Below are positions 1 through 64,000 of a DNA stretch of 64,000 nucleotides, one piece after another (the first letter of the stretch is position 1; each line of letters begins with the position of its first letter). Below the pieces are notes generated by a model. It saw nothing but the letters and a program-made list of their open reading frames with translations, had not been told where the DNA came from and did not search any database. The stretch comes from an uncultured Actinomycetota bacterium (GTDB taxonomy: Bacteria > Actinomycetota > Actinomycetes > Propionibacteriales > Nocardioidaceae): NCBI GenBank assembly GCA_963767345.1, contig CAVYDO010000004.1, positions 30,939 through 94,938 on the forward strand, given 5' to 3'. Both the position numbers and the translations under genes were made by a program.

Positions 1-67
1 TGCCGCACAGCCTGCGCATACCCACCCCCGGACCAGCTCGACGAGCACCTGCCGACGCGGTCTCAGT

Positions 68-814
68 CTAGAGCGACGGCCACCGCCGAGCGAGGACGCC
101 TCCGGCGACCACACCAACGAGCACGAGGCCTGCACCGACGGCGATGCCGCGCAGGAAGTCTGAGGACGTTCCCGTGGCGGGTCTGGGCGGCGCGGTGAAG
201 ACCCGGCCGACCGCGGGTGGGGTCTCGACGCGCCGCTCGTCCCTCGCGGCGGCTCGACCATCGAGATCGGTGGTCGAGCCGGCTTCCTCGGTGGTCGAGC
301 CGGGCGACGAAGAAGCCCGTGTCGAGACCACCCCCTCGGCGATCGCCCGGTCGACCGCACCGAAGAACTCGCCGGCCATCCGTCTGGACACCGATCCGAG
401 CATCCGCTGGCCGACCCCGCCGATCATGCCGCCGACGACCGCGTCGGCGGCATATTCGATCGTCGTGGTCTCGATGGTGGTGCTCCCGTCGCCGTCGACT
501 CCGTCGGACTCCCCGGCTCCGCCGGGCGTGAAGCGTACGTCGACCCGTGCCCCGATCGTGCCCGGGGCGCCGGCTCCCTGCAGCCTCATGACGAGGGAGT
601 GCGGCCGTTGGAGGTCGGTCAGCTCGCAGGTGCCGGTGTAGGTGCCGGTGATCGCGGCGACGCCGGCGGTGACGGTCATGTCGTAGGAGTGCTCGGCGGT
701 GGCGACCAGCCGCTCGCAGCCCGGGATCGTGGCGACCAGCACCGCCGGGTCGAGCAGTGCCTCCCACGCCCGCTCGGGCGCGGCGTGCAGGACGTGGCTG
801 CCGGTGATCTTCAT
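68..814 (-). CDS. coxG: CoxG-like SRPBCC domain protein with C-terminal membrane anchor
   Basis: C-terminal part of ORF 68..3364, starting MKITGSHVLHAAPERAWEALLDPAVLVATIPGCE (ATG at 814, ATGA overlap with the large-subunit stop); hydrophobic C-terminal tail; position after the large subunit. Confidence 0.85.
   Translation of the reverse strand: MKITGSHVLHAAPERAWEALLDPAVLVATIPGCERLVATAEHSYDMTVTAGVAAITGTYTGTCELTDLQRPHSLVMRLQGAGAPGTIGARVDVRFTPGGAGESDGVDGDGSTTIETTTIEYAADAVVGGMIGGVGQRMLGSVSRRMAGEFFGAVDRAIAEGVVSTRASSSPGSTTEEAGSTTDLDGRAAARDERRVETPPAVGRVFTAPPRPATGTSSDFLRGIAVGAGLVLVGVVAGGVLARRWPSL
221..329. repeat. Inverted pair of REP-like elements inside coxG
   Basis: GGTCTCGAC...GGCTCGACC at 221-259 and opposite-orientation GGTCGAGCC...GTGTCGAGACC at 289-329; same family as the copies at 9054-9092, 9385-9423 and 26524-26564. 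Confidence 0.75.
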
Positions 815-3252
815 GCGGACTCCTCGGGTCGCTCCTGGGCGGGGTGACGGCGGCGCAGCTCGAACAGCTCGCTCGGTGAGATCGGCATCGAGCTGATCGT
901 CAGTCCCGGGTGGTCGAAGCCCTCGGCGTCGGAGATCGCCGCCGCGAAGACGGCGGCGCCGGGGATGACGCCGGCCTCGCCGGCGCCCTTGATGCCCAGC
1001 GGGTTGAGCGGCGAGGGCGTCTCCAGGTGGTCGATCTCGATGCGCTCGGGAACCTCGGTGGCATAGGGCATCAGGAAGTCCATGAACGACGCGTTGAGGA
1101 GCTGACCGGACTCGTCGTAGACCATCCGCTCGTAGAGCGCTCCCCCGACGCCCTGCGCGACGCCACCGTGGATCTGCCCCTCCACGATCATCGGGTTGAT
1201 CAGGCGGCCGCAGTCGTGGACGACGGCGTACCGCAGGATCCTGATCTCCGCGGTGAGCGGGTCGGTCTCGACGATGACGGCGTGCATTCCCGAGGCGAAG
1301 GTCGACCGCTCCGGGCTGTAGAAGTCCTTGCCCTCGAGGCCGGGCTCGTCGTCGTCGGCGACCGGAGGCCTGCCGGGGTCGCCCACGGAGAACTGGGTCG
1401 CCGCCTTGGACGCCTCGTCGAAGGCGTAGCGAAGCGGGTTGGAGAGCACCGCGATGGTGCCGAGGTCGATCGAGGCCGCGTCGTCGGGGGTGCCGCGGAC
1501 CGACACGACGCCGTCGGAGATCTCGAGATCGGCCTCGTCGGCCTCCAACGCCTCGGCCGCGATCCGCAGCGCCTTCTCCTTCGCACGCAGAGACGCGAGG
1601 TGGATCGCCGAGCCGCTCATCACCGCCGCACGCGACGCGAAGGTGCCGACGGCATAAGGCATCCTGCGGGTGTCGCCGGTGACGATCTCGACGTCCTCGA
1701 AGCGCACGCCGAGCGTGTCGGCGACGATCTGCGCGAAGACCGTCTGGTGTCCCTGCCCCTGGGTCGTGAGGCCCGTCGCGACCTTCACCTTGCCGGAGGT
1801 CTCGATGTGCACGTGCGCACCCTCGTAGGGCCCCACGCCGGTGCCCTCGACGTAGCAGGCGAGCCCGATGCCGACACGCCGCCCCTGCGCCGCCATCTCG
1901 CGTTGGTAGGCCGGGAAGTCGTCCCAGCCGATCAGCTGCTTGAGCTTGACGAGCAGGGCCGGGTAGTCGCCGGAGTCGTACTCCAGCTCGCGACCGTCCT
2001 GGAAGACCAGGCCCTGGTCGTAGGGGAACTCGTCGGGCTGGATGAAGTTGACCGCGCGCACCTCGGTGCGGTCCCTGCCGAGCGCGGCGGCGATCGCGTC
2101 CATGGTGCGCTCCATGACGAAGCAGCCCTGTGGCCGGCCGGCGCCGCGGTAGGGCGTGACCATCACGGCATTGGTGTAGATCGACTCGAAGCGGACCCGG
2201 TAGACGTCGGGCTTGTATGGGCCGAGCAGCTGGGTCGAGGTGATGATCGGGACGATCAGCCCGTACGGCGTGTAGGCGCCGTGGTCGTGCCAGAACATCA
2301 CGTCGAGCGCGAGCAGCCGGCCGTCGTCGTCGAAGGCCACCTCGACGTGGTGCTGCTGCCCGCGCTCGTGGGCCGAGGAGATGAAGTGCTCGCGCCGGTC
2401 CTCGGTGAACTTCACCGGCCGGCCGAGCAGCCGCGCCGCCATCGGCACCAGCAGCTCCTCGGGCCACGGGTGGTTGATCTTGACGCCGAAGCCCCCACCC
2501 ACGTCGGGGGTGATGACGTCGACCTGGGCGAGATCGAGGTCGAGCTTGGCGGCGACGCAGCCGCGCACGCCCGTCGAGGTCTGGGTGGACGACCAGACGG
2601 TCAGTCGCGAGGCGTCCGGGTCCCAGCGCGCCACCACGCCGCGCCCCTCCATCGGCGTACAGGCGCTGCGCTCGATGGTGAGGTCGAGCGACAGCCGGTG
2701 CGGTGCAGATTCGAGCGCCGCCTCGACGTCTCCGGTGTTCTGCTCCATCCGGGCGCCGATATTGTCGGGCACGTCCTCGTGGACGGCGTGCTCGGCCGCG
2801 CGGGACGCCGGGATCCCTACGACGACAGGGAGCAGGTCGTAGGTCACCCTGATCCGCGACAGCGCGTCCTCGGCGACGTAACGGTCCGTCGCGACGACGA
2901 ACGCGATGGCCTCTCCGACGTGGTTGACCTCGCCGGCCGCCAGTGCGTACTGGGTGCGGCCGTGGGTCAGCGCCGGGTGCGGGATGAGCAGCGGCAGCGG
3001 CTCGGCCATCCGCGGCGCCAGGTCGCCGAGGTCGTCGTACGTCCAGACCAGGTGCACCCCCTCGATGTCGAGCACCTCGTCGACGTCGATGTCGACGATC
3101 CGCGCGTGGGCGTGCGGCGAGCGGAGGACGGCGGCGTGCAGCGCACCGTGACGGGCGTCGAGCAGCACGTCGTCGACGTACCGGCCCTTGCCTCGCAGGA
3201 AGCGCTGGTCCTCGGTGCGCTTGACCTTCGTGCCGAACAGCCTGGTGGTCAT
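811..3252 (-). CDS. Xanthine dehydrogenase-family molybdopterin-binding large subunit (CoxL form II-like)
   Basis: 813 aa; motifs GGGFGVK, PYRGAGRP, TFASRAA, GQIHGGVAQGVG, KGAGEAG; lacks the form I CO dehydrogenase AYxCSFR loop. Confidence 0.92.
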   Translation of the reverse strand: MTTRLFGTKVKRTEDQRFLRGKGRYVDDVLLDARHGALHAAVLRSPHAHARIVDIDVDEVLDIEGVHLVWTYDDLGDLAPRMAEPLPLLIPHPALTHGRTQYALAAGEVNHVGEAIAFVVATDRYVAEDALSRIRVTYDLLPVVVGIPASRAAEHAVHEDVPDNIGARMEQNTGDVEAALESAPHRLSLDLTIERSACTPMEGRGVVARWDPDASRLTVWSSTQTSTGVRGCVAAKLDLDLAQVDVITPDVGGGFGVKINHPWPEELLVPMAARLLGRPVKFTEDRREHFISSAHERGQQHHVEVAFDDDGRLLALDVMFWHDHGAYTPYGLIVPIITSTQLLGPYKPDVYRVRFESIYTNAVMVTPYRGAGRPQGCFVMERTMDAIAAALGRDRTEVRAVNFIQPDEFPYDQGLVFQDGRELEYDSGDYPALLVKLKQLIGWDDFPAYQREMAAQGRRVGIGLACYVEGTGVGPYEGAHVHIETSGKVKVATGLTTQGQGHQTVFAQIVADTLGVRFEDVEIVTGDTRRMPYAVGTFASRAAVMSGSAIHLASLRAKEKALRIAAEALEADEADLEISDGVVSVRGTPDDAASIDLGTIAVLSNPLRYAFDEASKAATQFSVGDPGRPPVADDDEPGLEGKDFYSPERSTFASGMHAVIVETDPLTAEIRILRYAVVHDCGRLINPMIVEGQIHGGVAQGVGGALYERMVYDESGQLLNASFMDFLMPYATEVPERIEIDHLETPSPLNPLGIKGAGEAGVIPGAAVFAAAISDAEGFDHPGLTISSMPISPSELFELRRRHPAQERPEESA

Positions 3253-3815
3253 GGGGTCTCGACTCCCCCTGACCCTTCCCGGACGTCATGCGAAGTGGTC
3301 GCCGGGGCAGCCACATCGCATGACGTTGCGGAAAGGTCAGCCGCCCGCAGCACCGCCGCGACAATGTTCTGGTAGCCGGTGCAGCGACAGAGGTTGCCGG
3401 CGATCATCTCCCGCGCCTCGTCCTCGGTCGGGTGCGGGTTGTCGCGCAAGCCCGCGGTGATGGTGGTGAGGAAGCCCGGCGTGCAGAAGCCGCATTGCAG
3501 GCCGTGACAGTCGCTGAACGCCTGCTGCACCGGGCCGAGCCGTCCGGCGGCCGAGCCGTCGTCCTCGGTGAGCCCCTCGACCGTGGTGATCGCCACGCCC
3601 TCGGCCGCCACCGCGAACATCAGGCACGCCCGCATCGGCCGGCCGTCGACGAGCACCGTGCAGGCACCGCAGACGCCGTGCTCGCAGCCGACATGGGTGC
3701 CGGTGAGCCCGCAGTCCTGGCGCAGCGCGTCGGAGAGCAGGCGGCGGGCCGGCACATCGATGAGGTATGCCGCTCCGTTGACCCGCAGCGTGACCTCGTG
3801 GACCTCCTCGGTCAT
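3249..3815 (-). CDS. 2Fe-2S small subunit (CoxS/CutS-like)
   Basis: GCEHGVCGACTV, QCGFCTPG and NLCRCTGY iron-sulfur motifs; ATG at 3815 overlaps the medium-subunit stop. Confidence 0.93.
   Translation of the reverse strand: MTEEVHEVTLRVNGAAYLIDVPARRLLSDALRQDCGLTGTHVGCEHGVCGACTVLVDGRPMRACLMFAVAAEGVAITTVEGLTEDDGSAAGRLGPVQQAFSDCHGLQCGFCTPGFLTTITAGLRDNPHPTEDEAREMIAGNLCRCTGYQNIVAAVLRAADLSATSCDVAAPATTSHDVREGSGGVETP
3283..3326. repeat. Palindrome with 16-bp arms inside the 3' end of the small-subunit gene
   Basis: ACGTCATGCGAAGTGG-N12-CCACATCGCATGACGT, 15/16 complementary. Confidence 0.8.
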
Positions 3816-4753
3816 GCGGCACCACCTGGCCGGGGCCTCGAGACGCCGCTCGCCTGTCCTGAGTAGCCGAGGCACGAGGCGTCTCGAAGGGTGCCTCGCT
3901 GCTCCTCGACCACCGAGAGGCCCAGGGCCCTCTCGTGCGCCCGACGGAGCACCCGGTCGACGAGCACCTCGACCAGGTGCCGGCGAAAGTCGGCACTTGC
4001 GTGCAGGTCGCCCTCCGGCTCGACGCGCGCGGCGGCCTCGGACCCCCATCGGTCGACGGGTACGTCGCTCAGGTCGAGCACCGTGGGCACGTCGGCGACC
4101 GAGACGAGACCGGCGTGCGCGTCGACGACCTCCCCGGCGTCGTCGACGCGCACCAGCCCGGCCACGCCGACGACGGCGTAGTCACCGTGCCGACGGGCGA
4201 TCTCCTCGAAGGCCACCCCGCTGCGCGCGGCGAGCAGCGGGAAGACCGCCTCGACCGCGATCTCGTCGTGCGCGAGGGACGACTCGAGGGGTCCGACGTA
4301 CAGCTCCGCTGCCGGGATCTCCCGGCGGCCGGCCGGCCCGACGGCGGCGACCGAGCCACGCAGCAGTGAGAGCACGACCGGCATCTCGGCCGCCGCGTCC
4401 GCGTGCACGAGCGAGCCGACGGTGGTGCCACGGTTGCGGATGGTCGGGTGGGCGACGTGTCCGAGCGCCTCGCGCAGCAGCGGCTGCGCGAGCGCCGCCT
4501 CGTCGGAGGCGAGCACGTCGGCATGCCGCGCGAGGGCGCCGACGCGGACGCCCTCGGGTGTCACCGACACCCGGTCGAGGCCGGGCAGACCGTTGATGTC
4601 GACCAGCATCGTCGGCGCGGCCAGCCGCATGGAGAGCAGCGGGACGAGGCTCTGTCCACCCGCGAGCACCTTGGCCCCCCGATGCTCCGCGAGCAGCCCG
4701 ACGGCCTCCTCGAGCTCCCGAGGGCGACGGTAGGCGAAAGGGGCGGGCTTCAA
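3812..4753 (-). CDS. FAD-binding medium subunit (CoxM-like)
   Basis: MKPAPFAYRRP, LAGGQSLVP, IRNRGTTVGS, EIARRHGDYA; TTG start. Confidence 0.92.
   Translation of the reverse strand: MKPAPFAYRRPRELEEAVGLLAEHRGAKVLAGGQSLVPLLSMRLAAPTMLVDINGLPGLDRVSVTPEGVRVGALARHADVLASDEAALAQPLLREALGHVAHPTIRNRGTTVGSLVHADAAAEMPVVLSLLRGSVAAVGPAGRREIPAAELYVGPLESSLAHDEIAVEAVFPLLAARSGVAFEEIARRHGDYAVVGVAGLVRVDDAGEVVDAHAGLVSVADVPTVLDLSDVPVDRWGSEAAARVEPEGDLHASADFRRHLVEVLVDRVLRRAHERALGLSVVEEQRGTLRDASCLGYSGQASGVSRPRPGGAA
3834..3914. repeat. REP-like composite element inside the 3' end of the medium-subunit gene
   Basis: GGCCTCGAGACGCCGCTCG...CCTCGACCACCG termini resemble the REP family found elsewhere in the window. Confidence 0.55.
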
Positions 4754-4756
4754 CGG

Positions 4757-6121
4757 CTACCGCGCCCTGCTGGCAGGGGCAGGCCCACGTTCGTCTCGCC
4801 AGTTGACGAGGTGGAAGAAAACGATGACCAAGATGGTGCCGAGAGCGATGCCGCCGAGCTCGAAGTTGTCGGTGATCACCAACGTCACGTTGCCGATGCC
4901 GGCGACGAGACCAGCGGCGAGCGCGACGAGATTGACCGGCTTGCCGAAGTCGACGCCGTTCTCCACCCAGATCTTCGCGCCCACCAGGCCGATCATGCCG
5001 TACAGCACCACGGTGATGCCGCCGAGCACGCCGCCCGGCGTCGCGTTGACGATCGCCCCGAACTTGGGGCACAGGCCGAGCAGGACGGCAACGATCGCGG
5101 CGACGTAGTACGCCGCGGTCGAGTAGACCTTGGTGGCCGACATGACGCCGATGTTCTCGGCGTACGTCGTGGTCGGCGAGCCGCCGAAGGCGGACGCGAG
5201 CGCCGTGGCGATGCCGTCGCCGGCGAGGGCGCGCCCGAGGTATGGGTCGAGGTCGTCGCCGGTCATCTCCGCGACGGCCTTGACGTGGCCGGTGTTCTCA
5301 GCGATCAGGGCGATGACGCCCGGGAGGACGAGCAGGACGAAGGTCAGCGAGAACGACGGGCCGTGCACCACCGACACGCCGTCGGCGAGCTTGCCGCTGG
5401 GCAGCCCGAACCAGTCCGAGGCGCCCACGGAGCTCCACGCCCACATCCGGTCGTGGTCGGTGGGCTCGGGCCCGAGTGCGGGCACCACGGAGCTGATCGT
5501 GCCGAACAGCCCGTCGAAGACCCAGGACAGGAGGTGGCCGAAGACCAACGCCAAGAACACCGCGATGCGGCCCCAGAAGCCGGGCAGCAAGACCGCGGCG
5601 CAGACCATGAACGCCGCGGTGATCAGCGCGACCCACTGGTCCTGCGGCCAGTAGATGCCCGCGACGACCGGCGCCAGGTTGAAGCCGATCAGCATCACCA
5701 CCGCACCGGTGACGGCCGGTGGCAACAGCGTGTGGATGAGCTGTGCGCCGGCGAAGTGCACGGCCAGGCCGACCAGCGTCAGGACTGCGCCGGCGACGAG
5801 GATCGCGCCGGTGACGTCGGCGGAGTCGCCGCCGTCGGCCCGGATCGCGGCGACGCTGGCCACGAAGGACGCGCTGGTGCCGAGGTACGACGGCACCCTG
5901 TTCTGCACGATCAGCAGGAACAGGATCGTGCAGACGCCCGAGAACATGATGGCGAGGTTGGCGTCGAGGCCCATCACGATCGGGAAGACGAAGGTGGCGC
6001 CGAACATCGCCACGACATGCTGGGCGCCGAGGCCGATGGTCTTGCCCCACGGCAGTCGCTGCCGGGGGGAGACCGGCTGGCCGGGGGCCGGATCGACCAC
6101 CTCCCAGGTGAACATCGACAT
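4757..6121 (-). CDS. NCS2-family (uracil/xanthine) permease
   Basis: 454 aa, multi-TM; GAQHVVAMFGAT, YLGTSASF, TTYAENIGV signature. Confidence 0.92.
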   Translation of the reverse strand: MSMFTWEVVDPAPGQPVSPRQRLPWGKTIGLGAQHVVAMFGATFVFPIVMGLDANLAIMFSGVCTILFLLIVQNRVPSYLGTSASFVASVAAIRADGGDSADVTGAILVAGAVLTLVGLAVHFAGAQLIHTLLPPAVTGAVVMLIGFNLAPVVAGIYWPQDQWVALITAAFMVCAAVLLPGFWGRIAVFLALVFGHLLSWVFDGLFGTISSVVPALGPEPTDHDRMWAWSSVGASDWFGLPSGKLADGVSVVHGPSFSLTFVLLVLPGVIALIAENTGHVKAVAEMTGDDLDPYLGRALAGDGIATALASAFGGSPTTTYAENIGVMSATKVYSTAAYYVAAIVAVLLGLCPKFGAIVNATPGGVLGGITVVLYGMIGLVGAKIWVENGVDFGKPVNLVALAAGLVAGIGNVTLVITDNFELGGIALGTILVIVFFHLVNWRDERGPAPASRAR

Positions 6122-6244
6122 CGGCTACCTCCGTGGCCTCGTGGCGCCGCCGGCGGGCGGGGCGACCGATCCCTGGCACCGGCCTCCCCCGGCAACGTAG
6201 TGACGTCCGTTTCGCACCCTCACGGGCGAGAGATGCCGAAGCGA

Positions 6245-6317
6245 GAGCGCCGACTCGGCAGTAGTTGTACCTCCTCCGCTCCGCTCCCCCGGTACATCTA
6301 CGGCCGACTCGGCGTTC
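6245..6317. repeat. Long imperfect hairpin (27-bp arms) with a conserved core
   Basis: Arms 23/27 complementary; core CTCCTCCGCTCCGCTCCCCCGG (6271-6292) recurs at 54759-54780. Confidence 0.7.
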
Positions 6318-6333
6318 AGCGGCTTCGCCGCTG
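6317..6333 (-). terminator. Possible terminator hairpin after the TetR gene
   Basis: CAGCGGC-TTC-GCCGCTG directly after the TetR stop; no U-tract. Confidence 0.35.
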
Positions 6334-7122
6334 TCAGTCGGCCGACTCGACGAGCGCAGCCAGCCCGTCCAACAGCCGGGCGAGGCCGAACTCGAAGGTG
6401 TCACGAGCCTCGGCCTCGAGGTACGACGTCGCGTCGGGTGGCTGGTCGAAGCCGCCGCTCGCCGCGATCCGGGTGAGGGCGGGGAAACGCTCGGCGTAGT
6501 CCGGCGCCACCTCCTCGAGCAGCGCGGCGCGGGCGAACCACCAGGTGTCCTCCGCGACGCCGGTCGCCTCGGTGGCCTGGACCGTCTCGATGAACGCCTT
6601 GGCCGATCCGTGCACGTAGCGGCTCAGCGCCCAGACCGACCGCGCCCGGTCACGTGCCGAGAGAGCCGTCTGCTCGAGGACCGCGACCGCCGCCTCGGCG
6701 TTGCGGGTCTCATGGGGGCCGAGGGTCGGCCGGGCGCCCGAGAGCGACAGGAACCAGGGGTGCCGCTGGCAGAGCGCCCAGTTGGCCTCGGCCCACTCGA
6801 CCAGCGCGGCCCGCCAGCCCGCGGACGCGTCGTACGCCGCGGGCAGCTCGGCGAGCACCCGGTCCCACATCAGGTCGAGCAGCTCCGCCTTGCCGGGCAC
6901 GTAGGTGTAGATCGCCATGGGCGTGCGGCCGAGCCGGTCGCCGACCGCCCGCATCGACAGCGCGTCGATGCCCCCCTCGTCGGCGAGCGCGACGGCGGCG
7001 TCGACGATCTCCTCGACGGAGAGCTTGGGCTTCGGGCCACGCGTCCGCGGGGCCTCCGCGCCGGTCCGCCAGAGCAGCCTCATCGACGGCTCGGCGTCGC
7101 CCTGACCCACGTAGAGCACCAC
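6334..7122 (-). CDS. TetR/AcrR-family regulator
   Basis: HTH region LSVEEIVDAAVALADEGGIDALSMRAVGDRLG...IYTYVPGKAEL; divergent from an ABC exporter. Confidence 0.92.
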   Translation of the reverse strand: MVLYVGQGDAEPSMRLLWRTGAEAPRTRGPKPKLSVEEIVDAAVALADEGGIDALSMRAVGDRLGRTPMAIYTYVPGKAELLDLMWDRVLAELPAAYDASAGWRAALVEWAEANWALCQRHPWFLSLSGARPTLGPHETRNAEAAVAVLEQTALSARDRARSVWALSRYVHGSAKAFIETVQATEATGVAEDTWWFARAALLEEVAPDYAERFPALTRIAASGGFDQPPDATSYLEAEARDTFEFGLARLLDGLAALVESAD

Positions 7123-7128
7123 GGCTTG

Positions 7129-7182
7129 CCAACTCCTTACATCGTAAAGTAATCTCGGATCTCCAACTCCTTACGGCGTAAA
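7129..7182. promoter_or_regulatory. Two TetR operator-like sites
   Basis: CCAACTCCTTACATCGTAAA (7129-7148) and CCAACTCCTTACGGCGTAAA (7163-7182), 18/20 identical, each with a TTAC-N-CGTAA palindromic core, in the tetR/drrA divergent spacer. Confidence 0.7.
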
Positions 7183-7199
7183 CTATCAGGAGGCAGAGC

Positions 7200-8222
7200 G
7201 TGACTCCGGCACAACCTTCCAACCCCGAGGGGGGCCAGGTCGCCGCAATCAGCGCGCGCGGGCTGGTCAAGCGGTACGGCGCGCAGCGGGCCCTCGACGG
7301 TTTCGACCTGACCGTGCCGCGCGGCGTGGTCTGGGGCCTGCTCGGGCCCAACGGCGCCGGCAAGACCACCGCGGTCCGCACCTTCGCCACCCTGCTCCGC
7401 TGCGAGGAGGGAGAGGCGCGCGTCGCGGGGCACGACGTACGCACGGAGGCACACGAGGTACGCCGCCGAATCGGGCTCTCGGGCCAGTCGCCGGCGGTGG
7501 ACGAGATCCTCGGCGGCCGGCAGAACCTGGTGCTGTTCGGCCGCCTCAACCGGCTCGCACGCCGTGACGCCGAGCACCGGGCCGAGGAGCTGCTCACCCG
7601 GTTCGAGCTCGTCGAGGCCGCTGACAAGCCGGTCAAGCAGTACTCCGGTGGGATGCGTCGGCGACTCGACCTCGCCGTCACCCTGCTGCTGCGGCCGGAG
7701 GTGCTCTTCCTCGACGAGCCCACGACGGGGCTCGACCCGCGCAACCGCCTGGAGGTGTGGGAATCGATCCGCTCGCTCGTCGCCGACGGCACCACCGTCC
7801 TGCTCACCACCCAGTACCTCGACGAGGCCGACCAGCTCGCCTCCAGGGTCACCGTCATGGACCGCGGCCGGGTGATCGCCGAGGGACGGCCCGATGACCT
7901 GAAGCGCCAGATCGGTGGCGAGCGCCTCGAGGTGACGGCCGAGGACGCCCGCGACCTCGACGCGGTGGTCGCCGCCGTCGCCCGGCGGGCCACCGCCACT
8001 CCGCAGGTCGACCCCGAGGCCGTGCGGGTCAGCGCTCCGGTCAGCGACCCGGTAGACGCGGTCGGCGACGTCCTCGCGGAGCTGCGGGCGGGCGACGTAC
8101 GGCTCGCGGACATCGGCCTGCGACGTCCCACTCTCGACGACGTGTTCCTCCAGATCACCGGACATCACGCGGAAGCGGACATGGAGCCGACCGACCCGGC
8201 CGAGAGGACCGTCGCCCGATGA
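7200..8222 (+). CDS. DrrA-family ABC exporter ATP-binding protein
   Basis: GPNGAGKTT, YSGGMRRRLDLA, LFLDEPTTGLD. Confidence 0.93.
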   Translation: MTPAQPSNPEGGQVAAISARGLVKRYGAQRALDGFDLTVPRGVVWGLLGPNGAGKTTAVRTFATLLRCEEGEARVAGHDVRTEAHEVRRRIGLSGQSPAVDEILGGRQNLVLFGRLNRLARRDAEHRAEELLTRFELVEAADKPVKQYSGGMRRRLDLAVTLLLRPEVLFLDEPTTGLDPRNRLEVWESIRSLVADGTTVLLTTQYLDEADQLASRVTVMDRGRVIAEGRPDDLKRQIGGERLEVTAEDARDLDAVVAAVARRATATPQVDPEAVRVSAPVSDPVDAVGDVLAELRAGDVRLADIGLRRPTLDDVFLQITGHHAEADMEPTDPAERTVAR

Positions 8223-9046
8223 GCGCCACCGTGCTCAAGCCGGAGACCCGCGGCCACTCCCCCCTCTTCTGGGCGGCCCGCGACGCGCTGCTCATCGCCG
8301 GCAGGGACGTCTCCCACTGGGTCCGCGAGCCGCAGCTGATCCTGTGGACGCTGCTGTTCCCGATCATGTTCGTGCTGCTCTTCGCCTACGTCCTCGGCAG
8401 CTCGATGGTCGTGCCCGGCGGCGGCAGCTACCAGGACTACCTGATGCCCGGCATGTTCGTGCAGACGATGGCCTTCGGCCTCGCGGAGACGGTGATGTCC
8501 GTGCAGGCCGACAACGCGAAGGGCGTGATGGACCGTTTCCGCTCGATGCCGATCGCGCCGTCGGCCGTGGTGGTCGGACGCATCCTGGCCAACCTCCTCT
8601 ACTCCTCGGTGAGCCTGGTCGTGATGATCGGCTGCGGACTGGCCATGGGATGGCGGTGGCACGACGGCGTCGGCGGCCTCCTGGCCGGCGTCCTGCTCCT
8701 GCTCCTGCTCCGGCTGGCGATGATGTGGGTCGGGCTGGTGCTCGGTCTCAAGGCGACCAGCCCGGAGATGGCCAACGCGCTCTTCGGCCTCCTCTACCCG
8801 GTCACGATGCTCAGCAGTGCGTTCGCGAGCCCCGACCTGATGCCGGGCTGGCTCGGCACGATCGCCGAGTGGAACCCCCTCTCGTGGACCATCACCGCGG
8901 TGCGGGACGTCTTCGGCAACCCCTCCGGCGGCGCCGACGGCTTCCTCGCCGACCACGCCGTCCTTCTCGCGTTCGGTTGGCCGGTCGTCGTCTCCGCCCT
9001 CACCCTGCCCCTCGCCGTGCGCGCCTATCGGCGGCTGAGTCGCTGA
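8219..9046 (+). CDS. DrrB-family ABC-2 permease
   Basis: About 6 TM segments; GVMDRFRSMPI and WNPLSWTITAVR; ATGA overlap with the ATPase gene. Confidence 0.9.
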   Translation: MSATVLKPETRGHSPLFWAARDALLIAGRDVSHWVREPQLILWTLLFPIMFVLLFAYVLGSSMVVPGGGSYQDYLMPGMFVQTMAFGLAETVMSVQADNAKGVMDRFRSMPIAPSAVVVGRILANLLYSSVSLVVMIGCGLAMGWRWHDGVGGLLAGVLLLLLLRLAMMWVGLVLGLKATSPEMANALFGLLYPVTMLSSAFASPDLMPGWLGTIAEWNPLSWTITAVRDVFGNPSGGADGFLADHAVLLAFGWPVVVSALTLPLAVRAYRRLSR

Positions 9047-9053
9047 GGAATCT

Positions 9054-9092
9054 GGTCTCGACACGCTCGCTTCGCTCGCGGCTCGACCACCG
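9054..9092. repeat. REP-like element
   Basis: GGTCTCGACACGCTCGCTTCGCTCGCGGCTCGACCACCG; same termini as the coxG copies. Confidence 0.7.
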
Positions 9093-9201
9093 AGAAGCGA
9101 CGGGTGAGGCCGGAGCAGAAGCCGGGAGACTCACAGCACCTCGACACGCGGTGGGAGGTTGTCTCTGAGTCGCTGGAGTGGTCAGAAGCAAGCTCTCCGG
9201 A

Positions 9202-9409
9202 CCGGCGTGAGGTACGAGCCCCGAGAACCGCCGGTCGAGCCGGCGTGAGGTACGAGCCCCGAGAACCGCCGGTCGAGCCGGCGTGAGGTACGAGCCCCGA
9301 GAACCGCCGGTTGAGCCGGCGTGAGGTACGAGCCCCGAGAACCGCCGGTCGAGCCGGCGTGAGGTACGAGCCCCGAGAACCGCCGGTCGAGCCGGCGTGA
9401 GGTACGAGC
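9202..9409. repeat. 38-bp tandem repeat, 5 full units plus a partial
   Basis: Unit CCGGCGTGAGGTACGAGCCCCGAGAACCGCCGGTCGAG, one C>T variant in unit 3, no spacers; runs into a complete REP-like copy at 9385-9423. Confidence 0.95.
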
Positions 9410-9428
9410 GCCGAGTCGAGACCAGACC

Positions 9429-10715
9429 TCAGCGCAGGGCGTCGAGGGCGCGGAGGGCGACGGCGGCGTCGAGACGCAGGTGCGGGTCGCTGGAGAGCGG
9501 GCCGAGGAGCCGCTCGAGCTTGCCGACGCGGTAGCGCATCGTGTTGTAGTGGAAGAACTGGGCGCGGGCGGCCTCGGCGATGTTGAAGTTGGTGTCGATG
9601 AGGACCTGGAGGGTGTTGCGCAGATCGGCGGCCTCGTCGGTGCGGGCGGCCAGCGGTCCGAGCACGTCCTCGGCGAAGTCGCGGAGCTCGGCCTGGTCGG
9701 GCACGAGGGCGATCAGCCGGTGCACGCCGAGGTCGTCGAAGTGGGTGACCGAACCGGGCCCGTGGACCCGCCGGCCGAGCTCGACGGCACGGCGGGCCTG
9801 GGCGTACGCCGCCGACAGGCCGTCGAGACCGGTGGTGACTCGGCTGACGCCGACGGCGAAGCTGCGCCGGCCGCCGCCCCGGTCACCGGCTATGCCCTTG
9901 ACGACCCGGTCGAGCAGGCCGTCCACCTCGGGCAGCAAGGTCGCCACCTCGGAGGAGAAGTCGGCGGTCGGGATGCCGCGACCGGCGTCGCGGGTCACCT
10001 GACGCCAGGCCCTCGCGAACCGGGCCTGCCACTCGCGCTGCTGGCTGCCGGGCACCTGGTCGTCCTCACCCGGCGGGTCGATCTCCGCGCACACGACCCG
10101 CACCGGCCGGTCGAGCCGCCAACCGAAGGTCTCGGCGTGCTCGGCGACCCAGGTCGCGTCGACCGCCCGGCCCAGGAAGAGGTCGCGCAGGAAGTCCGCC
10201 TGGTACTTGTGCTGAACCGCGGCGACCGCCTGCTCCCGGGTGATCACCAGCGCCGCGACGATCGCGACGCGCTCCAGCGCCTGGACGTCGTCGGCGCCGA
10301 TCTCGCCGGAGGCGTCGATCGCGACCAGCCGGCCCAGGTCGCCGTCGCCGGCACGGATCGGCATGCACCTGACCTGCCCGGCCACCGAGTCATTGTCGGA
10401 GGCAACCCGAAGGCCGGCGTCGGGCACCCTCTCCACTCTCAACCGCCCCGTGGGGTCGAGGAGCCCGGCGGCACGCAACCTCGCGCGGAGGACGGCGTCG
10501 ACTCCCCCGGCCGCCATCTCCCGGCCGTCGGTGGAGGTCACCACGATGCCGAGCCCGAGGACGCCGGAGACCTCGATGCTGATCCGCTCGAGGTCGTCGC
10601 CGTCGAGCACCTGGCGGGTCAGCGCCGTGTGGAGGGCGTCGGCGCGGGCCAGCGCGGCCTTCTTCGAGCCCAAACCTTGCCCCTTTCCGACGGTGTTACT
10701 GGCAACTGACGACAA
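9429..10715 (-). CDS. PucR/CdaR-family transcriptional regulator
   Basis: C-terminal HTH LRNTLQVLIDTNFNIAEAARAQFFHYNTMRYRVGKLERLLG; start uncertain (TTG 10715, or TTG 10673 which has an RBS-like GGAAAGGGG). Confidence 0.85.
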   Translation of the reverse strand: MSSVASNTVGKGQGLGSKKAALARADALHTALTRQVLDGDDLERISIEVSGVLGLGIVVTSTDGREMAAGGVDAVLRARLRAAGLLDPTGRLRVERVPDAGLRVASDNDSVAGQVRCMPIRAGDGDLGRLVAIDASGEIGADDVQALERVAIVAALVITREQAVAAVQHKYQADFLRDLFLGRAVDATWVAEHAETFGWRLDRPVRVVCAEIDPPGEDDQVPGSQQREWQARFARAWRQVTRDAGRGIPTADFSSEVATLLPEVDGLLDRVVKGIAGDRGGGRRSFAVGVSRVTTGLDGLSAAYAQARRAVELGRRVHGPGSVTHFDDLGVHRLIALVPDQAELRDFAEDVLGPLAARTDEAADLRNTLQVLIDTNFNIAEAARAQFFHYNTMRYRVGKLERLLGPLSSDPHLRLDAAVALRALDALR

Positions 10716-10750
10716 CTGACACGCTAGCGCGCCGCCGCTACCTTGGCACG

Positions 10751-11521
10751 GTGCCAGCGCTGACCCACGGCTCGATCCCGGCGGCGGCGACGAGCCGCGT
10801 TCGCCGGCGCCTCGCCGCCACCGAGGACGGACCGGTTCGGGTGCTGCACCGCGGCGCGCACGCTCTGTACGTCGATCTGGGTGCCCGCGTCGAGCCGGCG
10901 ACGGACACCCCGGTCCCCGGCGTCGTCGGCATCGTAAGTGCGTCCGCCGCCGCGCTGCCGTTGGCCCTCCGGCTGGCCCGGCCCACCCTCGGCGCGCTGG
11001 CCGGCGCGGACGCCCGCGTCGCGGGGGGCGTGCTCCATCTCGACGACCGGCCGGTGCGGATCACCAGGCTGCTCGGCGCCCGCGTGCCGTCGCTCGCGGC
11101 CGGGTTGCCCGTGCCGGAGGTTCCCGAGGGCGGCGCGCGGCGCCTCCTCGACGCGCTCCCGGCGGTGTCGGCCGAGTCCGTCCCGCGGCTGGTCGGCTCC
11201 GGCCCGGGGCTGACGCCGCTCGGCGACGACGTGCTCTGCGGCTGGCTCGCCTGGCACCGCGCCGCGGGCACGGCGACGGCGGCGGTCGACGACGCCTGCC
11301 GCCGCTCCTGGTCGCGCACAACCACCCTGTCGGCGGCGCTGCTGGCCGACGCGCTGGAGGGCGAGGTGGTGCCCGAGTTCGCGGACCTGGTCGCCTCGCT
11401 CGGCACCCCCGCCGCAGCATCGGCGGCTGCGGCGCTGACCCGCCTCGGCGCGACCTCCGGTGCCGGCATGCTGTACGGCGTCTGGTCGGCTTCGCTCGCG
11501 CACCGGGCGGCCGCGGCATGA
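10751..11521 (+). CDS. DUF2877 protein (AllH/YlbF-like)
   Basis: LVGSGPGLTPLGDDVLCGWL, TTTLSAALL and GATSGAG motifs; coupled to the fdrA-like gene. Confidence 0.8.
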   Translation: MPALTHGSIPAAATSRVRRRLAATEDGPVRVLHRGAHALYVDLGARVEPATDTPVPGVVGIVSASAAALPLALRLARPTLGALAGADARVAGGVLHLDDRPVRITRLLGARVPSLAAGLPVPEVPEGGARRLLDALPAVSAESVPRLVGSGPGLTPLGDDVLCGWLAWHRAAGTATAAVDDACRRSWSRTTTLSAALLADALEGEVVPEFADLVASLGTPAAASAAAALTRLGATSGAGMLYGVWSASLAHRAAAA

Positions 11522-12960
11522 CCGAGCCCGCGGTGCATGTGGAGGTCCGGCCCGGCGCCTACGCCGACTCGGTCGCGCTGCTCGAGGTGAGCCGCCGCGT
11601 GCAAGGAGTCGGCGGTGTCGCCGCCGCACAGGTGGCCATGGCGACCGCCCTCAACCTCGAGGTGCTGACGCAGATGGGCTTCCTCCTGCCCGACGGCACC
11701 TCGCCCAACGACCTGGTGGTCGCGGTCCGGCTCACGCCCGACGCCTCCGACGGCGCACTCGATGCCGCACTCGCGGTCGCCGACGCAGCCCTCGGCGAGC
11801 GCTCGCCCGGCTCCGGCGAGGCGGAGATCGCGCCGCCGCGGACCACGGCGTCCGCGCTGCGCCGTACCCCCGGCGCCCTCGTCCTGGTCTCCGTGCCGGG
11901 CGCGCACGCCTTCGCCGAGGCGATCGACGCCCTCGACGCCGGCAGCGACGTGATGATCTTCAGCGACAACGTGCCGGTCGAGCAGGAGGTCGTGCTCAAG
12001 CGGATCGCCGGCCATCGTGACCTCCTGGTCATGGGACCGGACTGCGGCACAGCGGTCGTCGACGGGCTCGGCCTCGGCTTCGCCAACGCCGTCTCGCCCG
12101 GTCCGGTCGGCGTCGTCGCGGCCTCCGGCACCGGCTGCCAGCAGCTGATGACGCTGCTCGACGCCGCCGGCGTCGGGGTCTCGTACGCGCTCGGAGTCGG
12201 CGGTCGCGACCTGTCCGTCGAGGTGGGCGGACTCTCCGCGCGCGAGGCGCTGCGCCGGCTCGACGCCGACCCCGCCGTCGAGCTCATCGTGCTGGTCTCC
12301 AAGCCGCCCGCACCGGAGGTCGCGGCCGACCTCACGACGTACGCCGAGACGCTGGCCACGCCGGTCGAGCTCGCGCTGCTCGGTGAGGGGCAGCCCGACC
12401 TGAGCGCCGCCGCCGAGAGGGTGCTACGCCGACTCGGCCGGCCCACGCCGTCCTGGGCCCGATGGCTCCCGCCGTCGGCGCGGCAGGCCACCGGCCGCTT
12501 CCTGCGCGGCCTCTACGTCGGCGGGACCCTGAGCGCCGAAGCCGCCCTGATCGCCGCCGACCGCCTCGGTCACGTCGCGACCGCCGCCGGCGCGCTCGAC
12601 CGACCGGGACATGCCGTGGTCGACTTCGGCGCCGACGAGCTGACCGGCGGCCGCGCGCACCCGATGATCGACCCGTCGCTGCGCTCCGCGGAGTTCGAGC
12701 GGCTCGCGGCCGACCCCGACACCGGGGTGCTGCTGCTCGACGTGGTCCTCGGCCACGGCGCCGAGGCCGACCCGGCGGCCGGTCTCGTCCCGCTGGTCGG
12801 AGCCACCGACGTGCCCGTCGTCGTCGCACTGGTCGGCACCGAGCTCGATCCGCAGGTTCGCTCCGACCAGGCGGAGCGGATGGTGGCCGCGGGCGCGGAG
12901 GTCTACGTCTCCAACGCCGACGCGACCCGGCGGGCTCTCGAGCTGCTGGGGGCGTCATGA
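11518..12960 (+). CDS. fdrA: FdrA-family protein (AllF-like, succinyl-CoA synthetase-related fold)
   Basis: YADSVALL, MIFSDNV, MGPDCGT, ASGTGCQ, GVGGRDLS, RAHPMIDP. Confidence 0.88.
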   Translation: MTEPAVHVEVRPGAYADSVALLEVSRRVQGVGGVAAAQVAMATALNLEVLTQMGFLLPDGTSPNDLVVAVRLTPDASDGALDAALAVADAALGERSPGSGEAEIAPPRTTASALRRTPGALVLVSVPGAHAFAEAIDALDAGSDVMIFSDNVPVEQEVVLKRIAGHRDLLVMGPDCGTAVVDGLGLGFANAVSPGPVGVVAASGTGCQQLMTLLDAAGVGVSYALGVGGRDLSVEVGGLSAREALRRLDADPAVELIVLVSKPPAPEVAADLTTYAETLATPVELALLGEGQPDLSAAAERVLRRLGRPTPSWARWLPPSARQATGRFLRGLYVGGTLSAEAALIAADRLGHVATAAGALDRPGHAVVDFGADELTGGRAHPMIDPSLRSAEFERLAADPDTGVLLLDVVLGHGAEADPAAGLVPLVGATDVPVVVALVGTELDPQVRSDQAERMVAAGAEVYVSNADATRRALELLGAS

Positions 12961-14348
12961 CGGTCCCGCGCGTCGTCACCGCCGGAGCCGGCCACCTCGC
13001 CGACGCGGTCGAGGCGCAGGCCGCCGAGGTCACCCGTGTCGACTGGCAGCCGCCGATGACCGGCACGGAGACCGACCTCGGCACCGTGCTGGCCGACCCG
13101 CGGCGGCCGGACGCCAATGCGCGCGCGCTCGCGGCGTTCCTCGCCGTGACCGCGCGGCTGGTGGACGTGGCGCCGGCGAGCGAGCTGCTCGGCCTCGAGC
13201 GAGGGCAGTTCCTCCACGCCGGTCCGCCCATCGACTGGGAGCGCGCCTCCGGTCCGCTCCGCGGTGCGCTGATGGGCGCCGCGGCCCTCGAGGGCCTGGT
13301 CGACGACCCCGAGGACGCCGCCGCCCTCTTCGCGCGGAGCGGGAGCGTGTCCTTCGAGCCCTGCCACCAGCACGCCTCGGTCGGGCCGATGGCCGGTGTG
13401 GTCTCACCGTCGATGTGGATGTGGGTCCTGGAGGACCCGGCGACGGGTCGTCGTACCCACTGCACCCTCAACGAGGGCCTCGGCAAGGTGCTGCGGTACG
13501 GCGCCTACTCGCCCGAGGTGCTCGACCGGCTGCGCTGGATGGGCGACGTCCTCGGGCCCCTGCTCCGGTCCGCCGTACGCGCCGGAGACCGTCCGGACAT
13601 CACGGGCATCCTCACGCAGATGCTGCAGATGGGCGACGAGGCCCACAACCGCAACCGGGCGGGCACACTGATGCTGCTGCGCGACCTCGCGCCGGCAATG
13701 GTCACCTCGAGTCTCGGCGGCGGCTTCGACGCCGGCGACATCGCCCGGGCGATGGCCTTCATCGGCGGCAACGACCACTTCTTCCTCAACCTGGCGATGC
13801 CCGCCTGCAAGCTAGCCCTCGACGCCGCGCGCCGCATCGAGGGCTCGACCATGGTCGTGGCGATGGCCCGCAACGGCACCGACTTCGGCATCCAGGTCGC
13901 CGGCACCGGCGACGAGTGGTTCACGGGTCCAGCGCAGCAGGTCGACGGGCTCTACCTCGGCGACTACGGCCCGGCCGACGCGAACCCCGACATCGGCGAC
14001 TCCGCGATCACCGAGACCGCCGGCATCGGCGGCTTCGCGATGGCCACGGCGCCGGCGATCGTGCGGTTCGTCGGCGGCTCGGTGCCTGACGCGCTGGCCA
14101 CTACGCGGCGCATGCACGAGATCACCCTCGGCGACAACCCGCGCTGGCAGGTGCCGGTCCTCGACTTCCAGGGCACGCCGACCGGCATCGACGTCACCCG
14201 CGTCTGCCGCACCGGCATCCTGCCGCAGATCAACACCGGCATGGCGGGCCGGGTGGCCGGCGTCGGGCAGGTGGGTGCGGGGCTCGTCACCCCGCCTGCC
14301 GAGATCTTCCCGAAGGCGCTCGCCGCCCTCGCCGCCCGCGTTCCCTGA
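12957..14348 (+). CDS. DUF1116 protein (AllG/YlbE-like)
   Basis: ATG at 12957 (ATGA overlap); LHAGPP, VGPMAGVVSPSM, MGDEAHNRN, NDHFFLNL, PDIGDSAITE, INTGMAG. Confidence 0.85.
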   Translation: MTVPRVVTAGAGHLADAVEAQAAEVTRVDWQPPMTGTETDLGTVLADPRRPDANARALAAFLAVTARLVDVAPASELLGLERGQFLHAGPPIDWERASGPLRGALMGAAALEGLVDDPEDAAALFARSGSVSFEPCHQHASVGPMAGVVSPSMWMWVLEDPATGRRTHCTLNEGLGKVLRYGAYSPEVLDRLRWMGDVLGPLLRSAVRAGDRPDITGILTQMLQMGDEAHNRNRAGTLMLLRDLAPAMVTSSLGGGFDAGDIARAMAFIGGNDHFFLNLAMPACKLALDAARRIEGSTMVVAMARNGTDFGIQVAGTGDEWFTGPAQQVDGLYLGDYGPADANPDIGDSAITETAGIGGFAMATAPAIVRFVGGSVPDALATTRRMHEITLGDNPRWQVPVLDFQGTPTGIDVTRVCRTGILPQINTGMAGRVAGVGQVGAGLVTPPAEIFPKALAALAARVP

Positions 14349-14362
14349 CCTGCCGCCGGCGA

Positions 14363-14848
14363 TCACACACGCTCGACGTGGTCGGCGAGATCGAAGGCCG
14401 GGTCGGTGAGGCCGCCGTCCTCGAAGTCGACGAGCCGGCAGGTCTCGCCGTCCCAGAGGACGTTGGCGGGGTCGAGATCGGCGATCCCCAGCGCCGTCAG
14501 CCTCGGGTCTGGCAGGGCGCCCTCGGTTGTCAGCCAGACGCACGCCGCGGCCTGGGCACTGCCGACGAGCGCCGGGTCCTGACACGCCCGGCCGAGCGAC
14601 GCCGTCTGGGCTGAGGTGAGGGGTACGCCGCCCAGCGGCTCCCCCGCCAGCCGCTCCATCACCACGACCGGTGCACCGCCCTCGACCTCCCGGCGCAACG
14701 GCCGAGGCGCCAAGCCCGGTGCGTGCTCGGCGAGCAGAACCAGGCAGGCCCACTCGCGGTCCGCCTCGCCCCTGTCCCAGCTCACGAACCGCTTGCGCAC
14801 CTCGGTGTCCGTGAACCTCAGCTCGTGCGTCTGCGACTGAGTCTGCAC
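14363..14848 (-). pseudogene. Degenerate aminoglycoside-phosphotransferase/choline-kinase-like gene
   Basis: Retains VMERL hinge, ADLDPANVLWD and LVDFEDGG, but stops about 18 aa after DFE and the hinge-to-catalytic-loop distance looks short. Confidence 0.55.
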
Positions 14849-14941
14849 GACATCACCCAAGGGAGGGCCGCCCCGGTCGCCTTGCTTGACGTCAAGCAAG
14901 GCGATCACTACCTCACGTCGTCAGACGCCAGGTCTGCCGGT

Positions 14942-15259
14942 TCAGCCGGTGTCGGGCGGGAGCCAGAGGGCCTTCCTGATGTCGACGCTGCTCGACGGCC
15001 GGAGCGGCGTGCCCTCCTCGAGGTAGGCCTGCCGGGCCTCGCCCTGGTGGCTCGGCGGGAGGGAGCCGTCCGCCCGCACGACGCGCCACCACGGCACCGG
15101 TCCGCCGTGGCGAGCCATCACAGCGGCCACCTGCCGGGGACCGCCGCCGAAGCGGTCCCATAGCGCGTCGGCCAGCGCGCCGTACGTCGTGACCCGCCCG
15201 CGGGGCACCCGCTCGACGAGCGCGAGCACGGCCTCGACGTACTCCTCCCGGTCCGACAT
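14942..15259 (-). CDS. Alkyltransferase-like protein (ATL, MGMT family)
   Basis: VPRGRVTTYG and PWWRVV (Trp in place of the catalytic Cys of PCHR). Confidence 0.88.
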   Translation of the reverse strand: MSDREEYVEAVLALVERVPRGRVTTYGALADALWDRFGGGPRQVAAVMARHGGPVPWWRVVRADGSLPPSHQGEARQAYLEEGTPLRPSSSVDIRKALWLPPDTG

Positions 15260-15285
15260 CCCCGCTCAGCCCGACTCAGCCCGGT

Positions 15286-15816
15286 TCAGTCCGCCGGGAG
15301 CTCGCCGCGCACCAGCGAGAACGCGACTCCCCCGCCGGCGATCGCCAGCAGAGCGGCCGCCAGCCCCGCCAGCCAGATCCCGGGCGGCGGGGGTTGGTCG
15401 CGCAGCCCGACCACCAGGAAGAGCACGAGTGGCGCGGGATAGAGCACACAGAGCCCGCGCCAGGCCCAGCGGCGCGCGAGCACACCGGGGATCGGCGCAG
15501 CGTCGGGCCCGTACGAGGCGACCAGCGCCGCGAGGTGGGCGACCAGTAGGGCGGCGGCGGCCGGGAGCGCCCAGACCGAGAGCCCGTCGCGCAGCCCGAC
15601 ACCCCACCAGGCGACGACCAGGCACAGCACACCGGTGCCGACGGACGACTCGGGGCTGCTGGCGAAGTACGCCGCGAGCAGGGCGACCACGACCACCAGC
15701 CACGGGGCCGGCCAGTTGCCGGCTCCGCCCGTCGCGAGCACCGCGGCGACCGGCCCCAGCAGGATCGGCAGCCGCACGGCCCACTGGCCCGCGCTCCAGC
15801 CCCGCCGGCCCGTCAT
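15286..15816 (-). CDS. Multi-pass membrane protein of the MoxR operon
   Basis: C-terminal part of ORF 15286..17061 from MTGRRGWSAGQ; several hydrophobic segments; ATGA overlap with DUF58. Confidence 0.65.
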   Translation of the reverse strand: MTGRRGWSAGQWAVRLPILLGPVAAVLATGGAGNWPAPWLVVVVALLAAYFASSPESSVGTGVLCLVVAWWGVGLRDGLSVWALPAAAALLVAHLAALVASYGPDAAPIPGVLARRWAWRGLCVLYPAPLVLFLVVGLRDQPPPPGIWLAGLAAALLAIAGGGVAFSLVRGELPAD

Positions 15817-17120
15817 CGCCGCACCACCTGCGGGAGCGCCGCGCGCCGGGCCAGCCTGCGCAGGACCTCGTCGAGGCTGCGCGGACCCCGCCAGGCGACG
15901 ACCGGACAGCCGCCCGCTGCCAGCTGCTCGAGCAGCAGCCGCCGCTCCAGGAGCAGCATCCGCCAGGCGACCATGGCGCGGTCGGCCGGATAGCCCTCGC
16001 TGGCCTCCGGGGTCACGTCGTCGGGCAGCGTGTCGACCACCAGGACCGGGATCCCCCTCCGCATGAGCGAGGCCGTCGACGCCGCCACGCTCTCGTTGAG
16101 CATGGCGGTCAGCCAGATCACCGTCGTGCCGGCACCCACCTTGAGCCGGATCGCGTCGCCGGCCGATCGGTCCAGGTGCTCGCGCGGAGTGCCGGCGCGG
16201 ATCTGTGCGAGGGTGCCCAGAATGCGGCGCAGGTGCCGGGTGCCGGCGCCGAGACCGAGCTGCTGCCCGCTGCCGCCGACCACCTGCAGACCGACCCGGT
16301 CCCCGACGCGGGCATGATGCTCCGCCAGCGCCGCGGCCGCGCGCACGGCCCGGTCGAGACAGCTCTCCGCACCGTCGATCCCACCCGATCGGCCGTAGTC
16401 GGCGAAGGCGTCCAGCCCGATCAGCACGGCGCTGTCCTCCTCGCCGCGAGTGTCGACCACGTGCAGCTCCCGGCTCCGCAGGGACACCCGCCAGTCGATC
16501 CGGCGCAGCCGGTCGCCGGCGTGGAAGGGACGGATGCCGGAGAACTCGGTGCCGGTGCCCACCCGGGCGGACCGGTAGGCGCCCACGAGGCCGTCGGGGG
16601 CCGGCATCTCGGCGCCCGAGTCGAAGGGTGCGGTGCGCGGCAGCGCCACGAGCTCCTGGCCGGTGAGCACCACCGGCCCGAACCGGAAGCCCGCCCAGCG
16701 CGTGTAGAGCGCCACCCGCTCCTCCGCGACCAGCCGCCGGCCCCACCGGCGCGGGCTGATGGCCACATCGAGGGGCGCGGCATCGCCGGCGTACGTCGCG
16801 CTCACGACGCCGCGGTAGGGCTTCAGACCGAGGAAGGGCACCGCGCCGACGACGCGGACCACGTGGTCGACGTCGCCGTCGTCGGTCAGCTCGAGACTCG
16901 AGACGGTGCCCTGGCCCTCGTGCAGGACGCGGTGCCCGACCCGGTTGGCCACGGTGGGATGCCCGGCGGGCAGGTGCACCAGACCGAACCCCGCGCACAG
17001 CGCGATCGGCGCGACCAGGACGACCAGCACCGGGTCGCCCAGGAGCACCGCGAGCGCGCACCCCACGCTGCCGACCAGCAGCGCCCGGGCGAGAGCCGGG
17101 GTGGGACGCCAGACCCTCAC
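15813..17120 (-). CDS. DUF58 domain protein
   Basis: EFSGIRPFHAGDRLRRIDWRVS; follows MoxR. Confidence 0.88.
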   Translation of the reverse strand: MRVWRPTPALARALLVGSVGCALAVLLGDPVLVVLVAPIALCAGFGLVHLPAGHPTVANRVGHRVLHEGQGTVSSLELTDDGDVDHVVRVVGAVPFLGLKPYRGVVSATYAGDAAPLDVAISPRRWGRRLVAEERVALYTRWAGFRFGPVVLTGQELVALPRTAPFDSGAEMPAPDGLVGAYRSARVGTGTEFSGIRPFHAGDRLRRIDWRVSLRSRELHVVDTRGEEDSAVLIGLDAFADYGRSGGIDGAESCLDRAVRAAAALAEHHARVGDRVGLQVVGGSGQQLGLGAGTRHLRRILGTLAQIRAGTPREHLDRSAGDAIRLKVGAGTTVIWLTAMLNESVAASTASLMRRGIPVLVVDTLPDDVTPEASEGYPADRAMVAWRMLLLERRLLLEQLAAGGCPVVAWRGPRSLDEVLRRLARRAALPQVVRR

Positions 17121-18124
17121 CGCCGCGACAGCCCCTCCCTGACCGACGGCGTACGCGTCGAAGGCGTGGGCACCGACCCGAGCACGCTGTCGACGACGCC
17201 GCTCCCCGAGGCCTCCGTCATCCAGAGCTCGGGCTTCACCGTGATCCGGTGGGCGAGCACCGGCCGAGCGACCGCCTTGACGTCCTCGGGGATGACGTAG
17301 TCACGGCCGCGGATGACGGCGAACGCGCGCGCCGCGAGCACCAGCCCGAGGGAGCCCCGGGGCGACGCTCCGGTGAGTACGTCGGCATGGGCGCGGGTCG
17401 CATTGGCCAGCGCCACGCAGTAGCGGCCGACCGACTCGTCGACCGCGACGGTCTCGACGGCGGCCTGGGCGGCGAGCAGGCCGTCCGCGTCCGTCACCGG
17501 CTCGAGCACCTGCTCCTCCCGGCGCCGCGCCAGGCGCGCGGCGACCACACCGTACTCCTGCTCGGCGCTCGGGTAGCCGAAGGAGACCCGCAGCAGGAAG
17601 CGGTCGAGCTGCGCCTCGGGGAGCGGGTAGGTGCCCTCGTACTCGATCGGGTTGGCCGTCGCGAGCACGTGGAAGGGCGACGGCAGCGGGAAGGTCTCGC
17701 CCTCGACGGTGACCTGGTGCTCCTGCATCGCCTCCAGCAGCGCCGCCTGGGTCTTCGGTGGGGTGCGGTTGATCTCGTCGGCCAGCAGCAGGCCCGTGAA
17801 GACCGGACCCTTTCGGAACTCGAACTCCTGGCGGCCCTGGTGGTAGATGAACGACCCAGTGAGGTCGGCGGGCAGCAGGTCCGGGGTGAACTGGGCACGC
17901 GCGAAGTCGAGCCCCAGCGTCTGGGCGAACGACCGGGCGGCCAGGGTCTTCCCGAGGCCGGGGAAGTCCTCGAGGAGCACGTGGCCCTTGCCGAGGATAC
18001 CCGCCAGCACGATGGTCAGGGCGTCGCGCTTGCCGACGACGGCGGCCGACACGCGGTCGAGGACGGTGCCGGCGAGCACACCCGCTTCGGGGACGGTCAT
18101 CGCTGGGACGTCGGCGGCTGTCAC
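17117..18124 (-). CDS. MoxR-family AAA+ ATPase
   Basis: HVLLEDFPGLGKT, QFTPDLLPAD, LADEINR, ATANPIEYEGTYPLPEAQLDRF; start GTG 18124 or ATG 18100. Confidence 0.93.
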   Translation of the reverse strand: MTAADVPAMTVPEAGVLAGTVLDRVSAAVVGKRDALTIVLAGILGKGHVLLEDFPGLGKTLAARSFAQTLGLDFARAQFTPDLLPADLTGSFIYHQGRQEFEFRKGPVFTGLLLADEINRTPPKTQAALLEAMQEHQVTVEGETFPLPSPFHVLATANPIEYEGTYPLPEAQLDRFLLRVSFGYPSAEQEYGVVAARLARRREEQVLEPVTDADGLLAAQAAVETVAVDESVGRYCVALANATRAHADVLTGASPRGSLGLVLAARAFAVIRGRDYVIPEDVKAVARPVLAHRITVKPELWMTEASGSGVVDSVLGSVPTPSTRTPSVREGLSRR

Positions 18125-18600
18125 AGGTCCTCGATTCGATCGAGCAGCCGGTTGAGCTGCGGGACGGTCAGGCGTCGCGCCGGAGAGGCCAGGATCTCGG
18201 TCAGCTCCGGGCCGAGCAGGTGGGCGGCCTCGGGCGAGGGGCGCCGTACGCCGTATCGCTGGCGGAGCCTCCGGTCGGCCAGCGCCGCGAGCCGGTCGCG
18301 GAGCACGCCGTCGGGCGACCCGGCCGTCAGGTGACTCTCGACGATGCGCAGGTAGGCGGCCAGACGCGGATCGCCGCCCACCTCGCGCCCGGTGGACCCG
18401 GCGCCGACCTGCCACTCGCCCGTCCTGTCCTCGAGCGTGTCGAGCACGACCAGAACGCCCGCGAAGCCGACCGCGACGAGCAGTGCGAACGGCACCAGGC
18501 GTGGCCCGAAGTCGAAGTGCCTCAGCAGCAGGTAGGGCACGGCGACGGCGACCGCGAAGATCGCCGTCCGCCGGCCCCACTTCCGCCGCACCGGGCTCAT
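18121..18600 (-). CDS. Hypothetical membrane protein of the MoxR operon
   Basis: 159 aa with 2 N-terminal TM segments; overlaps both neighbours by 4 bp. Confidence 0.7.
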   Translation of the reverse strand: MSPVRRKWGRRTAIFAVAVAVPYLLLRHFDFGPRLVPFALLVAVGFAGVLVVLDTLEDRTGEWQVGAGSTGREVGGDPRLAAYLRIVESHLTAGSPDGVLRDRLAALADRRLRQRYGVRRPSPEAAHLLGPELTEILASPARRLTVPQLNRLLDRIEDL

Positions 18601-19388
18601 CCGCGCCCACCGGTGCCGGCACCGCTCAGGTCGGCGTGGATCCGCTCGAGCGCGGTCCTGGCCGACTCCCGCTCGGCCTCCCCGACCGGATGCTCGCTGA
18701 AGCGGGCCTCCCGGAAGAGGCCCGCCAGTGTGGAGACCGCGTGCGGTTCGGCGCTGACCAGGTCGAGTACCCTCAGCGCGTACTCGGAGGAGGTGTCGGC
18801 CGGAGCCCTGACCACGCCGGCCTGGCTGCCGAGCGTCTCGAAGCGCTCCCAGCAGCGCACGATCGCGTTGCGCGGCTCGCCGTCGGCCAGGATCGCCAGC
18901 ATCGCGTCGCGGTCGGCCACGATGCGCTCCTTGACCCGGGACGGGTCGTCGACGACGTCGAAGTCGACGCTCTCACGCACGATCACCTCGCGCCGCGGCC
19001 GGCTCTCCCATGTCAGCTTGGCCAGGAAGCCGATCACGGCGACGAAGACGGCGATCATGCCGGCCAGCAGCCCGAGGCCGAGGATCCGCACGACGAGGGC
19101 CAGGCCCTCGTTGTCGTCGGTCGGCCCGCCGAGCCGGTCGGTCGGGTCCCCGGTCTGTACGTCGGTCGGGCTGGCCGAGGCCGAGAGCGTCGTCCGCTGC
19201 GGCTCCGGCCCGTCGCCGGTGAGCACCTGGCCCGGCCCCAGCGCGGCCGCCCAGGCCACGAGGAGGGCGACCACGAGCAGGCAGCCGGCGACGGCGACCA
19301 TGGCCGCGGACCGGCGCTGCCCAGCGGCAGGCCCGGCGTCCGGCCCGGCCTGGTGCCCGGCCTGCTCCCCCGCCTGCGCCCGGCCCAC
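18597..19388 (-). CDS. DUF4129 domain membrane protein
   Basis: C-terminal PRNAIVRCWERFE...TSSEY...LAGLFREARFSEH; start uncertain. Confidence 0.78.
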   Translation of the reverse strand: MGRAQAGEQAGHQAGPDAGPAAGQRRSAAMVAVAGCLLVVALLVAWAAALGPGQVLTGDGPEPQRTTLSASASPTDVQTGDPTDRLGGPTDDNEGLALVVRILGLGLLAGMIAVFVAVIGFLAKLTWESRPRREVIVRESVDFDVVDDPSRVKERIVADRDAMLAILADGEPRNAIVRCWERFETLGSQAGVVRAPADTSSEYALRVLDLVSAEPHAVSTLAGLFREARFSEHPVGEAERESARTALERIHADLSGAGTGGRG

Positions 19389-19537
19389 GGCATGGGAACG
19401 TACCCGGCCCGGGTCACGATGGGGTCACGACACCGACTCGGCCTGCCCTGAGGAGCCGCGAGGGACGAGCGGCGACTCGTTGGGTCTGCGACCTCCCATG
19501 TAGTTCCCCGCGGGGGGCCGGGACGAATCGGTGTTGC

Positions 19538-20746
19538 TCAGTACGCCGGCTGGGACGGGTCGATCTGGTTGACCCACGCGACGACGCCACCGCCGACGTG
19601 CACCGCGTCGTCGTAGCCGGCGCCCTTGACGACCGCGAGCGTCTCCGCGGAGCGGACACCGGTCTTGCAGTGCATCACGACCTGCGTGCCCGAGTCGACG
19701 GTCGGCAGCTTGGCCAGGGCCGAGCCGTCGAGGAACTCGCCCTTGGGGATCAGCACCGACCCGGGGATCTGGTTGATCTCGTACTCGTTGGGCTCGCGGA
19801 CGTCGACGAGCACGAAGTCACGAGTGCCTTCGGAGCGCTCCTTGAGCATGTGCTCGAGCTGGGCCACGGAGATCGTGGCCCCGGCGGCCGCGTCCAGGGC
19901 CTCGTCGGACACCGCGCCGCAGAAGGTCTCGTAGTCGATGAGGGAGGTGACGGTGGGGTTGTCGCCGCAGAGCGCGCAGTCGGGATCCTTGCGGACCCTG
20001 AGCTTGCGCCAGCTGAGCTCGAGCGCGTCGTAGATCACGAGCTGCCCGATGGCCGGGTCGCCGATGCCGGTGAGCAGCTTGATCGCCTCGTTGACCTGGA
20101 TCGAGCCGATGGACGCGCAGAGCACGCCCAGCACGCCGCCCTCGGCGCAGGAGGGGACCATGCCCGGCGGGGGCGGCTCCGGGTAGAGGCAGCGGTAGCA
20201 GGGCGCCTGCTCGTCGAGCGACGGCGCGAAGACCGAGGCCTGGCCGTCGAAGCGGTAGATCGAGCCCCACACGTAGGGGATGCCGAGGAAGTACGCCGCG
20301 TCGTTGACCATGTAGCGGGTCGCGAAGTTGTCGGTGCCGTCGATGATCAGGTCATAGCCACGGAAGACATCGAGGACGTTGTCGTTGTCGAGCCGCTGCT
20401 CGTGGAGCACGACCTCGACGTACGGGTTCGTCTCGTTGATCGACTCCTTGGCCGAGAGCGCCTTCGACTTGCCGATGTCGGACTGGCCGTGGATGACCTG
20501 GCGCTGGAGGTTGGACTCGTCGACCTCGTCGAACTCGGCGACGCCGATCGTGCCGACACCCGCGGCAGCCAGGTAGAGGAGCGCCGGGCTCCCGAGGCCA
20601 CCCGCGCCGATCACCAGGACCTTGGCGTTCTTCATGCGCTTCTGCCCGGTCATGCCGACGTCGGGGATGATCAGGTGCCGGCTGTAGCGGCGTACCTCGT
20701 CGATGGTCAGCGCGTCGGCGGGCTCGACCAGGGGGGCGTAGGACAC
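19538..20746 (-). CDS. moeZ: MoeZ/MoeB adenylyltransferase-sulfurtransferase (ThiF plus rhodanese)
   Basis: RRYSRHLII, IGAGGLGS, SNLQRQ, CYRC, CAEGGVLG, rhodanese HCKTGVRS; GTG at 20746. Confidence 0.93.
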   Translation of the reverse strand: MSYAPLVEPADALTIDEVRRYSRHLIIPDVGMTGQKRMKNAKVLVIGAGGLGSPALLYLAAAGVGTIGVAEFDEVDESNLQRQVIHGQSDIGKSKALSAKESINETNPYVEVVLHEQRLDNDNVLDVFRGYDLIIDGTDNFATRYMVNDAAYFLGIPYVWGSIYRFDGQASVFAPSLDEQAPCYRCLYPEPPPPGMVPSCAEGGVLGVLCASIGSIQVNEAIKLLTGIGDPAIGQLVIYDALELSWRKLRVRKDPDCALCGDNPTVTSLIDYETFCGAVSDEALDAAAGATISVAQLEHMLKERSEGTRDFVLVDVREPNEYEINQIPGSVLIPKGEFLDGSALAKLPTVDSGTQVVMHCKTGVRSAETLAVVKGAGYDDAVHVGGGVVAWVNQIDPSQPAY

Positions 20747-20788
20747 TGTTTGCTCTCTCCAGACTCGTGGGCGGGCGACCTGCGTATC

Positions 20789-20815
20789 CAACGCGACCGT
20801 CCGCCTCCATGTTCC
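20789..20815 (-). promoter_or_regulatory. SigR/SigH-type promoter of moeZ
   Basis: GGAAC-N18-GTTG on the minus strand, about 40 nt upstream of the moeZ start; matches the actinobacterial thiol-stress sigma consensus. Confidence 0.7.
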
Positions 20816-21008
20816 CCGCACCGGTGGGGCCGACACCCGCGGGTCCCGCCATCCGGACCCTGGCGGCCGCACACCCGGAAACGGGACGGGCAACCGGAGA
20901 CTGGGCGGGCGGCCGAACCCTGGGCAACGAACCCTGGGCAACCGGCGAGTAGGCTCGCCGATCGCGGGGCTCGAAGCCGGACGTGGGGAACAAGGGAAGG
21001 CAGGACCG

Positions 21009-21659
21009 ATGGCCGAAGTGTCGATGAACGGCCCGGATCTGGGTACGCCGCCGGGCAGGCGCGGCGCGCGGATGCCGCGGCCGCAGCGACGCGCTCAGCT
21101 TCTCGACTCCGCCCGCGAGGTGTTCGTCGCGCAGGGCTACCACGCCGCGGCGATGGACGACATCGCGGAGGCCGCTGGGGTCTCCAAGCCCGTCCTCTAC
21201 CAGCACTTCCCCGGCAAGCTCGAGCTCTACCTCGCCCTCCTCGCCGAGTCGTGCGACTTGGTGATCACCGGAGTGCGCGACGCGCTCGAGGAGACCGACG
21301 ACAACAGGCGCCGGGTCGAGGCGACGATGGCCGCCTTCTTCACCTACGTGGCCGGCGAGTCGGGGACATTCCGGCTGGTCTTCGAGTCCGACCTCACCAA
21401 CGACGAGCGGGTGAGGGCCCAGGTCGACCGGGTGACCGACGAGTGTGCCTCGATGATCGCCGAGGTCATCCACGACGACACCGGGCTGCCGGACGAGGCG
21501 TCCCGCCTGCTCGCGGTCTCCCTGGTGGGAATGGCCCACGTGAGCGCGCGGTTCTGGCTCTCGGAGGGCCGGCGGATGGACCGCGAGCACGCATCGGCTC
21601 TGGTGGCCGGCCTGGCGTGGCGCGGCATCCGCGGCTATCCGCTGCACGACGAGCACTGA
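21009..21659 (+). CDS. TetR-family regulator
   Basis: GYHAAAMDDIAEAAGVSKPVLYQHFPGK. Confidence 0.92.
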   Translation: MAEVSMNGPDLGTPPGRRGARMPRPQRRAQLLDSAREVFVAQGYHAAAMDDIAEAAGVSKPVLYQHFPGKLELYLALLAESCDLVITGVRDALEETDDNRRRVEATMAAFFTYVAGESGTFRLVFESDLTNDERVRAQVDRVTDECASMIAEVIHDDTGLPDEASRLLAVSLVGMAHVSARFWLSEGRRMDREHASALVAGLAWRGIRGYPLHDEH

Positions 21660-21711
21660 GCCACCGCTGCACGACCAGCCCTGAGACGTAACACGAGCGA
21701 GAGAGGACCCC

Positions 21712-21933
21712 ATGGAGGTCAAGATCGGCATCCAGCACGCACCGCGCGAGCTGACGTTCGAGTCGGAGGAGACGGTCGAGGCGGTCGAGCGGCAGGTCGC
21801 CGAGGCGGTCGGCTCGAGCGGCACGCTGAGCCTCACCGACATCAAGGGCCGGCGCATCCTGGTCCCGGGGGACCGGATCGCCTACGTCGAGATCGGGACC
21901 GGCGTCCTCGGCACGGTCGGTTTCCGCAGCTGA
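21712..21933 (+). CDS. DUF3107 protein
   Basis: MEVKIGIQHAPRELTFES...IAYVEIG. Confidence 0.9.
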   Translation: MEVKIGIQHAPRELTFESEETVEAVERQVAEAVGSSGTLSLTDIKGRRILVPGDRIAYVEIGTGVLGTVGFRS

Positions 21934-22048
21934 CGCGGGCGCCCGGGCTCCCCGGATTGCCGGTCCCGGCGAGGCATGATGGCCTCGCAGGCGCCGTACG
22001 GGCGGCGCCGTACGTCGGAGACGGCGTAGGACGAAGGGTGGCAACGCC

Positions 22049-22321
22049 ATGTTCTGGACGGTCATCTTCTACATCGTGGTCGGCCTCGTCGTCGGCCTGG
22101 TCGGCAAGTTCCTCGCCCCTGGCGACAAGGACAACATCCCGCTGTGGCTCACGATCATCTGTGGCATCGGCGGCATGGTGATCGGCGGCGAGCTCATCTA
22201 CCGAGCCTTCGGCGGCGACGGCAGCAGGGGCCTCGACGTGACCCAGGGCGTCGTCACGGTGCTCACGGCGATGGTGCTCGTGATCATCGCGGCCGGCGTC
22301 ACCGGACGCAGGCAGGCCTGA
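22049..22321 (+). CDS. GlsB/YeaQ/YmgE-family small membrane protein
   Basis: 90 aa, hydrophobic, GLVVGLVGKFLAPG...TIICGIGG. Confidence 0.8.
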   Translation: MFWTVIFYIVVGLVVGLVGKFLAPGDKDNIPLWLTIICGIGGMVIGGELIYRAFGGDGSRGLDVTQGVVTVLTAMVLVIIAAGVTGRRQA

Positions 22322-22330
22322 CCGCTTGCC

Positions 22331-23044
22331 TCAGGCGTCGAGGCCGAGCGCGGCCATCCGCTCGGCGTGCCGCTCCGTGAGCCGGGTGAACATCCGGCCG
22401 ATCGCGGCCAGGTCGAGTCCGGGCCGGTCCACACCGCCGGCCAGGAGGGCCGTGAGCTCGTCACGGTCGGCGGCGACCCGCTGTGCCTGCGTCAGCGCCT
22501 CGCCCATCAGCCGCCGGCCCCACAGCGCGAGGCGGCCGCTGACCCTCGGGTCGGCCGCGATCGCGGCACCGACCTTGTCGACGACGAAGTCGGCGTGGCC
22601 AGCGTCCTGGAGCGACGCGACGATCAGGTCGCGCGTGTCGTGGTCGAGGTACGCCGCGATCTCCCGGTAGAAGTCCGCGGCGAGGCCGTCGCCGACGTAC
22701 GCCTTGACCAGGCCCTCCAGCCAGTCGCGCGGCGCGGTGTGCTCGTGGAAGCCGTCGAGCGCCGCGCGGAACGGCGTCATCGCCACGAACGGGTCGGCGC
22801 CCAGCTCCGCGATGCGATCGCGCAGGCGGCCGAAGTGCGCCAGCTCCACGGCCGCCATCTCGACCATCGCGACCTTGTCGGCGAGGGTGGGGGCGAGCTT
22901 CGCGTCGTCGGAGAGGCGCTCGAACGCCGACAGCTCGCCGTACCCGATGGCACCGAGCAGATCGACGACCGCGGCCCGGTACGCCGGATCGCTGAACGGG
23001 CCGGGCTCCGGGGATGCCGTCATGGCGTCAGGGTAGCGATACAA
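22331..23044 (-). CDS. Ferritin-like fold protein (MiaE-like)
   Basis: VVDLLGAIGYGELSAFERL, EGLVKAYVGDG; usual neighbour of the actinobacterial DEAD-box gene. Confidence 0.82.
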   Translation of the reverse strand: MYRYPDAMTASPEPGPFSDPAYRAAVVDLLGAIGYGELSAFERLSDDAKLAPTLADKVAMVEMAAVELAHFGRLRDRIAELGADPFVAMTPFRAALDGFHEHTAPRDWLEGLVKAYVGDGLAADFYREIAAYLDHDTRDLIVASLQDAGHADFVVDKVGAAIAADPRVSGRLALWGRRLMGEALTQAQRVAADRDELTALLAGGVDRPGLDLAAIGRMFTRLTERHAERMAALGLDA

Positions 23045-23238
23045 TGACCCCGACCCCGTCGGCTCACCCGAGCTCCACCCGAGCCGGCAGCCCGGGTCGC
23101 GAGCCGCCCGACCACCTCTCGGAGGAGGGGCCGGTCTTTCCAGCAGTCGGCTCGCTGTATGCGCGCGGCGCAGCCATCGGATCTCATCGCCTGTAGGTCT
23201 CGCCGCACGGTCGAACCGATCAGAAAGCGAAGAGAGCC

Positions 23239-24792
23239 ATCACCACCTTCCGAGACCTCGGGGTGCTCCCCGAGATCTGCGACGCGCTCGAGCGCGCAGG
23301 TATCACGACCCCGTTCGCCATCCAGGAGATGACCCTGTCGGTCGCCCTCCTTGGCACCGACCTCATCGGCCAGGCCCGCACCGGCACCGGCAAGACGCTG
23401 GCCTTCGGCATCCCGGTGCTGCAGCGCAGTGTCGCCCCCAAGGACCCCGACTACGCCGAGCTCCCGCAGGGCAAGCCGCAGGCGCTCGTCGTCGCACCGA
23501 CCCGTGAGCTCGCGCTCCAGGTCTCCGGCGATCTCGCGCTCGCCGCCGCCGACCGCGGCCTGCGCGTGCTCACCGTCTACGGCGGCGTCGGCTACGACTC
23601 GCAGCTCGATCCCCTCATCGAGGGCGTCGACGTCGTGGTCGGTACGCCGGGCCGGCTCATCGACCTGATGAACCGGCGGGCCCTCGACGTCTCCCACGTG
23701 CACGCGCTCGTGCTCGACGAGGCCGACGAGATGCTCGACCTGGGCTTCCTCCCCGACGTGGAGCGGATCCTCAAGGAGACCCCGGAGACCCGGCAGACCA
23801 TGCTGTTCTCCGCCACCATGCCGGCCGCGATCGTGGCGCTCGCCCGCACCCACATGCGGCACCCGATGAACATCCGCGCGGAGTCGTCGTACGAGAACGC
23901 GACCGTGCCGGCCACCGCGCAGCACATCTTCCAGGTGCACGACCTCGACAAGCCCGAGATCGTCGGGCGCATCCTGCAGGCCGACGACGCCGAGAAGATC
24001 ATCGTCTTCACCCGCACCAAGCGGCAGGCCCAGCGGGTCGCCGAGGACCTGCAGGAGCGTGGCTTCAAGGCCTCGCCCCTGCACGGCGACATGGCGCAGA
24101 TCGCCCGCGAGAAGGCCATGACGAGGTTTCGCGACGACAAGATCCAGGCGCTGGTCTGCACCGACGTCGCCGCGCGCGGCATCGACGTCCGCGGCGTCTC
24201 CCACGTGATCAACTACAGCTGCCCGGAGGACGACAAGACCTACGTCCACCGCATCGGCCGCACCGGCCGCGCGGGCGCCACCGGCACCGCGGTCACCTTC
24301 GTCGACTGGGCCGACCTGCACCGGTGGAAGATGATCAACAAGACCCTCGACCTGCCCTTCGACGAGGTGCAGGAGACCTACTCGACCTCCGAGCACCTCT
24401 TCCACGACCTCGGCATCCCGCCGGGCACGAAGGGGCGCATCGTCGACCCCAAGCCACGGGAGGAGCAGGCTCGCGAGCCCCGATCCCGTGACGGCCGCTC
24501 CCGAGACGGCCGCTCTCCTGACGGCCGCTCCCGTGACCGTCAGGGCGGCGAGCAGCGCGCCTCCCGCGACCGCAGCCGGCGCCGTACCCGCAGCGGGCGG
24601 CCCGTCGCCGGCGGCGCGGATGCGGGCAGCGCTCCCGAGACCAGGACTTCCGAGACCAGGGCTCCCGACAGCCAGGCAGCCGGGACCAGGGCCGTCGAGC
24701 AGCCGGCCGGCGCACGGGACGGCGAGCGCAAGCCCCGTCGCCGGCGTCGCGGCCGCTCGGGCGGCTCCGCCAAGCAGACCACCACCGACTGA
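23239..24792 (+). CDS. DEAD-box RNA helicase (start probably ATC at 23239; first canonical start GTG at 23263)
   Basis: Q-motif PFAIQ, ARTGTGKT, DEAD, SAT, HRIGRTGRAG; Arg-rich tail. Confidence 0.93.
   Translation: MTTFRDLGVLPEICDALERAGITTPFAIQEMTLSVALLGTDLIGQARTGTGKTLAFGIPVLQRSVAPKDPDYAELPQGKPQALVVAPTRELALQVSGDLALAAADRGLRVLTVYGGVGYDSQLDPLIEGVDVVVGTPGRLIDLMNRRALDVSHVHALVLDEADEMLDLGFLPDVERILKETPETRQTMLFSATMPAAIVALARTHMRHPMNIRAESSYENATVPATAQHIFQVHDLDKPEIVGRILQADDAEKIIVFTRTKRQAQRVAEDLQERGFKASPLHGDMAQIAREKAMTRFRDDKIQALVCTDVAARGIDVRGVSHVINYSCPEDDKTYVHRIGRTGRAGATGTAVTFVDWADLHRWKMINKTLDLPFDEVQETYSTSEHLFHDLGIPPGTKGRIVDPKPREEQAREPRSRDGRSRDGRSPDGRSRDRQGGEQRASRDRSRRRTRSGRPVAGGADAGSAPETRTSETRAPDSQAAGTRAVEQPAGARDGERKPRRRRRGRSGGSAKQTTTD
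24490..24534 (+). repeat. 15-bp coding repeat x3 (DGRSR/DGRSP)
   Basis: GACGGCCGCTC-N4 three times in the helicase tail. Confidence 0.8.
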
Positions 24793-24851
24793 CGAAGCCG
24801 CAACGTCATACCTTCTCCCAGCTATTTGCCAGGAGTTGGTATGACGTCCGC

Positions 24852-25652
24852 CTACGATGTGCGGGGCCTCCTGGAGCGGGTCACGAGGGCATCGGCCACG
24901 TCGCGGTAGGCGGCGGCGCCCTTGCTGCTGCGGCTGGTCCGCAGGATCGACCGACCGGCCGCGGGTGCCTCGGCGAACTTGATCGTCTTCGGGATCGGGG
25001 GCTCGAGCACCTCGAGGTCATAGGTGTCGGAGATGGTCTCCATCACGGCACGCGCGTGGTTGGTGCGGCCGTCGTAGAGCGTCGGCAGGACGCCCCACAC
25101 CTCCAGGCCACGATTGGTGAAGCGGCGTACGTCGTGGACGGTGTCGAGGAGCTGCCCCACCCCGCGGTGGGAGAGCGTCTCGCACTGCAACGGGATCAGG
25201 ACGCCGTCGGCAGCCGTCAGCGCGGCGACGGTGAGCACCCCCAGGGACGGCGGGCAGTCGAGCAGCACCCAGTCGTAGCCCTCCAGATCCTCGAGCAGCG
25301 TCTTGAGCGCGTGCTCCCGGCCGGTGCGGGTCAGCAGGTCGGCCTCGGCTCGCGCGAGCTCGATCGTCGCCGGCAGCAGGTCGACGCCGTCCTCGGTCTC
25401 GACGACCGCGTCGGCGACGTCCTCACCCTGGGTGAGCGCGTTGTAGATGGATGTCTCGAGGTCCTCGGGGTCGATCCCCAGCGAGAAGGTCAGGCACGCC
25501 TGCGGGTCGAGGTCGACCAGGAGCACCCGGTGGCCGAGGTCGGCCAGCGCCGCCCCGATCGACGCGACGGTGGTCGTCTTGGCCACGCCGCCCTTCTGGT
25601 TGGCGACGGCCAGGACGGTGCCCGACCTACGACTCTGCTGCGCGCTCATCAC
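24852..25652 (-). CDS. ParA/Soj-family ATPase (orphan)
   Basis: NQKGGVAKTTT, DLDPQA, DCPPSLG, FAEAP; no parB nearby. Confidence 0.92.
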   Translation of the reverse strand: MMSAQQSRRSGTVLAVANQKGGVAKTTTVASIGAALADLGHRVLLVDLDPQACLTFSLGIDPEDLETSIYNALTQGEDVADAVVETEDGVDLLPATIELARAEADLLTRTGREHALKTLLEDLEGYDWVLLDCPPSLGVLTVAALTAADGVLIPLQCETLSHRGVGQLLDTVHDVRRFTNRGLEVWGVLPTLYDGRTNHARAVMETISDTYDLEVLEPPIPKTIKFAEAPAAGRSILRTSRSSKGAAAYRDVADALVTRSRRPRTS

Positions 25653-25709
25653 CGATCATCATGCCGGACCATGCACACCACGCGAGGAACCACCTGGTTG
25701 GCTGAGCGC

Positions 25710-26510
25710 ATGTCCCCAGGTGCTAAGGCCCCGATGACCCTCGGCTCGACCGCGCTCGTCACCGGCGCCAGTGCCGGCCTCGGCCACGAGTTCGCCCGGC
25801 AGCTCGCCGGGCGCGGGCACGATCTGGTGCTCGTCGCGCGCTCCACCGAGCGCCTCGAGGAGGTCGCCGACCAGCTGCGCACGACGTACGGCGTGTCCGT
25901 CGAGGTGCTCACCGCCGATCTGTCCGAACGAGCGGGCATGGCGCTCGTCGAGGAGCGGCTGGCAGACCCCGCCCGACCGGTCGACCTGCTGGTCAACAAC
26001 GCCGGCTACGGGCTCAAGCGGCGCTTCCTCGACAACACGATCGATGCCGAGACCGCGAACCTCGACGTGCTCGTCACGGCCGTGCTGAGGCTCTCCCACG
26101 CGGCGCTCGGCCCGATGGTCGAGCGTGGCCCCGACCCGAGCGGACGACGCGGGGTCATCAACGTCTCCAGCGTCGCCGGCTTCCTGCCGGGCGGCACCTA
26201 CTCGGCCGCGAAGGCCTATGTGAACTCCTTCGGACGCTGGGCACACAACGAGTACGCCGGCCGCGGGATCACGGTCACGACACTCTGCCCGGGCTTCACC
26301 AAGACCGAGTTCCACGAGCGGATGGAGGTGCGCCGGGGCAGCGGTCCGTTGTGGCTCGACGCCGAGCGGGTCGTCGCCGACGCGCTCGCCGACTTCGACC
26401 GCGGCCGCTCGTTCTCCATCCCCAGCAACCGCTACAAGGCGATCGTCGCCGTGGCGCGCGCCGTCCCCGCTGGAGTCATCCAGCGGCTCGGGTCCTTCCG
26501 CCGCCACTGA
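25710..26510 (+). CDS. Short-chain dehydrogenase/reductase
   Basis: TGASAGLG, NNAG, YSAAK; start ATG 25710 or 25734. Confidence 0.9.
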   Translation: MSPGAKAPMTLGSTALVTGASAGLGHEFARQLAGRGHDLVLVARSTERLEEVADQLRTTYGVSVEVLTADLSERAGMALVEERLADPARPVDLLVNNAGYGLKRRFLDNTIDAETANLDVLVTAVLRLSHAALGPMVERGPDPSGRRGVINVSSVAGFLPGGTYSAAKAYVNSFGRWAHNEYAGRGITVTTLCPGFTKTEFHERMEVRRGSGPLWLDAERVVADALADFDRGRSFSIPSNRYKAIVAVARAVPAGVIQRLGSFRRH

Positions 26511-26523
26511 CAGCTCCCTCGCT

Positions 26524-26564
26524 GGTCGAGCCGGTCGCGAGGGACGAGCGACCGTGTCGAGGCC
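26524..26564. repeat. REP-like element
   Basis: GGTCGAGCCGGTCGCGAGGGACGAGCGACCGTGTCGAGGCC between convergent genes. Confidence 0.7.
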
Positions 26565-26576
26565 ACGACCACGGTG

Positions 26577-27209
26577 TCACCAAGGCGGCGGCGGGCCGCC
26601 GAAGGGCAGGTCGACGAGCTGCGGGCCGGCGCCCGCGAGATCGCGCAGGATCCAGTCGTCGCGCAGGAGCAGGACGGCGGACGCCGGCCGGAGCACCAGC
26701 CAGAGCCAGCGTCCGTGCGCCTCACCGGCGAGGACCATCCGGTCGAGGGTCACGCCGGGTGTCGGGACACTCCACAACGCGATCACGTTGTGGTCGACCC
26801 GCAGCCTGACGACTGGCTGTCCGTGACCGAAGTCCGGTCCCGGGTCGGGACCGGGCACGCCGGCCACCCGCGCGCCGAGGCCGACGTCCGGCTCCTCCGC
26901 GACGACCAGCACCTCGACCGCGCCGTCGAGGTCCGAGGTGCCGCTGCTGCAGCTGACCGTCGCCCGTCCGCGTCCGCCGACGTCGGCCACGACCCCGAAG
27001 TCGCTGACCCGCCAGCCCGGGCTCAGCGGCCAGGGCAGGTACGTCGGGAAGCCGGCCGCGCGCGTCAGGTGGTCGCTGAACGACTCGTACGCCGCCTCGA
27101 CCGGCTGCCACAGCGGGCGGATGTGCCCGTGCCCGGGGCACGACCACCCGCCATCAGCCCTCTCGACGGGCTCGGCGCAGCGCGGGCAGCCCGGTTGCAG
27201 CGGCGGCAT
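26577..27209 (-). CDS. DUF6758-like protein with an N-terminal Cys/His cluster
   Basis: CPRC...WSCPGHG, PTYLPWPL, EEPDVGLGAR. Confidence 0.65.
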   Translation of the reverse strand: MPPLQPGCPRCAEPVERADGGWSCPGHGHIRPLWQPVEAAYESFSDHLTRAAGFPTYLPWPLSPGWRVSDFGVVADVGGRGRATVSCSSGTSDLDGAVEVLVVAEEPDVGLGARVAGVPGPDPGPDFGHGQPVVRLRVDHNVIALWSVPTPGVTLDRMVLAGEAHGRWLWLVLRPASAVLLLRDDWILRDLAGAGPQLVDLPFGGPPPPW

Positions 27210-27305
27210 GTGACAACCGTCGGGGGCGACCCGCCCAGCAGTCAACACCCGCCGATCCGCTCGCCCAGGTTCGAGCCGGGTTGGCACAGGGTCGCTCCGG
27301 GTCGT

Positions 27306-27872
27306 TCAGGTGTTCCAGCGCAGGATCGCCGGCGTCTCGCGCTCGAAGCCGAGCACCGAGATCGTGGCGGTGTCGAGCCTCAGGTGCCGGCCGAACTGCG
27401 GCTCCTCCCCCAGCCACCGGGCCGCCAGCACCCGGCTCGCGTGGCCGTGGCTGAAGACCAGCGTGCGGCCCGTCGTCCGCGCCCGCTCGACCACACGGTC
27501 GAGCCGCGAGGCCACCTGCGCGGCGGTCTCGCCGCCGGGCAGGGGGTGGGTCCACACCGTCCAGTCGGGCACCGACTCGCGGATGCCGTTCGTGGTGACT
27601 CCCTCGTAGTCGCCGTACGACCACTCCACCAGATCGTCGTCGACCTCGGCGTCGGGGAAGCCCGCGAGCTCTGCCGTATGCCGGGCGCGAAGCCGAGGGC
27701 TGACCAGGACCTGGTCGAAGGCCGTCGCCGCCAGGCGCTCACGCAGGGAGGCGGCCGTCTCCTCTCCCGCATCGGTGAGCGGCAGGTCGGTGACCGACGT
27801 GTGCCGGCCGTCGCGGCTCCACTCGGTCTCTCCGTGTCGCACCATCCACAGCTCCGCGCCCGGCTCGCTCAT
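27306..27872 (-). CDS. Histidine phosphatase family protein
   Basis: RHGETEWS, EWSYGDYEG, SHGH. Confidence 0.9.
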   Translation of the reverse strand: MSEPGAELWMVRHGETEWSRDGRHTSVTDLPLTDAGEETAASLRERLAATAFDQVLVSPRLRARHTAELAGFPDAEVDDDLVEWSYGDYEGVTTNGIRESVPDWTVWTHPLPGGETAAQVASRLDRVVERARTTGRTLVFSHGHASRVLAARWLGEEPQFGRHLRLDTATISVLGFERETPAILRWNT

Positions 27873-28411
27873 CGCTCGACCGGCCCGGCCTTGTCGGGCC
27901 CAGCCTGGTCCGGCCTCGGGACCGGGCGGCCGGGCTGGTCGCCTCCTCGCGCCTCGAGGTAGCTCTGCTTGGGCACCATCATCTTGCGGCGGAAGGTGCA
28001 CACCACCGTGCCGTCCTGGTTGTAGCCGATCGTCTCGACGTGGACGACCCCGCGGTCGTCCTTCGACCTCGACTCCCACTTGTCGAGCACGGTGGTCTCG
28101 CCGTAGAGCGTGTCGCCGTGGAAGGTCGGTGCGACGTGGCGCAGCGACTCGACCTCGAGGTTGGCGATGGCCTTGCCCGACACGTCCGGCACGCTCATGC
28201 CGAGCAGGAGCGAGTAGACGTAGTTGCCGACCACGACGTTCCTGCCGAACTGGGTGGTCTCCTGCGCATAGTGCGCGTCCAGGTGCAGCGGATGGTGGTT
28301 CATGGTGAGCAGGCAGAAGAGATGGTCGTCGTACTCCGTCACCGTCTTCCCCGGCCAGTGCTTGTACGTCGCACCGACCTCGAACTCCTCATAGCCTCGC
28401 CCGAACTGCAT
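27869..28411 (-). CDS. MaoC-family dehydratase
   Basis: HWPGKTVTEYDD, NHHPLHLD, PTFHGDTLY. Confidence 0.9.
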   Translation of the reverse strand: MQFGRGYEEFEVGATYKHWPGKTVTEYDDHLFCLLTMNHHPLHLDAHYAQETTQFGRNVVVGNYVYSLLLGMSVPDVSGKAIANLEVESLRHVAPTFHGDTLYGETTVLDKWESRSKDDRGVVHVETIGYNQDGTVVCTFRRKMMVPKQSYLEARGGDQPGRPVPRPDQAGPDKAGPVER

Positions 28412-28473
28412 GGGCTCATCGTGCCGGACGGGTACGCCGCTACGTTCGCGTCGTGGGATATCTCACCGGCTCA

Positions 28474-28665
28474 TCAGGCGCCACCGCCGCCGGCCTTCCG
28501 CCGGTGCATGCGCGACGCCACGCCACCGCCGGCGACCTCCGGGCCGTGGGCCTTCTCGCGCGTGGGGGCGTCCTCGTGCACGCCCTTCTCTCGCGAGTTC
28601 TTCTTCGCCAGCGCCTCGCGCATCTTGGCCTTGATGTCGTCGTTGGCACCTTGGGAGTCAGGCAT
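28474..28665 (-). CDS. DUF5302-like small basic protein
   Basis: KAKMREALAKK...RMHRRKAGG. Confidence 0.7.
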   Translation of the reverse strand: MPDSQGANDDIKAKMREALAKKNSREKGVHEDAPTREKAHGPEVAGGGVASRMHRRKAGGGGA

Positions 28666-28794
28666 GTCGGTTCCCCTTCGCTCGGCTCGCTCTTCGCTGG
28701 CGTACGCCGCCCACCCTGCCACGCGGCCGGTGGCCGGGTCGAAGGGGATTCCCTCGCCGGGGAACCCGCGTGCGTCACCGCTCGTCCCACCAGC

Positions 28795-29328
28795 ATGACC
28801 CGGAGCCGCATGCTGATCGCCTCGCCCGTGCTGCTCGCCTGCCTGCTCCTGGCGGGCTGCGGCAGCGACACCGGCACCGAGGGCGGCAGCGAGCCGTCGC
28901 CGAGCCCGACCGGGACGCCCAGCGGGACACCCAGCGGGACACCCTCGCCCTCCAGCGGTACGCCGGCGCCGACCGGCCCCAACCCGCCGTACTCCCCGAC
29001 CGACTACGGCTTCACCCTGCAGATCTCCTGCTACTGCCCCGACGCCGGTGCGCCGATCCGTGTCACCGTCACCGACGGCGAGGTCAGCGACGCCCGCTGG
29101 CTGCGCCGCTCGAGGGACCATGCCAAGGGCGACCCGGTGACGCAGGACTGGCAACGGCTGACCATCCAGGACATCATCGACGCCGCCAACGACCCCGAGG
29201 CCGCCGACGTGAAGGTCGACTGGCCCGACGGCCAGGACTACCCGAGCCAGGTGAGCATCGACCAGAACAAGCGGATGGTCGACGAGGAGCGCTACTACAC
29301 GATCAAGGACGTCGAGCTCGCCGAGTAG
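28795..29328 (+). CDS. Lipoprotein (DUF6174-like)
   Basis: Lipobox LLAGC; ISCYCP; YPSQVSID...DEERYY. Confidence 0.7.
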   Translation: MTRSRMLIASPVLLACLLLAGCGSDTGTEGGSEPSPSPTGTPSGTPSGTPSPSSGTPAPTGPNPPYSPTDYGFTLQISCYCPDAGAPIRVTVTDGEVSDARWLRRSRDHAKGDPVTQDWQRLTIQDIIDAANDPEAADVKVDWPDGQDYPSQVSIDQNKRMVDEERYYTIKDVELAE

Positions 29329-29359
29329 CCCCCACCCCGCCGAGTCGGGTCGGGGTCGG

Positions 29360-30574
29360 TCAGCCCTTGAGGGGGTAGTCCTCGAGGAGGCGGCGGCCGA
29401 TGATCATCCGCTGGATGTCCGCCGTACCCTCCCCGATGAGCAGCATCGGCGCCTCGCGGTAGAGCCGCTCGATCTCGTACTCCTTGGAGAAGCCGTAGCC
29501 GCCGTGGATGCGGAAGGAGTCCTCCACGACCTGGGCGCAGTACTCCGCGGCGAGGTACTTGGCCATGCCGGCCTCGAGGTCGTTGCGCTCGCCGCCGTCC
29601 TTCTTGCGAGCCGCCTTGACCATCATCTGGTGCGCGGCCTCGACCTTGGTGCCCATCTCGGCGAGCCGGAAGAGCACCGCCTGGTGCTCGGCGATCCGCT
29701 TGCCGAAGGTCTCGCGCTGTTGGGAGTAGGCGATGCCGAGCTCGAAGGCGCGGTTGGCGACGCCGCAGCCACGGGCGGCCACGTTGACCCGGCCGACCTC
29801 GACGCCGTCCATCATCTGATAGAAGCCCCTGCCCGGTGTGCCGCCCAGGATCTGGTCGGCGGAGATGCGGTGGCCCTCGAGCACCATCTCGGTGGTGTCG
29901 ACGCCCTTGTAGCCCATCTTCTCGATCTTCCCGGGGATGGTGACGCCCTGGGCGGTCTCGCCGAAGCCCACCTCCTTCTCCACGAGGAAGGTCGTCATCC
30001 TCCTGTAGACCGACGCCCCCTCCTCGGCGTCCTCGTCGGTGCGCACGAGCACGGCGACGAGGTTGGCCGAGCCGCCGTTGGTCAGCCACATCTTCTGGCC
30101 CGTGATCTCGTACGTCGACGGGTCGCCCGCGGCTCGCACCGCCTTGGTCTTGATCGCCGCGACATCGGAGCCGCAGCCGGGCTCGGACATCGAGAAGGCA
30201 CCGCGTACCTCGCCGGCGGCCATCCTCGGCAGGTACTTCCGCTTCTGCTCCTCGGTCCCGTGTTGGAGCAGCATGTAGGCGACGATGAAGTGGGTGTTGA
30301 TGATGCCGCTGACGCTCATCCATCCGCGGGCGATCTCCTCGACGACCAGCGCGTAGGTGAGCAGCGACTCGCCGAGGCCGTCGTACTCCTCGGGGATCGT
30401 CAGCCCGAAGACGCCGAGCTCCTTGAGTCCCTCGACGATCTCGGTGGGGTACTCGTCCCGGTGCTCCAACTCGTTCGCGACCGGGATGATCCGCTCGTCG
30501 ACGAACGTCCGGACAGCTTTGAGGATCTCGACCTGGTCATCGGTGAGGTCGTCGGTCTGACAGAGGCGCGCCAT
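29360..30574 (-). CDS. Acyl-CoA dehydrogenase
   Basis: FSMSEPGCGSD, GQKMWLTNG, IHGGYGF, IGEGTADIQR. Confidence 0.93.
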   Translation of the reverse strand: MARLCQTDDLTDDQVEILKAVRTFVDERIIPVANELEHRDEYPTEIVEGLKELGVFGLTIPEEYDGLGESLLTYALVVEEIARGWMSVSGIINTHFIVAYMLLQHGTEEQKRKYLPRMAAGEVRGAFSMSEPGCGSDVAAIKTKAVRAAGDPSTYEITGQKMWLTNGGSANLVAVLVRTDEDAEEGASVYRRMTTFLVEKEVGFGETAQGVTIPGKIEKMGYKGVDTTEMVLEGHRISADQILGGTPGRGFYQMMDGVEVGRVNVAARGCGVANRAFELGIAYSQQRETFGKRIAEHQAVLFRLAEMGTKVEAAHQMMVKAARKKDGGERNDLEAGMAKYLAAEYCAQVVEDSFRIHGGYGFSKEYEIERLYREAPMLLIGEGTADIQRMIIGRRLLEDYPLKG

Positions 30575-30651
30575 GCCGCCGGACGCTAGACCCCTGGGCT
30601 CCCGGACGGCAATGAGAAGCACCACACAGTGGGGTTTGTCATGATGGGGTC

Positions 30652-31296
30652 ATGGACACCCGACTGACGCGACCCCGAGCCAAGGCCATGCGCGCCCTCC
30701 CCCTCGTTGCCGGCGCCGCAGCGGTGTTGTTCACCGTGAGCGCCTGCGGGAGCGACGACAGCTCCGGCGACACCGCCGAGGGCGGAGCGGAGAGCTCTCC
30801 GTCCGCCACCACGGAGACCTCGGCCGCGCCGAGCGAGACCGCGACCCCGGAGCCGCCCGACGGCCTGGCCGACAAGGTGTGGACGAAGCAGGCGGCCAAG
30901 GCGCTGAGGGCCGGCCTGCCCGCCCTCGTGCCCTCCGACACGTCCTCCGGCTATTCGCTCAGCAAGGCCACGTACAGCGCCGAGCCCGAGCCGGCGTGGG
31001 ATATCGAGCTGACCAACGGCGCGGGCACAGTGGCGGCGGTCAGCCAGAGCCTGGCGGGGGCCGACGCGCTGGTCGCCGACCGCCTGGGCGCGGGCGCCGA
31101 GGCCGGCGACCCCGTCGACCTCGCCGACTACGGCACCGGCAGCTGGGACACCTACACCGTCGACGACGTGGCTGCGATGACGCTGCAGCTCAAGCACGGC
31201 TCGGCGATCGTGACCGCCCCGACGCTCGACGAGGCGACCGCGATCGCCAAGACGCTGCTCACCTACGAGATCGACCCCGGCGGCAGCGAGGGCTGA
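30652..31296 (+). CDS. Secreted lipoprotein (DUF4245-like)
   Basis: Signal peptide with lipobox-like VSAC; Ser/Thr-rich linker. Confidence 0.6.
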   Translation: MDTRLTRPRAKAMRALPLVAGAAAVLFTVSACGSDDSSGDTAEGGAESSPSATTETSAAPSETATPEPPDGLADKVWTKQAAKALRAGLPALVPSDTSSGYSLSKATYSAEPEPAWDIELTNGAGTVAAVSQSLAGADALVADRLGAGAEAGDPVDLADYGTGSWDTYTVDDVAAMTLQLKHGSAIVTAPTLDEATAIAKTLLTYEIDPGGSEG

Positions 31297-31306
31297 CCAA
31301 CGCACG

Positions 31307-31328
31307 CCGATTCAGTCGACTGAATCGG
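31307..31328. repeat. Perfect 22-bp palindrome between convergent genes
   Basis: CCGATTCAGTCGACTGAATCGG. Confidence 0.9.
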
Positions 31329-31335
31329 GGTTTGC

Positions 31336-32661
31336 TCAGGCCTGGGCCCACATCTGGTCGAAGAGGTAGGCGTACTGGTCGGCGTACGCCGGGTCGTTGA
31401 TCTGGACGATCAGGTCGTCGCGGTTGAGCGCTCGGTCGCTCCAGTTGTGCGACCCGGTCCAGGCCCGTGAGGTCCGGGGCAGGCCGTCGAAGCCACCCTG
31501 CACGATCATCACCTTCTGGTGGGTGCGGATGCCCTGATGGGTGCCCGCGTTGACCGCGACGCCGGCCCCGGTCAGGATCGAGGTGACCGCGCTGCCGGTG
31601 CCGACGCCGTAGAGCACCTGCACCGCGCAGCCCGAGCGAGCCAGCTCGGCCACCCGGAAGGCGATCGCCTTGCCGCGCTCGCCGTTCCACGCATGGGCGC
31701 TCAGCAGCAGCCGGGTCTGCACGACCGCCGTGGGGTCCGGGTACGTCGGGTCGATCTCGACCATCGGCACCAGGCACCGGATGCGGCTCATCGCGTCGAG
31801 AACGGGGTCGGGCGTGAAGGCAAGGTTGATGGGCGTCATCTCGACCTGGTTGAGGCCGGCGACCCGCCGGCGGAAGGACGGGATGACCTCCTGGTCCTTC
31901 TTCAGCTGGTTGAACCAGCGGTTGTAGGACTTGTAGTACGTCTTGTCGTTGGCGACCGTGTAGAGGTCGTTCCACTGCCGCTGCGCGTTGTACTGGGTGA
32001 TATTCACCGACCCGGCGATCGTGACGAACTGGGCGGTGCCCACGTCGCTGAAGGCGAAGTACTTCGCGTGCATCTGGCCACCCTTCGGGCCGCGGCAGCT
32101 GCCGACGCAGGCGATCGCGAACGACGCCGCGTTGGGGTTCGTGCCCAGCACTCGCCGTGCTCGACGTACGGCGGGGAAGTTGCGGTCACCGGACACCACG
32201 AGCTTGACCCGCACACCGCGCTGGTAGGCGGAGATCAGGGCGTTGGAGACGCTCGGGTCGGCGAAGGAGAAGACCGCCATCTTGATCAGGCTGCCCTTGG
32301 GGCTCGCGTTGATGTTCTGGATCAGGAAGTCGACGAGCGTGCGCTGCTCGGTCGACGCGCCGAGCGGGTTGTTGAACATGACGCCCGACGCCGGCGTGAA
32401 CCGGCGGCCCAGCTGGCGTGCCCCCGGGCCGAGGTTGGTCTTGCGGACGCGAGCGACGCTCGCGGCGGCCTTCGCGCTCCAGTCGTCCTTGAGCCGGACG
32501 ACCGTGCGCCCATCGGGCGCGGGCGTGGGATCGGCGGAGGCGGAGCCTCCGACGAGCGCGGGCAGGACGCTCGCGACCAGCGTGGCGGCGACCGCGAGTG
32601 CGAGGGCGCGCGGGGTGGGTCGCCCGCGCCTGGCAGCGGTGGTGGACGTGGGAAGGGGCAC
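31336..32661 (-). CDS. Secreted phospholipase D-superfamily protein
   Basis: Signal peptide; HAKYFAFS...GSVN and HQKVMIVQ...TGSHNW (variant HKD motifs). Confidence 0.8.
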   Translation of the reverse strand: MPLPTSTTAARRGRPTPRALALAVAATLVASVLPALVGGSASADPTPAPDGRTVVRLKDDWSAKAAASVARVRKTNLGPGARQLGRRFTPASGVMFNNPLGASTEQRTLVDFLIQNINASPKGSLIKMAVFSFADPSVSNALISAYQRGVRVKLVVSGDRNFPAVRRARRVLGTNPNAASFAIACVGSCRGPKGGQMHAKYFAFSDVGTAQFVTIAGSVNITQYNAQRQWNDLYTVANDKTYYKSYNRWFNQLKKDQEVIPSFRRRVAGLNQVEMTPINLAFTPDPVLDAMSRIRCLVPMVEIDPTYPDPTAVVQTRLLLSAHAWNGERGKAIAFRVAELARSGCAVQVLYGVGTGSAVTSILTGAGVAVNAGTHQGIRTHQKVMIVQGGFDGLPRTSRAWTGSHNWSDRALNRDDLIVQINDPAYADQYAYLFDQMWAQA

Positions 32662-32859
32662 CGGATTACTCCTCGGTCGACGTCACGGATGTGCCTTGGT
32701 TTGGTGCAGGTCGCGTCGGCTTCTACCCCTCGGTGACCGAAGACACACCCATCACTGTAAGTACATCCCGTCACACGAGCAACATGGCGCCACCTGCGGA
32801 CGTCTGGTACGACGCTCGCGGACCGCCCCGGGTTCGGTCGGGTTCGGACCGGGAGCGGG

Positions 32860-34227
32860 TCAGTCGTTCTCCCAGGTGCGGCCCGGGTGGAGCTGCTCGG
32901 TGCGCAGCTTCTGCACCTTCCGGGTGCCCTGCTTGGTCACCAGCCGACCGTTCTCTCGGACCAGATAGTCGAAGTTGGTATAGGTCGTGGTGTAGGCGTT
33001 GCGGGAGTAGCGGGGGCGCCACATCAGGTTGAAGTTCCTGGTCCACTTCTTGACCGCGGACGCGCTGTTGAGGGCGACCATGATCTCGTCCTGGGGCAGG
33101 CCGAGGCTGGACCAGTTGGACGACCCGGTGTAGACGTACCTGGCTTTGGGGTTGCCGCGGTACATGCCGTCGATGGTCAGGTACTTCTGGTGGGTGTAGC
33201 GCTCGATGGTCAGCAGCCCGTCCTTGTCGCGCACGCCGTCGAGGTCGAAGCCGGTCGAGCGCATCGGCATCCTGCCGCGCGGCGTGACCGCGCCGAGCTT
33301 CTGCTTCACGTGGAAGCCCATGATGCCGAAGCTCAGCCGGACGTTGCAGCCTTCGGCGTACTTGCGCCGGATGACGTCCGCGAGCCGCTCACTACGCTTG
33401 CCGCGCATCGTGTGCATGGAGATGTTGAGCGAGGTCCTTCGCTCGTTGCCGGCGGAGCCGGTGTAGAGGCATTGGACGTTGTTCAGCACCTGGGTGACCG
33501 GGTCGTTCGCGGGCGTCACGACGAGCGGGAAGACCTTGGTGAAGATCTTCGAGGTGTCCTCGTTGCACGGCGCGACCTCGACATCGCAGAAGTCGTAGGC
33601 CGGCTGCCGGTCGCTGTAGTCGTGCCGCATGTCGTTGAACAGCTTCACGTACTGCCGGTAGAGGTACTGCTTGTTGCGCCCGGTCCACAGGTCGTTCCAC
33701 TGCCACCTCACCGCGTTGAGCGTCATGTTGTACGACCCGAGCATGACCACGTGCTTGGCCTTGCCGGTCTTGGAGAAGAGGTAGAACTTCGAGTGCAGGT
33801 TGTTGTAGGAGGTCTTGTTCGCCCGGCAGCCCGCGTTGCAGCGCCACACGAAGTTCTTCTTGCTCCGGTCGGTGCCGAGATATTTGCGCAGCTTCGCCTG
33901 CGGGGCGGGCCGCAGCGCCGGGTGGTCGTTGAGCAGGAGCTGCACCTTGACGCCGCGACGCTTGGCCGCGATGAGGGCGTCGGTCACCGGCATCCGGTCG
34001 AGGGAGTAGGAGGCGATCCGGATCCGCTCGCCCTTCTTGGTGTGCCGGATCGCGGCGAGGAGGTGGCGCTCGATCTTGAACTTCTGGGCGGAGCTGCCGA
34101 CCGGGATGTTGAAGATGCCGCCCTTGGGAGGCTTGTAGCGCTCGGCCTGGGCGGGAGCCACGGACAGCGCCAGCAGCGACGCGACGAGGCCCAGGAGCAC
34201 GAGGGCGGTGGTCAGGCGCGACTTCAC
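32860..34227 (-). CDS. Secreted phospholipase D-superfamily protein
   Basis: GTG at 34227; signal peptide ending AQA; HSKFYLFS...GSYN and HQKYLTID...TGSSNW. Confidence 0.82.
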   Translation of the reverse strand: MKSRLTTALVLLGLVASLLALSVAPAQAERYKPPKGGIFNIPVGSSAQKFKIERHLLAAIRHTKKGERIRIASYSLDRMPVTDALIAAKRRGVKVQLLLNDHPALRPAPQAKLRKYLGTDRSKKNFVWRCNAGCRANKTSYNNLHSKFYLFSKTGKAKHVVMLGSYNMTLNAVRWQWNDLWTGRNKQYLYRQYVKLFNDMRHDYSDRQPAYDFCDVEVAPCNEDTSKIFTKVFPLVVTPANDPVTQVLNNVQCLYTGSAGNERRTSLNISMHTMRGKRSERLADVIRRKYAEGCNVRLSFGIMGFHVKQKLGAVTPRGRMPMRSTGFDLDGVRDKDGLLTIERYTHQKYLTIDGMYRGNPKARYVYTGSSNWSSLGLPQDEIMVALNSASAVKKWTRNFNLMWRPRYSRNAYTTTYTNFDYLVRENGRLVTKQGTRKVQKLRTEQLHPGRTWEND

Positions 34228-34380
34228 TGTGGACTCTCCCGATGCTGATGGCGGATGGGGCCGGCGCAGCGCGAGACGATGGCCCCCCGCTACGACGAAC
34301 GGCGCGCGATGCGATCGATCGCTCGCGTGCCGTGTCGGTAGGTCCGATGCTGCCCTCGGGGCGCGACCCCTCCGCACTGG

Positions 34381-35433
34381 TTACCGGGGGGGCCGAGACT
34401 CTCGGGACAGGTCTCGGACGTCTTGGAGCATAACAGCGACGAGTGTCGCGGCCGCATCAACGAGCCTCGAGTCGGGTACGTCGTGTCGCGGCTCACCGAC
34501 CCCGTCGCTCGTGGTCGGCGCGTCGCCGGGGACCAGGAGTGCTGCGACGTCACCACGGACGTCGTAGCCAGCCTCCTCGATCATCCGTACGGCGCGGCCG
34601 GCCCGTCGCCGGCAGTCCTCGACCAGGTCCGGTGGCGCCAGGATCGGGCCTCCGCGCTGCTGGGCGAGGCGCCCCTCCGCCAGATAGCCGCGGATCCACT
34701 CGCCCCGGTCGAGGGAGGTGTCGAAGCCGTCCAGTCGCTCGTTGACCCTGCGCAGCAGCTCGATCTGCTCGTGTCCGATGCGTGCGTTGACCGCACCCTC
34801 GGGGGCCCGGTGGCGGTCGGGGTCGAGACCGAGGACGCCCGCGAAGTTGCGCCAGTGGGCATCGGGACGCGAGGTGGACCGATCGGGCATCGGCAGGATG
34901 TGCAGCCGCTCGGGCGGTACGTGACCGCCCCACCGGCGCAGCACCTTGCCGAGGTCCCAGGTGCGCCAGCCGAACTCGGAGCCGGCACCGCGTGCGGTGT
35001 GCGCGGCGACCTCCTCGAGGGTCCTGCGACCGCCGTTCTTCACCGACTCCTGCCAGCCGGCGGTCAGCATGCCGAGGGTGTCCCGGGCGGTGATGACGAC
35101 GTGGACCTCCGCCTCACCGAGGGCCGCCACGGCGGCGGCGGCCTGGGCGCGCGTGGCGCCGCACATGAACTCATGGGTGATGAGCGCGTCCTGCCGCCAG
35201 CCGGCGGTCTCTGCGACCAGGCGCGACCAGGCGCCGGGGGCGTCGGGGTGTCGCCGGGCCAGCCTCGGCCGCTGCTGCAGGTCGAGCGCCGCCCAGAGGT
35301 GCTCCCGGTGACCTGCCCCCGGCAGCAGCAGTCCGTCCGCGCGAAGCGGTCTCCTCGCCTCCCAGAGGATCTGCTGGAGATACGTCGTCCCGGTCTTGGG
35401 CAGACCGATGTGGAGGAAGACCCGGCGTGCCAT
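34381..35433 (-). CDS. Sulfotransferase-like P-loop protein
   Basis: FLHIGLPKTGTTYLQ (PAPS-binding-loop type); SAWQE-like AGWQE motif. Confidence 0.65.
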   Translation of the reverse strand: MARRVFLHIGLPKTGTTYLQQILWEARRPLRADGLLLPGAGHREHLWAALDLQQRPRLARRHPDAPGAWSRLVAETAGWRQDALITHEFMCGATRAQAAAAVAALGEAEVHVVITARDTLGMLTAGWQESVKNGGRRTLEEVAAHTARGAGSEFGWRTWDLGKVLRRWGGHVPPERLHILPMPDRSTSRPDAHWRNFAGVLGLDPDRHRAPEGAVNARIGHEQIELLRRVNERLDGFDTSLDRGEWIRGYLAEGRLAQQRGGPILAPPDLVEDCRRRAGRAVRMIEEAGYDVRGDVAALLVPGDAPTTSDGVGEPRHDVPDSRLVDAAATLVAVMLQDVRDLSRESRPPR

Positions 35434-35447
35434 CGGGACCGCCCGGC

Positions 35448-35729
35448 CTACAGGTCCTTGCCGTACTGCTTGAGCAGCGCGGCGAGCTTCTCCTCGTCAC
35501 GGGCGGCGACCGGGATCAGGAGCTCACCCACGATGTCGGTCAGCTCGGCGAGGCGGCCGTTGAGAGCACGGCACTCCTGGACCTCGGCCTCGAGGCGCGC
35601 GACCCGGCGACGCAGATCCTGCTGCGAGCTGCGCCGCTCCCGCGCGGTCGAGACGGTCTTGCGCGCCCAGTCGAGGGCGGCTCGGCCGCCTCCATCCCGT
35701 GTCCGGTTGGGCGAGTCCGACTGCGTCAT
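35448..35729 (-). CDS. DUF6752-like small coiled-coil protein
   Basis: LEAEVQECRALNGRLAELTDIVGELLIP. Confidence 0.7.
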   Translation of the reverse strand: MTQSDSPNRTRDGGGRAALDWARKTVSTARERRSSQQDLRRRVARLEAEVQECRALNGRLAELTDIVGELLIPVAARDEEKLAALLKQYGKDL

Positions 35730-35736
35730 GGGCACA

Positions 35737-37398
35737 TCATCCCCTCTCCTGGGCGGTCGCGCCGTCCGGGTCCGGGGCATCCGCTCCGGGTGCCGGCCAG
35801 GTCACGACCATTCGGCAGACCTTCGTCGCGCGCGGGTGATCGGACACGGCGTACCGCTCGACCGACTCGACGACCGCGCCGGCCGCCTCGAGCTCGCGCT
35901 GGACCTCGCGCGGCCGGCGGCGTTTCACGCGCACGGCCCGGGCGTAGCCGTCGGGGCCGCGCTTGGCCATGAACTCGAGGTACAGCCGTCCTCCCCCACC
36001 CTCGGCGGCGGCCCCCCGCAGCATCAGCCCGCAAGCCCGCCACAGGTTGGCCCGGGCCGGAGCGCCGATGGTGTCGACGAGGTGCCGGGCGAGGAGGATG
36101 CGCGGCTCGGGCAGCCGCGCCCCGAGCGCGCTGCCGGCCAGGACGCTGCGGATCTCCAGCAGGTTGAACGCCTGGAAGCGGACGTCGCGGGCCTCGCCGT
36201 CCTCGCCCAGCCGGGTCGCCATCTCCTGGTAGGAGCGGGTCTGGAAGTCGAGCCCGAGCCCGGAGGCGCCGTCGCGGGTGAGCAGCTCGAGGTCGGCCCC
36301 ACGGCCGCAGCCGAGGTCGACGAAGGCTCGCGCATCCGGCTCGATGCGGCGTACGTCGTGGGCGAGCCGCGACGCCTCGGGCACCGGCTCGCGCAGGGCG
36401 CGGGAGTAGAAGCGGTCCCAGCCGGCCCGCCCGGTCCGGGTGCCGCGGAAGATGCCGGTGAACATCCGCTGGGTCGACTCCGGCGTCGTGTACTTGAACG
36501 CCGGGTCGGGTGTGCGCCAGTGGGGTCCGTAGGTGGCGACGAGGAACGCGTCGGTGTTGCGAGGCACCGGGAAGGTGCGCCCCTCGAGGGTCGCCTCGCC
36601 GAGCGGGTGGATCCAGTCCTCGCGGTAGGGCGTGCGGATCTCGCCCAGAAGGTGCAGCTGCCCGTCGCGCAGGTAGCCGCCGAAGACGTCGAGGCCGCGA
36701 TGGACGCCGTCGCCCTCGGGCACGTAGATCTTGAAGGCGCCGCCGGAGTAGCGGGTGATGCGGTAGCCCACCTGTTGCAGGCTGCGCTGGAGGGCGAAGG
36801 ACTCGCGGATCACGTCGACGGGGTGGTCGTGGCGGCTGACGTAGCCCAGGTCGGCGTCGCTGTCGTGGCCGATCAGCCTGCCGTCGCGGATCGCGCCGAG
36901 CGCGGTGCCGTAGGCGAGGAAGGCCTCGACGCCGGCGGACCTCAGGGCGCCGAGCGCCTCCTCGATGGCGTCGAGCAGCGGCCCCCGCAGGCCCGCGTCA
37001 CGGGTCTCGAAGGTGCCGACCAGTCGCTGGAGGTAGTCGAGGCTGAGCGGGACGCCGTCGGGGTTGACGATCTCGATCCGGTCAGGACGGTCGGTGAAGG
37101 CGACCTCGGCCCGGAAGACCTCGTCGTCGCTCGTCCGGTCGATGACGGTGATCTCGCTGTGGCCGTCGAGGAACTTGGCCAGGTTGCCCGGCCAGGCGGC
37201 CAGCCGGCCACCGGCCACCCGATGGCCGTCGCGGACCGACCAGAAGGACCAGATCCGGCGCCCGTCGAACAGCACGTCGTAGAGCGCGTCGGAGCGACCC
37301 CCCACGCGGACGCCCTCGGCGTCGACGGTCACCCGGGGCGTACGGCGCGCCAGCAGCGCGCGCGGGGCCAGCCGCGCCGGGGTCGGGGGGACGCTCAC
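35737..37398 (-). CDS. LicD-like nucleotidyltransferase fused to a class I SAM-dependent methyltransferase
   Basis: GTG at 37398 (GTGA overlap); AYGTALGAIRDGRLIGHDSDADLGY and FVDLGCGRGAD. Confidence 0.72.
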   Translation of the reverse strand: MSVPPTPARLAPRALLARRTPRVTVDAEGVRVGGRSDALYDVLFDGRRIWSFWSVRDGHRVAGGRLAAWPGNLAKFLDGHSEITVIDRTSDDEVFRAEVAFTDRPDRIEIVNPDGVPLSLDYLQRLVGTFETRDAGLRGPLLDAIEEALGALRSAGVEAFLAYGTALGAIRDGRLIGHDSDADLGYVSRHDHPVDVIRESFALQRSLQQVGYRITRYSGGAFKIYVPEGDGVHRGLDVFGGYLRDGQLHLLGEIRTPYREDWIHPLGEATLEGRTFPVPRNTDAFLVATYGPHWRTPDPAFKYTTPESTQRMFTGIFRGTRTGRAGWDRFYSRALREPVPEASRLAHDVRRIEPDARAFVDLGCGRGADLELLTRDGASGLGLDFQTRSYQEMATRLGEDGEARDVRFQAFNLLEIRSVLAGSALGARLPEPRILLARHLVDTIGAPARANLWRACGLMLRGAAAEGGGGRLYLEFMAKRGPDGYARAVRVKRRRPREVQRELEAAGAVVESVERYAVSDHPRATKVCRMVVTWPAPGADAPDPDGATAQERG

Positions 37399-38591
37399 CT
37401 GCCGCCACCATCCTCGGTCGGCGTACCCGGGCCGGGTCCCTCGGTCGGCGTACCCGGGCCGGGCCCCTCGGTCGGAGGCTCCTCGCCAACCACCGTCGCA
37501 TCGGCGAAGACCAGGTCGTGGTCGGAGACCCGGCCCTCGGTGCCGGTGCCCGACTGGGTGTAGTTGGCCCAGGTGATGAGGGAGGCGGTGCCGTAGATCC
37601 AGTCCACGTGCATCGCCGGCGGCGGGGAGCAGGGGCCCGAGCCCACCGATCCGCCGTTGGCCGCGCCCATGTCGGTGCGCTGCACCATCGGGCAGAAGCT
37701 CTGCTCCCGCTCGTTCATGTCGCCGGTGATGATCACCGGGAGCCCGGTCTCGGCGCGGAGCCGGTTGATGAGGTCGATCTCGATCTCGCGGGCCGTCAGC
37801 CGCCAGCGGTCGTTGTTGCCCAGGCGGCCGGTGCTCGCGGGGTTGTGCACGTTGATGAAGTACACCTCCCGGCCGGTGTCCTTCCGGCGGAGCCGGACGA
37901 CGGGCATGTCGATGTAGTTGCCACCGGCGTACGTCACGCCGACGGTGCTGGTATCGACGGCGGTCCACTCGTCGGTGCGCCAGGCGATCGAGAAGCGGAC
38001 CGACCTGGGCCCGAGGCTGGTGCCGGGGAAGAGGGCGTAGCGGCCGCCCGTCATCGCGCTGAACCGGTTGGCCTGGGAGGTCTCGAACTCCTGGAAGCCG
38101 ACCACGTCGATGTCATGGTCGTCGAGGGCGGCCACGGTCCACCCCATCCGGGTGCCGCTGGACGCCCAGCCGGGCTTGTTGCCGCCGGCATCGGTGTGCG
38201 ATGCCCCCAGCACGTTGAAGGTGGCCACCCGGAAGGTGCTCGGCAGGGCCGCCCGCTCCGCCGCGACCGCCAGCCTGCGGCGTCGTACGTCTGCCTGCCG
38301 GGCCTCGATCTTCCCGATCTCGACGGCGACCCGCTGCTTGCGGCGCTTGTGGGCGTCCCGCTCGGCCGGCGGGTCGGGAGCCACCTCGACGTCGATCTCC
38401 TCGCCGGCCATCGACACCTCGGTCGGCTCAGGGCGAGGGCGGGGACGACGGTCGTCCTCGACGCGCTCCGCGGCGTAGAGCACCGCGGACGCCAGCACCA
38501 CCAGCGGCACCACCAGGACGACGGCGCGGCGCAGCCACCTGGCGGCAGGGCGGGATCGGGCGTGCGACTGCTGGCCGCGGCTGCTGGACAT
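37395..38591 (-). CDS. Membrane-anchored endonuclease/exonuclease/phosphatase (EEP) family protein
   Basis: N-terminal TM; VATFNVLG, DVVGFQE, TGDMN, VDWIY, SDHDLV. Confidence 0.85.
   Translation of the reverse strand: MSSSRGQQSHARSRPAARWLRRAVVLVVPLVVLASAVLYAAERVEDDRRPRPRPEPTEVSMAGEEIDVEVAPDPPAERDAHKRRKQRVAVEIGKIEARQADVRRRRLAVAAERAALPSTFRVATFNVLGASHTDAGGNKPGWASSGTRMGWTVAALDDHDIDVVGFQEFETSQANRFSAMTGGRYALFPGTSLGPRSVRFSIAWRTDEWTAVDTSTVGVTYAGGNYIDMPVVRLRRKDTGREVYFINVHNPASTGRLGNNDRWRLTAREIEIDLINRLRAETGLPVIITGDMNEREQSFCPMVQRTDMGAANGGSVGSGPCSPPPAMHVDWIYGTASLITWANYTQSGTGTEGRVSDHDLVFADATVVGEEPPTEGPGPGTPTEGPGPGTPTEDGGGR
37412..37475 (-). repeat. 27-bp coding repeat x2.4 (TEGPGPGTP)
   Basis: CCTCGGTCGGCGTACCCGGGCCGGG(T/C)C in the EEP C-terminal tail. 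Confidence 0.85.
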
Positions 38592-38771
38592 CCTGCCCTT
38601 CTCGTTGGGTCCGACTTCGTCGGAGACGGCGGTCGGCGGCAGCGGGTGCGCTCGGGGCACCCGGTCGGGCCGCTCCGCGAGTGTAGCCGTCGCGCTAGGT
38701 CGCATCCCGCCCTCGCCCGCGCGGTCGGCGCAGCACCCTGCGGGCCGCTCCGGCCGGTAGCGTGTGCGCCC

Positions 38772-40022
38772 GTGAGCATCGCCCCGTCGCGCGTCTACGT
38801 GGCCCGCCTCGTCGGCCTGCCGGTCTTCGACCCGCAGGGCGACCAGGTGGGCAAGGTGCGCGACCTCGTGGTGACGCTGCGCTCCGACAACCGGATGCCC
38901 CGAGTCGTCGGCCTGGTCGCCGAGGTCTTCGGACGGCGCCGCATCTTCGTGCCGATGACGCGGGTGACGAATATCGACGTCCGGCAGGTCTACACCACCG
39001 GCCTGATCAACACGCGCCGCTTCGAGCAGCGACCGACCGAGACCCTGATCGTCGGACAGCTCTTCGACCGCACGGTGACGATCCGCTCCAGCGGGGTTTC
39101 CGGCACGGTGTTCGACGTCGCGATGGAGCAGGCGCGCAACCGCGACTGGGTTCTCAGCCGGGTTGCCATCGCCGAGCCGGGAAAGGGACTGCGCCGACGC
39201 GGCCAGCAGCACGTCGCGGAGTGGGACGAGGTCGACGGGCTCACCCACGCCGAGCCCGCGCAGGGTGCCACCCACCTGATCGCGGCCCTCAACGACATGC
39301 GCCCGGCCGACGCCGCGAACGTCATCCACGACCTGCCGGCCGAGCGCCGGTCCCAGGTCGTCGCGGCCATGGACGACGAACGGCTCGCCGACGTCCTCGA
39401 GGAGCTGCCCGACGAGGACCAGGTCACCATCCTGGAGGCGCTCGAGCACGAGCGCGCGGCCGACGTCCTGGCCGAGATGTCAGCCGACGACGCAGCCGAC
39501 CTCATCGCCGACCTGCCACCCGACACGGCGGCCGCGCTCCTGGAGCTGATGGAGCCCGACGAGCGCGAGGACGTCCGGCGGCTCATGCAGTACGGCGAGG
39601 AGACGGCCGGCGGCATGATGACGCCGGAGCCGGTGGTCCTGCCACACGACGCGACCGTCGCGGAGGCCCTGGCCCACGTCCGCCGCGAGGAGCTGCCGAC
39701 CTCGCTCGCCGCGCAGGTCTACGTCTGCCGCCCTCCGCTCGAGACGCCGACGGGCAGACTGCTCGGGCTCGCGCACATCCAGCGGCTGCTGCGTGAGCCA
39801 CCGTCGACCCAGGTGGCCGGCATCCTCGACCGGGAGACGACGTACATCAAGGCCGAGGCCTCACTCGCCGACGTCGCCGTGCACCTGGCCTTCTACAACC
39901 TGACCGCCGCACCCGTCGTCGACGACGAGGGACGGCTCCTCGGGGTGGTCACGGTCGACGACCTGCTCGACCACCTGCTCCCGGACGGCTGGCGCGACCG
40001 CAAGAGCGGCGGCGAGTTCTGA
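38772..40022 (+). CDS. MgtE N-terminal/CBS domain protein
   Basis: PRC-like N-terminus; repeated ADVLEEL; TAGGMMTPEP; LLGVVTVDDLLD. Confidence 0.85.
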   Translation: MSIAPSRVYVARLVGLPVFDPQGDQVGKVRDLVVTLRSDNRMPRVVGLVAEVFGRRRIFVPMTRVTNIDVRQVYTTGLINTRRFEQRPTETLIVGQLFDRTVTIRSSGVSGTVFDVAMEQARNRDWVLSRVAIAEPGKGLRRRGQQHVAEWDEVDGLTHAEPAQGATHLIAALNDMRPADAANVIHDLPAERRSQVVAAMDDERLADVLEELPDEDQVTILEALEHERAADVLAEMSADDAADLIADLPPDTAAALLELMEPDEREDVRRLMQYGEETAGGMMTPEPVVLPHDATVAEALAHVRREELPTSLAAQVYVCRPPLETPTGRLLGLAHIQRLLREPPSTQVAGILDRETTYIKAEASLADVAVHLAFYNLTAAPVVDDEGRLLGVVTVDDLLDHLLPDGWRDRKSGGEF

Positions 40023-40053
40023 TGCCGGGCGCCGGCAGCGGGAGGGCGGGCTG

Positions 40054-40608
40054 ATGGCCGAGCGTCTCGACACCCCGAAGCAGAAGCGACGCCCGCTGAT
40101 CAACCGCGCGTCGTACGACGCGGACGCGGTCGGCATCTTCGCCGAGCAGTTCGCCCGGTTCATGGGGACCGCGCAGTTCCTGTTCTACATGACGGTCTTC
40201 GTGCTCGTCTGGGTCGGCTGGAACGTGCTCGCGCCGCAGGACCTGCGCTGGGACGACTACCCCTTCATCTTCCTCACCCTGATGCTGAGCCTGCAGGCGT
40301 CGTACGCCGCTCCGCTGATCCTGCTCGCGCAGAACCGGCAGGAGGCCCGCGACCGCGTGCTCGCGGAGCAGGACCGGCGGGCCGACGCCCGCGCCCACGC
40401 CGACATGGAGTTCCTGGCCCGCGAGGTGGCGTCGCTGCGGATGGCGGTGGGCGAGGTGGCGACACGCGACTTCCTCCGCTCGGAGCTGAAGTCCCTCCTC
40501 CAGGAGATCGAGGAGCGTCAGCCCGCTCCCTCCGAGTCCTCCGCGGACGGCGCGCGTCCCAGCGAGGACGGTCCCGACCGCAGCGGCCGACCCACGAACT
40601 ACAGTTGA
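40054..40608 (+). CDS. DUF1003 membrane protein
   Basis: YPFIFLTLMLSLQASYAAPLILLAQNRQ. Confidence 0.9.
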   Translation: MAERLDTPKQKRRPLINRASYDADAVGIFAEQFARFMGTAQFLFYMTVFVLVWVGWNVLAPQDLRWDDYPFIFLTLMLSLQASYAAPLILLAQNRQEARDRVLAEQDRRADARAHADMEFLAREVASLRMAVGEVATRDFLRSELKSLLQEIEERQPAPSESSADGARPSEDGPDRSGRPTNYS

Positions 40609-40612
40609 CTCG

Positions 40613-41809
40613 GTGAGCACCTCCACGTCCGACACCGGCAGCGACCAGCCACTCGAGCGGGCCTTCCCCGAGATCTGGGCGGCGCTGGCGACCGTCAACG
40701 ACCCGGAGATCAAGCGACCGATCACCGAGCTCGGCATGGTCGACCACATCGCCACCGACGACGGTGTGGCCAGTGTTCGTGTGCTGCTCACGGTGGCCGG
40801 GTGCCCGCTCAAGGACACCATCACCCGTGAGGTCAAGGGCGCCGTGGGCCGAGTCGTCGGCATCCGCGAGGTCGCTCTCGAGCTCGGCGTGATGACCCCC
40901 GAGCAGCGCTCGGGCCTCCAGCAGAGCCTGCGGGGCGGGCAGGCCCAGCGCGAGATCCCGTTCGCCCAGCCCGGCTCGCTGACCAAGGTCTTCGCGATCG
41001 CCAGCGGCAAGGGCGGCGTCGGCAAGTCGTCGGTGACGGTCAACCTCGCCCAGGCGATGGCCGCACTGGGTCTGAAGGTCGGGGTCATCGACGCCGACAT
41101 CTACGGCCACTCGGTGCCGGCGATGTTCGGCGTGGCCGACGCCAGGCCCACCCAGGTCGAGGACATGATCATGCCGGTCCCGACCTCGAGCGGCGTCAGC
41201 GTGATCTCGATCGGCATGCTCAAGTCGCGGCGCGACCAGGTCATCGCCTGGCGCGGACCGATGCTCGACCGCGCGCTCGTCCAGATGCTCGCCGACGTCT
41301 ACTGGGGCGACCTCGACGTCCTGCTCCTCGACCTGCCGCCGGGCACCGGCGATATCGCCATCTCGCTCGGTCAGCATCTCCCCGGAGCCGAGGTCGTCGT
41401 GGTCACGACCCCGCAGGACGCCGCCGCGGAGGTCGCGGAGCGGGCCGGCACGATGGCCTCGATGATGCACCAGCGGGTGATCGGTGTCATCGAGAACATG
41501 TCCTACCTCGCCTGTCCCCACTGCACGGCCGAGGGCAAGGTGCACCACCTCGACATCTTCGGCAGCGGCGGCGGCGCACAGGTCGCCCAGACCCTGTCTC
41601 AGCGCTTCGGGTACGACGTGCCGCTGCTCGGCCGGGTGCCGCTCGAGCCGTCCCTCCGCGAGGGGGGCGACGTCGGCAAGCCGATCGTCGAGGCCGACCC
41701 CGGGGCTCCGGCGGCGAGCGTCCTCACCGAGATCGCCGGAGGGCTGGCCGGCCGCGGCCGCGGTCTCGCCGGCATGCAGCTCGGACTCACGCCCTCGGGC
41801 CGACTCTGA
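40613..41809 (+). CDS. mrp: Mrp/NBP35-family Fe-S carrier ATPase
   Basis: N-terminal GCPL; SGKGGVGKS, WRGPM, DLPPGTGD, CPHC. Confidence 0.92.
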   Translation: MSTSTSDTGSDQPLERAFPEIWAALATVNDPEIKRPITELGMVDHIATDDGVASVRVLLTVAGCPLKDTITREVKGAVGRVVGIREVALELGVMTPEQRSGLQQSLRGGQAQREIPFAQPGSLTKVFAIASGKGGVGKSSVTVNLAQAMAALGLKVGVIDADIYGHSVPAMFGVADARPTQVEDMIMPVPTSSGVSVISIGMLKSRRDQVIAWRGPMLDRALVQMLADVYWGDLDVLLLDLPPGTGDIAISLGQHLPGAEVVVVTTPQDAAAEVAERAGTMASMMHQRVIGVIENMSYLACPHCTAEGKVHHLDIFGSGGGAQVAQTLSQRFGYDVPLLGRVPLEPSLREGGDVGKPIVEADPGAPAASVLTEIAGGLAGRGRGLAGMQLGLTPSGRL

Positions 41810-41826
41810 TCACCTAGGCTGCACCC

Positions 41827-42171
41827 GTGTTCGGGATAGGCCTGGGCGAGCTGGCCGTGATCGCCGTGCTGGCCGCACTCGTCTTCGGTCCCGACAAGGT
41901 GCCGGAGCTCGCCCGTCAGGCCGGCCGGCTGCTCCGTCAGGTCAGGCGGATGGCCAACGACGCGCGCGACGAGCTGCGCACCGAGCTCGGCCCGGAGTAC
42001 GCGAACCTGGAGCTGCGCGACCTCGACCCGCGCACCATCGTCCGCAAGCACATCGCCGAGGCGATGGCCGACGAGGAGGACGACGACGACAACGAGATCC
42101 GTCCCGCCAAGCCGGCCTCCCGCCAGCTCGAGGACGGCGAGCGCCCGCCGTACGACTCCGACGCGACCTAG
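41827..42171 (+). CDS. tatB: Sec-independent translocase TatB-like
   Basis: MFGIGLGEL...VFGPDKVPE plus amphipathic helix. Confidence 0.85.
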   Translation: MFGIGLGELAVIAVLAALVFGPDKVPELARQAGRLLRQVRRMANDARDELRTELGPEYANLELRDLDPRTIVRKHIAEAMADEEDDDDNEIRPAKPASRQLEDGERPPYDSDAT

Positions 42172-42219
42172 CGCCGAGAACCATCCACGGGTCGGCTGAG
42201 AAGTAGCCACGGGTCGGGG

Positions 42220-42759
42220 TCAGGGGTCGGGGCGGCTCTGAACGGCGGCGATGGCCGCGAAGCCGAGCAGCACGACGGTGTCGAGCCCCTCGACCGCCTC
42301 GACGAAGTCCGCGCCCACCCGACGGAGTCGTACGTCGTGACGCGCGCCGTCGCGCAGATGTGCGACGCAGGGCTGGTCGGCCTCCGCGATCCGGCGCAGC
42401 GCGGCGGCGAACCCGAGCCGGGTGAGGGGTGACCAGGCGACCTCGGGGACCGAACGCTCGGAGACGCCGGCGAGCGCCGACACGGCGTCGAGCCGGATGA
42501 CCCAGTCCTGGCCGTTGCCGTGGAGCAGGAGCCAGTCGGCCGCGACCCGCCGGATCTCCCCGGCCACCGCTCCGACGCCCAGGACGTGCGCCCGGACGGA
42601 TCGGTCGACGGAGGCCATCACCCGGCTGGCCAGCGTGACACCGGCGTACTCGGCGCGGCTCCGGTCGGCGTGGTCCACGATCCGTTCCGCCTCGTAGAGC
42701 GCCTCCGCGCGGCCCTCGAGATCGTCGAAGAGCGCGAACAGGTCCTCTTCCCAGGCCAC
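42220..42759 (-). CDS. Conserved actinobacterial hypothetical protein
   Basis: AWEEDLFALFDDLEG...VGADFVE; GTG start at 42759 inferred. Confidence 0.65.
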   Translation of the reverse strand: MAWEEDLFALFDDLEGRAEALYEAERIVDHADRSRAEYAGVTLASRVMASVDRSVRAHVLGVGAVAGEIRRVAADWLLLHGNGQDWVIRLDAVSALAGVSERSVPEVAWSPLTRLGFAAALRRIAEADQPCVAHLRDGARHDVRLRRVGADFVEAVEGLDTVVLLGFAAIAAVQSRPDP

Positions 42760-42889
42760 CACCCCATCCTGTGGGATCTTTCGCGCCTCGGCAAGCGATT
42801 CCCGAATGAACCATTGACAAATCATCTCAAATCGCGTTCAGTATCGGAAACATAGGTAAACAGATACGTCAGAGACCATCGGGGACACC

Positions 42890-43579
42890 ATGGATGCATC
42901 TCATCGACCAGCACCGGTCGCCCGCTGCCTGGCCGTGTGGAGTGGCATCACCCTGGCGGCCGCGGCCGTGCTCTGGTTCCTATCCCCCGACCTGCTCGCC
43001 CTCACCGGCCCGGGCGGGGCGACCTCCGGCGGTCTCGACGACCTGCTCGCCCGGTGGGGCGCGCTGATCGGCGCCGCCTGCGTCGTGTGGCTCTGGGCGG
43101 TGGGCTCGGTGGCCGTCGCCGAGGGCCTGACCGGCCGGTTTCCCGCCAGGGTCGCCGGCTGCCCCCTCGCGCTCCGGCGCCTCGTCCTCGCCTCCTGCGG
43201 CGCGGTCGTCACGGCCGGCCTCATCGCCCCGGCGCACGCCGGGCAGATCGGCGTCGACGACCCGGGCGAACGCCCGCGGACGCACGTGCTCTCGGGCCTC
43301 CCGCTGCCGGAGCGGCCATCGGCCGCTCCGGATCGGCCGCCTGCGCGTCCGGCGGCCGCGCCGCGCCCGGTCGAGCGTGAGGTCGTCGTGCGAGCCGGCG
43401 ACACCCTCTGGTCGCTCGCCGAGGCCACCGTGCCCGCGGCCCGCCGTACACCGGCGACCATCGCCGCCCGGGTCCGGACCATCTACGCGGCCAATCGTGA
43501 CCTCATCGGCGCCGATCCCGACCTGATCCACCCGCACCAGCGTCTGCGGGTCCCGCCACAACCCTCGGAGGAACGATGA
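42890..43579 (+). CDS. LysM domain membrane protein
   Basis: TM segments, then VVVRAGDTLWSLA...IGADPDLIHPHQRL. Confidence 0.85.
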   Translation: MDASHRPAPVARCLAVWSGITLAAAAVLWFLSPDLLALTGPGGATSGGLDDLLARWGALIGAACVVWLWAVGSVAVAEGLTGRFPARVAGCPLALRRLVLASCGAVVTAGLIAPAHAGQIGVDDPGERPRTHVLSGLPLPERPSAAPDRPPARPAAAPRPVEREVVVRAGDTLWSLAEATVPAARRTPATIAARVRTIYAANRDLIGADPDLIHPHQRLRVPPQPSEER

Positions 43580-44124
43580 GCAAGACGCCGAAGCCGGCCG
43601 CCCAAACCAACGCCGCCCCCGGCCGCATCACCCGGCTGAGACGCAGGGAGCCGCTCCCGTCCGCGGCACCGATCGACTCCTTCCAAGGAGCACTCGCGCT
43701 CGACCTCGGACCACGCCTCGCACCGCCGGAGGCGCCTCCGGTCAGCTCGGCGCCCATCGCCGACGACGCGGAGCTCCGGGAGTGGGAGCTCCTCCACCGG
43801 TCGGGGTTCGAGAAGTGGTCGTGGCGCTACCTGCAGACCGCCGTCGAGATCGCGGGCGGCGGTCGCCCGGCCGCCCAGCTCCTGCGGTGGAGTCGTCCCG
43901 TCGTCTACAACGAGCTCGGGCGGCTCGCGCAGTCCGCGGCGCGTCGCCAGCGTCCCGAGGGCCACCCCTGCCCGCAGCTCGTCACCCTGCACAGCAGCTT
44001 CGTGAGCCGGATGACCTGCGAGGTCACCGCACGGGTGCGGTACGGCGACCGCTACCGTGCCCTCGCCGCCCGCTTCGAGCTCCTCGAAGGCCGCATGCAG
44101 TGCACCGCACTCGAGCTGGGTTGA
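43576..44124 (+). CDS. Rv3235-family protein
   Basis: GRPAAQLLRW, RALAARFE, CTALELG; normally lies next to secA. Confidence 0.8.
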   Translation: MSKTPKPAAQTNAAPGRITRLRRREPLPSAAPIDSFQGALALDLGPRLAPPEAPPVSSAPIADDAELREWELLHRSGFEKWSWRYLQTAVEIAGGGRPAAQLLRWSRPVVYNELGRLAQSAARRQRPEGHPCPQLVTLHSSFVSRMTCEVTARVRYGDRYRALAARFELLEGRMQCTALELG

Positions 44125-44161
44125 CCACGGGGCTAACCACGGGCTAACCACGCGGTCAACC
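44119..44161. repeat. Short tandem/inverted repeat at the convergent junction of Rv3235 and the MBL gene
   Basis: GGTTGACC...GGTCAACC termini enclosing repeated ACCACGGGCTA-like units. Confidence 0.6.
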
Positions 44162-45376
44162 AGGAAACCGGATCTCCAGGGAGGCCCCGCGAGCAACCGC
44201 GCGGGTGTCGTGGAGGGTGCACCGCGAGCCGTAGAGCGACAGGGTCCCGTCCGTGTCGGGCACGCTGTCCCAGTCGCCGTCATGGGTGGACACCAGTGCA
44301 TGCCGGTCCCGCCCGTCGGGGCTCTGGTCCGGCATGAGCCGGTCGAACAGCTCCTCGTAGGTGCCGTTGTGGCTGCCGTGGTGCGAGATCTTGACGAAGT
44401 GCACCGGCTCGAGCAGCCCCTGCTCGGTCATCTTCCGCCACGAGCCGAGCTCGGCGTCGCCGGCGAAGAGCAGCCGCCAGCCGCGCCACTCGAGCTCGAG
44501 GACCACGCTGGTGTTGTTGTTGGCCCGGTCGATCTCCAGGATCTGGCGGCGGGTGCCGTTGAGCCGCGACGCCTGCAGGTCGAAGAAGGCTCCCGGCTCG
44601 ACGCCCACCGGCGGAACGGACAGACCCGGCGCCGTCTCGCGGGTGTCGGCGTCGGCGGCCGCGGCCGCCGACGTGAGGACCGGCGCGCTCGCCTGCCTCC
44701 GGTAGTACGACGCCGTGTCCTCCTCCGGCGCCAGGATGCGCAGGGTTGCCTCGCGGAAGGGATGCCTCTCGTCCAGGCCGGTCGTGGTGCGGTCGACGTA
44801 GTGGGTCCGGTCGGCCGGGGCGATGCCGCGCAGATGGTCGACGTAGTCGCAGGTCCTCAGCCCCAGCGCGCCCGGCGGCAGCATCGTCGAGTTGTTGCGG
44901 ATCATCATCTCCAGCCACGGGTCGGGGGCGGCCCGGGCGAGCCGATGCGCGTCCTCCAGCGCCAGCTCGAGCGAGCGCTTCCGCTTCCTCGCCTCGGGGT
45001 GGTTCGCGTAGTAGTCGGGGTGGGCCGACCCGGTGAGCCACGCATGCCGAGCCGCGAGCTCGACACCTGCCCGCTTCGCGGCCAGCAGTCCCTGGACGTG
45101 ATCGAGGTGCTCGTGCGTCATCACATAGAGGTCGACGGTGCCGCCGGTGCGGTCGGCGATGTCTCGCACCACGTCGGCGAAGACCGTGTCCTCGTTGCCG
45201 TCACCGGCCAGCAGGTTCCCCACGTCGATGAGGAGGTGGCGGGTCACCTCGGCGATTGGTCTCGACTCCTCGCTCGTCCCTCGCGAGGGCTCGACCACCG
45301 GGCCGCGCTCCGGCACCGAGACCAGGATCGCGTCACCGAACCCGACGTTGTACGCGCGCACCACCAGGTCGCTCAT
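44156..45376 (-). CDS. MBL-fold metallo-hydrolase (ComEC/Rec2-like)
   Basis: NVGFGDAILV, THEHLDHVQG (HxHxDH), NNTSVV, FAGDAE, KISHHGSHNG; no signal peptide; ATGA overlap with the protease gene. Confidence 0.85.
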   Translation of the reverse strand: MSDLVVRAYNVGFGDAILVSVPERGPVVEPSRGTSEESRPIAEVTRHLLIDVGNLLAGDGNEDTVFADVVRDIADRTGGTVDLYVMTHEHLDHVQGLLAAKRAGVELAARHAWLTGSAHPDYYANHPEARKRKRSLELALEDAHRLARAAPDPWLEMMIRNNSTMLPPGALGLRTCDYVDHLRGIAPADRTHYVDRTTTGLDERHPFREATLRILAPEEDTASYYRRQASAPVLTSAAAAADADTRETAPGLSVPPVGVEPGAFFDLQASRLNGTRRQILEIDRANNNTSVVLELEWRGWRLLFAGDAELGSWRKMTEQGLLEPVHFVKISHHGSHNGTYEELFDRLMPDQSPDGRDRHALVSTHDGDWDSVPDTDGTLSLYGSRCTLHDTRAVARGASLEIRFPG

Positions 45377-47067
45377 TCGTCCCATCCCGCGAGGTGGAGC
45401 AACCGGTGGCTGCAGCGTAGGCCGGCGTCACCCGTGCCCCGGAGCCCGACACCGGCCACATCGTCGGGCTCGAGCAGGCCCTCCTGCTCCAGCTGGGCGA
45501 GGAGTCCGTCCCGTTCCCGGCGATGACCGGCGCCGGTCACGTCGCTGTGCACAAGAGCCAGGCACTCCCCCGTCGCCCACTCGAGTACGACGGTCGAGCC
45601 GGTCGGGACCACCCGGATCCGGCCGGATCCACCTGCGGCGTCCTCCGTGTCGTTCCAGGAGATCTTCATGATCAGCTCCCGCTGGACCGGCGCGGCTCCG
45701 TCCCGCTTGGGCCCGATCACCTTCGTGCTGTCGACGCGGGGAAGCACCGTGAACGAGAGGCCGTCGGGGATTCCCAGCGTCGCTCGGCGCTGGGTGACGT
45801 ACTGGTAGGCCGCCCAGTCGCTGTCGTGCAGCTGCGGCACCTGACCCGCCGCGACCCCGAGCTCCCGCGGTCGCGCGCTGTCGAGTTCGCTCGCTCCGCC
45901 CACGACGAGCCGCTTGACGAACTGTGCGGCGAAGTGCGCCCGCTGCTCGAGGAGGGCCGTGCTCGCGTCGGCGTCGGGACGCGTCGCGCGATCGGCCGCC
46001 AGGGTCGCCCTGCCGACGTCGGCGAAGCTGAGCTCTCCGGGCGGCAGGTAGTCGATCCCGCGCAGCAGGAGCCTGCGGAAGATGATCTGCGCCGTGCCGA
46101 GTGCCCTGTTGGCGGCCGCTGCCGGCGAGAGCGCGACACCGCGGTCGTCGGGCATCTGCTCCGCTTCGAACCTGGTCGCGAAGATGAAGCTCAGGGTGTC
46201 GTAGAAGATCGCGGACAGCAGCGTGCTGAGGATGTGGGGCCGCGCGCCGGCCAGCGTCGTCAGGGTCTCGTCGTTCCTCAGGTCCCGCAGCGCACGGCGG
46301 GCCAGGCCATCGGCCCCGGGACGCGCCATGCCGAACTCCTCGGCGATGGCGTTGAACGCGTTCGCACCGGCCAGCGAGTTTTCGCTGCGGGCCAGCACCT
46401 CCTCGCGAAGGCGCCTGCTGTCGAGCGCCATGATCACCGCGATCAGGTCGGCGACGGCCTCATGGATCGCGATCGACTGTGGTGTCGAGCTGTCGTAGAG
46501 CGACGGGACCACGGCGTCGAGCAGGGCGTGTCCGCACTCGTGCGCGACGATGTCGCGACTCAGCGCGGTGTGGACCCGGACGCCCGACCTCCCAGCGAAC
46601 GAGAAGAACTGCAGGCTCCGGGTCCCCCTGTCGTAGAAGGCGTTGGCCCACTCCCCGGCTCGGGGCACGACGAGAAGCTGCTCGCTCCCGAACGCCCACT
46701 CGACCCTTCTCCCCAACGCGTCGGGACCCTCGAACATGCGCACCGTCAACAGCACCGTCCCGAACGCGTTGACAGCGATATTCGCCGCGGAGGTCGCGTC
46801 GCCGTCGGCTTCATACCTCCCGGAGCGGGGGTTGGACCTGAACGGCGTGAACCTGGCCGGCGGTGGGGCCGGAGCGCCGGTTGCGGGGTCGAAGTCGACG
46901 ATCGCGAACCGTCGGCACGCCGGCCCGTCGAGGAAGCGGTCGTTGTTGTCGCCGGACAGCTCGAGCTCCTTGGTCTCTCGGGCGGCGTCGCCCGGGGTGC
47001 CCATCTCGGCGAGGGACACCGAGCAGTCCTGGATGAGGAGCTCCACCTCGGCGACGACGTCAGCCAA
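45373..47067 (-). CDS. Cytoplasmic gluzincin zinc metalloprotease (M4/M36-like)
   Basis: NAFYD, AHECGH (HExxH), HEAVAD (ExxxD); TTG at 47067 with GGAGGT RBS; no signal peptide. Confidence 0.78.
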   Translation of the reverse strand: MADVVAEVELLIQDCSVSLAEMGTPGDAARETKELELSGDNNDRFLDGPACRRFAIVDFDPATGAPAPPPARFTPFRSNPRSGRYEADGDATSAANIAVNAFGTVLLTVRMFEGPDALGRRVEWAFGSEQLLVVPRAGEWANAFYDRGTRSLQFFSFAGRSGVRVHTALSRDIVAHECGHALLDAVVPSLYDSSTPQSIAIHEAVADLIAVIMALDSRRLREEVLARSENSLAGANAFNAIAEEFGMARPGADGLARRALRDLRNDETLTTLAGARPHILSTLLSAIFYDTLSFIFATRFEAEQMPDDRGVALSPAAAANRALGTAQIIFRRLLLRGIDYLPPGELSFADVGRATLAADRATRPDADASTALLEQRAHFAAQFVKRLVVGGASELDSARPRELGVAAGQVPQLHDSDWAAYQYVTQRRATLGIPDGLSFTVLPRVDSTKVIGPKRDGAAPVQRELIMKISWNDTEDAAGGSGRIRVVPTGSTVVLEWATGECLALVHSDVTGAGHRRERDGLLAQLEQEGLLEPDDVAGVGLRGTGDAGLRCSHRLLHLAGWDE

Positions 47068-47866
47068 GGCGCCCACCTCCGCGGAGCAGAGCGCCGAGCA
47101 GGGCATCAGTCGCCAGCCAGGCGCCCGCGGCGCCCACGAGGATCACCGGCACTGGGTCGCGCCACGCCCTGGGGTGCCAGGCCTCCCACCAGGCCGCCAG
47201 CGACGCGCAGACCATCAGGACCGGGCTGTGCCCGACGGTCATCGCCATCATCATCGGTCCGCAGAGCAGTGCGCAGCGACGCCAGGTCAGTACGCCGGCC
47301 ATCGTCGCGGTCACCACCCCACGGCGACCTCCCGGCGCCAGCGCCGGCAGCCTCTGGCACTTCTCCAGCAACCGGCTGCGCCGCGCCGAGCGCAGCGCGA
47401 CGAGGGCGAGGCAGACGCATGAGAGCTGCCACCAGACGCTGCCCGGCGGGAACGAGAGCGTCCGGGCGAGCATGGCCCCGGCCAGGCCGAAGGCCAACCA
47501 CAGGACGGTCACCGTGGCAAGGCAGACGCCTCCCAGCCGGGTGCGCCAGCCGCGGAAGCTGGATCGGCCGATCGCTCCGACCGTGGGGACGGCCAGCGGC
47601 CACATCATGGCGACCACCATCAGCAGCCAGGTCGCGACCCAGGTCGGGCTCCAGGGGTCGACCGGCCCGGCATCCGGCAAGGTCACGGAGAGAGGGTGGT
47701 GAGCCGCGGCCGACTCGGTTTCGCCGTGGCCGTGGGCACCGACCGGCCACGGAAGAACCAGCGCCACCCACGCCGCCGCCGTACCGGCCAGCACGACCCG
47801 TGCGGTCGTGGAGCCGAGCGCCTCCGTCAGGCGCACCGACGATCGCGGTGCCTGCAGCAGGGTCAT
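47060..47866 (-). CDS. DUF2182 putative metal-binding membrane protein
   Basis: WLLMVVAMMWP, KCQ, CALLCGPMMM; His-rich loop AHGHG...HH; ATGA overlap with tyrosinase. Confidence 0.72.
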   Translation of the reverse strand: MTLLQAPRSSVRLTEALGSTTARVVLAGTAAAWVALVLPWPVGAHGHGETESAAAHHPLSVTLPDAGPVDPWSPTWVATWLLMVVAMMWPLAVPTVGAIGRSSFRGWRTRLGGVCLATVTVLWLAFGLAGAMLARTLSFPPGSVWWQLSCVCLALVALRSARRSRLLEKCQRLPALAPGGRRGVVTATMAGVLTWRRCALLCGPMMMAMTVGHSPVLMVCASLAAWWEAWHPRAWRDPVPVILVGAAGAWLATDALLGALLRGGGRLG

Positions 47867-49233
47867 CGCTGCTGCTCGTAAACCGTCACCTGCTCGACGT
47901 GAATCCCCCGATCCGGGTCGTCGGAGTCGGGCCGCCCGGCTTCGGGGACGAGGTTCACCGACAGCTGCCCGCCGGTCCATCCCTCCGCCAGCAGGTCGGG
48001 CAGGATGCCGGAGGCGTCCACCAGGTAGCTGCGCTCCTCCTCGGGTGGGGTCCCGAGCAGACCGAAGGTCGCGAACCTCCCGGCTCGGTGGGGCTCCTGG
48101 TCGGGCGCGGAGCGCACCTCGACGACGTACGCCGCATGCGGCTCGACCGCGCGCACCCCGGCGAACTCCAGGACCAGGCGAGTCGGTGGCGGGTCGTCCA
48201 GCCCGCGGGGTGCGGTGTGGAAGACGACATCGCGCTCCTCACCGGAGTCCAGGTTGAAGCTGGCAGCCACCGGCTCCCATCGGGGCTCGGCCTCGTCCAA
48301 GGGGATCCCGCCTCCCTGCATCGCCTCGCGAGCGGCGGCGATGGCCGTCGCGGCCGCGTCCGGCAGCTCGATCGACTCGTACTCGTAGTCCATCTTCGCG
48401 CTGGACAGGTCCTCGACGTCGTCCATCGTGTACGTCGAGGGCGACTGCTCGGAGCCGAACCAGAAGATCGCCGACCGCCACTGCGTGGCGAGGAAGGCCG
48501 ACGCCCCACCGGGGTCCGTCAGGCGAACCGAGCCCGGGAGCGAGAGCCACACCTCCCACAGCCGGTCGATGTTGGCGTGGTGCAGCCAGAAGATCGGGTC
48601 CTGGCCGGCCGTGGCCGGGCTCTGCATGAGTCCGCCGATGTCCACGTGCACCCAGTTGTGCGGCGCACTCTCCACGTCACCGAATCGGCGGTCGCGGTCG
48701 GTGCCGCCGAAGCCGACGTCCGGCACGCCGCCGACGAAGCGGGGCTCGGTGAGCGCAGGCACGACGTCGATGTCCTCGGCCGGGATGGGACCGTCGTTGC
48801 GGGTCGAGTCGAAGAGCGGGTTCGGCACGACCTGGCCGCCGACGGTCCTCGTGGGCACCCGGAACTCCGCGGGAAGGAATGCCGCGTCGGGGTTGTCCGG
48901 GTTGGAGTAGTCCCAGTAGGGCAGCCCCCAGCCGTCCTCGCCGGTGAGCCTCCGGACGGTCCCCTCGAACCAGGCGAGGTAGCCGCGGTGCCAGGCCAGG
49001 AAGAAGAGCGAGGCGTGCGCGCACTGCCCCCAGGCAGGGCGCGGCGGCGTACCCGAGGGGAATCCGTGGGTGTTGGCCGCCCACTGCCACGACTCGGGGT
49101 CCTCGGTGGGCAGGGCGCGCATCAGCGCGACGCCCCGGGCGTAGGTGTCGAGGACCGGGTCCCACTCCTGGGTCCGTGCGTCGGCCTCGTTGCCGAGCGT
49201 CAGTGTGGCGATGTCGTGCCGCGTCCGAACCAT
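47863..49233 (-). CDS. Tyrosinase/polyphenol oxidase with a C-terminal extra domain
   Basis: CuA: NTHG...QCAH...FLAWHR; CuB: PHNWVH...DPIFWLHHANIDRLW; YEY motif; no signal peptide. Confidence 0.92.
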   Translation of the reverse strand: MVRTRHDIATLTLGNEADARTQEWDPVLDTYARGVALMRALPTEDPESWQWAANTHGFPSGTPPRPAWGQCAHASLFFLAWHRGYLAWFEGTVRRLTGEDGWGLPYWDYSNPDNPDAAFLPAEFRVPTRTVGGQVVPNPLFDSTRNDGPIPAEDIDVVPALTEPRFVGGVPDVGFGGTDRDRRFGDVESAPHNWVHVDIGGLMQSPATAGQDPIFWLHHANIDRLWEVWLSLPGSVRLTDPGGASAFLATQWRSAIFWFGSEQSPSTYTMDDVEDLSSAKMDYEYESIELPDAAATAIAAAREAMQGGGIPLDEAEPRWEPVAASFNLDSGEERDVVFHTAPRGLDDPPPTRLVLEFAGVRAVEPHAAYVVEVRSAPDQEPHRAGRFATFGLLGTPPEEERSYLVDASGILPDLLAEGWTGGQLSVNLVPEAGRPDSDDPDRGIHVEQVTVYEQQR

Positions 49234-49411
49234 GGCCTTCTCCCCGCGTCTGTACGTCGAGTACGTCGGGTCCACGATCCTCGGACCGCGCGGCGATGCA
49301 CATGGCCCGAACGGGTCAGTTCGGCGAGTGCCGATCCCGACAACGAGCCGCCGCTCGGGTCAGCGCGGCGCTCGGCCTTGCCCGGTCGGCCTGGTCTGCC
49401 GTGCAAACTAG

Positions 49412-49456
49412 TTGACAGCACTCTCCTGAGGGACTAAGTTGGCAGCACAAACTAGT
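49412..49456 (+). promoter_or_regulatory. Principal-sigma promoter with an overlapping imperfect palindrome
   Basis: TTGACA (49412-49417)-N17-TAAGTT (49435-49440); ACTAAGTTG-N6-CAAACTAGT at 49433-49456. Confidence 0.65.
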
Positions 49457-49469
49457 CTGGGAGATCGAG

Positions 49470-50072
49470 ATGGAGCGGACGAAGCTCGAGTCGGCGGCGG
49501 CGAACTACACCTACCTGCGGGGACTCTTCCTCATCCCGTTGGGCGTGCTCCCGATCGTCAGCGCGTTGGGGAACACGGGTTGGGGCCCGCTGCGGAGCAC
49601 CTGGGTGTTCCTGGCGGTCGTGGGGCTGGTCGGGATCGCCTGCCTCCCGATCAACAGCTTCTACAACAAGCACTACGGCAGGCTTCGCCCCTCGGCGCGA
49701 CAACAGGCACGTGCCTCCGTCGCGGTCGTCCTCGCCATCGTGGTGGTCGTGGTGGGTTCGACGCTGCTGCGAAGCCGCGCGGACTGGTCCTTGAACCTCC
49801 CGGTCAACGCGACCGCGGTGACGTTGTCCCTGGTCGTCCTCCTCTCCTACGCTGCCGGCCGCGTCCTCAACACCCACCACCTGATCATCTGGGGGACCGT
49901 CCTGTTGGCGGGGGCGATCCCACTGTGGGACGGGGCGGACCCGAGCAATATCGGCCTGGCGATCGTGGGAGTGGCGATGATGGTGAACGGCCTCTTCGAC
50001 CACCTGCTCTTCGTCCGCACCTTCGGTACTCCCGCGGGCCTCGACGGCCAGGGCGGCCATGCCCGAGCCTAA
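49470..50072 (+). CDS. Hypothetical multi-pass membrane protein
   Basis: 200 aa, about 6 hydrophobic segments; overlaps the downstream regulator gene. Confidence 0.7.
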   Translation: MERTKLESAAANYTYLRGLFLIPLGVLPIVSALGNTGWGPLRSTWVFLAVVGLVGIACLPINSFYNKHYGRLRPSARQQARASVAVVLAIVVVVVGSTLLRSRADWSLNLPVNATAVTLSLVVLLSYAAGRVLNTHHLIIWGTVLLAGAIPLWDGADPSNIGLAIVGVAMMVNGLFDHLLFVRTFGTPAGLDGQGGHARA

Positions 50073-50373
50073 GCCCGAGCCGGTGCTCGACCGACTGGTT
50101 CACGAGCCCGGCCGGCTGGCGATCCTGACGGTTCTCTCCTCGGTGACCGATGCCGACTTCGTCTTCCTGCAGCGCGCGACGGGGCTGACCAAGGGCAACC
50201 TCTCCAGCCACCTCACCAAGCTCGAGGACGCGGGACTCGTCGCGATCGAGAAGCGGTTCGTGCGGAGGAAGCCGAACACCAATATCGCCCTGACCGGGTC
50301 CGGCAGGACGCGAGTCACCCAGCACTGGGAACAGCTCGACCAGCTCAGGCGCCTCTCGGAGCCGCCGCCATGA
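50059..50373 (+). CDS. Winged-helix transcriptional regulator (ArsR/MarR-like)
   Basis: LDRLVHEPGRLAILTVL...GNLSSHLTKLEDAGLV. Confidence 0.88.
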   Translation: MPEPKPEPVLDRLVHEPGRLAILTVLSSVTDADFVFLQRATGLTKGNLSSHLTKLEDAGLVAIEKRFVRRKPNTNIALTGSGRTRVTQHWEQLDQLRRLSEPPP

Positions 50374-50419
50374 TCGGCCGCAAGACCCGCCAGTGCTTGC
50401 TCGGGCCCGGCGTGCCTAC

Positions 50420-53302
<2,883 letters not shown>

Positions 53303-53394
53303 GTTCGGTGGACTCCCGGGGTGGTGTGGAGCGAAGGGGGCAGGTGACCCGCCGACCATGCTAACGGTCAGTCGGTGGGCATCGTTCCGACCGG

Positions 53395-54630
53395 CTAGCG
53401 AAGCTCGGCGCCGAGCGCGGCCGAGAGATCGCCGCGGTCTGACCTGACGACGTCGTCGAGGCCCAGCCAGCCGGCCAGCCGCCGCAGCTCGCCGGCTAGC
53501 CGGTCCGCCGTCTCGGGCGGCGCGGCGGGTTCGCCGTACGCCGCCTTGACCAACAGCCGGCCGCCCGGCCGGTCGGCCTTGAGGTCGACCCTGGCCGCGA
53601 TGCGGTCGCCGAGGAGGAAGGGCAGGACGTAGTAGCCGTACCGCCGCTTGTGCGCGGGGGTGTAGATCTCGATGCGGTAGTGGAAGTCGAAGAGCCGCTC
53701 GGCGCGCTCCCGCTCCCAGACCAGCGGGTCGAACGGGCTCAGCAGGGTCGCCGCGTCCACCCGACGCGGCCGGACGGCCTCGTGCCAGAGGTACGCCGGC
53801 CGCCGCCAGCCCTCGACCCGCACCCGCTGCAGCTCGCCCGACTCGACGAGGTCGTCGATGGCTCCCTTCGCGCCGCGGGTGCCGAGGCCGGGCTGGTAGC
53901 GCATCCGGTAGTAGTCGGCCAGGCAGCGCCCGGTCGCGACGCCGTGCGACCGGGCGGCGCGACGGACGAGCTCACGTTCGGCGTCGTCGATCGAAGGGGT
54001 CGGCGCGGCGAGCACCTCGGCCGGCAGCACGCGCTCGGGCACGTCGTACCGGACCTCGAACTGGCTGTTTCGCCCGGCGATCGCGACGTCCCCCACCAGG
54101 AACAGGTAGTCGAGGACCTGCTTGGCCTCCGACCAGTTCCACCCCCAGTGCATCCTGTCGCGCGGCACCGAGGTGAACTCGGCCTCCAGGTCGCGGGCGG
54201 TGACGGGGCCTCGTTCGCGGACCGCGGACAGCACCCCCGGCTCGAGGTCCTCGCTGGCCGTCCAGCCCCACTTGCCGCGCTTGGCGCGGTAGGAGTCCAT
54301 GCGATGGCGCATGACCGGCCACAGCTCGACCGGCATGAGCGCCTGCACGTGCGCCCAGTACTCGACGAGGCGCCGGGGGCGGGGTCCGTTGCTCGACGCT
54401 CGGGCGAGGAGCGCTGTGTCGTAGGGACCCATCCGCGAGTAGAGGGGCATCAGGTGGGCTCGTGCGAGCACGTTGACCGAGTCGACCTGGAGCACCCCGG
54501 TGCGGGCCAGAGTGCGGTCGAAGGTGCGCAGCGTCGGCACAGCGTGACGGCGATCGGTGAAGCCCTGAGCCGCCAGCGCGACCCGGCGCGCCTGGGCCTG
54601 CGAGAGGTCGTACGACGGTGCCCGGCTCAC
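53395..54630 (-). CDS. YcaQ/AlkZ-family DNA crosslink-repair glycosylase (winged helix)
   Basis: [43 protein letters not shown]; GTG at 54630 inferred from promoter position. Confidence 0.88.
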
Positions 54631-54638
54631 GATGTCGG

Positions 54639-54660
54639 ACATTACGCGGGCCCGCCGACA
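54639..54660 (-). promoter_or_regulatory. PafBC-type (RecA-NDp) DNA-damage promoter
   Basis: TGTCGG-N10-TAATGT, 8 nt upstream of the GTG of the ycaQ-like gene. Confidence 0.72.
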
Positions 54661-54735
54661 GTCGGGGCGGCGAACGTCGTCCGGCTCGCGGGGCGTGCGT
54701 GGGCGCCGACCCGGCGCAGATTGTCCGGGCATGGG

Positions 54736-54802
54736 CGCCGACCCGTCTGTGTTTGCTGCTCCTCCGCTTCGCTCCCCCGGCGCAAACGCAGACGGGTCGG
54801 CG
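54736..54802. repeat. Hairpin with 21-bp arms, sharing its core with the 6245-6317 element
   Basis: CGCCGACCCGTCTGTGTTTGC / GCAAACGCAGACGGGTCGGCG (20/21); loop contains CTCCTCCGCTTCGCTCCCCCGG. Confidence 0.85.
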
Positions 54803-54808
54803 TTGTGC

Positions 54809-55513
54809 CTACGGCACCTCGAAGAGCTTCTCGCGGACGGCGTACATGACCGCCTCCATGCGCGAGTGGAGCTGGAGCTTCTCCAGGATGTTGCGGACAT
54901 GGTTCTTGACGGTGTTGTCGCTGATGAACAGGCGCGCGGCGATGTCCTTGTTGGTGAGCCCGCGCGCGACGAGCTTGAGGACCTCCATCTCCCGGTCGGT
55001 CAGGCGCAGCCTCGGCAGCTGCTCCTCGGGCTCCTCGGCAAGCTGCTTGAACTCGGCGATCAGCTTGGCGGCCATCGACGGCGAGATGAGCGACTGGCCG
55101 TCGGCCACCACGCGGACCGCGTGCACCACGTCGTCGGTGGACGCGTCCTTGAGGAGGTAGCCGGAGGCGCCGTTCTTGACCGCCTCGACCAGGTCACCCT
55201 CCTCGTCGGATGCGGTGAGCATGATGATCTTGGCCGAGGGCACGGCCTGCTTGATGGCGCGGCAGGCGACGATCCCGGTCTGCTTGGGCATCCGTACGTC
55301 GAGGAGGACGACATCCGGCACGGTCTGCTCGGCCAGGGCGGCGCCCTGCTGGCCGTCGTCGGCCTCGCCGACCACGCGGATGCCGGGCTCGGTGTCGAGC
55401 AGCATGGTGAGTCCACGGCGGAAGAGCTCATGATCGTCGACGACGACGACCCGGACCTCGTCCGTGGGACCGCCGTCGGCTCGGGGGGACGTCACGCTCA
55501 CAGCTGGCATCAT
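54809..55513 (-). CDS. NarL/LuxR-family response regulator (orphan)
   Basis: VVDDHELFRRG, LLDVRMP, GYLLK, LTDREMEVL...TVKNHVRNILEKL; start uncertain. Confidence 0.93.
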   Translation of the reverse strand: MMPAVSVTSPRADGGPTDEVRVVVVDDHELFRRGLTMLLDTEPGIRVVGEADDGQQGAALAEQTVPDVVLLDVRMPKQTGIVACRAIKQAVPSAKIIMLTASDEEGDLVEAVKNGASGYLLKDASTDDVVHAVRVVADGQSLISPSMAAKLIAEFKQLAEEPEEQLPRLRLTDREMEVLKLVARGLTNKDIAARLFISDNTVKNHVRNILEKLQLHSRMEAVMYAVREKLFEVP

Positions 55514-55571
55514 CGCAGAGTCCAGCGGCCGCACGCCGTTATCGGCGTGCCGCACCATGAGTCCGCGCGCG

Positions 55572-56213
55572 CTACGAGGCGTCGGAGCAGTCCATGTCGA
55601 GGCTGATGACGCCGTAGTCGTAGCCGCGGCGCCGGTAGACCACCGACGGCCGCTCGCTCTCCTTGTCGACGAACAGGTAGAAGTCGTGGCCGACCAGCTC
55701 CATCTCGTAGAGCGCCTGGTCGAGCGTCATCCTGGCGGCCGGGTGCGTCTTCTCGCGCACCACCAGCGGCCCCTCACCGGTCACCGTGATCGGACCGATC
55801 TGGCGCTCGACGGCCACGTCGACCTCCTCGACGAGGTCGCCGCCGGAGTCTTGCGCGGCGGCGAGCGCGGCCAGCTCCTTGGCCGCTGCGGCCTTCTGTC
55901 CGCGAGCGCGGTGCCGGTGGCGGCGATCGGCCGCCCGGCGCATCTGCGATGCCATCTTGTCGAGGGCGAGGTCGAGGGCACCCATCTTGTCCTCGGCGGC
56001 GGCCTCGGCGCGGATGACCGGACCCTTGGAGAAGGCGGTCAGCTCGACCTTCACCGCGCGATCGTGCTGCCGGGGGTTGCGCTCACTGGCGACCTCCACC
56101 TGTACCCGCATGATCCGATGGTCGTGCTTCTCGAGTCTGGCGAGCTTGTCCGAGACGTGACTGCGGAAGCGCTCCGTGATCTCGCAGTGCCTGCCGGTGA
56201 CGACAACGTCCAT
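55572..56213 (-). CDS. hpf: Long ribosome hibernation promoting factor (HPF/RaiA)
   Basis: MDVVVTGRH, VIRAEA, MTLDQALYEMELVGHDFYLF, VVYRRRGYDYG. Confidence 0.95.
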   Translation of the reverse strand: MDVVVTGRHCEITERFRSHVSDKLARLEKHDHRIMRVQVEVASERNPRQHDRAVKVELTAFSKGPVIRAEAAAEDKMGALDLALDKMASQMRRAADRRHRHRARGQKAAAAKELAALAAAQDSGGDLVEEVDVAVERQIGPITVTGEGPLVVREKTHPAARMTLDQALYEMELVGHDFYLFVDKESERPSVVYRRRGYDYGVISLDMDCSDAS

Positions 56214-56319
56214 TCCTAACCTCCAGGATCCTTGGGACTTGCGGATTCACAGGGCGTAGCGCCGCGGGTCGGCTCCTTCCAGGTGTGCGGGTACGCCGGT
56301 CGAGTACGGCCGAGATACA

Positions 56320-56646
56320 GGAGTCCGCCCGGCCGACCTGGTCTTCGACCCCACAATCGCCTGCTGAGGTGCTCGCAGCTTCTCTGCCATCCCTGGCGCC
56401 ACTAATGACCTTCTCCCACGGGCTCCCGCATCTGGCGGGACCCGTGAGGCAGGACTTACGTCTAAGCCGCACCGTGATCCCCTCACACCGGCCCGGATCC
56501 CCGTCGACCACCGAAAGGCGTGCGCGGGGGCGGCTCCCGTGCGTGGGTTACGTGGGCCGCTTCGCCTGCGACTGGCATCGGCTAGCCGCCCGGTGGTTTG
56601 CTCGTGCGCACCCCGGACGGGGCAACCACGGACCCGGGCGGACTCC
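56320..56646 (-). ncRNA. raiA-motif structured noncoding RNA
   Basis: Perfect 13-bp terminal stem GGAGTCCGCCCGG/CCGGGCGGACTCC; blocks GATGCCAGTCGCAGGCGAAGCGGCCCACGTAA, GGTGCGGCTTAGACGTAAGTCCTGCC and CAGCAGGCGATTGTGGGGTCGAAGACCAGGTC match the raiA consensus as I recall it; canonical position between comF and hpf. Confidence 0.88.
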
Positions 56647-56657
56647 ATGACGTGACG

Positions 56658-57437
56658 CTACTCGCTGGACCCGCCACGGGAAAGGGCTGCCCCGCCGCCA
56701 TGGATGCCGTAGGCGCCATCAGAGGGAGGCACCCGCGTGCGCCGGGCGGTGGCCGCGACGGTCGCGATCGCCGCGACCGACAGGCCGACGGCCTCCAGGG
56801 CACGCTGCGCCTCGCGTGCGGTGGCACCGGTGGTGATCACGTCGTCACAGACGACCACCCGGACGGCGCCCGCGGATGCCGCCGCCGTCCGGCGCAGCCT
56901 CGCCAGCCGTTCACTCGGGCACTGGTGGTGACCGTGCAGGTTGCTCCACCGCCGCTCGGCGTCGAGGCCGGCTTGGTCCAGGGGCGCCCCGCGCACCACG
57001 AGCAGCCCCCGGCAGCCGACGACATACCCCTGGGCGAGGAGGAGCCTGGCCGCGACGCCGGTGACCGCGCCCAGCGGGTCGTGCCCGCGCGCGCGAACCG
57101 TGGCCGGCCGAGACGGCACCGGCACGAGGACCACCGGCAGGTCAGCGGGGACGGCGAGGCGGACCGAGGCCGCGAGCAGATGCGCCAGCGGAGCCCGCAG
57201 GGCATGCCGGGCGTGCTCCTTGTGGGCGAGCAGCGCGGCCCTGACCACGCCGTCGTAGGCGGCCGCCGCGAACACCGGGGCAAGCCCTGGCGGGGCGGGC
57301 GTCGGACCGGTCCGGGTGGCCACCGCCGGCAGCGTGCGCGCACAGTCGCAGCACAGGGAACGCCCCGGCCGCAGGCAGCCGACGCAGGCCGAGCCCCGGA
57401 TGAGGTCGGCGGCCGAGTCACGCAGCCAGGCCAGCAC
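56658..57437 (-). CDS. comF: ComF-family phosphoribosyltransferase-like protein
   Basis: CVGC...CCDC zinc finger, LVPVPS, RGHD, VVCDDVITTGAT; GTG at 57437. Confidence 0.9.
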   Translation of the reverse strand: MLAWLRDSAADLIRGSACVGCLRPGRSLCCDCARTLPAVATRTGPTPAPPGLAPVFAAAAYDGVVRAALLAHKEHARHALRAPLAHLLAASVRLAVPADLPVVLVPVPSRPATVRARGHDPLGAVTGVAARLLLAQGYVVGCRGLLVVRGAPLDQAGLDAERRWSNLHGHHQCPSERLARLRRTAAASAGAVRVVVCDDVITTGATAREAQRALEAVGLSVAAIATVAATARRTRVPPSDGAYGIHGGGAALSRGGSSE

Positions 57438-57488
57438 CCCGTGAGCACAGCAGGGCCGGAGGCCGGACGCCAGCGCAGATCGCGGAGC

Positions 57489-57525
57489 TGTGGATGACCC
57501 GGGGCCTCCCGCCACCTGTGGACGA
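57489..57525 (-). promoter_or_regulatory. Two DnaA-box-like 9-mers upstream of comF
   Basis: TCGTCCACA and TCATCCACA on the minus strand, each 8/9 to TT(A/G)TCCACA. Confidence 0.35.
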
Positions 57526-57550
57526 GCGTCGCCGTCGGCCGACGTACCGA

Positions 57551-59305
57551 TCAGCCCACGTACGTGAGCGTCAGCGGGTCACCCTGGATCGGCACCGGAG
57601 TCCGGTCGGTGCTGGCCAGCCGGCTCACGCCCTCCCGGCCCGCGACGAACGACTCCTCGCTGGGCACGGGGGAGCCGGCGAGCCACTTGTACTGCCGGCC
57701 CAGGGTGGCGATGCCCTCGCCGAGGTCGACGGGCTGCCGATCGACGTTGAGCGGCCGGGCCTGGACCACGTCCGCGACGCGGCTCAGCACGGTGACGCTC
57801 GTCGGGCTCCGCCAGGCGATGTCGCGGATCCTGGGTCGGTCGTCGTTGGGCCACGGGATCCGCAGCGCGTCGGACAACCCGAGCACCTGCCCCCGGCGGT
57901 TGTGCCGGATGCGCGCGACCGCGACGCGGTCCTGACGCGCACCGCGTACGACGGCGACAAGGCGCGACCCGTCACGTGAGACCAGCACGGAGCGCAGCGT
58001 CTGCCCTGCGAGACCCGGGGCGTTCAGCGTGCGTACCCTCCCGGCATCGAGCACCCGGAGGCGGGCGCCGGTGGCCGGGTGGTCGACGAGCCACAGCCGG
58101 TCGGCGAAGTCCCAGGCCGGCCGCAGGACCCGCCCGGCCCCGAACGCCACCTCCCGCGCCGACGCACCGGGGTCGCGGGTCTGGCTGAGCAGCACCGCTC
58201 CGCTCCCCCCGATGACGGCCGCGACCTGGTCGGCGTCGAGGGAGACACCGAACGACTGGACCGTGTAGTCGCGCTGCCCGAACGGACCCCCGACCGGGTC
58301 GAGACTTGCGAGGCCTCCCGTGACCAGTCGGCCGTCGCGAAGCGCGAAGAGGCTCGCGGTCGCCGAGATGTCGGTCGGAGCGAACTCGAACCCGGCACTC
58401 ATGTCGACGACCCCCAGCAGGCCGGGCGGCGGCGCCCCCCCGTAGCTGATCCGCAGCCCGGAGATCGCCGGATCCTGCCCCAGGGTCCAGGTGAGCTGGG
58501 CGGCGGCCAGCTCGGCGTCGTGCTCCGAGCCGGCCGATGCCGTGTCAAGGGGCACGTCCGCCACTCCGTCGGCGTCGACGGAGAGTCGCAGGCTGTGCCG
58601 GGCGTCCGTCGGCAGGAAGGTCCTGACCACCCGGTCCATCCCCGGCCCGGGCCCTCGCAAGAGGCTCTGGGCCAGGGCGCCGGCGAGCTGGTCGCCGCGC
58701 GGCACGAGCACCGGTTCGGGCACCAGGATCTGGCCGGTGGGGTCGAAGTAGTAGATGTTCGCACGGGTGTAGTTGGAGGCCACCCACGACTGCGGCACGA
58801 TCCACGCGTTGGGGGCGGCCGCGATCCGCCACTCCCCGGCCTCGAGCTCCATCGGCAGTGTGAGCCGGGCGTCGGCAGCCGGCAGGTCGCCGACATACGC
58901 GCCTCGCTGGTCGAGCCGGTATGCGTCCTGGAGCCGCACCAGCACCCGGCCCTGCCCGGTGGGCTCGTCCGCACCGCCGTAGACGACCATCCCGCTGTCG
59001 GGTCGCCAGCGCGCCCGGGCCGTCTCGGACAGGTACTTCTCCGCGACGCCCGTCTGCGGCGGCGAGGCGGTCATCGCGCCGAGGAACCCGTCGACGATCT
59101 CCGCCGCGCTCTCGCCGGGCTGCGGCGGGTTGGGCAGGTAGCCCGCGGCGCGCTCCCCCGTGACCCCTCCGTCGTTGACCGACTCGACGGGACCGCTGTC
59201 GGGCAGGCCGACACACCCCGCGCAGACCGACGCGGCGAGCAGCAGCGCCGACCACCTGCCGAGTGCGGCCAGGCGGGCGCGTACGACGAGTCGTGGGCGG
59301 GTCAC
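57551..59305 (-). CDS. lpqB: Lipoprotein LpqB
   Basis: Lipobox CAGC, then VGLPDSGPV; YYFDPTGQILVPEP; follows mtrB. Confidence 0.9.
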   Translation of the reverse strand: MTRPRLVVRARLAALGRWSALLLAASVCAGCVGLPDSGPVESVNDGGVTGERAAGYLPNPPQPGESAAEIVDGFLGAMTASPPQTGVAEKYLSETARARWRPDSGMVVYGGADEPTGQGRVLVRLQDAYRLDQRGAYVGDLPAADARLTLPMELEAGEWRIAAAPNAWIVPQSWVASNYTRANIYYFDPTGQILVPEPVLVPRGDQLAGALAQSLLRGPGPGMDRVVRTFLPTDARHSLRLSVDADGVADVPLDTASAGSEHDAELAAAQLTWTLGQDPAISGLRISYGGAPPPGLLGVVDMSAGFEFAPTDISATASLFALRDGRLVTGGLASLDPVGGPFGQRDYTVQSFGVSLDADQVAAVIGGSGAVLLSQTRDPGASAREVAFGAGRVLRPAWDFADRLWLVDHPATGARLRVLDAGRVRTLNAPGLAGQTLRSVLVSRDGSRLVAVVRGARQDRVAVARIRHNRRGQVLGLSDALRIPWPNDDRPRIRDIAWRSPTSVTVLSRVADVVQARPLNVDRQPVDLGEGIATLGRQYKWLAGSPVPSEESFVAGREGVSRLASTDRTPVPIQGDPLTLTYVG

Positions 59306-60930
59306 ACCGCCTCCTTCGCATCGACCGGCACCAACGGCAGGGGGCTGCGTCGCAAGGTCGCGCCGAGGTGCCGGGGCAGGGTCAGCCGGAAGTGTGCTCC
59401 TCCGCCAGGGCGTCCCCAGGCCTGCAGCCAGCCTCCGTGGAGGTGGGTGTCCTCGAGCGCGATGGACAGACCGAGCCCGGTACCGCCGCTCGTCCGTGCC
59501 CGGGCGGGGTCGGCGCGCCAGAAGCGGTTGAACACCATCGCCGACTCCTCCGCGGTCAGCCCGACGCCGTAGTCGCGCACCCCGATCGCGGCGGCGCCCC
59601 CGTCTGTGCCCTCGTCTGTGTCGTCGCTGTCCTCGGAGGCTGCGATGGTGACCACGACGTCGGTGGCTCCGGCGTGGTCGATGGCGTTGCCGACCAGGTT
59701 GCGCACGATCCGCTCGACCCGGCGTACGTCAGCCTCCGCGAGGCAGGGCGTGTCGGGGGCCCGGACGACGACCGAGATGCCGCGGCGGGCCGCCAGGCCG
59801 CTGGTGAGGTCGACGACCCGGTTGACGACGTCGACGAGGTTGACATCGGTCGTCTCCAGGTGGGCGGCGCCGGCATCGAAGCGGCTGATCTCCAGGAGGT
59901 CGGTCAGCAGGGTCTCGAAGCGGTCGAGCTCGGTCTGGAGGAGCTCGGCCGCCCGGGCGGTCGCCGGGTCGAAGTCGAGGCGGGCGTCATGCAGCATGTC
60001 GCCGGCCATCCGCACGGTCGTGAGTGGCGTCCGCAGCTCGTGGGACACGTCCGCGACGAAGCGGCGCTGAAGCCGGCTCAGCTCCTCGAGCTGGCGGATC
60101 TGCCGCTGGAGGTTGCCGGCCATCTGGTTGAAGGACGTGGCCAGCCGGGCGAGGTCGTCCTCGCCGGTCACCCTGAGTCGTTCCTGGAGGTCACCCGCGC
60201 TCAGCCGCTCGGCCACCCGTCGTGCCATCCGGATCGGCGTCACGACCTGGCGGGTCACCAGCCAGGTCACGCCGGCGACGAGAACCATGAGGACTCCGGC
60301 GGCGGTCAGCGCGGCCCGCGCGACGAGGGTGAGAGTGTCGGCCGCCTCCTGCATCGAGAAGAGGTAGTAGAGCGTGTAGGTCTGCTGGTCGGCCGGGAGC
60401 ACGAACTGCGTGCCGACGGCGATGCCGGGCTCGTCGAGCAGGATCGTGCCGTCGTCGACCCGGATCCGGGTGAAGGTCCACTGCGGGTCGGTCTGCTCCG
60501 ACATCTGCTCCTGCAGGGAGGCGGGCACGCTGCGCAGGTCAAGGCCCGGGCTGAACCTCGGACTGCCCTCGGCGATGGACCGGCCGCTACCGACCGGACC
60601 GGCGAGCACGACCTCGAAACCGCGGGCGGCGCCACGTTGGATGATCGGGTCGACCAGGTCCTGGAGCTGTGCGCGGGTGTCGCTGTCGGTGCCCGGCACC
60701 CGGTTGAGCCAGTCGATGACCTCGGCCGACTCGTTGGCCACCTCGGCGACCACGGCCTCCCGTCGTTGCTCGACCAGGCCCTCCTCGGTCTGCTGCAGCA
60801 GCAGCCACCCGACCACGACGACCACCATCGCCGAGAGCACCACCGTGCTCGCCACGACCCGGGCCTGGATCGAGCGTCGCCAGAAGGTCGGTGCCCTGCG
60901 GAGCGCCGACCCTAGCGTCGACCGGGCCAT
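59302..60930 (-). CDS. mtrB: Sensor histidine kinase MtrB
   Basis: 2 TM, HAMP, DVSHELRTPLT, NLVGNAIDH, GGTGLGL; start ATG 60930 or 60972. Confidence 0.93.
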   Translation of the reverse strand: MARSTLGSALRRAPTFWRRSIQARVVASTVVLSAMVVVVVGWLLLQQTEEGLVEQRREAVVAEVANESAEVIDWLNRVPGTDSDTRAQLQDLVDPIIQRGAARGFEVVLAGPVGSGRSIAEGSPRFSPGLDLRSVPASLQEQMSEQTDPQWTFTRIRVDDGTILLDEPGIAVGTQFVLPADQQTYTLYYLFSMQEAADTLTLVARAALTAAGVLMVLVAGVTWLVTRQVVTPIRMARRVAERLSAGDLQERLRVTGEDDLARLATSFNQMAGNLQRQIRQLEELSRLQRRFVADVSHELRTPLTTVRMAGDMLHDARLDFDPATARAAELLQTELDRFETLLTDLLEISRFDAGAAHLETTDVNLVDVVNRVVDLTSGLAARRGISVVVRAPDTPCLAEADVRRVERIVRNLVGNAIDHAGATDVVVTIAASEDSDDTDEGTDGGAAAIGVRDYGVGLTAEESAMVFNRFWRADPARARTSGGTGLGLSIALEDTHLHGGWLQAWGRPGGGAHFRLTLPRHLGATLRRSPLPLVPVDAKEAV

Positions 60931-60943
60931 CGGCGCGCGGGTG

Positions 60944-61642
60944 TCACGAGACGCCCGCCTTGTAGCCGACACCGCGCACGGTCACCACGATCTCGGGGCT
61001 CTCGGGGTCGTGCTCGATCTTCGAGCGCAGCCGCTGGACGTGGACGTTGACCAGCCGGGTGTCGGCCGAGTGACGGTAGCCCCAGACCTGCTCGAGCAGC
61101 ACCTCGCGGGTGAAGACCTGCCAGGGCTTGCGGGCCAGACAGAGCAGCAGGTCGAACTCGAGGGGCGTGAGCAGGATCTGGTCGCCCCCGCGGGTCACGG
61201 AGTGGCCCGCGACGTCGATGGACACGTCCCCGACGGAGAAGGTCTCCTGGTCGTGTTGGTCGGTACGGCGCAGCCGAGCGCGGATGCGCGCGATCAGCTC
61301 CTTGGGCTTGAACGGCTTGACGACGTAGTCGTCGGCGCCGGACTCCAGGCCGACGACCACGTCGACGGTGTCGCTCTTGGCGGTCAGCATCACCACCGGT
61401 GTGCCGGACTCCTCGCGGATCTGGCGGCAGACGTCGATGCCGTCCTTGCCCGGCAGCATCAGGTCGAGCAGCACGACGTCGGGCTGATAGTCGCGGAACG
61501 CCGTCAGCGCCTCGTCTCCGCGATCACACACGCGCGTGTCGAAGCCTTCCTGGCCGAGCACCAGAGTGAGCATCTCCGCCAGGGAGGCGTCGTCGTCGAC
61601 TACCAGGACACGACCGACGGCCGCCGAGTGCTCCGAGCTCAT
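60944..61642 (-). CDS. mtrA: Response regulator MtrA
   Basis: GRVLVVDDDASLAEML, RLVNVHVQRLRSKIEHDPE. Confidence 0.95.
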   Translation of the reverse strand: MSSEHSAAVGRVLVVDDDASLAEMLTLVLGQEGFDTRVCDRGDEALTAFRDYQPDVVLLDLMLPGKDGIDVCRQIREESGTPVVMLTAKSDTVDVVVGLESGADDYVVKPFKPKELIARIRARLRRTDQHDQETFSVGDVSIDVAGHSVTRGGDQILLTPLEFDLLLCLARKPWQVFTREVLLEQVWGYRHSADTRLVNVHVQRLRSKIEHDPESPEIVVTVRGVGYKAGVS

Positions 61643-61658
61643 GTGAGCCAGTTTAAGG

Positions 61659-63143
61659 TCAGTACCGATAGGCCTCGGACTTGTAGGGGCCGGTGACCGG
61701 GATGCCGAGGTACGACGCCTGCTCGCCGGTCAGCTCGGTCAGGTTCACACCGAGGCTCCCGAGATGCAGCCGGGCGACCTCCTCGTCGAGGTGCTTGGGC
61801 AGCACGTAGACGCCGACCGGGTACTCCTCGGGCTTGGTGAACAGCTCGATCTGGGCGAGGACCTGGTTGGTGAAGGAGTTGGACATCACGAAGCTCGGGT
61901 GACCGGTCGCGTTGCCGAGGTTCATCAGCCGACCCTCGGAGAGGACGATGACCTGGCTGCCCTGGCCCGAGTCCTGGCTCGAATCCTGGCTCGGGTCCTT
62001 GGCGGGGAAGGCGAAGATGTCGACCTGGGGCTTGACGTTGGTGCGCTCGATGCCGGGCCACGACTCGAGGCCGGCCATGTCGATCTCGTTGTCGAAGTGG
62101 CCGATATTGCCGATGATGGCGTTGTGCTTCATCCGGCTCATCTGGTCGGCGGAGACAACGTCCTTGTTGCCGGTGGCCGTGATCACGATGTCGGCGATCG
62201 GCAGGACGTTCTCGAGCGTGTCGACCTGGTAGCCGTCCATCGCGGCCTGAAGGGCGCAGATCGGGTCGATCTCGGTGACCACGACGCGGGCACCCTGGCC
62301 GCGCAGCGACTCGGCGCAGCCCTTGCCGACGTCGCCGTACCCGCAGACGACGGCGACCTTGCCGCCGATCAGCACGTCGGTGGCGCGGTTGATGCCGTCG
62401 ATGAGCGAGTGCCGGCAGCCGTACTTGTTGTCGAACTTGGACTTCGTGACCGAGTCGTTGACGTTGATGGCCGGGAAGAGCAGCGAGCCCTCCTTCATCA
62501 TGTCGTAGAGCCGATGCACGCCGGTGGTGGTCTCCTCGGTGACGCCCTTGAGCTCCGCGGCGATCTCGGTCCAACGGTTGCCGCTCTCCGAGAGCGACTT
62601 CTGGAGGACCTCGAAGACGACCTTCTGCTCACCCGAGGTGGCGCTCGCCGGGTCCGGCGCCTGGCCCGACTTCTCCATGTCGACACCGAGGTGCACGAGC
62701 ATGGTGGCGTCGCCGCCGTCGTCGAGGATCATGTTGGCGAAGCGCTTCGCGCCGCCCTCGTCCGTGCCCCAGTCGAGGATCTGCTGGGTGCACCACCAGT
62801 ACTCCTCCAGCGTCTCGCCCTTCCAGGCGAACACGGGGACCCCGGCCGGGGCGTCGACGGTGCCCTCGGGGCCGACGACGACGGCGGCCGCCGCGTGGTC
62901 CTGGGTGGAGAAGATGTTGCACGAGGCCCAGCGGACCTCGGCTCCGAGCGTCACGAGGGTCTCGATGAGTACGGCGGTCTGGATGGTCATGTGCAGGGAG
63001 CCGGCGATCCGCGCGCCGCGCAGCGGCCGCTCCTTGCCATAGCGCTCACGCATCGCCATCAGGCCGGGCATCTCGTGCTCGGCGAGCTCGATCTCGGTGC
63101 GGCCGAACGCGGCCTGGCTCAGGTCGGCAACCTTGAAGTCCAC
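61659..63143 (-). CDS. ahcY: Adenosylhomocysteinase
   Basis: [55 protein letters not shown]. Confidence 0.97.
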
Positions 63144-63342
63144 GGTGTCTCCTCAGACGTTGATGCTTGTCGGCGCTGCGCGTCCGCACATCATTGGGAT
63201 CTCCCACACCGACCTGGACCAGACTAGGACGCCCCCTGGGCGTCGACAGAATCCGCGACCGCCTCGTGCGGCGGCCCTGGGAACCACGTCCGCCCGTCCA
63301 CGCCACCACCCCCGGAACGGCAGGTCCACGACCGGAGTGCGG

Positions 63343-64000
63343 TCAGTGCGCGGCCTTCTCCCCGTGGCCGACGGGCAGGAAGTGCATGACACCCACGACG
63401 ACGAATCCGACGATGACGCCGATGATGGCCGAGAAGATCGTGTTGACCAGCCAGCCCAGGGCCGCGCCGACGCCGGCGACGGCGTGGTGGATGTCCTCCT
63501 CGATGTGGTGGACGAACTCGTACGGCGGGTGGAAGCCGAGCTCGTCGGCTCCGACGAGGAGGATGTGGCCGCCGACCCACAGCATGGCGACGGTGCCGAC
63601 CACCGCGATGACCGCGAGCAGCTTGGGCATCCCGGCCACCAGCCCCCGGCCGATCCGTTGCGAGGCGGCCGACCGGCGCTCGGCCAGGGCCAGACCGAAG
63701 TCGTCCATCTTCACGAGCAGTGCGACGAAGCCGTACACGGCGATGGTGATGACGAAGGCGACGACGATGAGGATGGCCAGCCGCGCCAGGAAGCCCTCGT
63801 CGGCCACCTCGTTGAGGGAGATCACCATGATCTCGGCGGAGAGGATGAAGTCGGTGCGGATCGCGCCGGACACCGTCTCGTCCTCCTGCTCCGGCGTCAT
63901 CTCACCGGCGCTCCCGTGGAACTCCGGCTCGTTCTCGACGTGGCCGCTCAGCTTCTCCCAGATCTTCTCGGCTCCCTCGTAGCACAGGTACGTGCCGCCG
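63343..64000 (-). CDS. DUF808/YedI-family membrane protein (5' end beyond the window)
   Basis: GGTYLCYEGAEK, GAIRTDFILSAEIM, LVKMDD, MLWVGGHI; frame stays open to the window edge. Confidence 0.85.
   Translation of the reverse strand, partial: GGTYLCYEGAEKIWEKLSGHVENEPEFHGSAGEMTPEQEDETVSGAIRTDFILSAEIMVISLNEVADEGFLARLAILIVVAFVITIAVYGFVALLVKMDDFGLALAERRSAASQRIGRGLVAGMPKLLAVIAVVGTVAMLWVGGHILLVGADELGFHPPYEFVHHIEEDIHHAVAGVGAALGWLVNTIFSAIIGVIVGFVVVGVMHFLPVGHGEKAAH

What the first reader, a model, noticed from the sequence alone, without database searches (positions are those of the whole stretch)
10751..14348. allH-allF-allG (oxamate carbamoyltransferase-like) trio without carbamate kinase or allantoin genes
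Seen: DUF2877, FdrA and DUF1116 genes joined by ATGA overlaps, divergent from pucR and near the permease-hydroxylase operon; no carbamate kinase, allantoinase or ring-opening amidohydrolase in this window. Known: the E. coli homologues (fdrA, ylbE, ylbF = allFGH) form oxamate carbamoyltransferase in anaerobic allantoin use, followed by carbamate kinase. Inference: in this presumably aerobic actinobacterium they may process a different ureide produced downstream of the Mo-hydroxylase, which would be an uncharacterised heterocycle catabolic route.
Basis: partly seen in the sequence, partly recalled or inferred. Interest (0 to 1): 0.6.

Follow-up and report, generated by a model that had tools for sequence, protein, structure and literature searches.

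The report
AllHFG trio of barbiturate pathway
The three genes are real relatives of E. coli's oxalurate-splitting enzyme. Across actinobacteria they sit with a uracil-type permease, a molybdenum hydroxylase, barbiturase and carbamate kinase, so they most likely split the opened pyrimidine ring with phosphate to yield ATP, a route I found in no paper.

Summary
AllH (10751-11521), AllF (11518-12960) and AllG (12957-14348) are intact, joined by ATGA overlaps, and divergent from pucR.

"Without carbamate kinase" is true only of the window. The genome has one carbamate kinase, on another contig, directly upstream of a barbiturase about 87% identical to the crystallised enzyme.

In related genomes all these genes form one 20-40 kb supercluster: allG-allF-allH <> pucR-permease-FAD-FeS-Mo subunit-CoxG-amidase-hyuAB-CK-barbiturase-CoA transferase. 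In another class of the phylum they form a single compact operon.

- AllG was found in 55 of 57 genomes with a CK-linked barbiturase.
- It was found in 0 of 3 Rhodococcus genomes, whose barbiturase lacks CK.
- AllGs linked to barbiturase form their own clade, apart from the E. coli/allantoin clade.
- No AllD, the enzyme that makes oxalurate, was found in this genome.

Best reading: uracil -> barbiturate -> ureidomalonate, which AllHFG cleaves with phosphate to carbamoyl phosphate plus malonamate; CK then makes ATP. This rests on gene context only and is untested biochemically.

I found no paper describing it. This scan has noted the same idea on at least 13 other genomes.

The parts
10751..11521 (+). 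allH (DUF2877 subunit), 256 aa
   Evidence: PF11392, 76.5 bits. ATGA overlap with allF. Invariant G-x-G-x-GLTP-x-GDD motif in 11 orthologues. AF2 model has pLDDT 91 and no solved-fold match.
11518..12960 (+). allF (FdrA-like subunit), 480 aa
   Evidence: PF00549 98 bits; NF004760 FdrA 380 bits. 38% identical to E. coli FdrA. PDB 3DMY, 237 bits.
12957..14348 (+). allG (DUF1116 subunit), 463 aa
   Evidence: PF06545 306 bits. 47% identical to E. coli YlbE. Single copy in the genome. Falls in the barbiturase-linked clade.
9429..10715 (-). pucR-family regulator, divergent from allH
   Evidence: HTH_30 and GGDEF_2 domains. Conserved at this position in 12 of 14 close loci and next to barbiturase in the compact operons.
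4757..6121 (-). NCS2 nucleobase permease, uracil/RutG-like
   Evidence: PF00860 224 bits. RutG 344 bits and uracil permease 249 bits, against xanthine permease 143 bits; all are below their cut-offs.
3812..4753 (-). Mo-hydroxylase FAD subunit
   Evidence: FAD_binding_5 and CO_deh_flav_C.
3249..3815 (-). Mo-hydroxylase 2Fe-2S subunit (start approximate)
   Evidence: Fer2 and Fer2_2 in ORF 3249-4049. The first ~80 codons of that ORF overlap the FAD gene.
811..3252 (-). Mo-hydroxylase large subunit, form II CoxL type; candidate uracil/thymine dehydrogenase
   Evidence: MoCoBD_1/2. NF040766, 1489 bits. PYRGAGR loop, not AYxCSFR. Orthologues of 71-84% identity lie directly upstream of hyuA-hyuB-CK-barbiturase in 11 loci, and orthologues of 65-68% lie in compact barbiturase-CK-allHFG operons.
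63..767 (-). coxG-like accessory gene
   Evidence: PF06240, 52.6 bits.
6334..9046 (.). TetR (6334-7122, -) plus ABC-2 efflux pair (7200-9046, +): a local insertion, not part of the system
   Evidence: Pfam. No TetR, ABC ATPase or ABC permease hits in any of 14 close loci, where the permease abuts pucR or allH.

Best explanation
The trio is the carbamoyltransferase of a phosphorolytic variant of the oxidative pyrimidine (barbiturate) pathway.

Proposed steps:
1. The NCS2 permease imports uracil or thymine.
2. The form II CoxL-type Mo-hydroxylase oxidises it to barbiturate.
3. Barbiturase, here on contig C3, opens the ring to ureidomalonate (N-malonylurea). This is an N-acylurea one CH2 longer than oxalurate.
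4. AllH-AllF-AllG cleaves the carbamoyl-N bond with phosphate, giving carbamoyl phosphate plus malonamate.
5. The carbamate kinase next to barbiturase converts carbamoyl phosphate and ADP to ATP, NH3 and CO2.
6. The cluster's amidase-signature enzyme hydrolyses malonamate to malonate.
7. A family III CoA-transferase and an AccD/AccA-type carboxyltransferase take malonate to acetyl-CoA.

PucR is the likely regulator.

Shown here: gene identities, synteny, co-occurrence and phylogeny. Inferred: every substrate and reaction of the trio, the hydroxylase and the amidase.
For: **CK and barbiturase in this genome**
- The genome's only carbamate kinase (NF009007 288 bits, cut-off 266; TIGR00746 310 bits) sits directly upstream of a barbiturase.
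- That barbiturase scores 656 bits against PDB 5HWE 'Barbiturase', with about 87% identity, versus about 309 bits to cyanuric acid hydrolases.

**Links around barbiturase**
- CK is immediately upstream of barbiturase in 75 of 80 orthologous loci from many actinobacterial genera.
- Orthologues of the window's Mo subunit lie directly upstream in 11 of them.

**Links around the trio**
- In 13 of 14 close relatives the trio is contiguous with pucR and/or the permease-hydroxylase operon.
- AllG and barbiturase lie about 18-40 kb apart on one contig in most of these genomes.
- Full superclusters were read in Nocardioides sp. R1-1, Pseudonocardia spirodelae and Janibacter.
- A different class of the phylum has one co-directional operon: barbiturase-permease-CK-allH-allF-allG-FAD-FeS-Mo subunit, with pucR divergent.
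- Genome G021 has permease-orf-barbiturase-like-allH-allF-allG-FAD-FeS-Mo subunit with overlapping stops and starts.

**Co-occurrence**
- AllG is present in 55 of 57 genomes with a CK-linked barbiturase.
- Three of three Rhodococcus genomes with barbiturase have neither CK nor AllG. They carry two amidases instead. Rhodococcus is where the urea-forming ureidomalonase route was defined (PMC3758960).
- In the same-genus set, 15 genomes have both, 8 have neither, 2 have AllG only and 0 have barbiturase only.
- In the phylum sample, 18 of 21 genomes with an AtzD-family gene have AllG, against 30 of 379 without one.

**Phylogeny, chemistry and other genes**
- Barbiturase-linked AllGs form one clade (SH-aLRT 99), separate from the E. 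coli/allantoin-linked clade.
- E. coli AllFGH phosphorolyses the N-acylurea oxalurate (PMC11326118). Ureidomalonate is its malonyl homologue.
- The permease is nearest to RutG and uracil permeases.
- The amidase, CoA-transferase III and carboxyltransferase in the cluster fit a malonamate/malonate endpoint.
Against: - No enzyme of this clade has been assayed. Everything rests on gene context, and related genomes are not independent samples.
- In this genome the trio and CK-barbiturase are on different contigs.
- I found no shared operator that would tie the two loci together.
- hyuA-hyuB (caprolactamase-like, ATP-dependent) co-varies with CK and AllFGH, and its role is unexplained.
- In the sister AllG clade hyuAB stands in the operon and no barbiturase is present in the genome. 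The trio's true substrate could therefore be a HyuAB product.
- The cluster amidase is 41-43% identical to the amidase next to Rhodococcus barbiturase. It might itself be a ureidomalonase.
- Genome G019 keeps the trio but shows no barbiturase or CK; it is 92% complete.
- An allantoinase, and uricase with OHCU decarboxylase, lie near the two loci in this genome.
- The genome has urease, so avoiding urea is not a necessity.
Confidence: 0.62

Rival explanations
1. The trio is an ordinary oxalurate-specific oxamate carbamoyltransferase that finishes allantoin (purine) breakdown, as in E. coli.
For: It is 38-47% identical to E. coli AllF and AllG. Allantoinase AllB lies 2.9 kb outside the window. 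Uricase and OHCU decarboxylase lie upstream of the hyuAB-CK-barbiturase locus.
Against: - No AllD/Ldh_2 gene was found; the best hit scores 20.5 bits.
- No true AllC was found; the best hit scores 202 bits against a cut-off of 598.
- Allantoinase, OHCU decarboxylase and uricase occur in none of the 80-95 related loci.
- AllG falls outside the clade that holds E. coli and an actinobacterial allB/C/D/E-linked AllG.
Confidence: 0.08
2. The trio belongs to the same catabolic island but acts on a different ring-opened ureide. Candidates are the product of the ATP-dependent HyuAB lactamase-like enzyme (for example from 5-methylbarbiturate or thymine, or another hydroxylated heterocycle) or a biuret/carboxybiuret-type compound.
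For: - hyuAB is present in about 57 of 80 barbiturase loci and absent from the CK-less Rhodococcus loci.
- The sister AllG clade sits in FAD-FeS-Mo subunit-hyuA-hyuB-allF-allG operons in genomes without barbiturase.
- allFGHK lies next to triuret/biuret genes in Nitrospira (PMC12625717).
Against: The compact operons of another class have barbiturase, CK and allHFG but no hyuAB. The barbiturase here is about 87% identical to the characterised enzyme.
Confidence: 0.2
3. The trio is a CoA-ligase-like enzyme, as FdrA is often annotated, that activates malonate or malonamate rather than forming carbamoyl phosphate.
For: AllF has succinyl-CoA-synthetase-alpha-like domains. The cluster handles malonate through CoA enzymes.
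Against: Purified E. coli AllFGH is a transcarbamylase that needs no CoA (PMC11326118). CK presence tracks AllG presence. A separate CoA-transferase is already in the cluster.
Confidence: 0.05
4. The trio is a decaying remnant, left non-functional when a rearrangement separated it from CK and barbiturase.
For: The supercluster is split in this genome. A TetR/ABC insertion lies next to pucR. AllH evolves fast, with dN/dS of 0.53-0.68.
Against: All three frames are intact with GC3 of 0.93-0.94 and translational coupling. dN/dS is below 1 for all three. CK and barbiturase are intact elsewhere in the genome.
Confidence: 0.03

Closest known systems
E. coli oxamic transcarbamylase AllF-AllG-AllH with carbamate kinase AllK (allFGHK; Kim & Kim 2024, PMC11326118)
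   Same: It has the same three protein families: FdrA-like, DUF1116 and DUF2877. The genes are translationally coupled. A carbamate kinase partner exists in the genome. The presumed chemistry is the same: phosphorolysis of an N-acylurea to carbamoyl phosphate.
   Different: - Gene order is H-F-G, not F-G-H-K.
- CK is not in the operon.
- Identity is only 38%, 47% and 37%.
- AllF lacks about 60 C-terminal residues, and AllG has about 45 extra N-terminal residues.
- The partners are barbiturase and a Mo-hydroxylase, not allB/C/D/E.
- It falls in a separate AllG clade.
- The host is aerobic.
Oxidative pyrimidine pathway of Rhodococcus erythropolis: uracil/thymine dehydrogenase, barbiturase, ureidomalonase (Soong et al. 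2001/2002, as cited in PMC3758960 and PMC4051656)
   Same: Barbiturase is 83% identical to the Rhodococcus genes. Orthologous permease and Mo-hydroxylase genes lie next to barbiturase in Rhodococcus genomes.
   Different: Rhodococcus genomes have no CK, no AllG and no hyuAB. They carry two amidases beside barbiturase and release urea. The route proposed here would release carbamoyl phosphate and gain ATP.
Catabolic ornithine transcarbamylase plus carbamate kinase (arginine deiminase pathway)
   Same: The logic is the same: a ureido group is removed by phosphate and cashed in as ATP by carbamate kinase. This comparison rests on established knowledge.
   Different: The transcarbamylase fold is unrelated, and its substrate is an N-alkylurea.
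allFGHK next to triuret/biuret genes in Nitrospira MAGs (PMC12625717)
   Same: This is another case of AllFGH placed beside a non-allantoin ureide pathway.
   Different: The partner genes differ (biuH, trtA, atzF). Those authors still read it as oxalurate degradation.

Membership tests
AllFGH-type carbamoyltransferase (FdrA/DUF1116/DUF2877 complex) | All three subunit families are present | tested here: met
   PF11392 76.5 bits; PF00549 plus NF004760 380 bits; PF06545 306 bits.
AllFGH-type carbamoyltransferase (FdrA/DUF1116/DUF2877 complex) | The three genes are co-transcribed and coupled | tested here: met
   ATGA overlaps at 11518 and 12957.
AllFGH-type carbamoyltransferase (FdrA/DUF1116/DUF2877 complex) | A catabolic carbamate kinase partner is present | tested here: met
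   One CK exists in the genome, on contig C3 and not in the operon. In relatives it lies in the same cluster or operon. CK is absent where AllG is absent.
AllFGH-type carbamoyltransferase (FdrA/DUF1116/DUF2877 complex) | Forms carbamoyl phosphate from an N-acylurea plus phosphate | not testable with these tools
   Needs an enzyme assay.
E. coli-type oxalurate-specific OXTCase (anaerobic allantoin pathway) | A ureidoglycolate dehydrogenase AllD in the genome supplies oxalurate | tested here: not met
   Best PF02615 hit scores 20.5 bits, below the 38.8 cut-off. The controls rang in 5 genomes.
E. coli-type oxalurate-specific OXTCase (anaerobic allantoin pathway) | Conserved linkage to allB/allC/allD/allE | tested here: not met
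   An allantoinase lies near the locus in this genome only. It was found in 0 of 95 related loci.
E. coli-type oxalurate-specific OXTCase (anaerobic allantoin pathway) | AllG groups with the allantoin-linked AllGs | tested here: not met
   Quick ML tree of 51 rows. The window falls in the barbiturase-linked clade (99). E. coli, G485 (with allB/C/D/E) and G288 form another clade (99).
Oxidative pyrimidine (barbiturate) pathway | A true barbiturase is present | tested here: met
   656 bits to PDB 5HWE 'Barbiturase', against 309 bits to cyanuric acid hydrolases.
Oxidative pyrimidine (barbiturate) pathway | A uracil/thymine dehydrogenase is present | tested here: inconclusive
   The Mo-hydroxylase is assigned by context only. 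The permease is uracil/RutG-like. I found no sequence for this enzyme in the papers searched.
Oxidative pyrimidine (barbiturate) pathway | A ureidomalonase yields urea plus malonate | tested here: inconclusive
   An amidase-signature gene is in the cluster, but it is only 41-43% identical to the Rhodococcus barbiturase-adjacent amidase. Its activity is unknown.

The most novel reading that the evidence does not exclude
Many Actinomycetota finish oxidative uracil/thymine breakdown by phosphorolysis rather than hydrolysis. An AllHFG-type 'ureidomalonate carbamoyltransferase' makes carbamoyl phosphate, which gives ATP through CK, plus malonamate, replacing ureidomalonase and urea. The same clusters would also put sequences to uracil/thymine dehydrogenase (a form II CoxL-type Mo-hydroxylase that NCBIfam currently names aerobic CO dehydrogenase) and to a malonamidase. 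They would also give the caprolactamase-like HyuAB a role as an ATP-driven opener of cyclic ureides.
Probability: 0.55. Interest if true: 0.7.

Novelty: new variant of a known kind. Interest (0 to 1): 0.6.

Why it matters
- It would give the AllFGH enzyme family, characterised only in 2024, a second substrate and a second pathway.
- It would add an ATP-conserving, urea-free ending to the little-studied oxidative pyrimidine pathway.
- It would assign a function to a large 'form II CO dehydrogenase-like' clade that is routinely misnamed.
- It would supply candidate genes for enzymes for which I found no sequence in the literature searched: uracil/thymine dehydrogenase and the step after barbiturase.
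- The prediction can be tested directly with three or four recombinant proteins and commercially available barbiturate.

Tried and rejected
- **Shared PucR operator.** I looked for one linking the two loci of this genome. Ten pucR-allH intergenic regions share short blocks, but I could define no operator. The k-mers shared between the promoters of the two loci were ribosome-site or start-codon coincidences. Inconclusive.
- **Promoter and terminator scan** of 9000-15400 found nothing.
- **AllG N-terminal extension.** An earlier scan note suggested that this extension equals the C-terminal piece of E. coli FdrA. BLASTP gave no alignment here. The segments are short, so this is not decisive.
- **AllH fold.** The AF2 model is confident (pLDDT 91.4). 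Foldseek against the PDB gave no match at E <= 0.001. VIA-align wide gave a best Z of 3.5. This gave no mechanistic lead, and it does not prove that the fold is new.
- **Allantoicase (PF03561).** The search found nothing, but the controls were silent too, so it says nothing.
- **Cyanuric acid pathway.** NCBIfam's cyanuric acid amidohydrolase model passes its cut-off. I rejected this reading because the protein is far closer to the crystallised barbiturase.
- **Urease-negative logic.** This is the rationale given for E. coli. It does not apply here, because a urease alpha subunit is present.
Full report
**Observation**

The window is G000:C4:30939-94938 of a 4.38 Mb, 5-contig, 71-75% GC genome. 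An earlier scan note calls it Nocardioides. This fits: Nocardioides sp. R1-1 groups with same-genus genomes in my AllG tree.

The three ORFs are as described:
- AllH, 10751-11521: PF11392, 76.5 bits.
- AllF, 11518-12960: Ligase_CoA; FdrA model NF004760, 380 bits.
- AllG, 12957-14348: PF06545, 306 bits.

The ATGA overlaps at 11518 and 12957 are in the sequence. pucR (9429-10715, minus strand) is divergent.

Further left lie a TetR gene and an ABC-2 efflux pair (6334-9046). Then, on the minus strand, come:
- an NCS2 permease (4757-6121),
- FAD (3812-4753), 2Fe-2S (3249-about 3815) and Mo (811-3252) subunits of a hydroxylase,
- coxG (63-767).

The trio is intact. GC3 is 0.93-0.94, and dN/dS against four orthologues is below 1: AllG 0.19-0.31, AllF 0.36-0.43, AllH 0.53-0.68.

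**Where the missing partners are**

A genome-wide search finds one carbamate kinase, at C3:2413919-2414842. It scores 310 bits on TIGR00746 and 288 bits on NF009007, whose cut-off is 266.

Its downstream neighbour is an AtzD-family protein. It scores 656 bits and is about 87% identical to PDB 5HWE 'Barbiturase', against about 309 bits to cyanuric acid hydrolases.

Upstream of CK lie three paralogous unknown ORFs and hyuA-hyuB, which are nearest to caprolactamase. Further upstream are an acyltransferase, uricase and OHCU decarboxylase. Downstream of barbiturase is a family III CoA-transferase.

**Synteny in relatives**

AllG occurs in 16 of 24 same-genus genomes and in none of 16 genomes from other families of the order.

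In 13 of 14 close loci the trio is contiguous with pucR and/or the permease-FAD-FeS-Mo subunit operon. The TetR/ABC pair is absent from all of them, so it is a local insertion.

Barbiturase occurs in the same genomes. In the same-genus set 15 have both, 8 have neither, 2 have AllG only and 0 have barbiturase only. It usually lies 18-40 kb from AllG on the same contig.

I read the full supercluster in Nocardioides sp. R1-1, Pseudonocardia spirodelae and Janibacter sp. HTCC2649. Its order is allG-allF-allH <> pucR-permease-FAD-FeS-Mo subunit-CoxG-amidase (or CN-hydrolase)-hyuA-hyuB-NmrA-like-CK-barbiturase, followed by CoA-transferase III and an AccD/AccA-type carboxyltransferase.

In this genome the supercluster is split between C4 and C3. 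Neither break is at a contig end, so this is not an assembly artefact.

**Barbiturase-centred view**

I fetched 80 loci with barbiturases 83-88% identical to this one, from Knoellia, Janibacter, Terrabacter, Intrasporangium, Pseudonocardia, Phycicoccus, Nocardioides, Rhodococcus and many MAGs.
- CK is directly upstream of barbiturase in 75.
- hyuAB is present in about 57.
- The window's Mo-subunit orthologue is directly upstream of hyuA in 11.

AllG is present in 55 of 57 genomes with a CK-linked barbiturase. The two misses are MAGs.

Three Rhodococcus genomes act as a natural control. They have barbiturase with orthologous permease and hydroxylase genes, but no CK anywhere, no AllG and no hyuAB. 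They carry two amidases next to barbiturase instead. Rhodococcus is the genus in which barbiturate was shown to go to urea plus malonate through ureidomalonase (PMC3758960).

**Independent lineages**

I sampled 400 genomes of the phylum, each at least 90% complete.
- 21 have an AtzD-family gene.
- 48 have AllG.
- 18 have both.

In one family of another class the genes form a single co-directional operon: pucR <> barbiturase-like (66-70% identity)-permease-CK-allH-allF-allG-FAD-FeS-Mo subunit (65-68%). It has no hyuAB.

Genome G021 has permease-orf-barbiturase-like-allH-allF-allG-FAD-FeS-Mo subunit with overlapping stops and starts. A CK lies 13 kb away.

A quick ML tree of 51 AllGs gives three groupings:
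- All barbiturase-linked copies form one clade (28 rows, SH-aLRT 99).
- Its sister is a clade from FAD-FeS-Mo subunit-hyuA-hyuB-allF-allG operons in genomes without barbiturase.
- Both stand apart from the clade holding E. coli YlbE and an actinobacterial AllG flanked by allB, allC, allD and allE.

The careful tree search did not finish, so this is the quick tree.

**Allantoin rival**

An allantoinase (TIGR03178, 570 bits) lies at C4:26532-27992, beside the cluster amidase. Uricase and OHCU decarboxylase lie beside the C3 locus. None of these occurs in any related locus.

The genome has no AllD/Ldh_2 member and only a weak AllC-like M20 protein. I read these as chance neighbours within nucleobase-catabolic regions.

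**Mechanism**

E. coli AllFGH cleaves oxalurate, an N-acylurea, with phosphate to oxamate plus carbamoyl phosphate, and AllK then makes ATP (PMC11326118). Barbiturase produces ureidomalonate (3-oxo-3-ureidopropanoate), the malonyl homologue of oxalurate (PMC3758960).

The simplest reading of the conserved set is:
1. Uracil or thymine is imported and oxidised to barbiturate.
2. Barbiturase opens the ring to ureidomalonate.
3. AllHFG plus phosphate gives carbamoyl phosphate and malonamate.
4. CK makes ATP from the carbamoyl phosphate.
5. The amidase converts malonamate to malonate.
6. The CoA-transferase and carboxyltransferase take malonate to acetyl-CoA.

The permease's best models are RutG and uracil permease, not xanthine permease. 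The Mo subunit has the form II CoxL loop PYRGAGR, although NCBIfam names it a CO dehydrogenase.

All substrates are inferred. The role of HyuAB is open. It co-varies with CK and AllFGH, and it replaces barbiturase in the sister clade. It may therefore open a second cyclic ureide, for example 5-methylbarbiturate, with ATP.

**Novelty**

Full-text searches found no paper that links AllFGH, DUF1116 or DUF2877 with barbiturate, ureidomalonate or pyrimidines. The nearest is a report of allFGHK beside triuret genes in Nitrospira.

This scan's own notes already hold the same idea for at least 13 other genomes. I read them after reaching the reading independently. They are not independent evidence.

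**Unpublished genomes**

- The 48-of-50 tally, the 55-of-57 total and the 80-locus counts include G079 (locus L075). Without it the tally is 47 of 49.
- The phylum tallies include G351 (both genes) and G118, G270, G327 and G491 (AllG only). Without these five, 17 of 20 genomes with an AtzD-family gene have AllG, and 26 genomes are AllG-only among 395.
- No conclusion depends on these genomes.

Noticed in passing
window 6334-9046: A TetR repressor plus a DrrA-like ABC ATPase and an ABC-2 permease are inserted between pucR and the nucleobase permease. No such genes occur at this place in 14 related loci.
   Followed up: partly
G000:C4:26532-29960 (L132:12533-15961), just left of the window: Allantoinase AllB (TIGR03178, 570 bits) lies next to the cluster's amidase-signature gene, with a DUF6766 gene and a 138-aa ORF between the amidase and coxG. 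The allantoinase, DUF6766 and the small ORF were found in none of 95 related loci.
   Followed up: yes
L005:6821-9806 (G000:C3:2410820-2413805): Three tandem paralogous ORFs (301, 304 and 332 aa; 36-55% identical to each other) lie between hyuB and CK. They have no Pfam or NCBIfam hit, and their N-termini look like a helix-turn-helix. Relatives have an NmrA-like gene at this position instead.
   Followed up: partly
L147, L148, L149 (genomes G349, G437, G371): FAD-FeS-Mo subunit-hyuA-hyuB-allF-allG operons occur in genomes where no AtzD-family gene was found. A caprolactamase-like ATP-dependent hydrolase stands where barbiturase would be.
   Followed up: partly
window 811-3252: NCBIfam NF040766 names this subunit 'aerobic carbon-monoxide dehydrogenase large subunit' (1489 bits). 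It carries the form II PYRGAGR loop, and its conserved context is pyrimidine catabolism, so the name is probably wrong for this clade.
   Followed up: partly
window 10751-11521: AllH (DUF2877) gives a confident AF2 model (pLDDT 91.4), a beta-rich N-terminal half followed by a helical C-terminal half. No solved structure matches it above Z 3.5. The invariant motif is G-x-G-x-GLTP-x-GDD.
   Followed up: partly
window 14363-14908 (-): A 181-aa ORF matches only positions 173-210 of the 239-position APH phosphotransferase profile, near its own C-terminus. It may be a truncated or mis-started gene directly downstream of allG.
   Followed up: no
L035 (genome G019): This same-genus genome keeps allHFG and the permease-hydroxylase operon, without pucR. 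No barbiturase and no carbamate kinase were found; the genome is 92% complete.
   Followed up: partly

What the first reader, a model, noticed from the sequence alone, without database searches (positions are those of the whole stretch)
44156..49233. Coupled tyrosinase - DUF2182 - metalloprotease - MBL hydrolase operon: candidate protease-activated phenoloxidase system
Seen: four same-strand genes with overlapping stop/start codons (ATGA at 47863-47866, 8-bp overlap at 47060-47067, ATGA at 45373-45376). All catalytic motifs look intact: six Cu His, HExxH plus ExxxD, and HxHxDH. None of the soluble proteins has a signal peptide, and no Streptomyces-type melC1 caddie gene is present. Known: plant, fungal and arthropod phenoloxidases are latent and activated by proteolysis. 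Inference: the protease activates the tyrosinase (and perhaps the MBL), DUF2182 supplies copper, and the output is intracellular quinone/melanin, either as a stress response or as abortive defence resembling prophenoloxidase immunity. I do not recall this combination being described.
Basis: partly seen in the sequence, partly recalled or inferred. Interest (0 to 1): 0.85.

Follow-up and report, generated by a model that had tools for sequence, protein, structure and literature searches.

The report
Metalloprotease-gated nuclease plus tyrosinase cassette
A small horizontally acquired gene cassette joins a copper oxidase (tyrosinase) and its copper chaperone to a widespread, undescribed pair made of a cytoplasmic thermolysin-like protease and a DNA-nuclease-like enzyme; it most likely belongs to the recently discovered bacterial immune modules in which a protease switches on dormant cell-killing enzymes.

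Summary
The four overlapping minus-strand genes and their catalytic motifs are real. They are two modules. Tyrosinase + DUF2182 is the known PpoB1/PpoB2 tyrosinase and copper-chaperone pair, and it usually stands alone. The protease + MBL pair is the older core. It is adjacent in 68 of 80 loci found by protease homology, across more than 10 phyla including archaea.

The protease folds like M4/M36 thermolysin-type enzymes. The MBL protein resembles the ComEC nuclease domain and is homologous over most of its length to the Avs1a-type "pro-nucleases". Three 2025 papers showed those are activated by a neighbouring serine or cysteine protease in anti-phage defence. None of them mentions a metalloprotease partner or a tyrosinase.

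The four-gene set recurs in about 20 loci, all within one clade of the protease tree. A distant paralogous protease-MBL pair has separately acquired a different tyrosinase-PpoB2 subfamily. Here the cassette lies in a 6.3-kb insert between secA and a DUF6459 gene; those two genes abut in 6 of 7 sampled congeners.

Best reading (about 0.45): a protease-licensed two-effector cell-death or defence module. Cleavage, DNase activity, tyrosinase latency and any phage phenotype are all inferred. No sensor was found and no defence-island enrichment was seen. It is a new variant of a known kind.

The parts
47863..49233 (-). Tyrosinase, 456 aa. Core is residues 1-285. CuA His codons lie within 48988-49068 and CuB His codons within 48577-48660. 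It also has a C71-x-H73 motif.
   Evidence: Pfam Tyrosinase 2e-36. Six invariant His. PDB profile hits to molluscan hemocyanin units and plant PPO, and a full-length match to 8b74_A, E 3e-55.
48283..48387 (-). End-of-core Y283-x-Y285 motif, followed by the linker (residues 286-317) carrying GG[GP]-x-x-[LFV]-D-[ED]. Candidate cleavage region; this is inferred.
   Evidence: Y283 and Y285 are invariant, D313 is invariant and G308 is nearly so. The linker motif is present only in protease-linked tyrosinases and absent from 19 stand-alone relatives.
47866..48282 (-). Tyrosinase C-terminal domain (residues 318-456), DUF7868-like. Possible active-site lid; not shown.
   Evidence: Pfam DUF7868 at 22.5 bits, below the cut-off of 25. 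The L100 relative scores 91.5 bits. Profile A7 matches the C-terminus of 8b74_A, E 9e-4.
47060..47866 (-). PpoB2/DUF2182-type membrane copper chaperone, 268 aa. His-rich stretch H45-H57 at 47696-47734.
   Evidence: Pfam PpoB2 at 26.9 bits, against a cut-off of 28.7. Orthologues are annotated PF09948. At least 4 TM-like segments. The role of PpoB2 is described in PMC2855505.
45373..47067 (-). Cytoplasmic thermolysin-fold (M4/M36-like) gluzincin protease, 564 aa, with extra N-terminal (about 1-90) and C-terminal (about 400-564) domains. HECGH at 46528-46542 and E203..D207 at 46447-46461.
   Evidence: No Pfam, NCBIfam or PADLOC hit. AF2 model pLDDT 91.8. Foldseek: M36 fungalysin 7qp3 and M4 aureolysin 7skm, probability 1.0. 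The profile aligns the active site with thermolysin. The family has 3929 representatives at E<=1e-3.
44156..45376 (-). ComEC/Avs1a-like MBL-fold putative pro-nuclease, 406 aa. HEHLDH at 45098-45115, D307 at 44456-44458, HH at 44378-44383. An insert of about 175 aa separates the two MBL halves.
   Evidence: PADLOC: LmuA 5e-13, RTasMBL 6e-11, Avs1a 4e-7. PDB: ComEC MBL domain by sequence 3e-13 and by fold 1e-13. hhalign to S8-adjacent Avs1a-like MBLs: 98.5%, E 2e-15, 303 columns.
44576..44692 (-). Variable low-confidence linker (residues 229-254, 44615-44692) followed by the invariant motif PP-x-G-V-[DE]-x-G-A-F-[FY]-x-L (residues 255-267, 44576-44614). Candidate gate, docking or cleavage element.
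   Evidence: pLDDT below 50 at residues 234-249. P255, P256, G258 and V259 are invariant in 54 sequences. The motif reappears on the protease C-terminal tail wherever the MBL is missing.
44125..50419 (.). Accessory insert of 6.3 kb between the DUF6459 gene and secA. It holds the cassette plus two non-conserved genes: a membrane protein at 49470-50072(+) and an ArsR/HTH_34 regulator at 50059-50373(+).
   Evidence: In 6 of 7 same-genus genomes DUF6459 directly abuts secA. The membrane and HTH genes are absent from the other cassette loci. No flanking repeats.

Best explanation
The cassette is a composite conflict (probably anti-phage or programmed-death) module built around a protease-effector pair.

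The cytoplasmic thermolysin-fold metalloprotease is the licensing enzyme. Its ancestral substrate is the adjacent MBL-fold protein, a ComEC/Avs1a-like DNase kept inactive by an internal insert. Cleavage in or next to the variable linker that precedes the invariant PPxGV(D/E)xGAF(F/Y) motif would open the nuclease.

In one protease clade, a latent-type tyrosinase and its PpoB2 copper-loading membrane chaperone were recruited upstream and became translationally coupled. The same protease is proposed to remove or displace the tyrosinase C-terminal domain. That would release a cytoplasmic phenol oxidase that makes quinones, ROS and protein cross-links.

Shown here: homology, folds, intact catalytic residues, gene coupling, co-inheritance, two independent recruitments, and accessory-island status.

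Inferred: every biochemical step (cleavage of either protein, DNase activity, tyrosinase latency), the trigger, and the biological role.
For: 1. PROT and MBL are adjacent in 68 of 80 loci from more than 10 phyla. Their pairwise distances correlate at r=0.91. One locus has them in a single open frame. Tandem paralogous PROT2-MBL2 pairs exist.
2. The MBL is ComEC-like by fold and homologous to Avs1a/LmuA/RTasMBL-type MBLs. Those are proteolysis-activated dsDNases (PMC12799240; 10.1101/2025.11.14.688446). The model shows two disordered loops within the insert. The invariant motif lies 48 residues before catalytic D307. In VcMBL, cleavage site 2 lies 44 residues before D276.
3. The motif is conserved on the protease's own tail after a divergent linker in two independent MBL-less lineages. 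This argues for a direct protease-motif interaction.
4. All TYR+ loci fall in one protease clade (SH-aLRT 99; 5 changes against 16 expected under shuffling) that spans three phyla.
5. Agromyces keeps intact TYR-PpoB2-PROT after losing the MBL.
6. L100 shows a separate paralogous PROT2-MBL2 pair next to a different TYR(DUF7868)-PpoB2 subfamily, in a different gene order.
7. Immediate neighbours are enriched for other latent-effector or protease genes: Patatin 5, S8 3, CHAT/caspase 3, Avs1a-like MBL 2. In N. cavernae the cassette is followed by patatin, PROT2-MBL2, EACC1 and a caspase.
8. The cassette is rare and patchy: 1-2 of 201 family genomes. It sits in an insert that congeners lack.
Against:
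- No sensor domain or conserved third gene was found.
- Second-neighbour genes are housekeeping, and no classical defence-island signal appears.
- The MBL scores far below curated Avs1a family cut-offs (33.7 against 420 bits), so the homology is remote.
- The published nuclease-protease pairs use Ser/Cys proteases, and their mechanism may not carry over to a metalloprotease.
- Tyrosinases with the same C-terminal domain and PpoB2 mostly occur without any such protease: 15 of 20 other loci have TYR-PpoB2 with no protease or MBL nearby. The domain is therefore not evidence of dependence on this protease.
- In L100 the tyrosinase is separated from MBL2 by 301 bp and lies next to a transposase, so that adjacency could be island clustering.
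- The distance correlations are not corrected for shared phylogeny.
Confidence: 0.45

Rival explanations
1. Pigment or stress operon. The tyrosinase-PpoB2 pair makes melanin for protection, as in Marinomonas. The protease is a dedicated maturase that routinely trims the pro-tyrosinase. The MBL has an unrelated housekeeping or metabolic role. No cell death or immunity is involved.
For: - TYR-PpoB2 is a known melanin operon and is widespread as a stand-alone pair.
- Latent tyrosinases in fungi and plants are matured by proteolysis (PDB 4oua latent and active forms are listed).
- Agromyces retains TYR-PpoB2-PROT without the MBL.
- No defence-island signal.
Against: - The protease is found without a tyrosinase in about 3/4 of loci, and its constant partner is the MBL.
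- Stand-alone tyrosinases of this type manage without it.
- All soluble components appear cytoplasmic, where constitutive quinone production would be self-damaging.
- Immediate neighbours are patatin, caspase, S8 and EACC1-type genes.
Confidence: 0.2
2. Two functionally independent modules (TYR-PpoB2 and PROT-MBL) that travel together in accessory islands. The overlapping codons reflect compaction, not shared function.
For: - Each pair exists alone far more often than together.
- Within the TYR+ clade there are at least 4 losses of TYR and separate losses of the MBL.
- In L100 the pairs are 301 bp apart, next to a transposase.
Against: - Same order and tight junctions across loci where tyrosinase identity falls to about 40% and protease identity to about 50%, in three phyla.
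- All 3 sampled genomes holding both gene families have them adjacent.
- There was a second, independent recruitment involving a different tyrosinase subfamily and a paralogous protease.
Confidence: 0.15
3. The protease-MBL pair works as proposed (protease-licensed nuclease), but the tyrosinase is not a substrate or effector. It acts upstream or alongside, for example as a redox, copper or phenolic-signal input, as a modifier of the protease or MBL, or as a post-mortem cross-linker of cell contents.
For: - No sensor was identified for the pair, so an input function is vacant.
- The tyrosinase is first in the operon.
- The tyrosinase linker motif GGGxxLDE is unlike the MBL motif PPxGVDxGAF.
Against: - Most PROT-MBL pairs work without any tyrosinase, so it cannot be the general sensor.
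- Other alternative partners (patatin, astacin-like, alpha/beta-hydrolase) look like effectors.
Confidence: 0.12

Closest known systems
Nuclease-protease (trypsin-MBL, caspase-nuclease 'canu', S8-MBL) defence modules: Tuck et al. Science 2025 (PMC12799240); Evans et al. bioRxiv 10.1101/2025.11.14.688446; bioRxiv 10.1101/2025.09.03.673762
   Same: An adjacent, co-evolving protease and ComEC-like MBL-fold protein with an insert between the MBL halves. The MBL is homologous to Avs1a/LmuA/RTasMBL models and to S8-adjacent MBLs. Such modules lie next to this cassette in several loci.
   Different: The protease here is a thermolysin-fold zinc metalloprotease, a class none of those papers mentions. 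No STAND, Hachiman or other sensor is fused or adjacent. The MBL lies outside curated Avs1a cut-offs. It carries its own invariant PPxGVDxGAF motif. Extra partners are present (tyrosinase, astacin-like protease).
PpoB1/PpoB2 tyrosinase operon of Marinomonas mediterranea (PMC2855505)
   Same: A tyrosinase followed by a COG5486/DUF2182 membrane protein that delivers copper. The same two-gene order is seen in 15 of 20 other actinobacterial tyrosinase loci.
   Different: Here the pair is translationally coupled to a protease and an MBL and lies in a rare accessory insert. There is no evidence of melanin production.
Latent pro-tyrosinases / polyphenol oxidases with a C-terminal shielding domain (e.g. 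Agaricus PPO4 4oua latent and active forms, Aspergillus MelB 3w6w, plant PPOs)
   Same: A Cys-x-His motif in CuA, a Y-x-Y end-of-core motif, a linker and a C-terminal domain of about 140 aa. PDB profile hits to these proteins.
   Different: The C-terminal domain is DUF7868-like, not the plant KFDV domain. Shielding of the active site and activation by cleavage were not tested here. No dedicated activating protease gene is known for those enzymes.
Arthropod prophenoloxidase cascade
   Same: The logic: a protease converts a dormant type-3 copper oxidase into an active one as an immune output.
   Different: Analogy only. In arthropods it is an extracellular serine-protease cascade acting on hemocyanin-type proPO. 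Here it would be an intracellular metalloprotease acting on a tyrosinase-type enzyme.
Thermolysin (M4) and fungalysin (M36) peptidases
   Same: The HExxH...ExxxD zinc site aligns with thermolysin, and the fold matches 7qp3 and 7skm.
   Different: No signal peptide and no FTP/PepSY propeptide. It has extra N- and C-terminal domains, falls below Pfam thresholds, and is cytoplasmic and operon-linked to a putative substrate.

Membership tests
Protease-activated MBL pro-nuclease modules (nuclease-protease pairs) | MBL-fold protein of the ComEC/Avs1a-like clade with intact metal-binding motifs | tested here: met
   HxHxDH, D307 and HH are invariant. Foldseek to ComEC 9ic4, E 1e-13. hhalign to S8-adjacent Avs1a-like MBLs at 98.5%. 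PADLOC LmuA, RTasMBL and Avs1a hits.
Protease-activated MBL pro-nuclease modules (nuclease-protease pairs) | Scores as a curated Avs1a equivalog | tested here: not met
   NCBIfam NF041809 at 33.7 bits against a cut-off of 420, with only residues 283-349 matched.
Protease-activated MBL pro-nuclease modules (nuclease-protease pairs) | Adjacent, co-evolving protease gene | tested here: met
   Adjacent in 68/80 loci. Distance correlation 0.91. However, the protease class is metallo, not Ser/Cys.
Protease-activated MBL pro-nuclease modules (nuclease-protease pairs) | Inhibitory linkers that gate the active site and are cleaved at two sites | tested here: inconclusive
   An insert of about 175 aa with low-confidence loops at 168-170 and 234-249, and an invariant motif after the second loop. 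The first loop is an insertion that only part of the family has. Cleavage cannot be tested with these tools.
Protease-activated MBL pro-nuclease modules (nuclease-protease pairs) | Linked infection sensor (STAND, Hachiman, etc.) | tested here: not met
   No conserved third gene and no sensor domains in upstream neighbours.
Protease-activated MBL pro-nuclease modules (nuclease-protease pairs) | dsDNase activity after cleavage; anti-phage phenotype | not testable with these tools
   Needs biochemistry and plaque assays.
PpoB1/PpoB2-type tyrosinase operon | Type-3 copper tyrosinase with six His ligands | tested here: met
   Pfam Tyrosinase 2e-36; invariant His residues.
PpoB1/PpoB2-type tyrosinase operon | Downstream PF09948 (PpoB2/DUF2182) polytopic membrane protein | tested here: met
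   26.9 bits, just under the gathering score of 28.7. Orthologues are annotated PF09948 and the L100 homologue scores 109 bits. TM segments found.
Latent pro-tyrosinase with C-terminal lid | Core, Y-x-Y, linker and C-terminal domain architecture | tested here: met
   DUF7868 hit is weak here and strong in L100. 8b74_A aligns over 27-451.
Latent pro-tyrosinase with C-terminal lid | Placeholder residue blocking the dicopper site; activation on removal | not tested
Activity needs an assay.
Peptidase family M4 (thermolysin) | HExxH plus a downstream Glu ligand (gluzincin), and the thermolysin fold | tested here: met
Peptidase family M4 (thermolysin) | Matches Pfam Peptidase_M4/M4_C; secreted with an FTP/PepSY propeptide | tested here: not met
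   No Pfam hit at E<=0.01. The paralogue has only a weak M4 hit at 0.0019. No signal-like N-terminus.

The most novel reading that the evidence does not exclude
Bacteria have a prophenoloxidase-like immune or cell-death output. A cytoplasmic thermolysin-fold protease senses a trigger through its own accessory domains. It then cleaves both a gated DNase and a lid-bearing tyrosinase, loaded with copper by PpoB2, so that the infected or damaged cell is destroyed by DNA degradation together with quinone and ROS cross-linking. The M4-like protease would be a general hub that licenses interchangeable dormant effectors (MBL nuclease, tyrosinase, astacin-like protease, patatin lipase), using a portable PPxGVDxGAF docking or cleavage motif.
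Probability: 0.28. Interest if true: 0.9.

Novelty: new variant of a known kind. Interest (0 to 1): 0.72.

Why it matters
Proteolytic licensing of dormant death effectors was established in 2025 as a major theme in prokaryotic immunity. So far it is known only for serine and cysteine proteases and for nuclease, hydrolase and pore-forming effectors.

This locus points to three additions:
1. A large protease family with no Pfam model: 3929 cluster representatives at E<=1e-3 in bacteria and archaea. It would add a fourth protease class, zinc metalloproteases, to nuclease-protease pairs, and in a sensor-less stand-alone form.
2. A candidate short invariant motif that may be the recognition element, which is directly testable by mutagenesis.
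3. A copper oxidase as a possible new effector class. This would be a bacterial counterpart of the arthropod prophenoloxidase response.

If the tyrosinase link turns out to be only pigment maturation, the protease would still be the first dedicated, genetically encoded activator of a bacterial pro-tyrosinase. That would be useful for tyrosinase biotechnology.

Tried and rejected
- Sequence searches of the protease against Pfam, NCBIfam, PADLOC and PDB with the single sequence gave nothing. Only the profile and the fold search placed it.
- A conserved third or sensor gene was looked for by all-vs-all clustering of 3698 flanking ORFs. None was found.
- The membrane protein and wHTH gene inside the insert are not conserved in other cassette loci, so they were rejected as parts of the system.
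- Flanking direct or inverted repeats and promoter or terminator consensus sites around the insert were uninformative.
- A shared cleavage motif between the tyrosinase linker and the MBL linker was considered. The motifs differ, and L100's tyrosinase lacks GGGxxLDE, so no claim is made.
- Similarity of the tyrosinase C-terminal domain to the Hsp70 substrate-binding domain (E 0.003) was not reproduced with a family profile. It is treated as probably spurious.
- Defence-island enrichment: second neighbours are housekeeping, so this is not claimed.
- My own ORF picking in high-GC DNA mis-called strands in places. Counts of neighbour families are therefore lower bounds.
- The PDB code 8b74 could not be traced in the literature.

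Full report
**Observation**

The window is high-GC (about 71%) actinobacterial DNA. The closest protease relatives come from Nocardioides. Four minus-strand ORFs occupy 44156-49233:
- a tyrosinase (47863-49233)
- a DUF2182 protein (47060-47866)
- a 564-aa protease (45373-47067, TTG start)
- a 406-aa MBL-fold protein (44156-45376)

The 8-bp overlap at 47060-47067 holds if the TTG at 47067 is the start, which is where homologues and the database protein begin. The three soluble proteins have no hydrophobic N-terminus, and DUF2182 has several TM-like segments.

**What the four proteins are**

*Tyrosinase.* It scores 2e-36 against Pfam Tyrosinase and has a weak C-terminal DUF7868 match. The alignment of 19 orthologues shows:
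- the six copper histidines
- a C71-x-H73 motif, like the thioether-forming Cys-x-His of fungal, plant and molluscan type-3 copper proteins
- an invariant Y283-x-Y285 at the end of the core
- a linker with GG[GP]xx[LFV]D[ED]
- a 140-aa C-terminal domain

A profile search of the PDB finds molluscan hemocyanin units, plant PPOs and latent fungal tyrosinases. It also finds a full-length match to 8b74_A, which includes the C-terminal domain. This is the domain layout of latent pro-tyrosinases. Whether the C-terminal domain blocks the active site here was not tested.

*DUF2182.* Pfam PF09948 is now named "PpoB2 copper chaperone". The window protein scores just under threshold. Orthologues and the L100 homologue score above it. 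PpoB2 delivers copper to the tyrosinase PpoB1 in Marinomonas mediterranea (PMC2855505).

*Protease.* It has no hit in Pfam, NCBIfam, PADLOC or PDB by single-sequence search. A 63-sequence alignment gave an AF2 model with pLDDT 91.8 and pTM 0.93. Its only significant Foldseek matches are the M36 fungalysin 7qp3 and the M4 aureolysin 7skm. The family profile aligns HExxH...ExxxD with thermolysin's zinc site. The protein therefore has a thermolysin fold but is cytoplasmic, lacks a propeptide, and carries extra N- and C-terminal domains. The C-terminal part gives only weak NTF2-like hits.

The family is large: 3929 50%-identity representatives at E<=1e-3 and 1368 at E<=1e-30.

*MBL.* Its AF2 model has pLDDT 88. 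The best match is the ComEC beta-lactamase-like nuclease domain 9ic4, E 1e-13 (by sequence). PADLOC gives LmuA, RTasMBL and Avs1a models, and NCBIfam gives Avs1a far below cut-off.

A profile-profile comparison was made with MBLs in my fetched loci that resemble the MBL of the S8-MBL pair in L005. It gave 98.5% probability, E 2e-15, over 303 columns. An insert of about 175 aa separates the two MBL halves and contains two low-confidence loops.

**Which genes belong together**

Anchoring on the protease, 80 loci were fetched from one genome per species.

The MBL gene directly follows the protease in 68 of them. These cover Actinomycetota, Chloroflexota, Acidobacteriota, Myxococcota, Gemmatimonadota, Binatota, Rokubacteria, Coatesbacteria, Planctomycetota, and Thermoplasmatota, Bathyarchaeota and Promethearchaeota MAGs. 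Their pairwise distances correlate at r=0.91. In L074 they form one open frame, although that is a long-read MAG. Tandem paralogous pairs occur in L004, L011, L056 and L098.

The tyrosinase-PpoB2 pair precedes the protease in about 20 loci. On the protease tree all of these fall in one clade (24 rows, 18 TYR+, SH-aLRT 99). This implies one gain and at least four losses. The clade includes one Planctomycetota MAG and one Acidobacteriota MAG, so the whole cassette moves horizontally.

Agromyces species and G584 keep intact TYR-PpoB2-PROT but have no MBL. Kribbella and others keep PROT-MBL but have no tyrosinase. Either partner can therefore be lost individually.

In unbiased samples the cassette is rare:
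- 201 genomes of the family: 1 tyrosinase orthologue and 2 protease orthologues.
- 401 genomes of the phylum: one further full-length tyrosinase orthologue, again next to the protease.

Twenty other actinobacterial tyrosinase loci were also examined. Fifteen of them have PpoB2, and none has a protease, MBL, S8, caspase, patatin or astacin nearby. The tyrosinase-PpoB2 pair is therefore normally stand-alone.

L100 (G313) shows a second, independent union: astacin-like metzincin, PROT2 (31% identity), MBL2, tyrosinase (DUF7868 7e-26), PpoB2 (3e-31), transposase. The gene order is different and the tyrosinase belongs to another subfamily, whose closest relative (65%) is stand-alone.

**Genomic setting**

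In 6 of 7 same-genus genomes the DUF6459 gene abuts secA. In the window a 6.3-kb insert (44125-50419) separates them. It carries the cassette plus a non-conserved membrane protein and an ArsR-like regulator. No insertion scars were found.

**Neighbours elsewhere**

Among 136 immediately flanking ORFs, the only recurrent Pfam families are Patatin (5), Peptidase_S8 (3) and CHAT / Peptidase_C14 (3 each). PADLOC additionally gives Avs1a/LmuA-like MBLs (2). Tle1-like and LCAT-like lipases, a serpin and an alpha/beta-hydrolase-like cluster also occur.

In Nocardioides cavernae the order is TYR-PpoB2-PROT-MBL-Patatin-PROT2-MBL2-EACC1-caspase. In L005 an S8-MBL pair precedes the cassette.

Second neighbours are ordinary housekeeping genes. 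The signal is therefore tight clustering with other protease and latent-effector genes, not a classical defence island.

In an Acidobacteriota clade the gene after the protease is an astacin-like metzincin with a PPC domain instead of an MBL.

**A conserved motif**

In the MBL, a variable, low-confidence linker (residues 229-254) is followed by PP-x-G-V-[DE]-x-G-A-F-[FY]-x-L. Within it, P255, P256, G258 and V259 are invariant in 54 sequences.

In both lineages that lack the MBL, the same motif sits at the end of the protease itself. These are Agromyces/G584 and the Acidobacteriota clade. The motif follows a linker that is not conserved even between close relatives, and the stop comes 19-33 residues later. 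In L027 it lies in-frame between the protease and the astacin-like domain.

Such conservation in cis argues that the motif interacts with the protease as a docking site, a cleavage site or a pseudosubstrate. It lies 48 residues before catalytic D307. In VcMBL the second mapped cleavage site lies 44 residues before D276. This positional parallel is suggestive only.

**Comparison with the literature**

Three 2025 studies show that Avs1a-type MBL proteins are gated pro-nucleases. They are cleaved, at two linker sites in VcMBL, by a co-evolving neighbouring trypsin-like, caspase-like or S8 protease. They then act as Zn-dependent dsDNases in abortive anti-phage defence. [quoted passage not shown]

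None of these papers mentions a metalloprotease or a tyrosinase (the look-up in 10.1101/2025.09.03.673762 failed), nor do Kaur et al. 2020 and 2021 mention a tyrosinase, thermolysin or MBL; literature searches found no paper linking a tyrosinase or a metalloprotease to these modules. Tuck et al. explicitly anticipate other proteolytically activated enzyme classes.

**Mechanism proposed**

The protease licenses the MBL pro-nuclease and, in this clade, also a lid-bearing tyrosinase metallated by PpoB2. The outputs are DNA destruction plus quinone and ROS damage. The trigger is unknown. With no separate sensor, the protease's own accessory domains or its oligomeric state would have to sense it.

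Every biochemical step is inferred. Confidence is about 0.45 for the whole picture: higher (about 0.6) for the protease-MBL licensing and lower (about 0.3-0.35) for the tyrosinase being a protease-activated effector.

**Rivals**

The alternatives are a pigment-maturation operon, two independent modules that co-travel, and a tyrosinase that acts as an input or modifier rather than as an effector.

**Verdict**

This is a new variant of a known kind, and it offers concrete, cheap experimental tests.

Noticed in passing
L029:9526-10779, L042:9514-10746, L054:8066-9553, L027:9588-10841; L100:9278-10447(-): In an Acidobacteriota clade the M4-like protease is followed by an astacin-like metzincin with a PPC domain instead of an MBL. 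In L027 the two are in one frame. A similar metzincin+PPC gene precedes PROT2 in L100. This may be a protease-protease cascade variant.
   Followed up: partly
L015:9681, L016:9711, L021:9783, L101:10681, L029:9579, L036:2686, L042:9573, L054:8358 (motif starts): Proteases that lack an MBL partner carry the MBL's invariant PPPGV(D/E)xGAF(F/Y)DL motif on their own C-terminal tail, after a non-conserved linker.
   Followed up: partly
L098:12911-19221 (Nocardioides cavernae): Directly after the cassette come a patatin gene, a paralogous protease-MBL pair, an EACC1 gene (minus strand) and a caspase. This is a stack of protease and latent-effector modules.
   Followed up: partly
L074:7743-10700: Protease and MBL lie in a single 986-aa open frame. 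This is either a real fusion or an indel in a long-read MAG. L020, L022 and L025 show fragmented TYR or PROT hits, which could be assembly frameshifts or decay.
   Followed up: no
window:47866-48282(-): The tyrosinase C-terminal domain searched alone gives five weak hits to the Hsp70 substrate-binding beta-domain (best E 0.003). The family profile does not reproduce this, so it is probably spurious.
   Followed up: yes
window:49470-50373(+): An unannotatable 200-aa membrane protein overlaps an ArsR/HTH_34 regulator. Both lie inside the same 6.3-kb insert, are transcribed divergently from the cassette, and are not conserved in other cassette loci.
   Followed up: partly
L093 (G209:C15), between secA and DUF6459: One congener has an unrelated gap of about 1.5 kb at the same secA/DUF6459 junction. 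The site may be a recurrent insertion spot.
   Followed up: no
window:44125-44155: The 31-bp spacer between the convergent MBL and DUF6459 genes contains a tandem CGTGGTTAGCCC repeat. Its function is unknown.
   Followed up: no
L047, L052, L059, L062, L063, L067, L074, L077 (ORF ending at the protease start): In a Chloroflexota clade a conserved protein of about 350 aa with a lipase-like HSLGT motif and no Pfam hit lies immediately upstream of the protease. It is another candidate partner.
   Followed up: partly

What the first reader, a model, noticed from the sequence alone, without database searches (positions are those of the whole stretch)
44156..47067. Cytoplasmic gluzincin protease fused in operon to a ComEC-like MBL hydrolase
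Seen: a 564-aa thermolysin/fungalysin-like protease without secretion signal directly coupled to a 406-aa MBL. Known: protease plus MBL-fold nuclease pairs occur in bacterial conflict and anti-phage systems (for example Avs1-associated and trypsin-MBL modules), usually with serine or caspase-like proteases. Inference: a metalloprotease version of a cleavage-activated nuclease/hydrolase, which may also exist independently of tyrosinase.
Basis: partly seen in the sequence, partly recalled or inferred. Interest (0 to 1): 0.65.

Follow-up and report, generated by a model that had tools for sequence, protein, structure and literature searches.

The report
Zinc protease paired with latent nuclease
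Two tightly coupled genes, a cell-internal thermolysin-like zinc protease and a DNA-uptake-type (ComEC-like) nuclease, form a mobile pair found across many phyla. It most likely works like the recently described "protease switches on a suicide nuclease" antiviral modules, but with a protease class not yet reported for them, and here it has also picked up a tyrosinase.

Summary
On the minus strand, a 564-aa signal-less HExxH...HExxxD protease (45373-47067) overlaps by ATGA a 406-aa ComEC-like MBL hydrolase (44156-45376). They are the last two genes of a tyrosinase, copper chaperone, protease, MBL operon.

- **Protease:** it has no Pfam, NCBIfam or PADLOC hit, but it folds as an M4/M36 thermolysin-like enzyme.
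- **MBL:** it keeps all metal motifs. Relative to the ComEC nuclease domain it carries an insertion of about 130 residues with one disordered Ala-rich loop. Its whole family matches the defence-type MBL models (Lamassu, DRT, Avs1a).
- **The pair:** protease followed by MBL recurs in 61 of about 93 related loci, in many bacterial phyla, in Bathyarchaeia and on conjugative plasmids. The two proteins co-diverge (Mantel r = 0.89).
- **Partners:** these vary between loci: tyrosinase with chaperone, patatin, or a Tle1-like lipase.
- **Here:** the operon lies in a 6.3-kb insertion that is absent from seven of eight congeners.

Best reading (about 50%): a metalloprotease version of the protease-gated MBL pro-nuclease modules (HamM, Avs1a, CanC). 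No cleavage, DNase activity or anti-phage effect has been tested. Novelty: a new variant of a known kind.

The parts
45373..47067 (-). Thermolysin-like (gluzincin) zinc protease, 564 aa, cytoplasmic. It has no propeptide and carries an extra C-terminal alpha/beta domain (about residues 439-558).
   Evidence: TTG start with a GGAGG Shine-Dalgarno sequence. HExxH plus HExxxD are invariant. Foldseek top 16 hits are all M4/M36. The family profile hits thermolysin residues 137-180 at E = 9e-4. No Pfam, NCBIfam or PADLOC hit. No signal peptide or transmembrane segment.
46528..46542 (-). HECGH zinc-binding and catalytic motif (residues 176-180). The third ligand motif, E203..D207, lies at 46447-46461.
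   Evidence: It aligns with thermolysin HELTH...NEAISD.
44156..45376 (-). ComEC-like MBL-fold hydrolase, a putative latent DNase, 406 aa.
   Evidence: ATGA overlap with the protease stop. H88, H90, D92, D307, K329, H332 and H333 are invariant in 40 homologues. Best matches are ComEC MBL 9ic4 by sequence and by fold. PADLOC LmuA, RTasMBL and Avs1a hits.
44627..44692 (-). Disordered Ala-rich loop of the MBL (residues 229-250, ASAPVLTSAAAAADADTRETAP). It lies inside the roughly 130-residue insertion relative to ComEC and is the candidate gating loop and cleavage site.
   Evidence: It is the only segment with pLDDT below 50 in the AF2 model. Its length is variable and its complexity low across homologues. 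The insertion was mapped against 9ic4. Its position relative to the active site was not tested.
47060..47866 (-). PpoB2-like membrane copper chaperone. Its likely start is M39 of the ORF, an ATGA overlap with the tyrosinase stop. Its stop overlaps the protease start by 8 nt.
   Evidence: Pfam PF09948 PpoB2, E = 5e-6, below the gathering score. Hydrophobic segments. Conserved next to the tyrosinase in relatives.
47863..49275 (-). Signal-less tyrosinase with an Ala-rich linker and a C-terminal domain of about 130 aa (weak DUF7868 hit). It is the first gene of the operon and an optional partner of the pair.
   Evidence: Pfam Tyrosinase, E = 2e-36. Present upstream in 10 of 15 close loci. It is confined to one actinobacterial clade plus one independent case.
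44125..50419 (.). A 6.3-kb insertion between the convergent DUF6459 gene and secA. It holds the four-gene operon plus a membrane-protein gene (49470-50072, +) and an HTH_34 regulator gene (50059-50373, +).
   Evidence: In 7 of 8 same-genus genomes DUF6459 and secA are 13-243 nt apart. None of the 36 other same-genus genomes searched has the orthologue.
44119..44161 (.). A 20-nt-arm inverted repeat between the convergent stops of DUF6459 and the MBL gene, probably a bidirectional terminator hairpin.

Best explanation
The protease and the MBL form a self-contained, horizontally mobile two-gene module of the conflict or defence type.

Proposed mechanism:
- The MBL is made as a latent ComEC-type DNase. 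An inserted region holding a disordered Ala-rich loop keeps it inactive.
- On an unknown trigger, probably infection or a related stress, the cytoplasmic thermolysin-like protease cuts that loop. The trigger may be sensed through the protease's extra C-terminal domain.
- The freed nuclease degrades DNA, which stops growth or kills the cell.

This would be a metalloprotease counterpart of the trypsin-, caspase- and subtilase-linked gated MBL pro-nucleases.

In this Nocardioides-like genome the pair sits behind a tyrosinase and its copper chaperone. Elsewhere it sits beside patatin or Tle1-like lipases. These are best read as optional extra effectors, possibly also switched on by the same protease.

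Shown: gene structure, folds, intact catalytic motifs, conservation of the pair, co-divergence, mobility, and kinship of the MBL with defence-type MBLs.
Inferred: cleavage, DNase activity, the trigger, and the defence role.
For: 1. Coupling: the genes overlap as ATGA, and the protease has a GGAGG Shine-Dalgarno sequence.
2. Conservation: the protease is directly followed by the MBL in 15 of 15 close loci. The same holds in 61 distinct loci out of about 93 that carry a homologue. These span Actinomycetota, Chloroflexota, Planctomycetota, Pseudomonadota, Acidobacteriota, Gemmatimonadota, Bacteroidota, Verrucomicrobiota, Nitrospinota, Myxococcota and Bathyarchaeia.
3. Co-divergence: Mantel r = 0.89 between protease and MBL distance matrices. 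It is 0.78 for distant pairs only, and the permutation maximum was 0.145.
4. Mobility:
   - Phyla are intermixed in the protease tree.
   - The orthologue is in none of the 36 other same-genus genomes searched.
   - Here it is a 6.3-kb insertion.
   - Homologues lie on 33 plasmid records, 18 of them conjugative.
   - An IS110 transposase gene (Pfam Transposase_20) follows the second pair in L003.
5. MBL identity: all metal motifs are invariant. The best relative is the ComEC nuclease domain. All 40 family members hit the PADLOC LmuA-type MBL, 39 hit RTasMBL and 35 hit Avs1a.
6. Gating features: an insertion of about 130 residues relative to ComEC, with a single disordered loop at residues 229-250.
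7. Protease competence: a thermolysin fold with the complete catalytic set, namely NAFY, HExxH, E203/D207, R261 and H278.
8. Precedent: gated MBL pro-nucleases activated by a partner protease have been shown experimentally (PMC12799240; bioRxiv 10.1101/2025.09.03.673762).
9. Swappable toxic partners: patatin in 16 of 62 pairs, Tle1-like lipase, and tyrosinase. This is typical of modular conflict systems.
Against: - There is no experimental evidence of any kind for this family.
- No sensor is recognisable, and no known defence protein is fused to the protease. In the trypsin modules the protease is fused to HamA, Avs or similar.
- The MBL has one disordered loop. HamM and CanC have two gating insertions. 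Most of the insertion here is well-folded helices.
- I could not see coordinates, so whether the loop or insertion covers the metal site is unknown.
- The second-best structural match is a phosphorylcholine esterase, Pce, so a non-nuclease phosphodiesterase activity is not excluded.
- No PADLOC system matches, and no defence-island statistics were computed. The flanks here are housekeeping genes.
- Co-divergence follows from co-inheritance and does not prove a protease-substrate relation.
- Two loci (L017, L030) have tyrosinase plus protease without an MBL, so the MBL need not be the protease's only or main target.
Confidence: 0.5

Rival explanations
1. Pro-phenoloxidase maturation module. In this operon the protease's real job is to cut off the C-terminal lid domain of the latent, signal-less tyrosinase, so that melanin or quinone is made on demand. 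The MBL is a parallel or accessory enzyme, not the key substrate.
For: - The tyrosinase has an Ala-rich linker and an extra C-terminal domain, like latent fungal and plant enzymes.
- The tyrosinase, chaperone and protease genes are translationally coupled.
- Two loci (L017, L030) have tyrosinase plus protease but no MBL.
- L049 shows an independent second association between a tyrosinase and a distant pair.
Against: - The protease-MBL pair is the conserved unit. Only about 10 of 62 pairs have a tyrosinase, all but one in a single actinobacterial clade.
- Within that clade, L005, L008, L009 and L011 have lost or replaced the tyrosinase but kept the MBL.
- This reading is compatible with the best explanation rather than exclusive of it.
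Confidence: 0.2
2. Envelope and lipid-degrading enzyme set. The MBL is a phosphodiesterase of the Pce or phospholipase C/D type rather than a nuclease. It acts with patatin or Tle1-like lipases, and the protease matures or accompanies them, for membrane remodelling, autolysis or attack on other cells.
For: - The second to fourth structural matches of the MBL are the phosphorylcholine esterase Pce (E = 7e-9 to 9e-8).
- Lipases recur beside the pair.
- On plasmids and in some genomes the neighbours include peptidoglycan-binding or lytic proteins and S8 peptidases.
Against: - The best sequence and fold matches are the ComEC nuclease domain, and the defence nuclease models hit all members.
- About 70% of pairs have no lipase nearby.
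- There are no signal peptides and no secretion genes.
Confidence: 0.12
3. An ordinary cytoplasmic peptidase and an unrelated hydrolase that are merely co-transcribed, for example for nutrient scavenging or stress proteolysis. There is no activation relationship and no conflict role.
For: - No sensor, trigger or known defence protein is present.
- The flanks in this window are housekeeping genes.
- MBL-less relatives of the protease are protealysin-like enzymes with their inhibitor emfourin. Their biology is not defence, as far as I know.
Against: - The gene order and overlap are kept across phyla and in archaea.
- The two proteins co-diverge.
- The pair is extremely patchy and also lies on plasmids.
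- The toxic partner genes vary between loci.
- The MBL is kin to defence effectors.
Confidence: 0.1

Closest known systems
Protease-gated MBL pro-nuclease modules: HamM with trypsin-HamAB (Hachiman), Avs1a/Avs1b (AVAST type 1), the Lamassu and DRT variants, and the caspase-nuclease CanABC (Tuck et al., Science 2025, PMC12799240; Huang et al., bioRxiv 10.1101/2025.09.03.673762)
   Same: - A ComEC-like MBL encoded next to a protease gene.
- Insertion(s) with a disordered loop relative to the competence nuclease.
- Co-evolving protease and nuclease.
- A mobile, patchy distribution.
- MBL sequence kinship (PADLOC LmuA, RTasMBL, Avs1a).
- As in canu, the nuclease gene lies downstream of the protease gene.
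   Different: - The protease is a thermolysin-like zinc metalloprotease, not a trypsin, caspase/CHAT or subtilase.
- It stands alone, with no fused HamA, STAND, SMC or RT sensor.
- One disordered loop is predicted, not two.
- The partners are lipases or a tyrosinase.
- Nothing has been tested experimentally.
Thermolysin family M4, in particular the signal-less protealysin-like proteases with their inhibitor emfourin
   Same: - The gluzincin motifs HExxH...ExxxD, the NAF[YW] edge strand, and the Arg and His of the active site.
- A two-lobe thermolysin fold.
- Cytoplasmic, with no signal peptide.
- MBL-less relatives in my locus set are followed by emfourin genes.
   Different: - It scores below the Pfam M4 thresholds.
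- It has no FTP/PepSY or PPL-type propeptide.
- It has an extra conserved C-terminal domain of about 120 aa with an invariant His in the tail.
- Its partner is an MBL, not emfourin.
ComEC/Rec2 C-terminal MBL nuclease domain (PDB 9ic4, 9vc6)
   Same: It is the best sequence and fold match, and it shares the HxHxDH, NNxS, GDA and HHGS motifs.
   Different: - It is a soluble, stand-alone protein, without the competence channel or OB domains.
- It has an insertion of about 130 residues.
Marinomonas-type tyrosinase with its PpoB2 copper chaperone. This is the operon's upstream half.
   Same: A tyrosinase gene followed by a PpoB2-like membrane protein gene.
   Different: - The PpoB2 match is below Pfam's gathering score.
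- The tyrosinase carries an extra C-terminal domain.
- It is welded to the protease-MBL pair.

Membership tests
Protease-gated MBL pro-nuclease module (HamM/Avs1a/CanC type) | ComEC-like MBL with intact metal-binding motifs | tested here: met
   H88, H90, D92, D307, H332 and H333 are invariant in 40 sequences. ComEC 9ic4 is the top hit by sequence and by fold.
Protease-gated MBL pro-nuclease module (HamM/Avs1a/CanC type) | Nuclease gene operonic with, and co-evolving with, a protease gene | tested here: met
   ATGA overlap. 62 pairs in 61 loci. Mantel r = 0.89.
Protease-gated MBL pro-nuclease module (HamM/Avs1a/CanC type) | Partner protease is of the trypsin, caspase/CHAT or subtilase family, usually fused to or accompanied by a sensor | tested here: not met
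   The partner is a thermolysin-like zincin with no fused known sensor domain. The supplement of PMC12799240 lists only those three protease families.
Protease-gated MBL pro-nuclease module (HamM/Avs1a/CanC type) | Disordered insertions that block the nuclease active site | tested here: inconclusive
   There is an insertion of about 130 residues relative to 9ic4, with one disordered loop at residues 229-250. Only one loop was found, against two in HamM and CanC.
Protease-gated MBL pro-nuclease module (HamM/Avs1a/CanC type) | Site-specific cleavage turns the MBL into a DNase, and the system protects against phage | not testable with these tools
   This needs biochemistry and phage assays.
AVAST type 1 Avs1a (NCBIfam NF041809) | Score at or above the curated equivalog cut-off (420 bits) | tested here: not met
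   33.7 bits over residues 283-349 only.
Peptidase family M4 (thermolysin) | HExxH plus a Glu 20-25 residues downstream within ExxxD, on a thermolysin two-lobe fold | tested here: met
   H176, E177, H180, E203 and D207 are invariant. Foldseek probability 1.00 to 16 M4/M36 structures. The profile aligns to thermolysin residues 137-180.
Peptidase family M4 (thermolysin) | Reaches the Pfam Peptidase_M4 or M4_C gathering score, and has a secreted pre-pro architecture (signal peptide, FTP/PepSY propeptide) | tested here: not met
   The window protein has no Pfam or NCBIfam hit. The L003 paralogue scores 18.3 bits against a cut-off of 22.4. There is no signal peptide. HExxH at residue 176 leaves no room for a propeptide ahead of the N-lobe.
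ComEC/Rec2 competence protein (TIGR00361) | Polytopic competence channel with OB/DUF4131 domains plus the MBL domain, scoring at or above 190 bits | tested here: not met
   20.8 bits, covering the MBL part only. No transmembrane segment.

The most novel reading that the evidence does not exclude
The thermolysin-like protease is a stand-alone initiator protease. It senses infection or damage through its conserved extra C-terminal domain and then activates several cytoplasmic pro-enzymes in parallel. In this operon these are a gated DNase and a latent, lid-bearing tyrosinase. The locus would then be a bacterial counterpart of the arthropod prophenoloxidase cascade, with protease-triggered intracellular quinone or melanin chemistry plus DNA degradation acting as an immune or cell-suicide effector. 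The lipase versions would use the same hub with other zymogens.
Probability: 0.15. Interest if true: 0.85.

Novelty: new variant of a known kind. Interest (0 to 1): 0.62.

Why it matters
If true, it adds a fourth protease class, the metalloproteases, to the newly recognised principle that bacterial immunity stores nucleases as zymogens and fires them by proteolysis.

The family is large. About 980 clusters at 50% identity score E <= 1e-30. It spans many bacterial phyla and Bathyarchaeia. Annotation-based screens cannot see it, because the protease matches no Pfam, NCBIfam or PADLOC model.

The protease stands alone, so the pair could be a minimal sensor-plus-activator-plus-effector system and a simple model for how such proteases are kept silent.

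The tyrosinase-bearing version seen here would be the first hint of a phenoloxidase used as a protease-controlled effector in bacteria.

Tried and rejected
- Pfam, NCBIfam and PADLOC scans of the protease found nothing. A single-sequence PDB search gave only noise. Its identity needed the alignment, the fold and the profile search.
- I looked for a domain shared by the tyrosinase and the patatin partners, as a possible common protease tag. There is none.
- I clustered all other flanking ORFs of 95 loci to find a hidden third core gene or a sensor. No cluster was present in more than 7 loci.
- I looked for att-like direct repeats at the island borders and found none, only a hairpin between the convergent stops.
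- The sigma-70 promoter and intrinsic terminator scan of the operon found nothing, as expected for a DNA with about 71% G+C.
- Literature searches for tyrosinase plus MBL plus anti-phage, and for DUF7868, returned 0 papers. Searches for a metalloprotease together with pro-nuclease found nothing relevant beyond the two trypsin/caspase papers.
- The phage collection holds only two weak partial hits, so this is not a phage gene.
- I considered and rejected a membership claim for Avs1a, ComEC or canonical M4 (see the membership tests).
- I considered a secreted or T6SS-type effector arsenal. I ranked it low because there are no signal peptides and no secretion genes, and the pair occurs in Actinomycetota and archaea.
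Full report
**Setting.** The window has about 71% G+C. The closest homologues of the genes studied are from Nocardioides. On the minus strand four genes run head to tail:
- A tyrosinase at 47863-49275 (Pfam Tyrosinase, E = 2e-36), with a weak, sub-threshold DUF7868 C-terminal domain.
- A PpoB2-like membrane copper chaperone. Its probable start, M39 at 47866, overlaps the tyrosinase stop as ATGA, and it stops at 47060.
- The flagged protease.
- The flagged MBL.

The operon is bounded by the convergent DUF6459 gene (43576-44124) and by a divergent membrane-protein gene (49470-50072).

**Observation check.**
- The protease starts at TTG 47067, eight bases after a GGAGG (47076-47080), and overlaps the chaperone stop by 8 nt. 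It gives 564 aa, the same length as the collection's own product P0001.
- The MBL ATG at 45376 overlaps the protease TGA as ATGA, giving 406 aa.
- Neither protein has a signal peptide or a transmembrane segment.
These are two genes, not a protein fusion.

**The protease.**
- It matches no Pfam, NCBIfam or PADLOC model. None of 36 diverse family members matches PADLOC either.
- It carries HECGH at residues 176-180 and HEAVAD at 202-207.
- In 36 homologues down to 26% identity, the invariant residues include H176, E177, H180, E203, D207, Y145 (within N-A-F-Y) and R261. H278 is nearly invariant. By my knowledge of thermolysin, these correspond to H142, E143, H146, E166, D170, the N112-W115 strand, R203 and H231.
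- The family profile aligns this block to thermolysin residues 137-180 (E = 9e-4).
- An AlphaFold2 model (pLDDT 88, pTM 0.91) finds only M4 and M36 proteases as its 16 significant PDB matches, at probability 1.00 and target TM-scores of 0.52-0.64.
- With HExxH at residue 176, there is room for the thermolysin N-lobe but not for an FTP/PepSY propeptide.
- After the catalytic lobes comes a conserved alpha/beta domain (about residues 439-558). An invariant His558 lies in the C-terminal tail and an invariant Asp14 near the N-terminus. Their roles are unknown.
- A profile search of 1.84 billion representative proteins found 3,373 clusters at E <= 1e-3 and 982 at E <= 1e-30, most matched over their full length. 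The weaker part of that list certainly includes other M4 enzymes.

**The MBL.**
- In 40 homologues, H88, H90, D92 (motif HxHxDH), D307 (motif GDA), K329 and H332/H333 (motif HHGS) are invariant. The NNTS strand is conserved (N287 invariant; N288, T289, S290 in at least 90%).
- The best solved relative is the MBL nuclease domain of ComEC. A single-sequence search gives E = 4e-6, the profile gives 5e-13, and the fold search gives E = 2e-13 with TM 0.73. The next structural matches are the phosphorylcholine esterase Pce, and then beta-CASP RNases at much weaker scores.
- The profile aligns positions 9-90 and 287-358 to 9ic4 residues 2-78 and 145-212. About 197 positions therefore stand where ComEC has 67, an insertion of roughly 130 residues.
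- In the AF2 model (pLDDT 88, pTM 0.89) most of this insertion is confident helix. One segment, residues 229-250 (ASAPVLTSAAAAADADTRETAP), is disordered, with pLDDT below 50. In the alignment this stretch is variable in length and low in complexity.
- All 40 members match the PADLOC LmuA-type MBL model (best E = 3e-22), 39 match the DRT-associated MBL, 35 match Avs1a and up to 32 match PDC-M48B. The window protein is far below the Avs1a and ComEC equivalog cut-offs.

**The pair is the unit.**
- All 15 close loci (39-80% identity) keep the protease directly followed by the MBL.
- A second scan with a diverse alignment returned 80 more loci. With iterated local HMMs, 62 protease-MBL pairs were found in 61 distinct loci out of about 93 carrying a protease homologue. 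Nearly always the MBL start lies at or within a few bases of the protease stop.
- Hosts span ten bacterial phyla and Bathyarchaeia.
- The distance matrices of the two proteins correlate with Mantel r = 0.89. The value is 0.78 for protein pairs under 45% identity, and the maximum of 2,000 permutations was 0.145.
- In the protease tree, phyla are thoroughly intermixed. Examples are Pseudomonas beside Solibacteraceae, and Bathyarchaeia within a mixed Chloroflexota/Actinomycetota clade. The co-divergence therefore reflects travelling together by horizontal transfer rather than species descent.
- Homologues lie on 33 plasmid records, 18 of them conjugative, and essentially not in phages.

**Variable partners.**
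- The tyrosinase plus chaperone precede the pair in 10 of 15 close loci.
- In the tree these fall in one well-supported actinobacterial clade of 13 rows. L049 is an independent case, where a convergent tyrosinase-chaperone pair abuts a distant patatin-protease-MBL set.
- Inside the tyrosinase clade, the Kribbella loci have a patatin instead, L005 has a patatin after the MBL, and L011 has neither.
- Three loci have both a tyrosinase upstream and a patatin downstream (L001, L002, L013). L003 has the same arrangement, but there the patatin also heads a second, distant pair. That patatin-protease-MBL set lies in tandem with the first and is followed by an IS110 transposase gene.
- Patatin is near 16 of 62 pairs and is scattered over the whole tree, needing at least 10 gains or losses.
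- Of 32 other upstream proteins, three are Tle1-like phospholipases and one is a haem peroxidase. The rest are miscellaneous.
- No other gene recurs in more than 7 loci, so no third core gene or dedicated sensor was found.
- Two loci have tyrosinase plus protease but no detectable MBL (L017, L030).
- MBL-less relatives are of other kinds. Some are protealysin-like proteases followed by the inhibitor emfourin. Others are proteases preceded by a caspase-amidase fusion.

**This locus is an insertion.**
- None of the 36 other genomes of the genus has an orthologue. Two have only distant paralogues.
- In seven of eight congeners, the DUF6459 gene and secA are 13-243 nt apart. Here they are 6.3 kb apart.
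- The segment 44125-50419 holds the operon plus a small membrane-protein gene and an HTH_34 regulator gene.
- The wider flanks are housekeeping genes: secA, hpf, mrp/apbC and tatA.
- No direct repeats mark the borders.

**Comparison with what is known.**
- Tuck et al. (Science 2025, PMC12799240) showed that HamM and Avs1a, ComEC-like MBLs, are gated pro-nucleases. Disordered insertions block their active sites, and the partner trypsin-like protease cleaves them, in HamM after I118 and I218. A caspase (CanAB) activates CanC in the same way.
- Their supplement names three operonic protease families around such nucleases: subtilase, caspase/CHAT and trypsin. The main text does not contain the words metalloprotease, thermolysin or zincin. 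In the supplementary files held as text, neither thermolysin nor zinc occurs, and "metallo" occurs once, in "metallo-beta-lactamase".
- Huang et al. (bioRxiv 10.1101/2025.09.03.673762) reached the same mechanism for trypsin-MBL, and they do not mention metalloproteases either.
- Further searches found no paper on a metalloprotease-MBL pair or on a tyrosinase in such a context.
- The library is incomplete, so this is absence in what I could search, not proof of absence.

**Interpretation.**
- The features that those authors propose as hallmarks, protease co-evolution and active-site-blocking insertions, are met for the first and only partly testable for the second.
- My best explanation (about 0.5) is that the pair is a metalloprotease version of the protease-gated pro-nuclease, with the tyrosinase or a lipase as an add-on effector.
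- Against it:
  - Only one disordered loop is predicted.
  - No sensor is recognisable.
  - The Pce-like alternative activity is not excluded.
  - No functional data exist.
- The rivals are tyrosinase maturation as the main role in this clade, an envelope or lipid-degrading enzyme set, and mere co-transcription. They are given separately with their refuting results. The first is compatible with the main reading.

**Earlier notes of this scan** describe the same protease-MBL(-patatin) pair in at least eight other genomes and pointed me to the HamM/Canu literature. I read those papers myself and re-derived pair conservation, plasmid carriage and the disordered loop independently. The gasdermin-bearing variant reported there was not checked.

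**Verdict.**
Independence from tyrosinase is shown. Cleavage activation is plausible but untested.
- It is a new variant of a known kind. It is of real interest because the family is large, is invisible to current annotation, and here is joined to a tyrosinase.

Noticed in passing
window 44125-50419: The four-gene operon plus a 200-aa membrane-protein gene (49470-50072) and an HTH_34/PadR-like regulator gene (50059-50373) form a 6.3-kb insertion between DUF6459 and secA. In 7 of 8 congeners those two genes are adjacent. No flanking direct repeats were found.
   Followed up: yes
window 44119-44161: An inverted repeat with 20-nt arms (80% complementary), containing GGGCTAACCAC tandem repeats, sits exactly between the convergent stop codons of DUF6459 and the MBL gene. 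It is probably a bidirectional terminator.
   Followed up: partly
L003 3735-15806: A Nocardioides MAG carries two distant protease-MBL pairs in tandem (about 28% identity between the proteases). The order is tyrosinase-chaperone-protease-MBL, then patatin-protease-MBL, followed by a sulfatase gene and an IS110-family transposase gene.
   Followed up: partly
L017 647-4612; L030 5151-8581: A tyrosinase gene lies directly upstream of a homologous protease gene with no MBL gene detectable downstream. This hints at a direct protease-tyrosinase link independent of the MBL. The 489-aa protein downstream in L017 has no Pfam hit.
   Followed up: partly
L039 8228-8530; L045 8151-8582 (also L050, L067, L090): MBL-less relatives of the protease are followed by a small emfourin gene (PF20242), the known inhibitor of protealysin-like M4 proteases. 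The zincin of the pair is therefore a sister of the protealysin group.
   Followed up: partly
L087 3518-6598; L089 3574-6510: In a Pseudomonas fluorescens genome and a Burkholderiales genome, a protein of about 1,000 aa that fuses an N-acetylmuramoyl-L-alanine amidase to a caspase (C14) domain sits directly upstream of a related zincin with no MBL.
   Followed up: no
L096 (Rhizobium phaseoli plasmid pRphaR630c) 1667-14390: On a conjugative plasmid the protease-MBL pair sits in a co-directional run with two S8 peptidases, a protein annotated as 'phage tail tip lysozyme', an FRG-domain protein and DUF3616. In L097 the neighbours are patatin, DUF3616, DUF2272 and a peptidoglycan-binding protein, and the zincin is annotated as 'serine protease'.
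   Followed up: no
window 47863-49275 and 44627-44692: The linker between the tyrosinase core and its C-terminal domain (ELPDAAATAIAAAREAMQGGG...) and the disordered loop of the MBL (ASAPVLTSAAAAADADTRETAP) are both Ala-rich. They could be cut sites for the same protease.
   Followed up: no
L015 209-5641: In a Gemmatimonadota MAG, a 733-aa S8 subtilase with a PPC domain lies about 250 nt upstream of the protease-MBL pair on the same strand.
   Followed up: no
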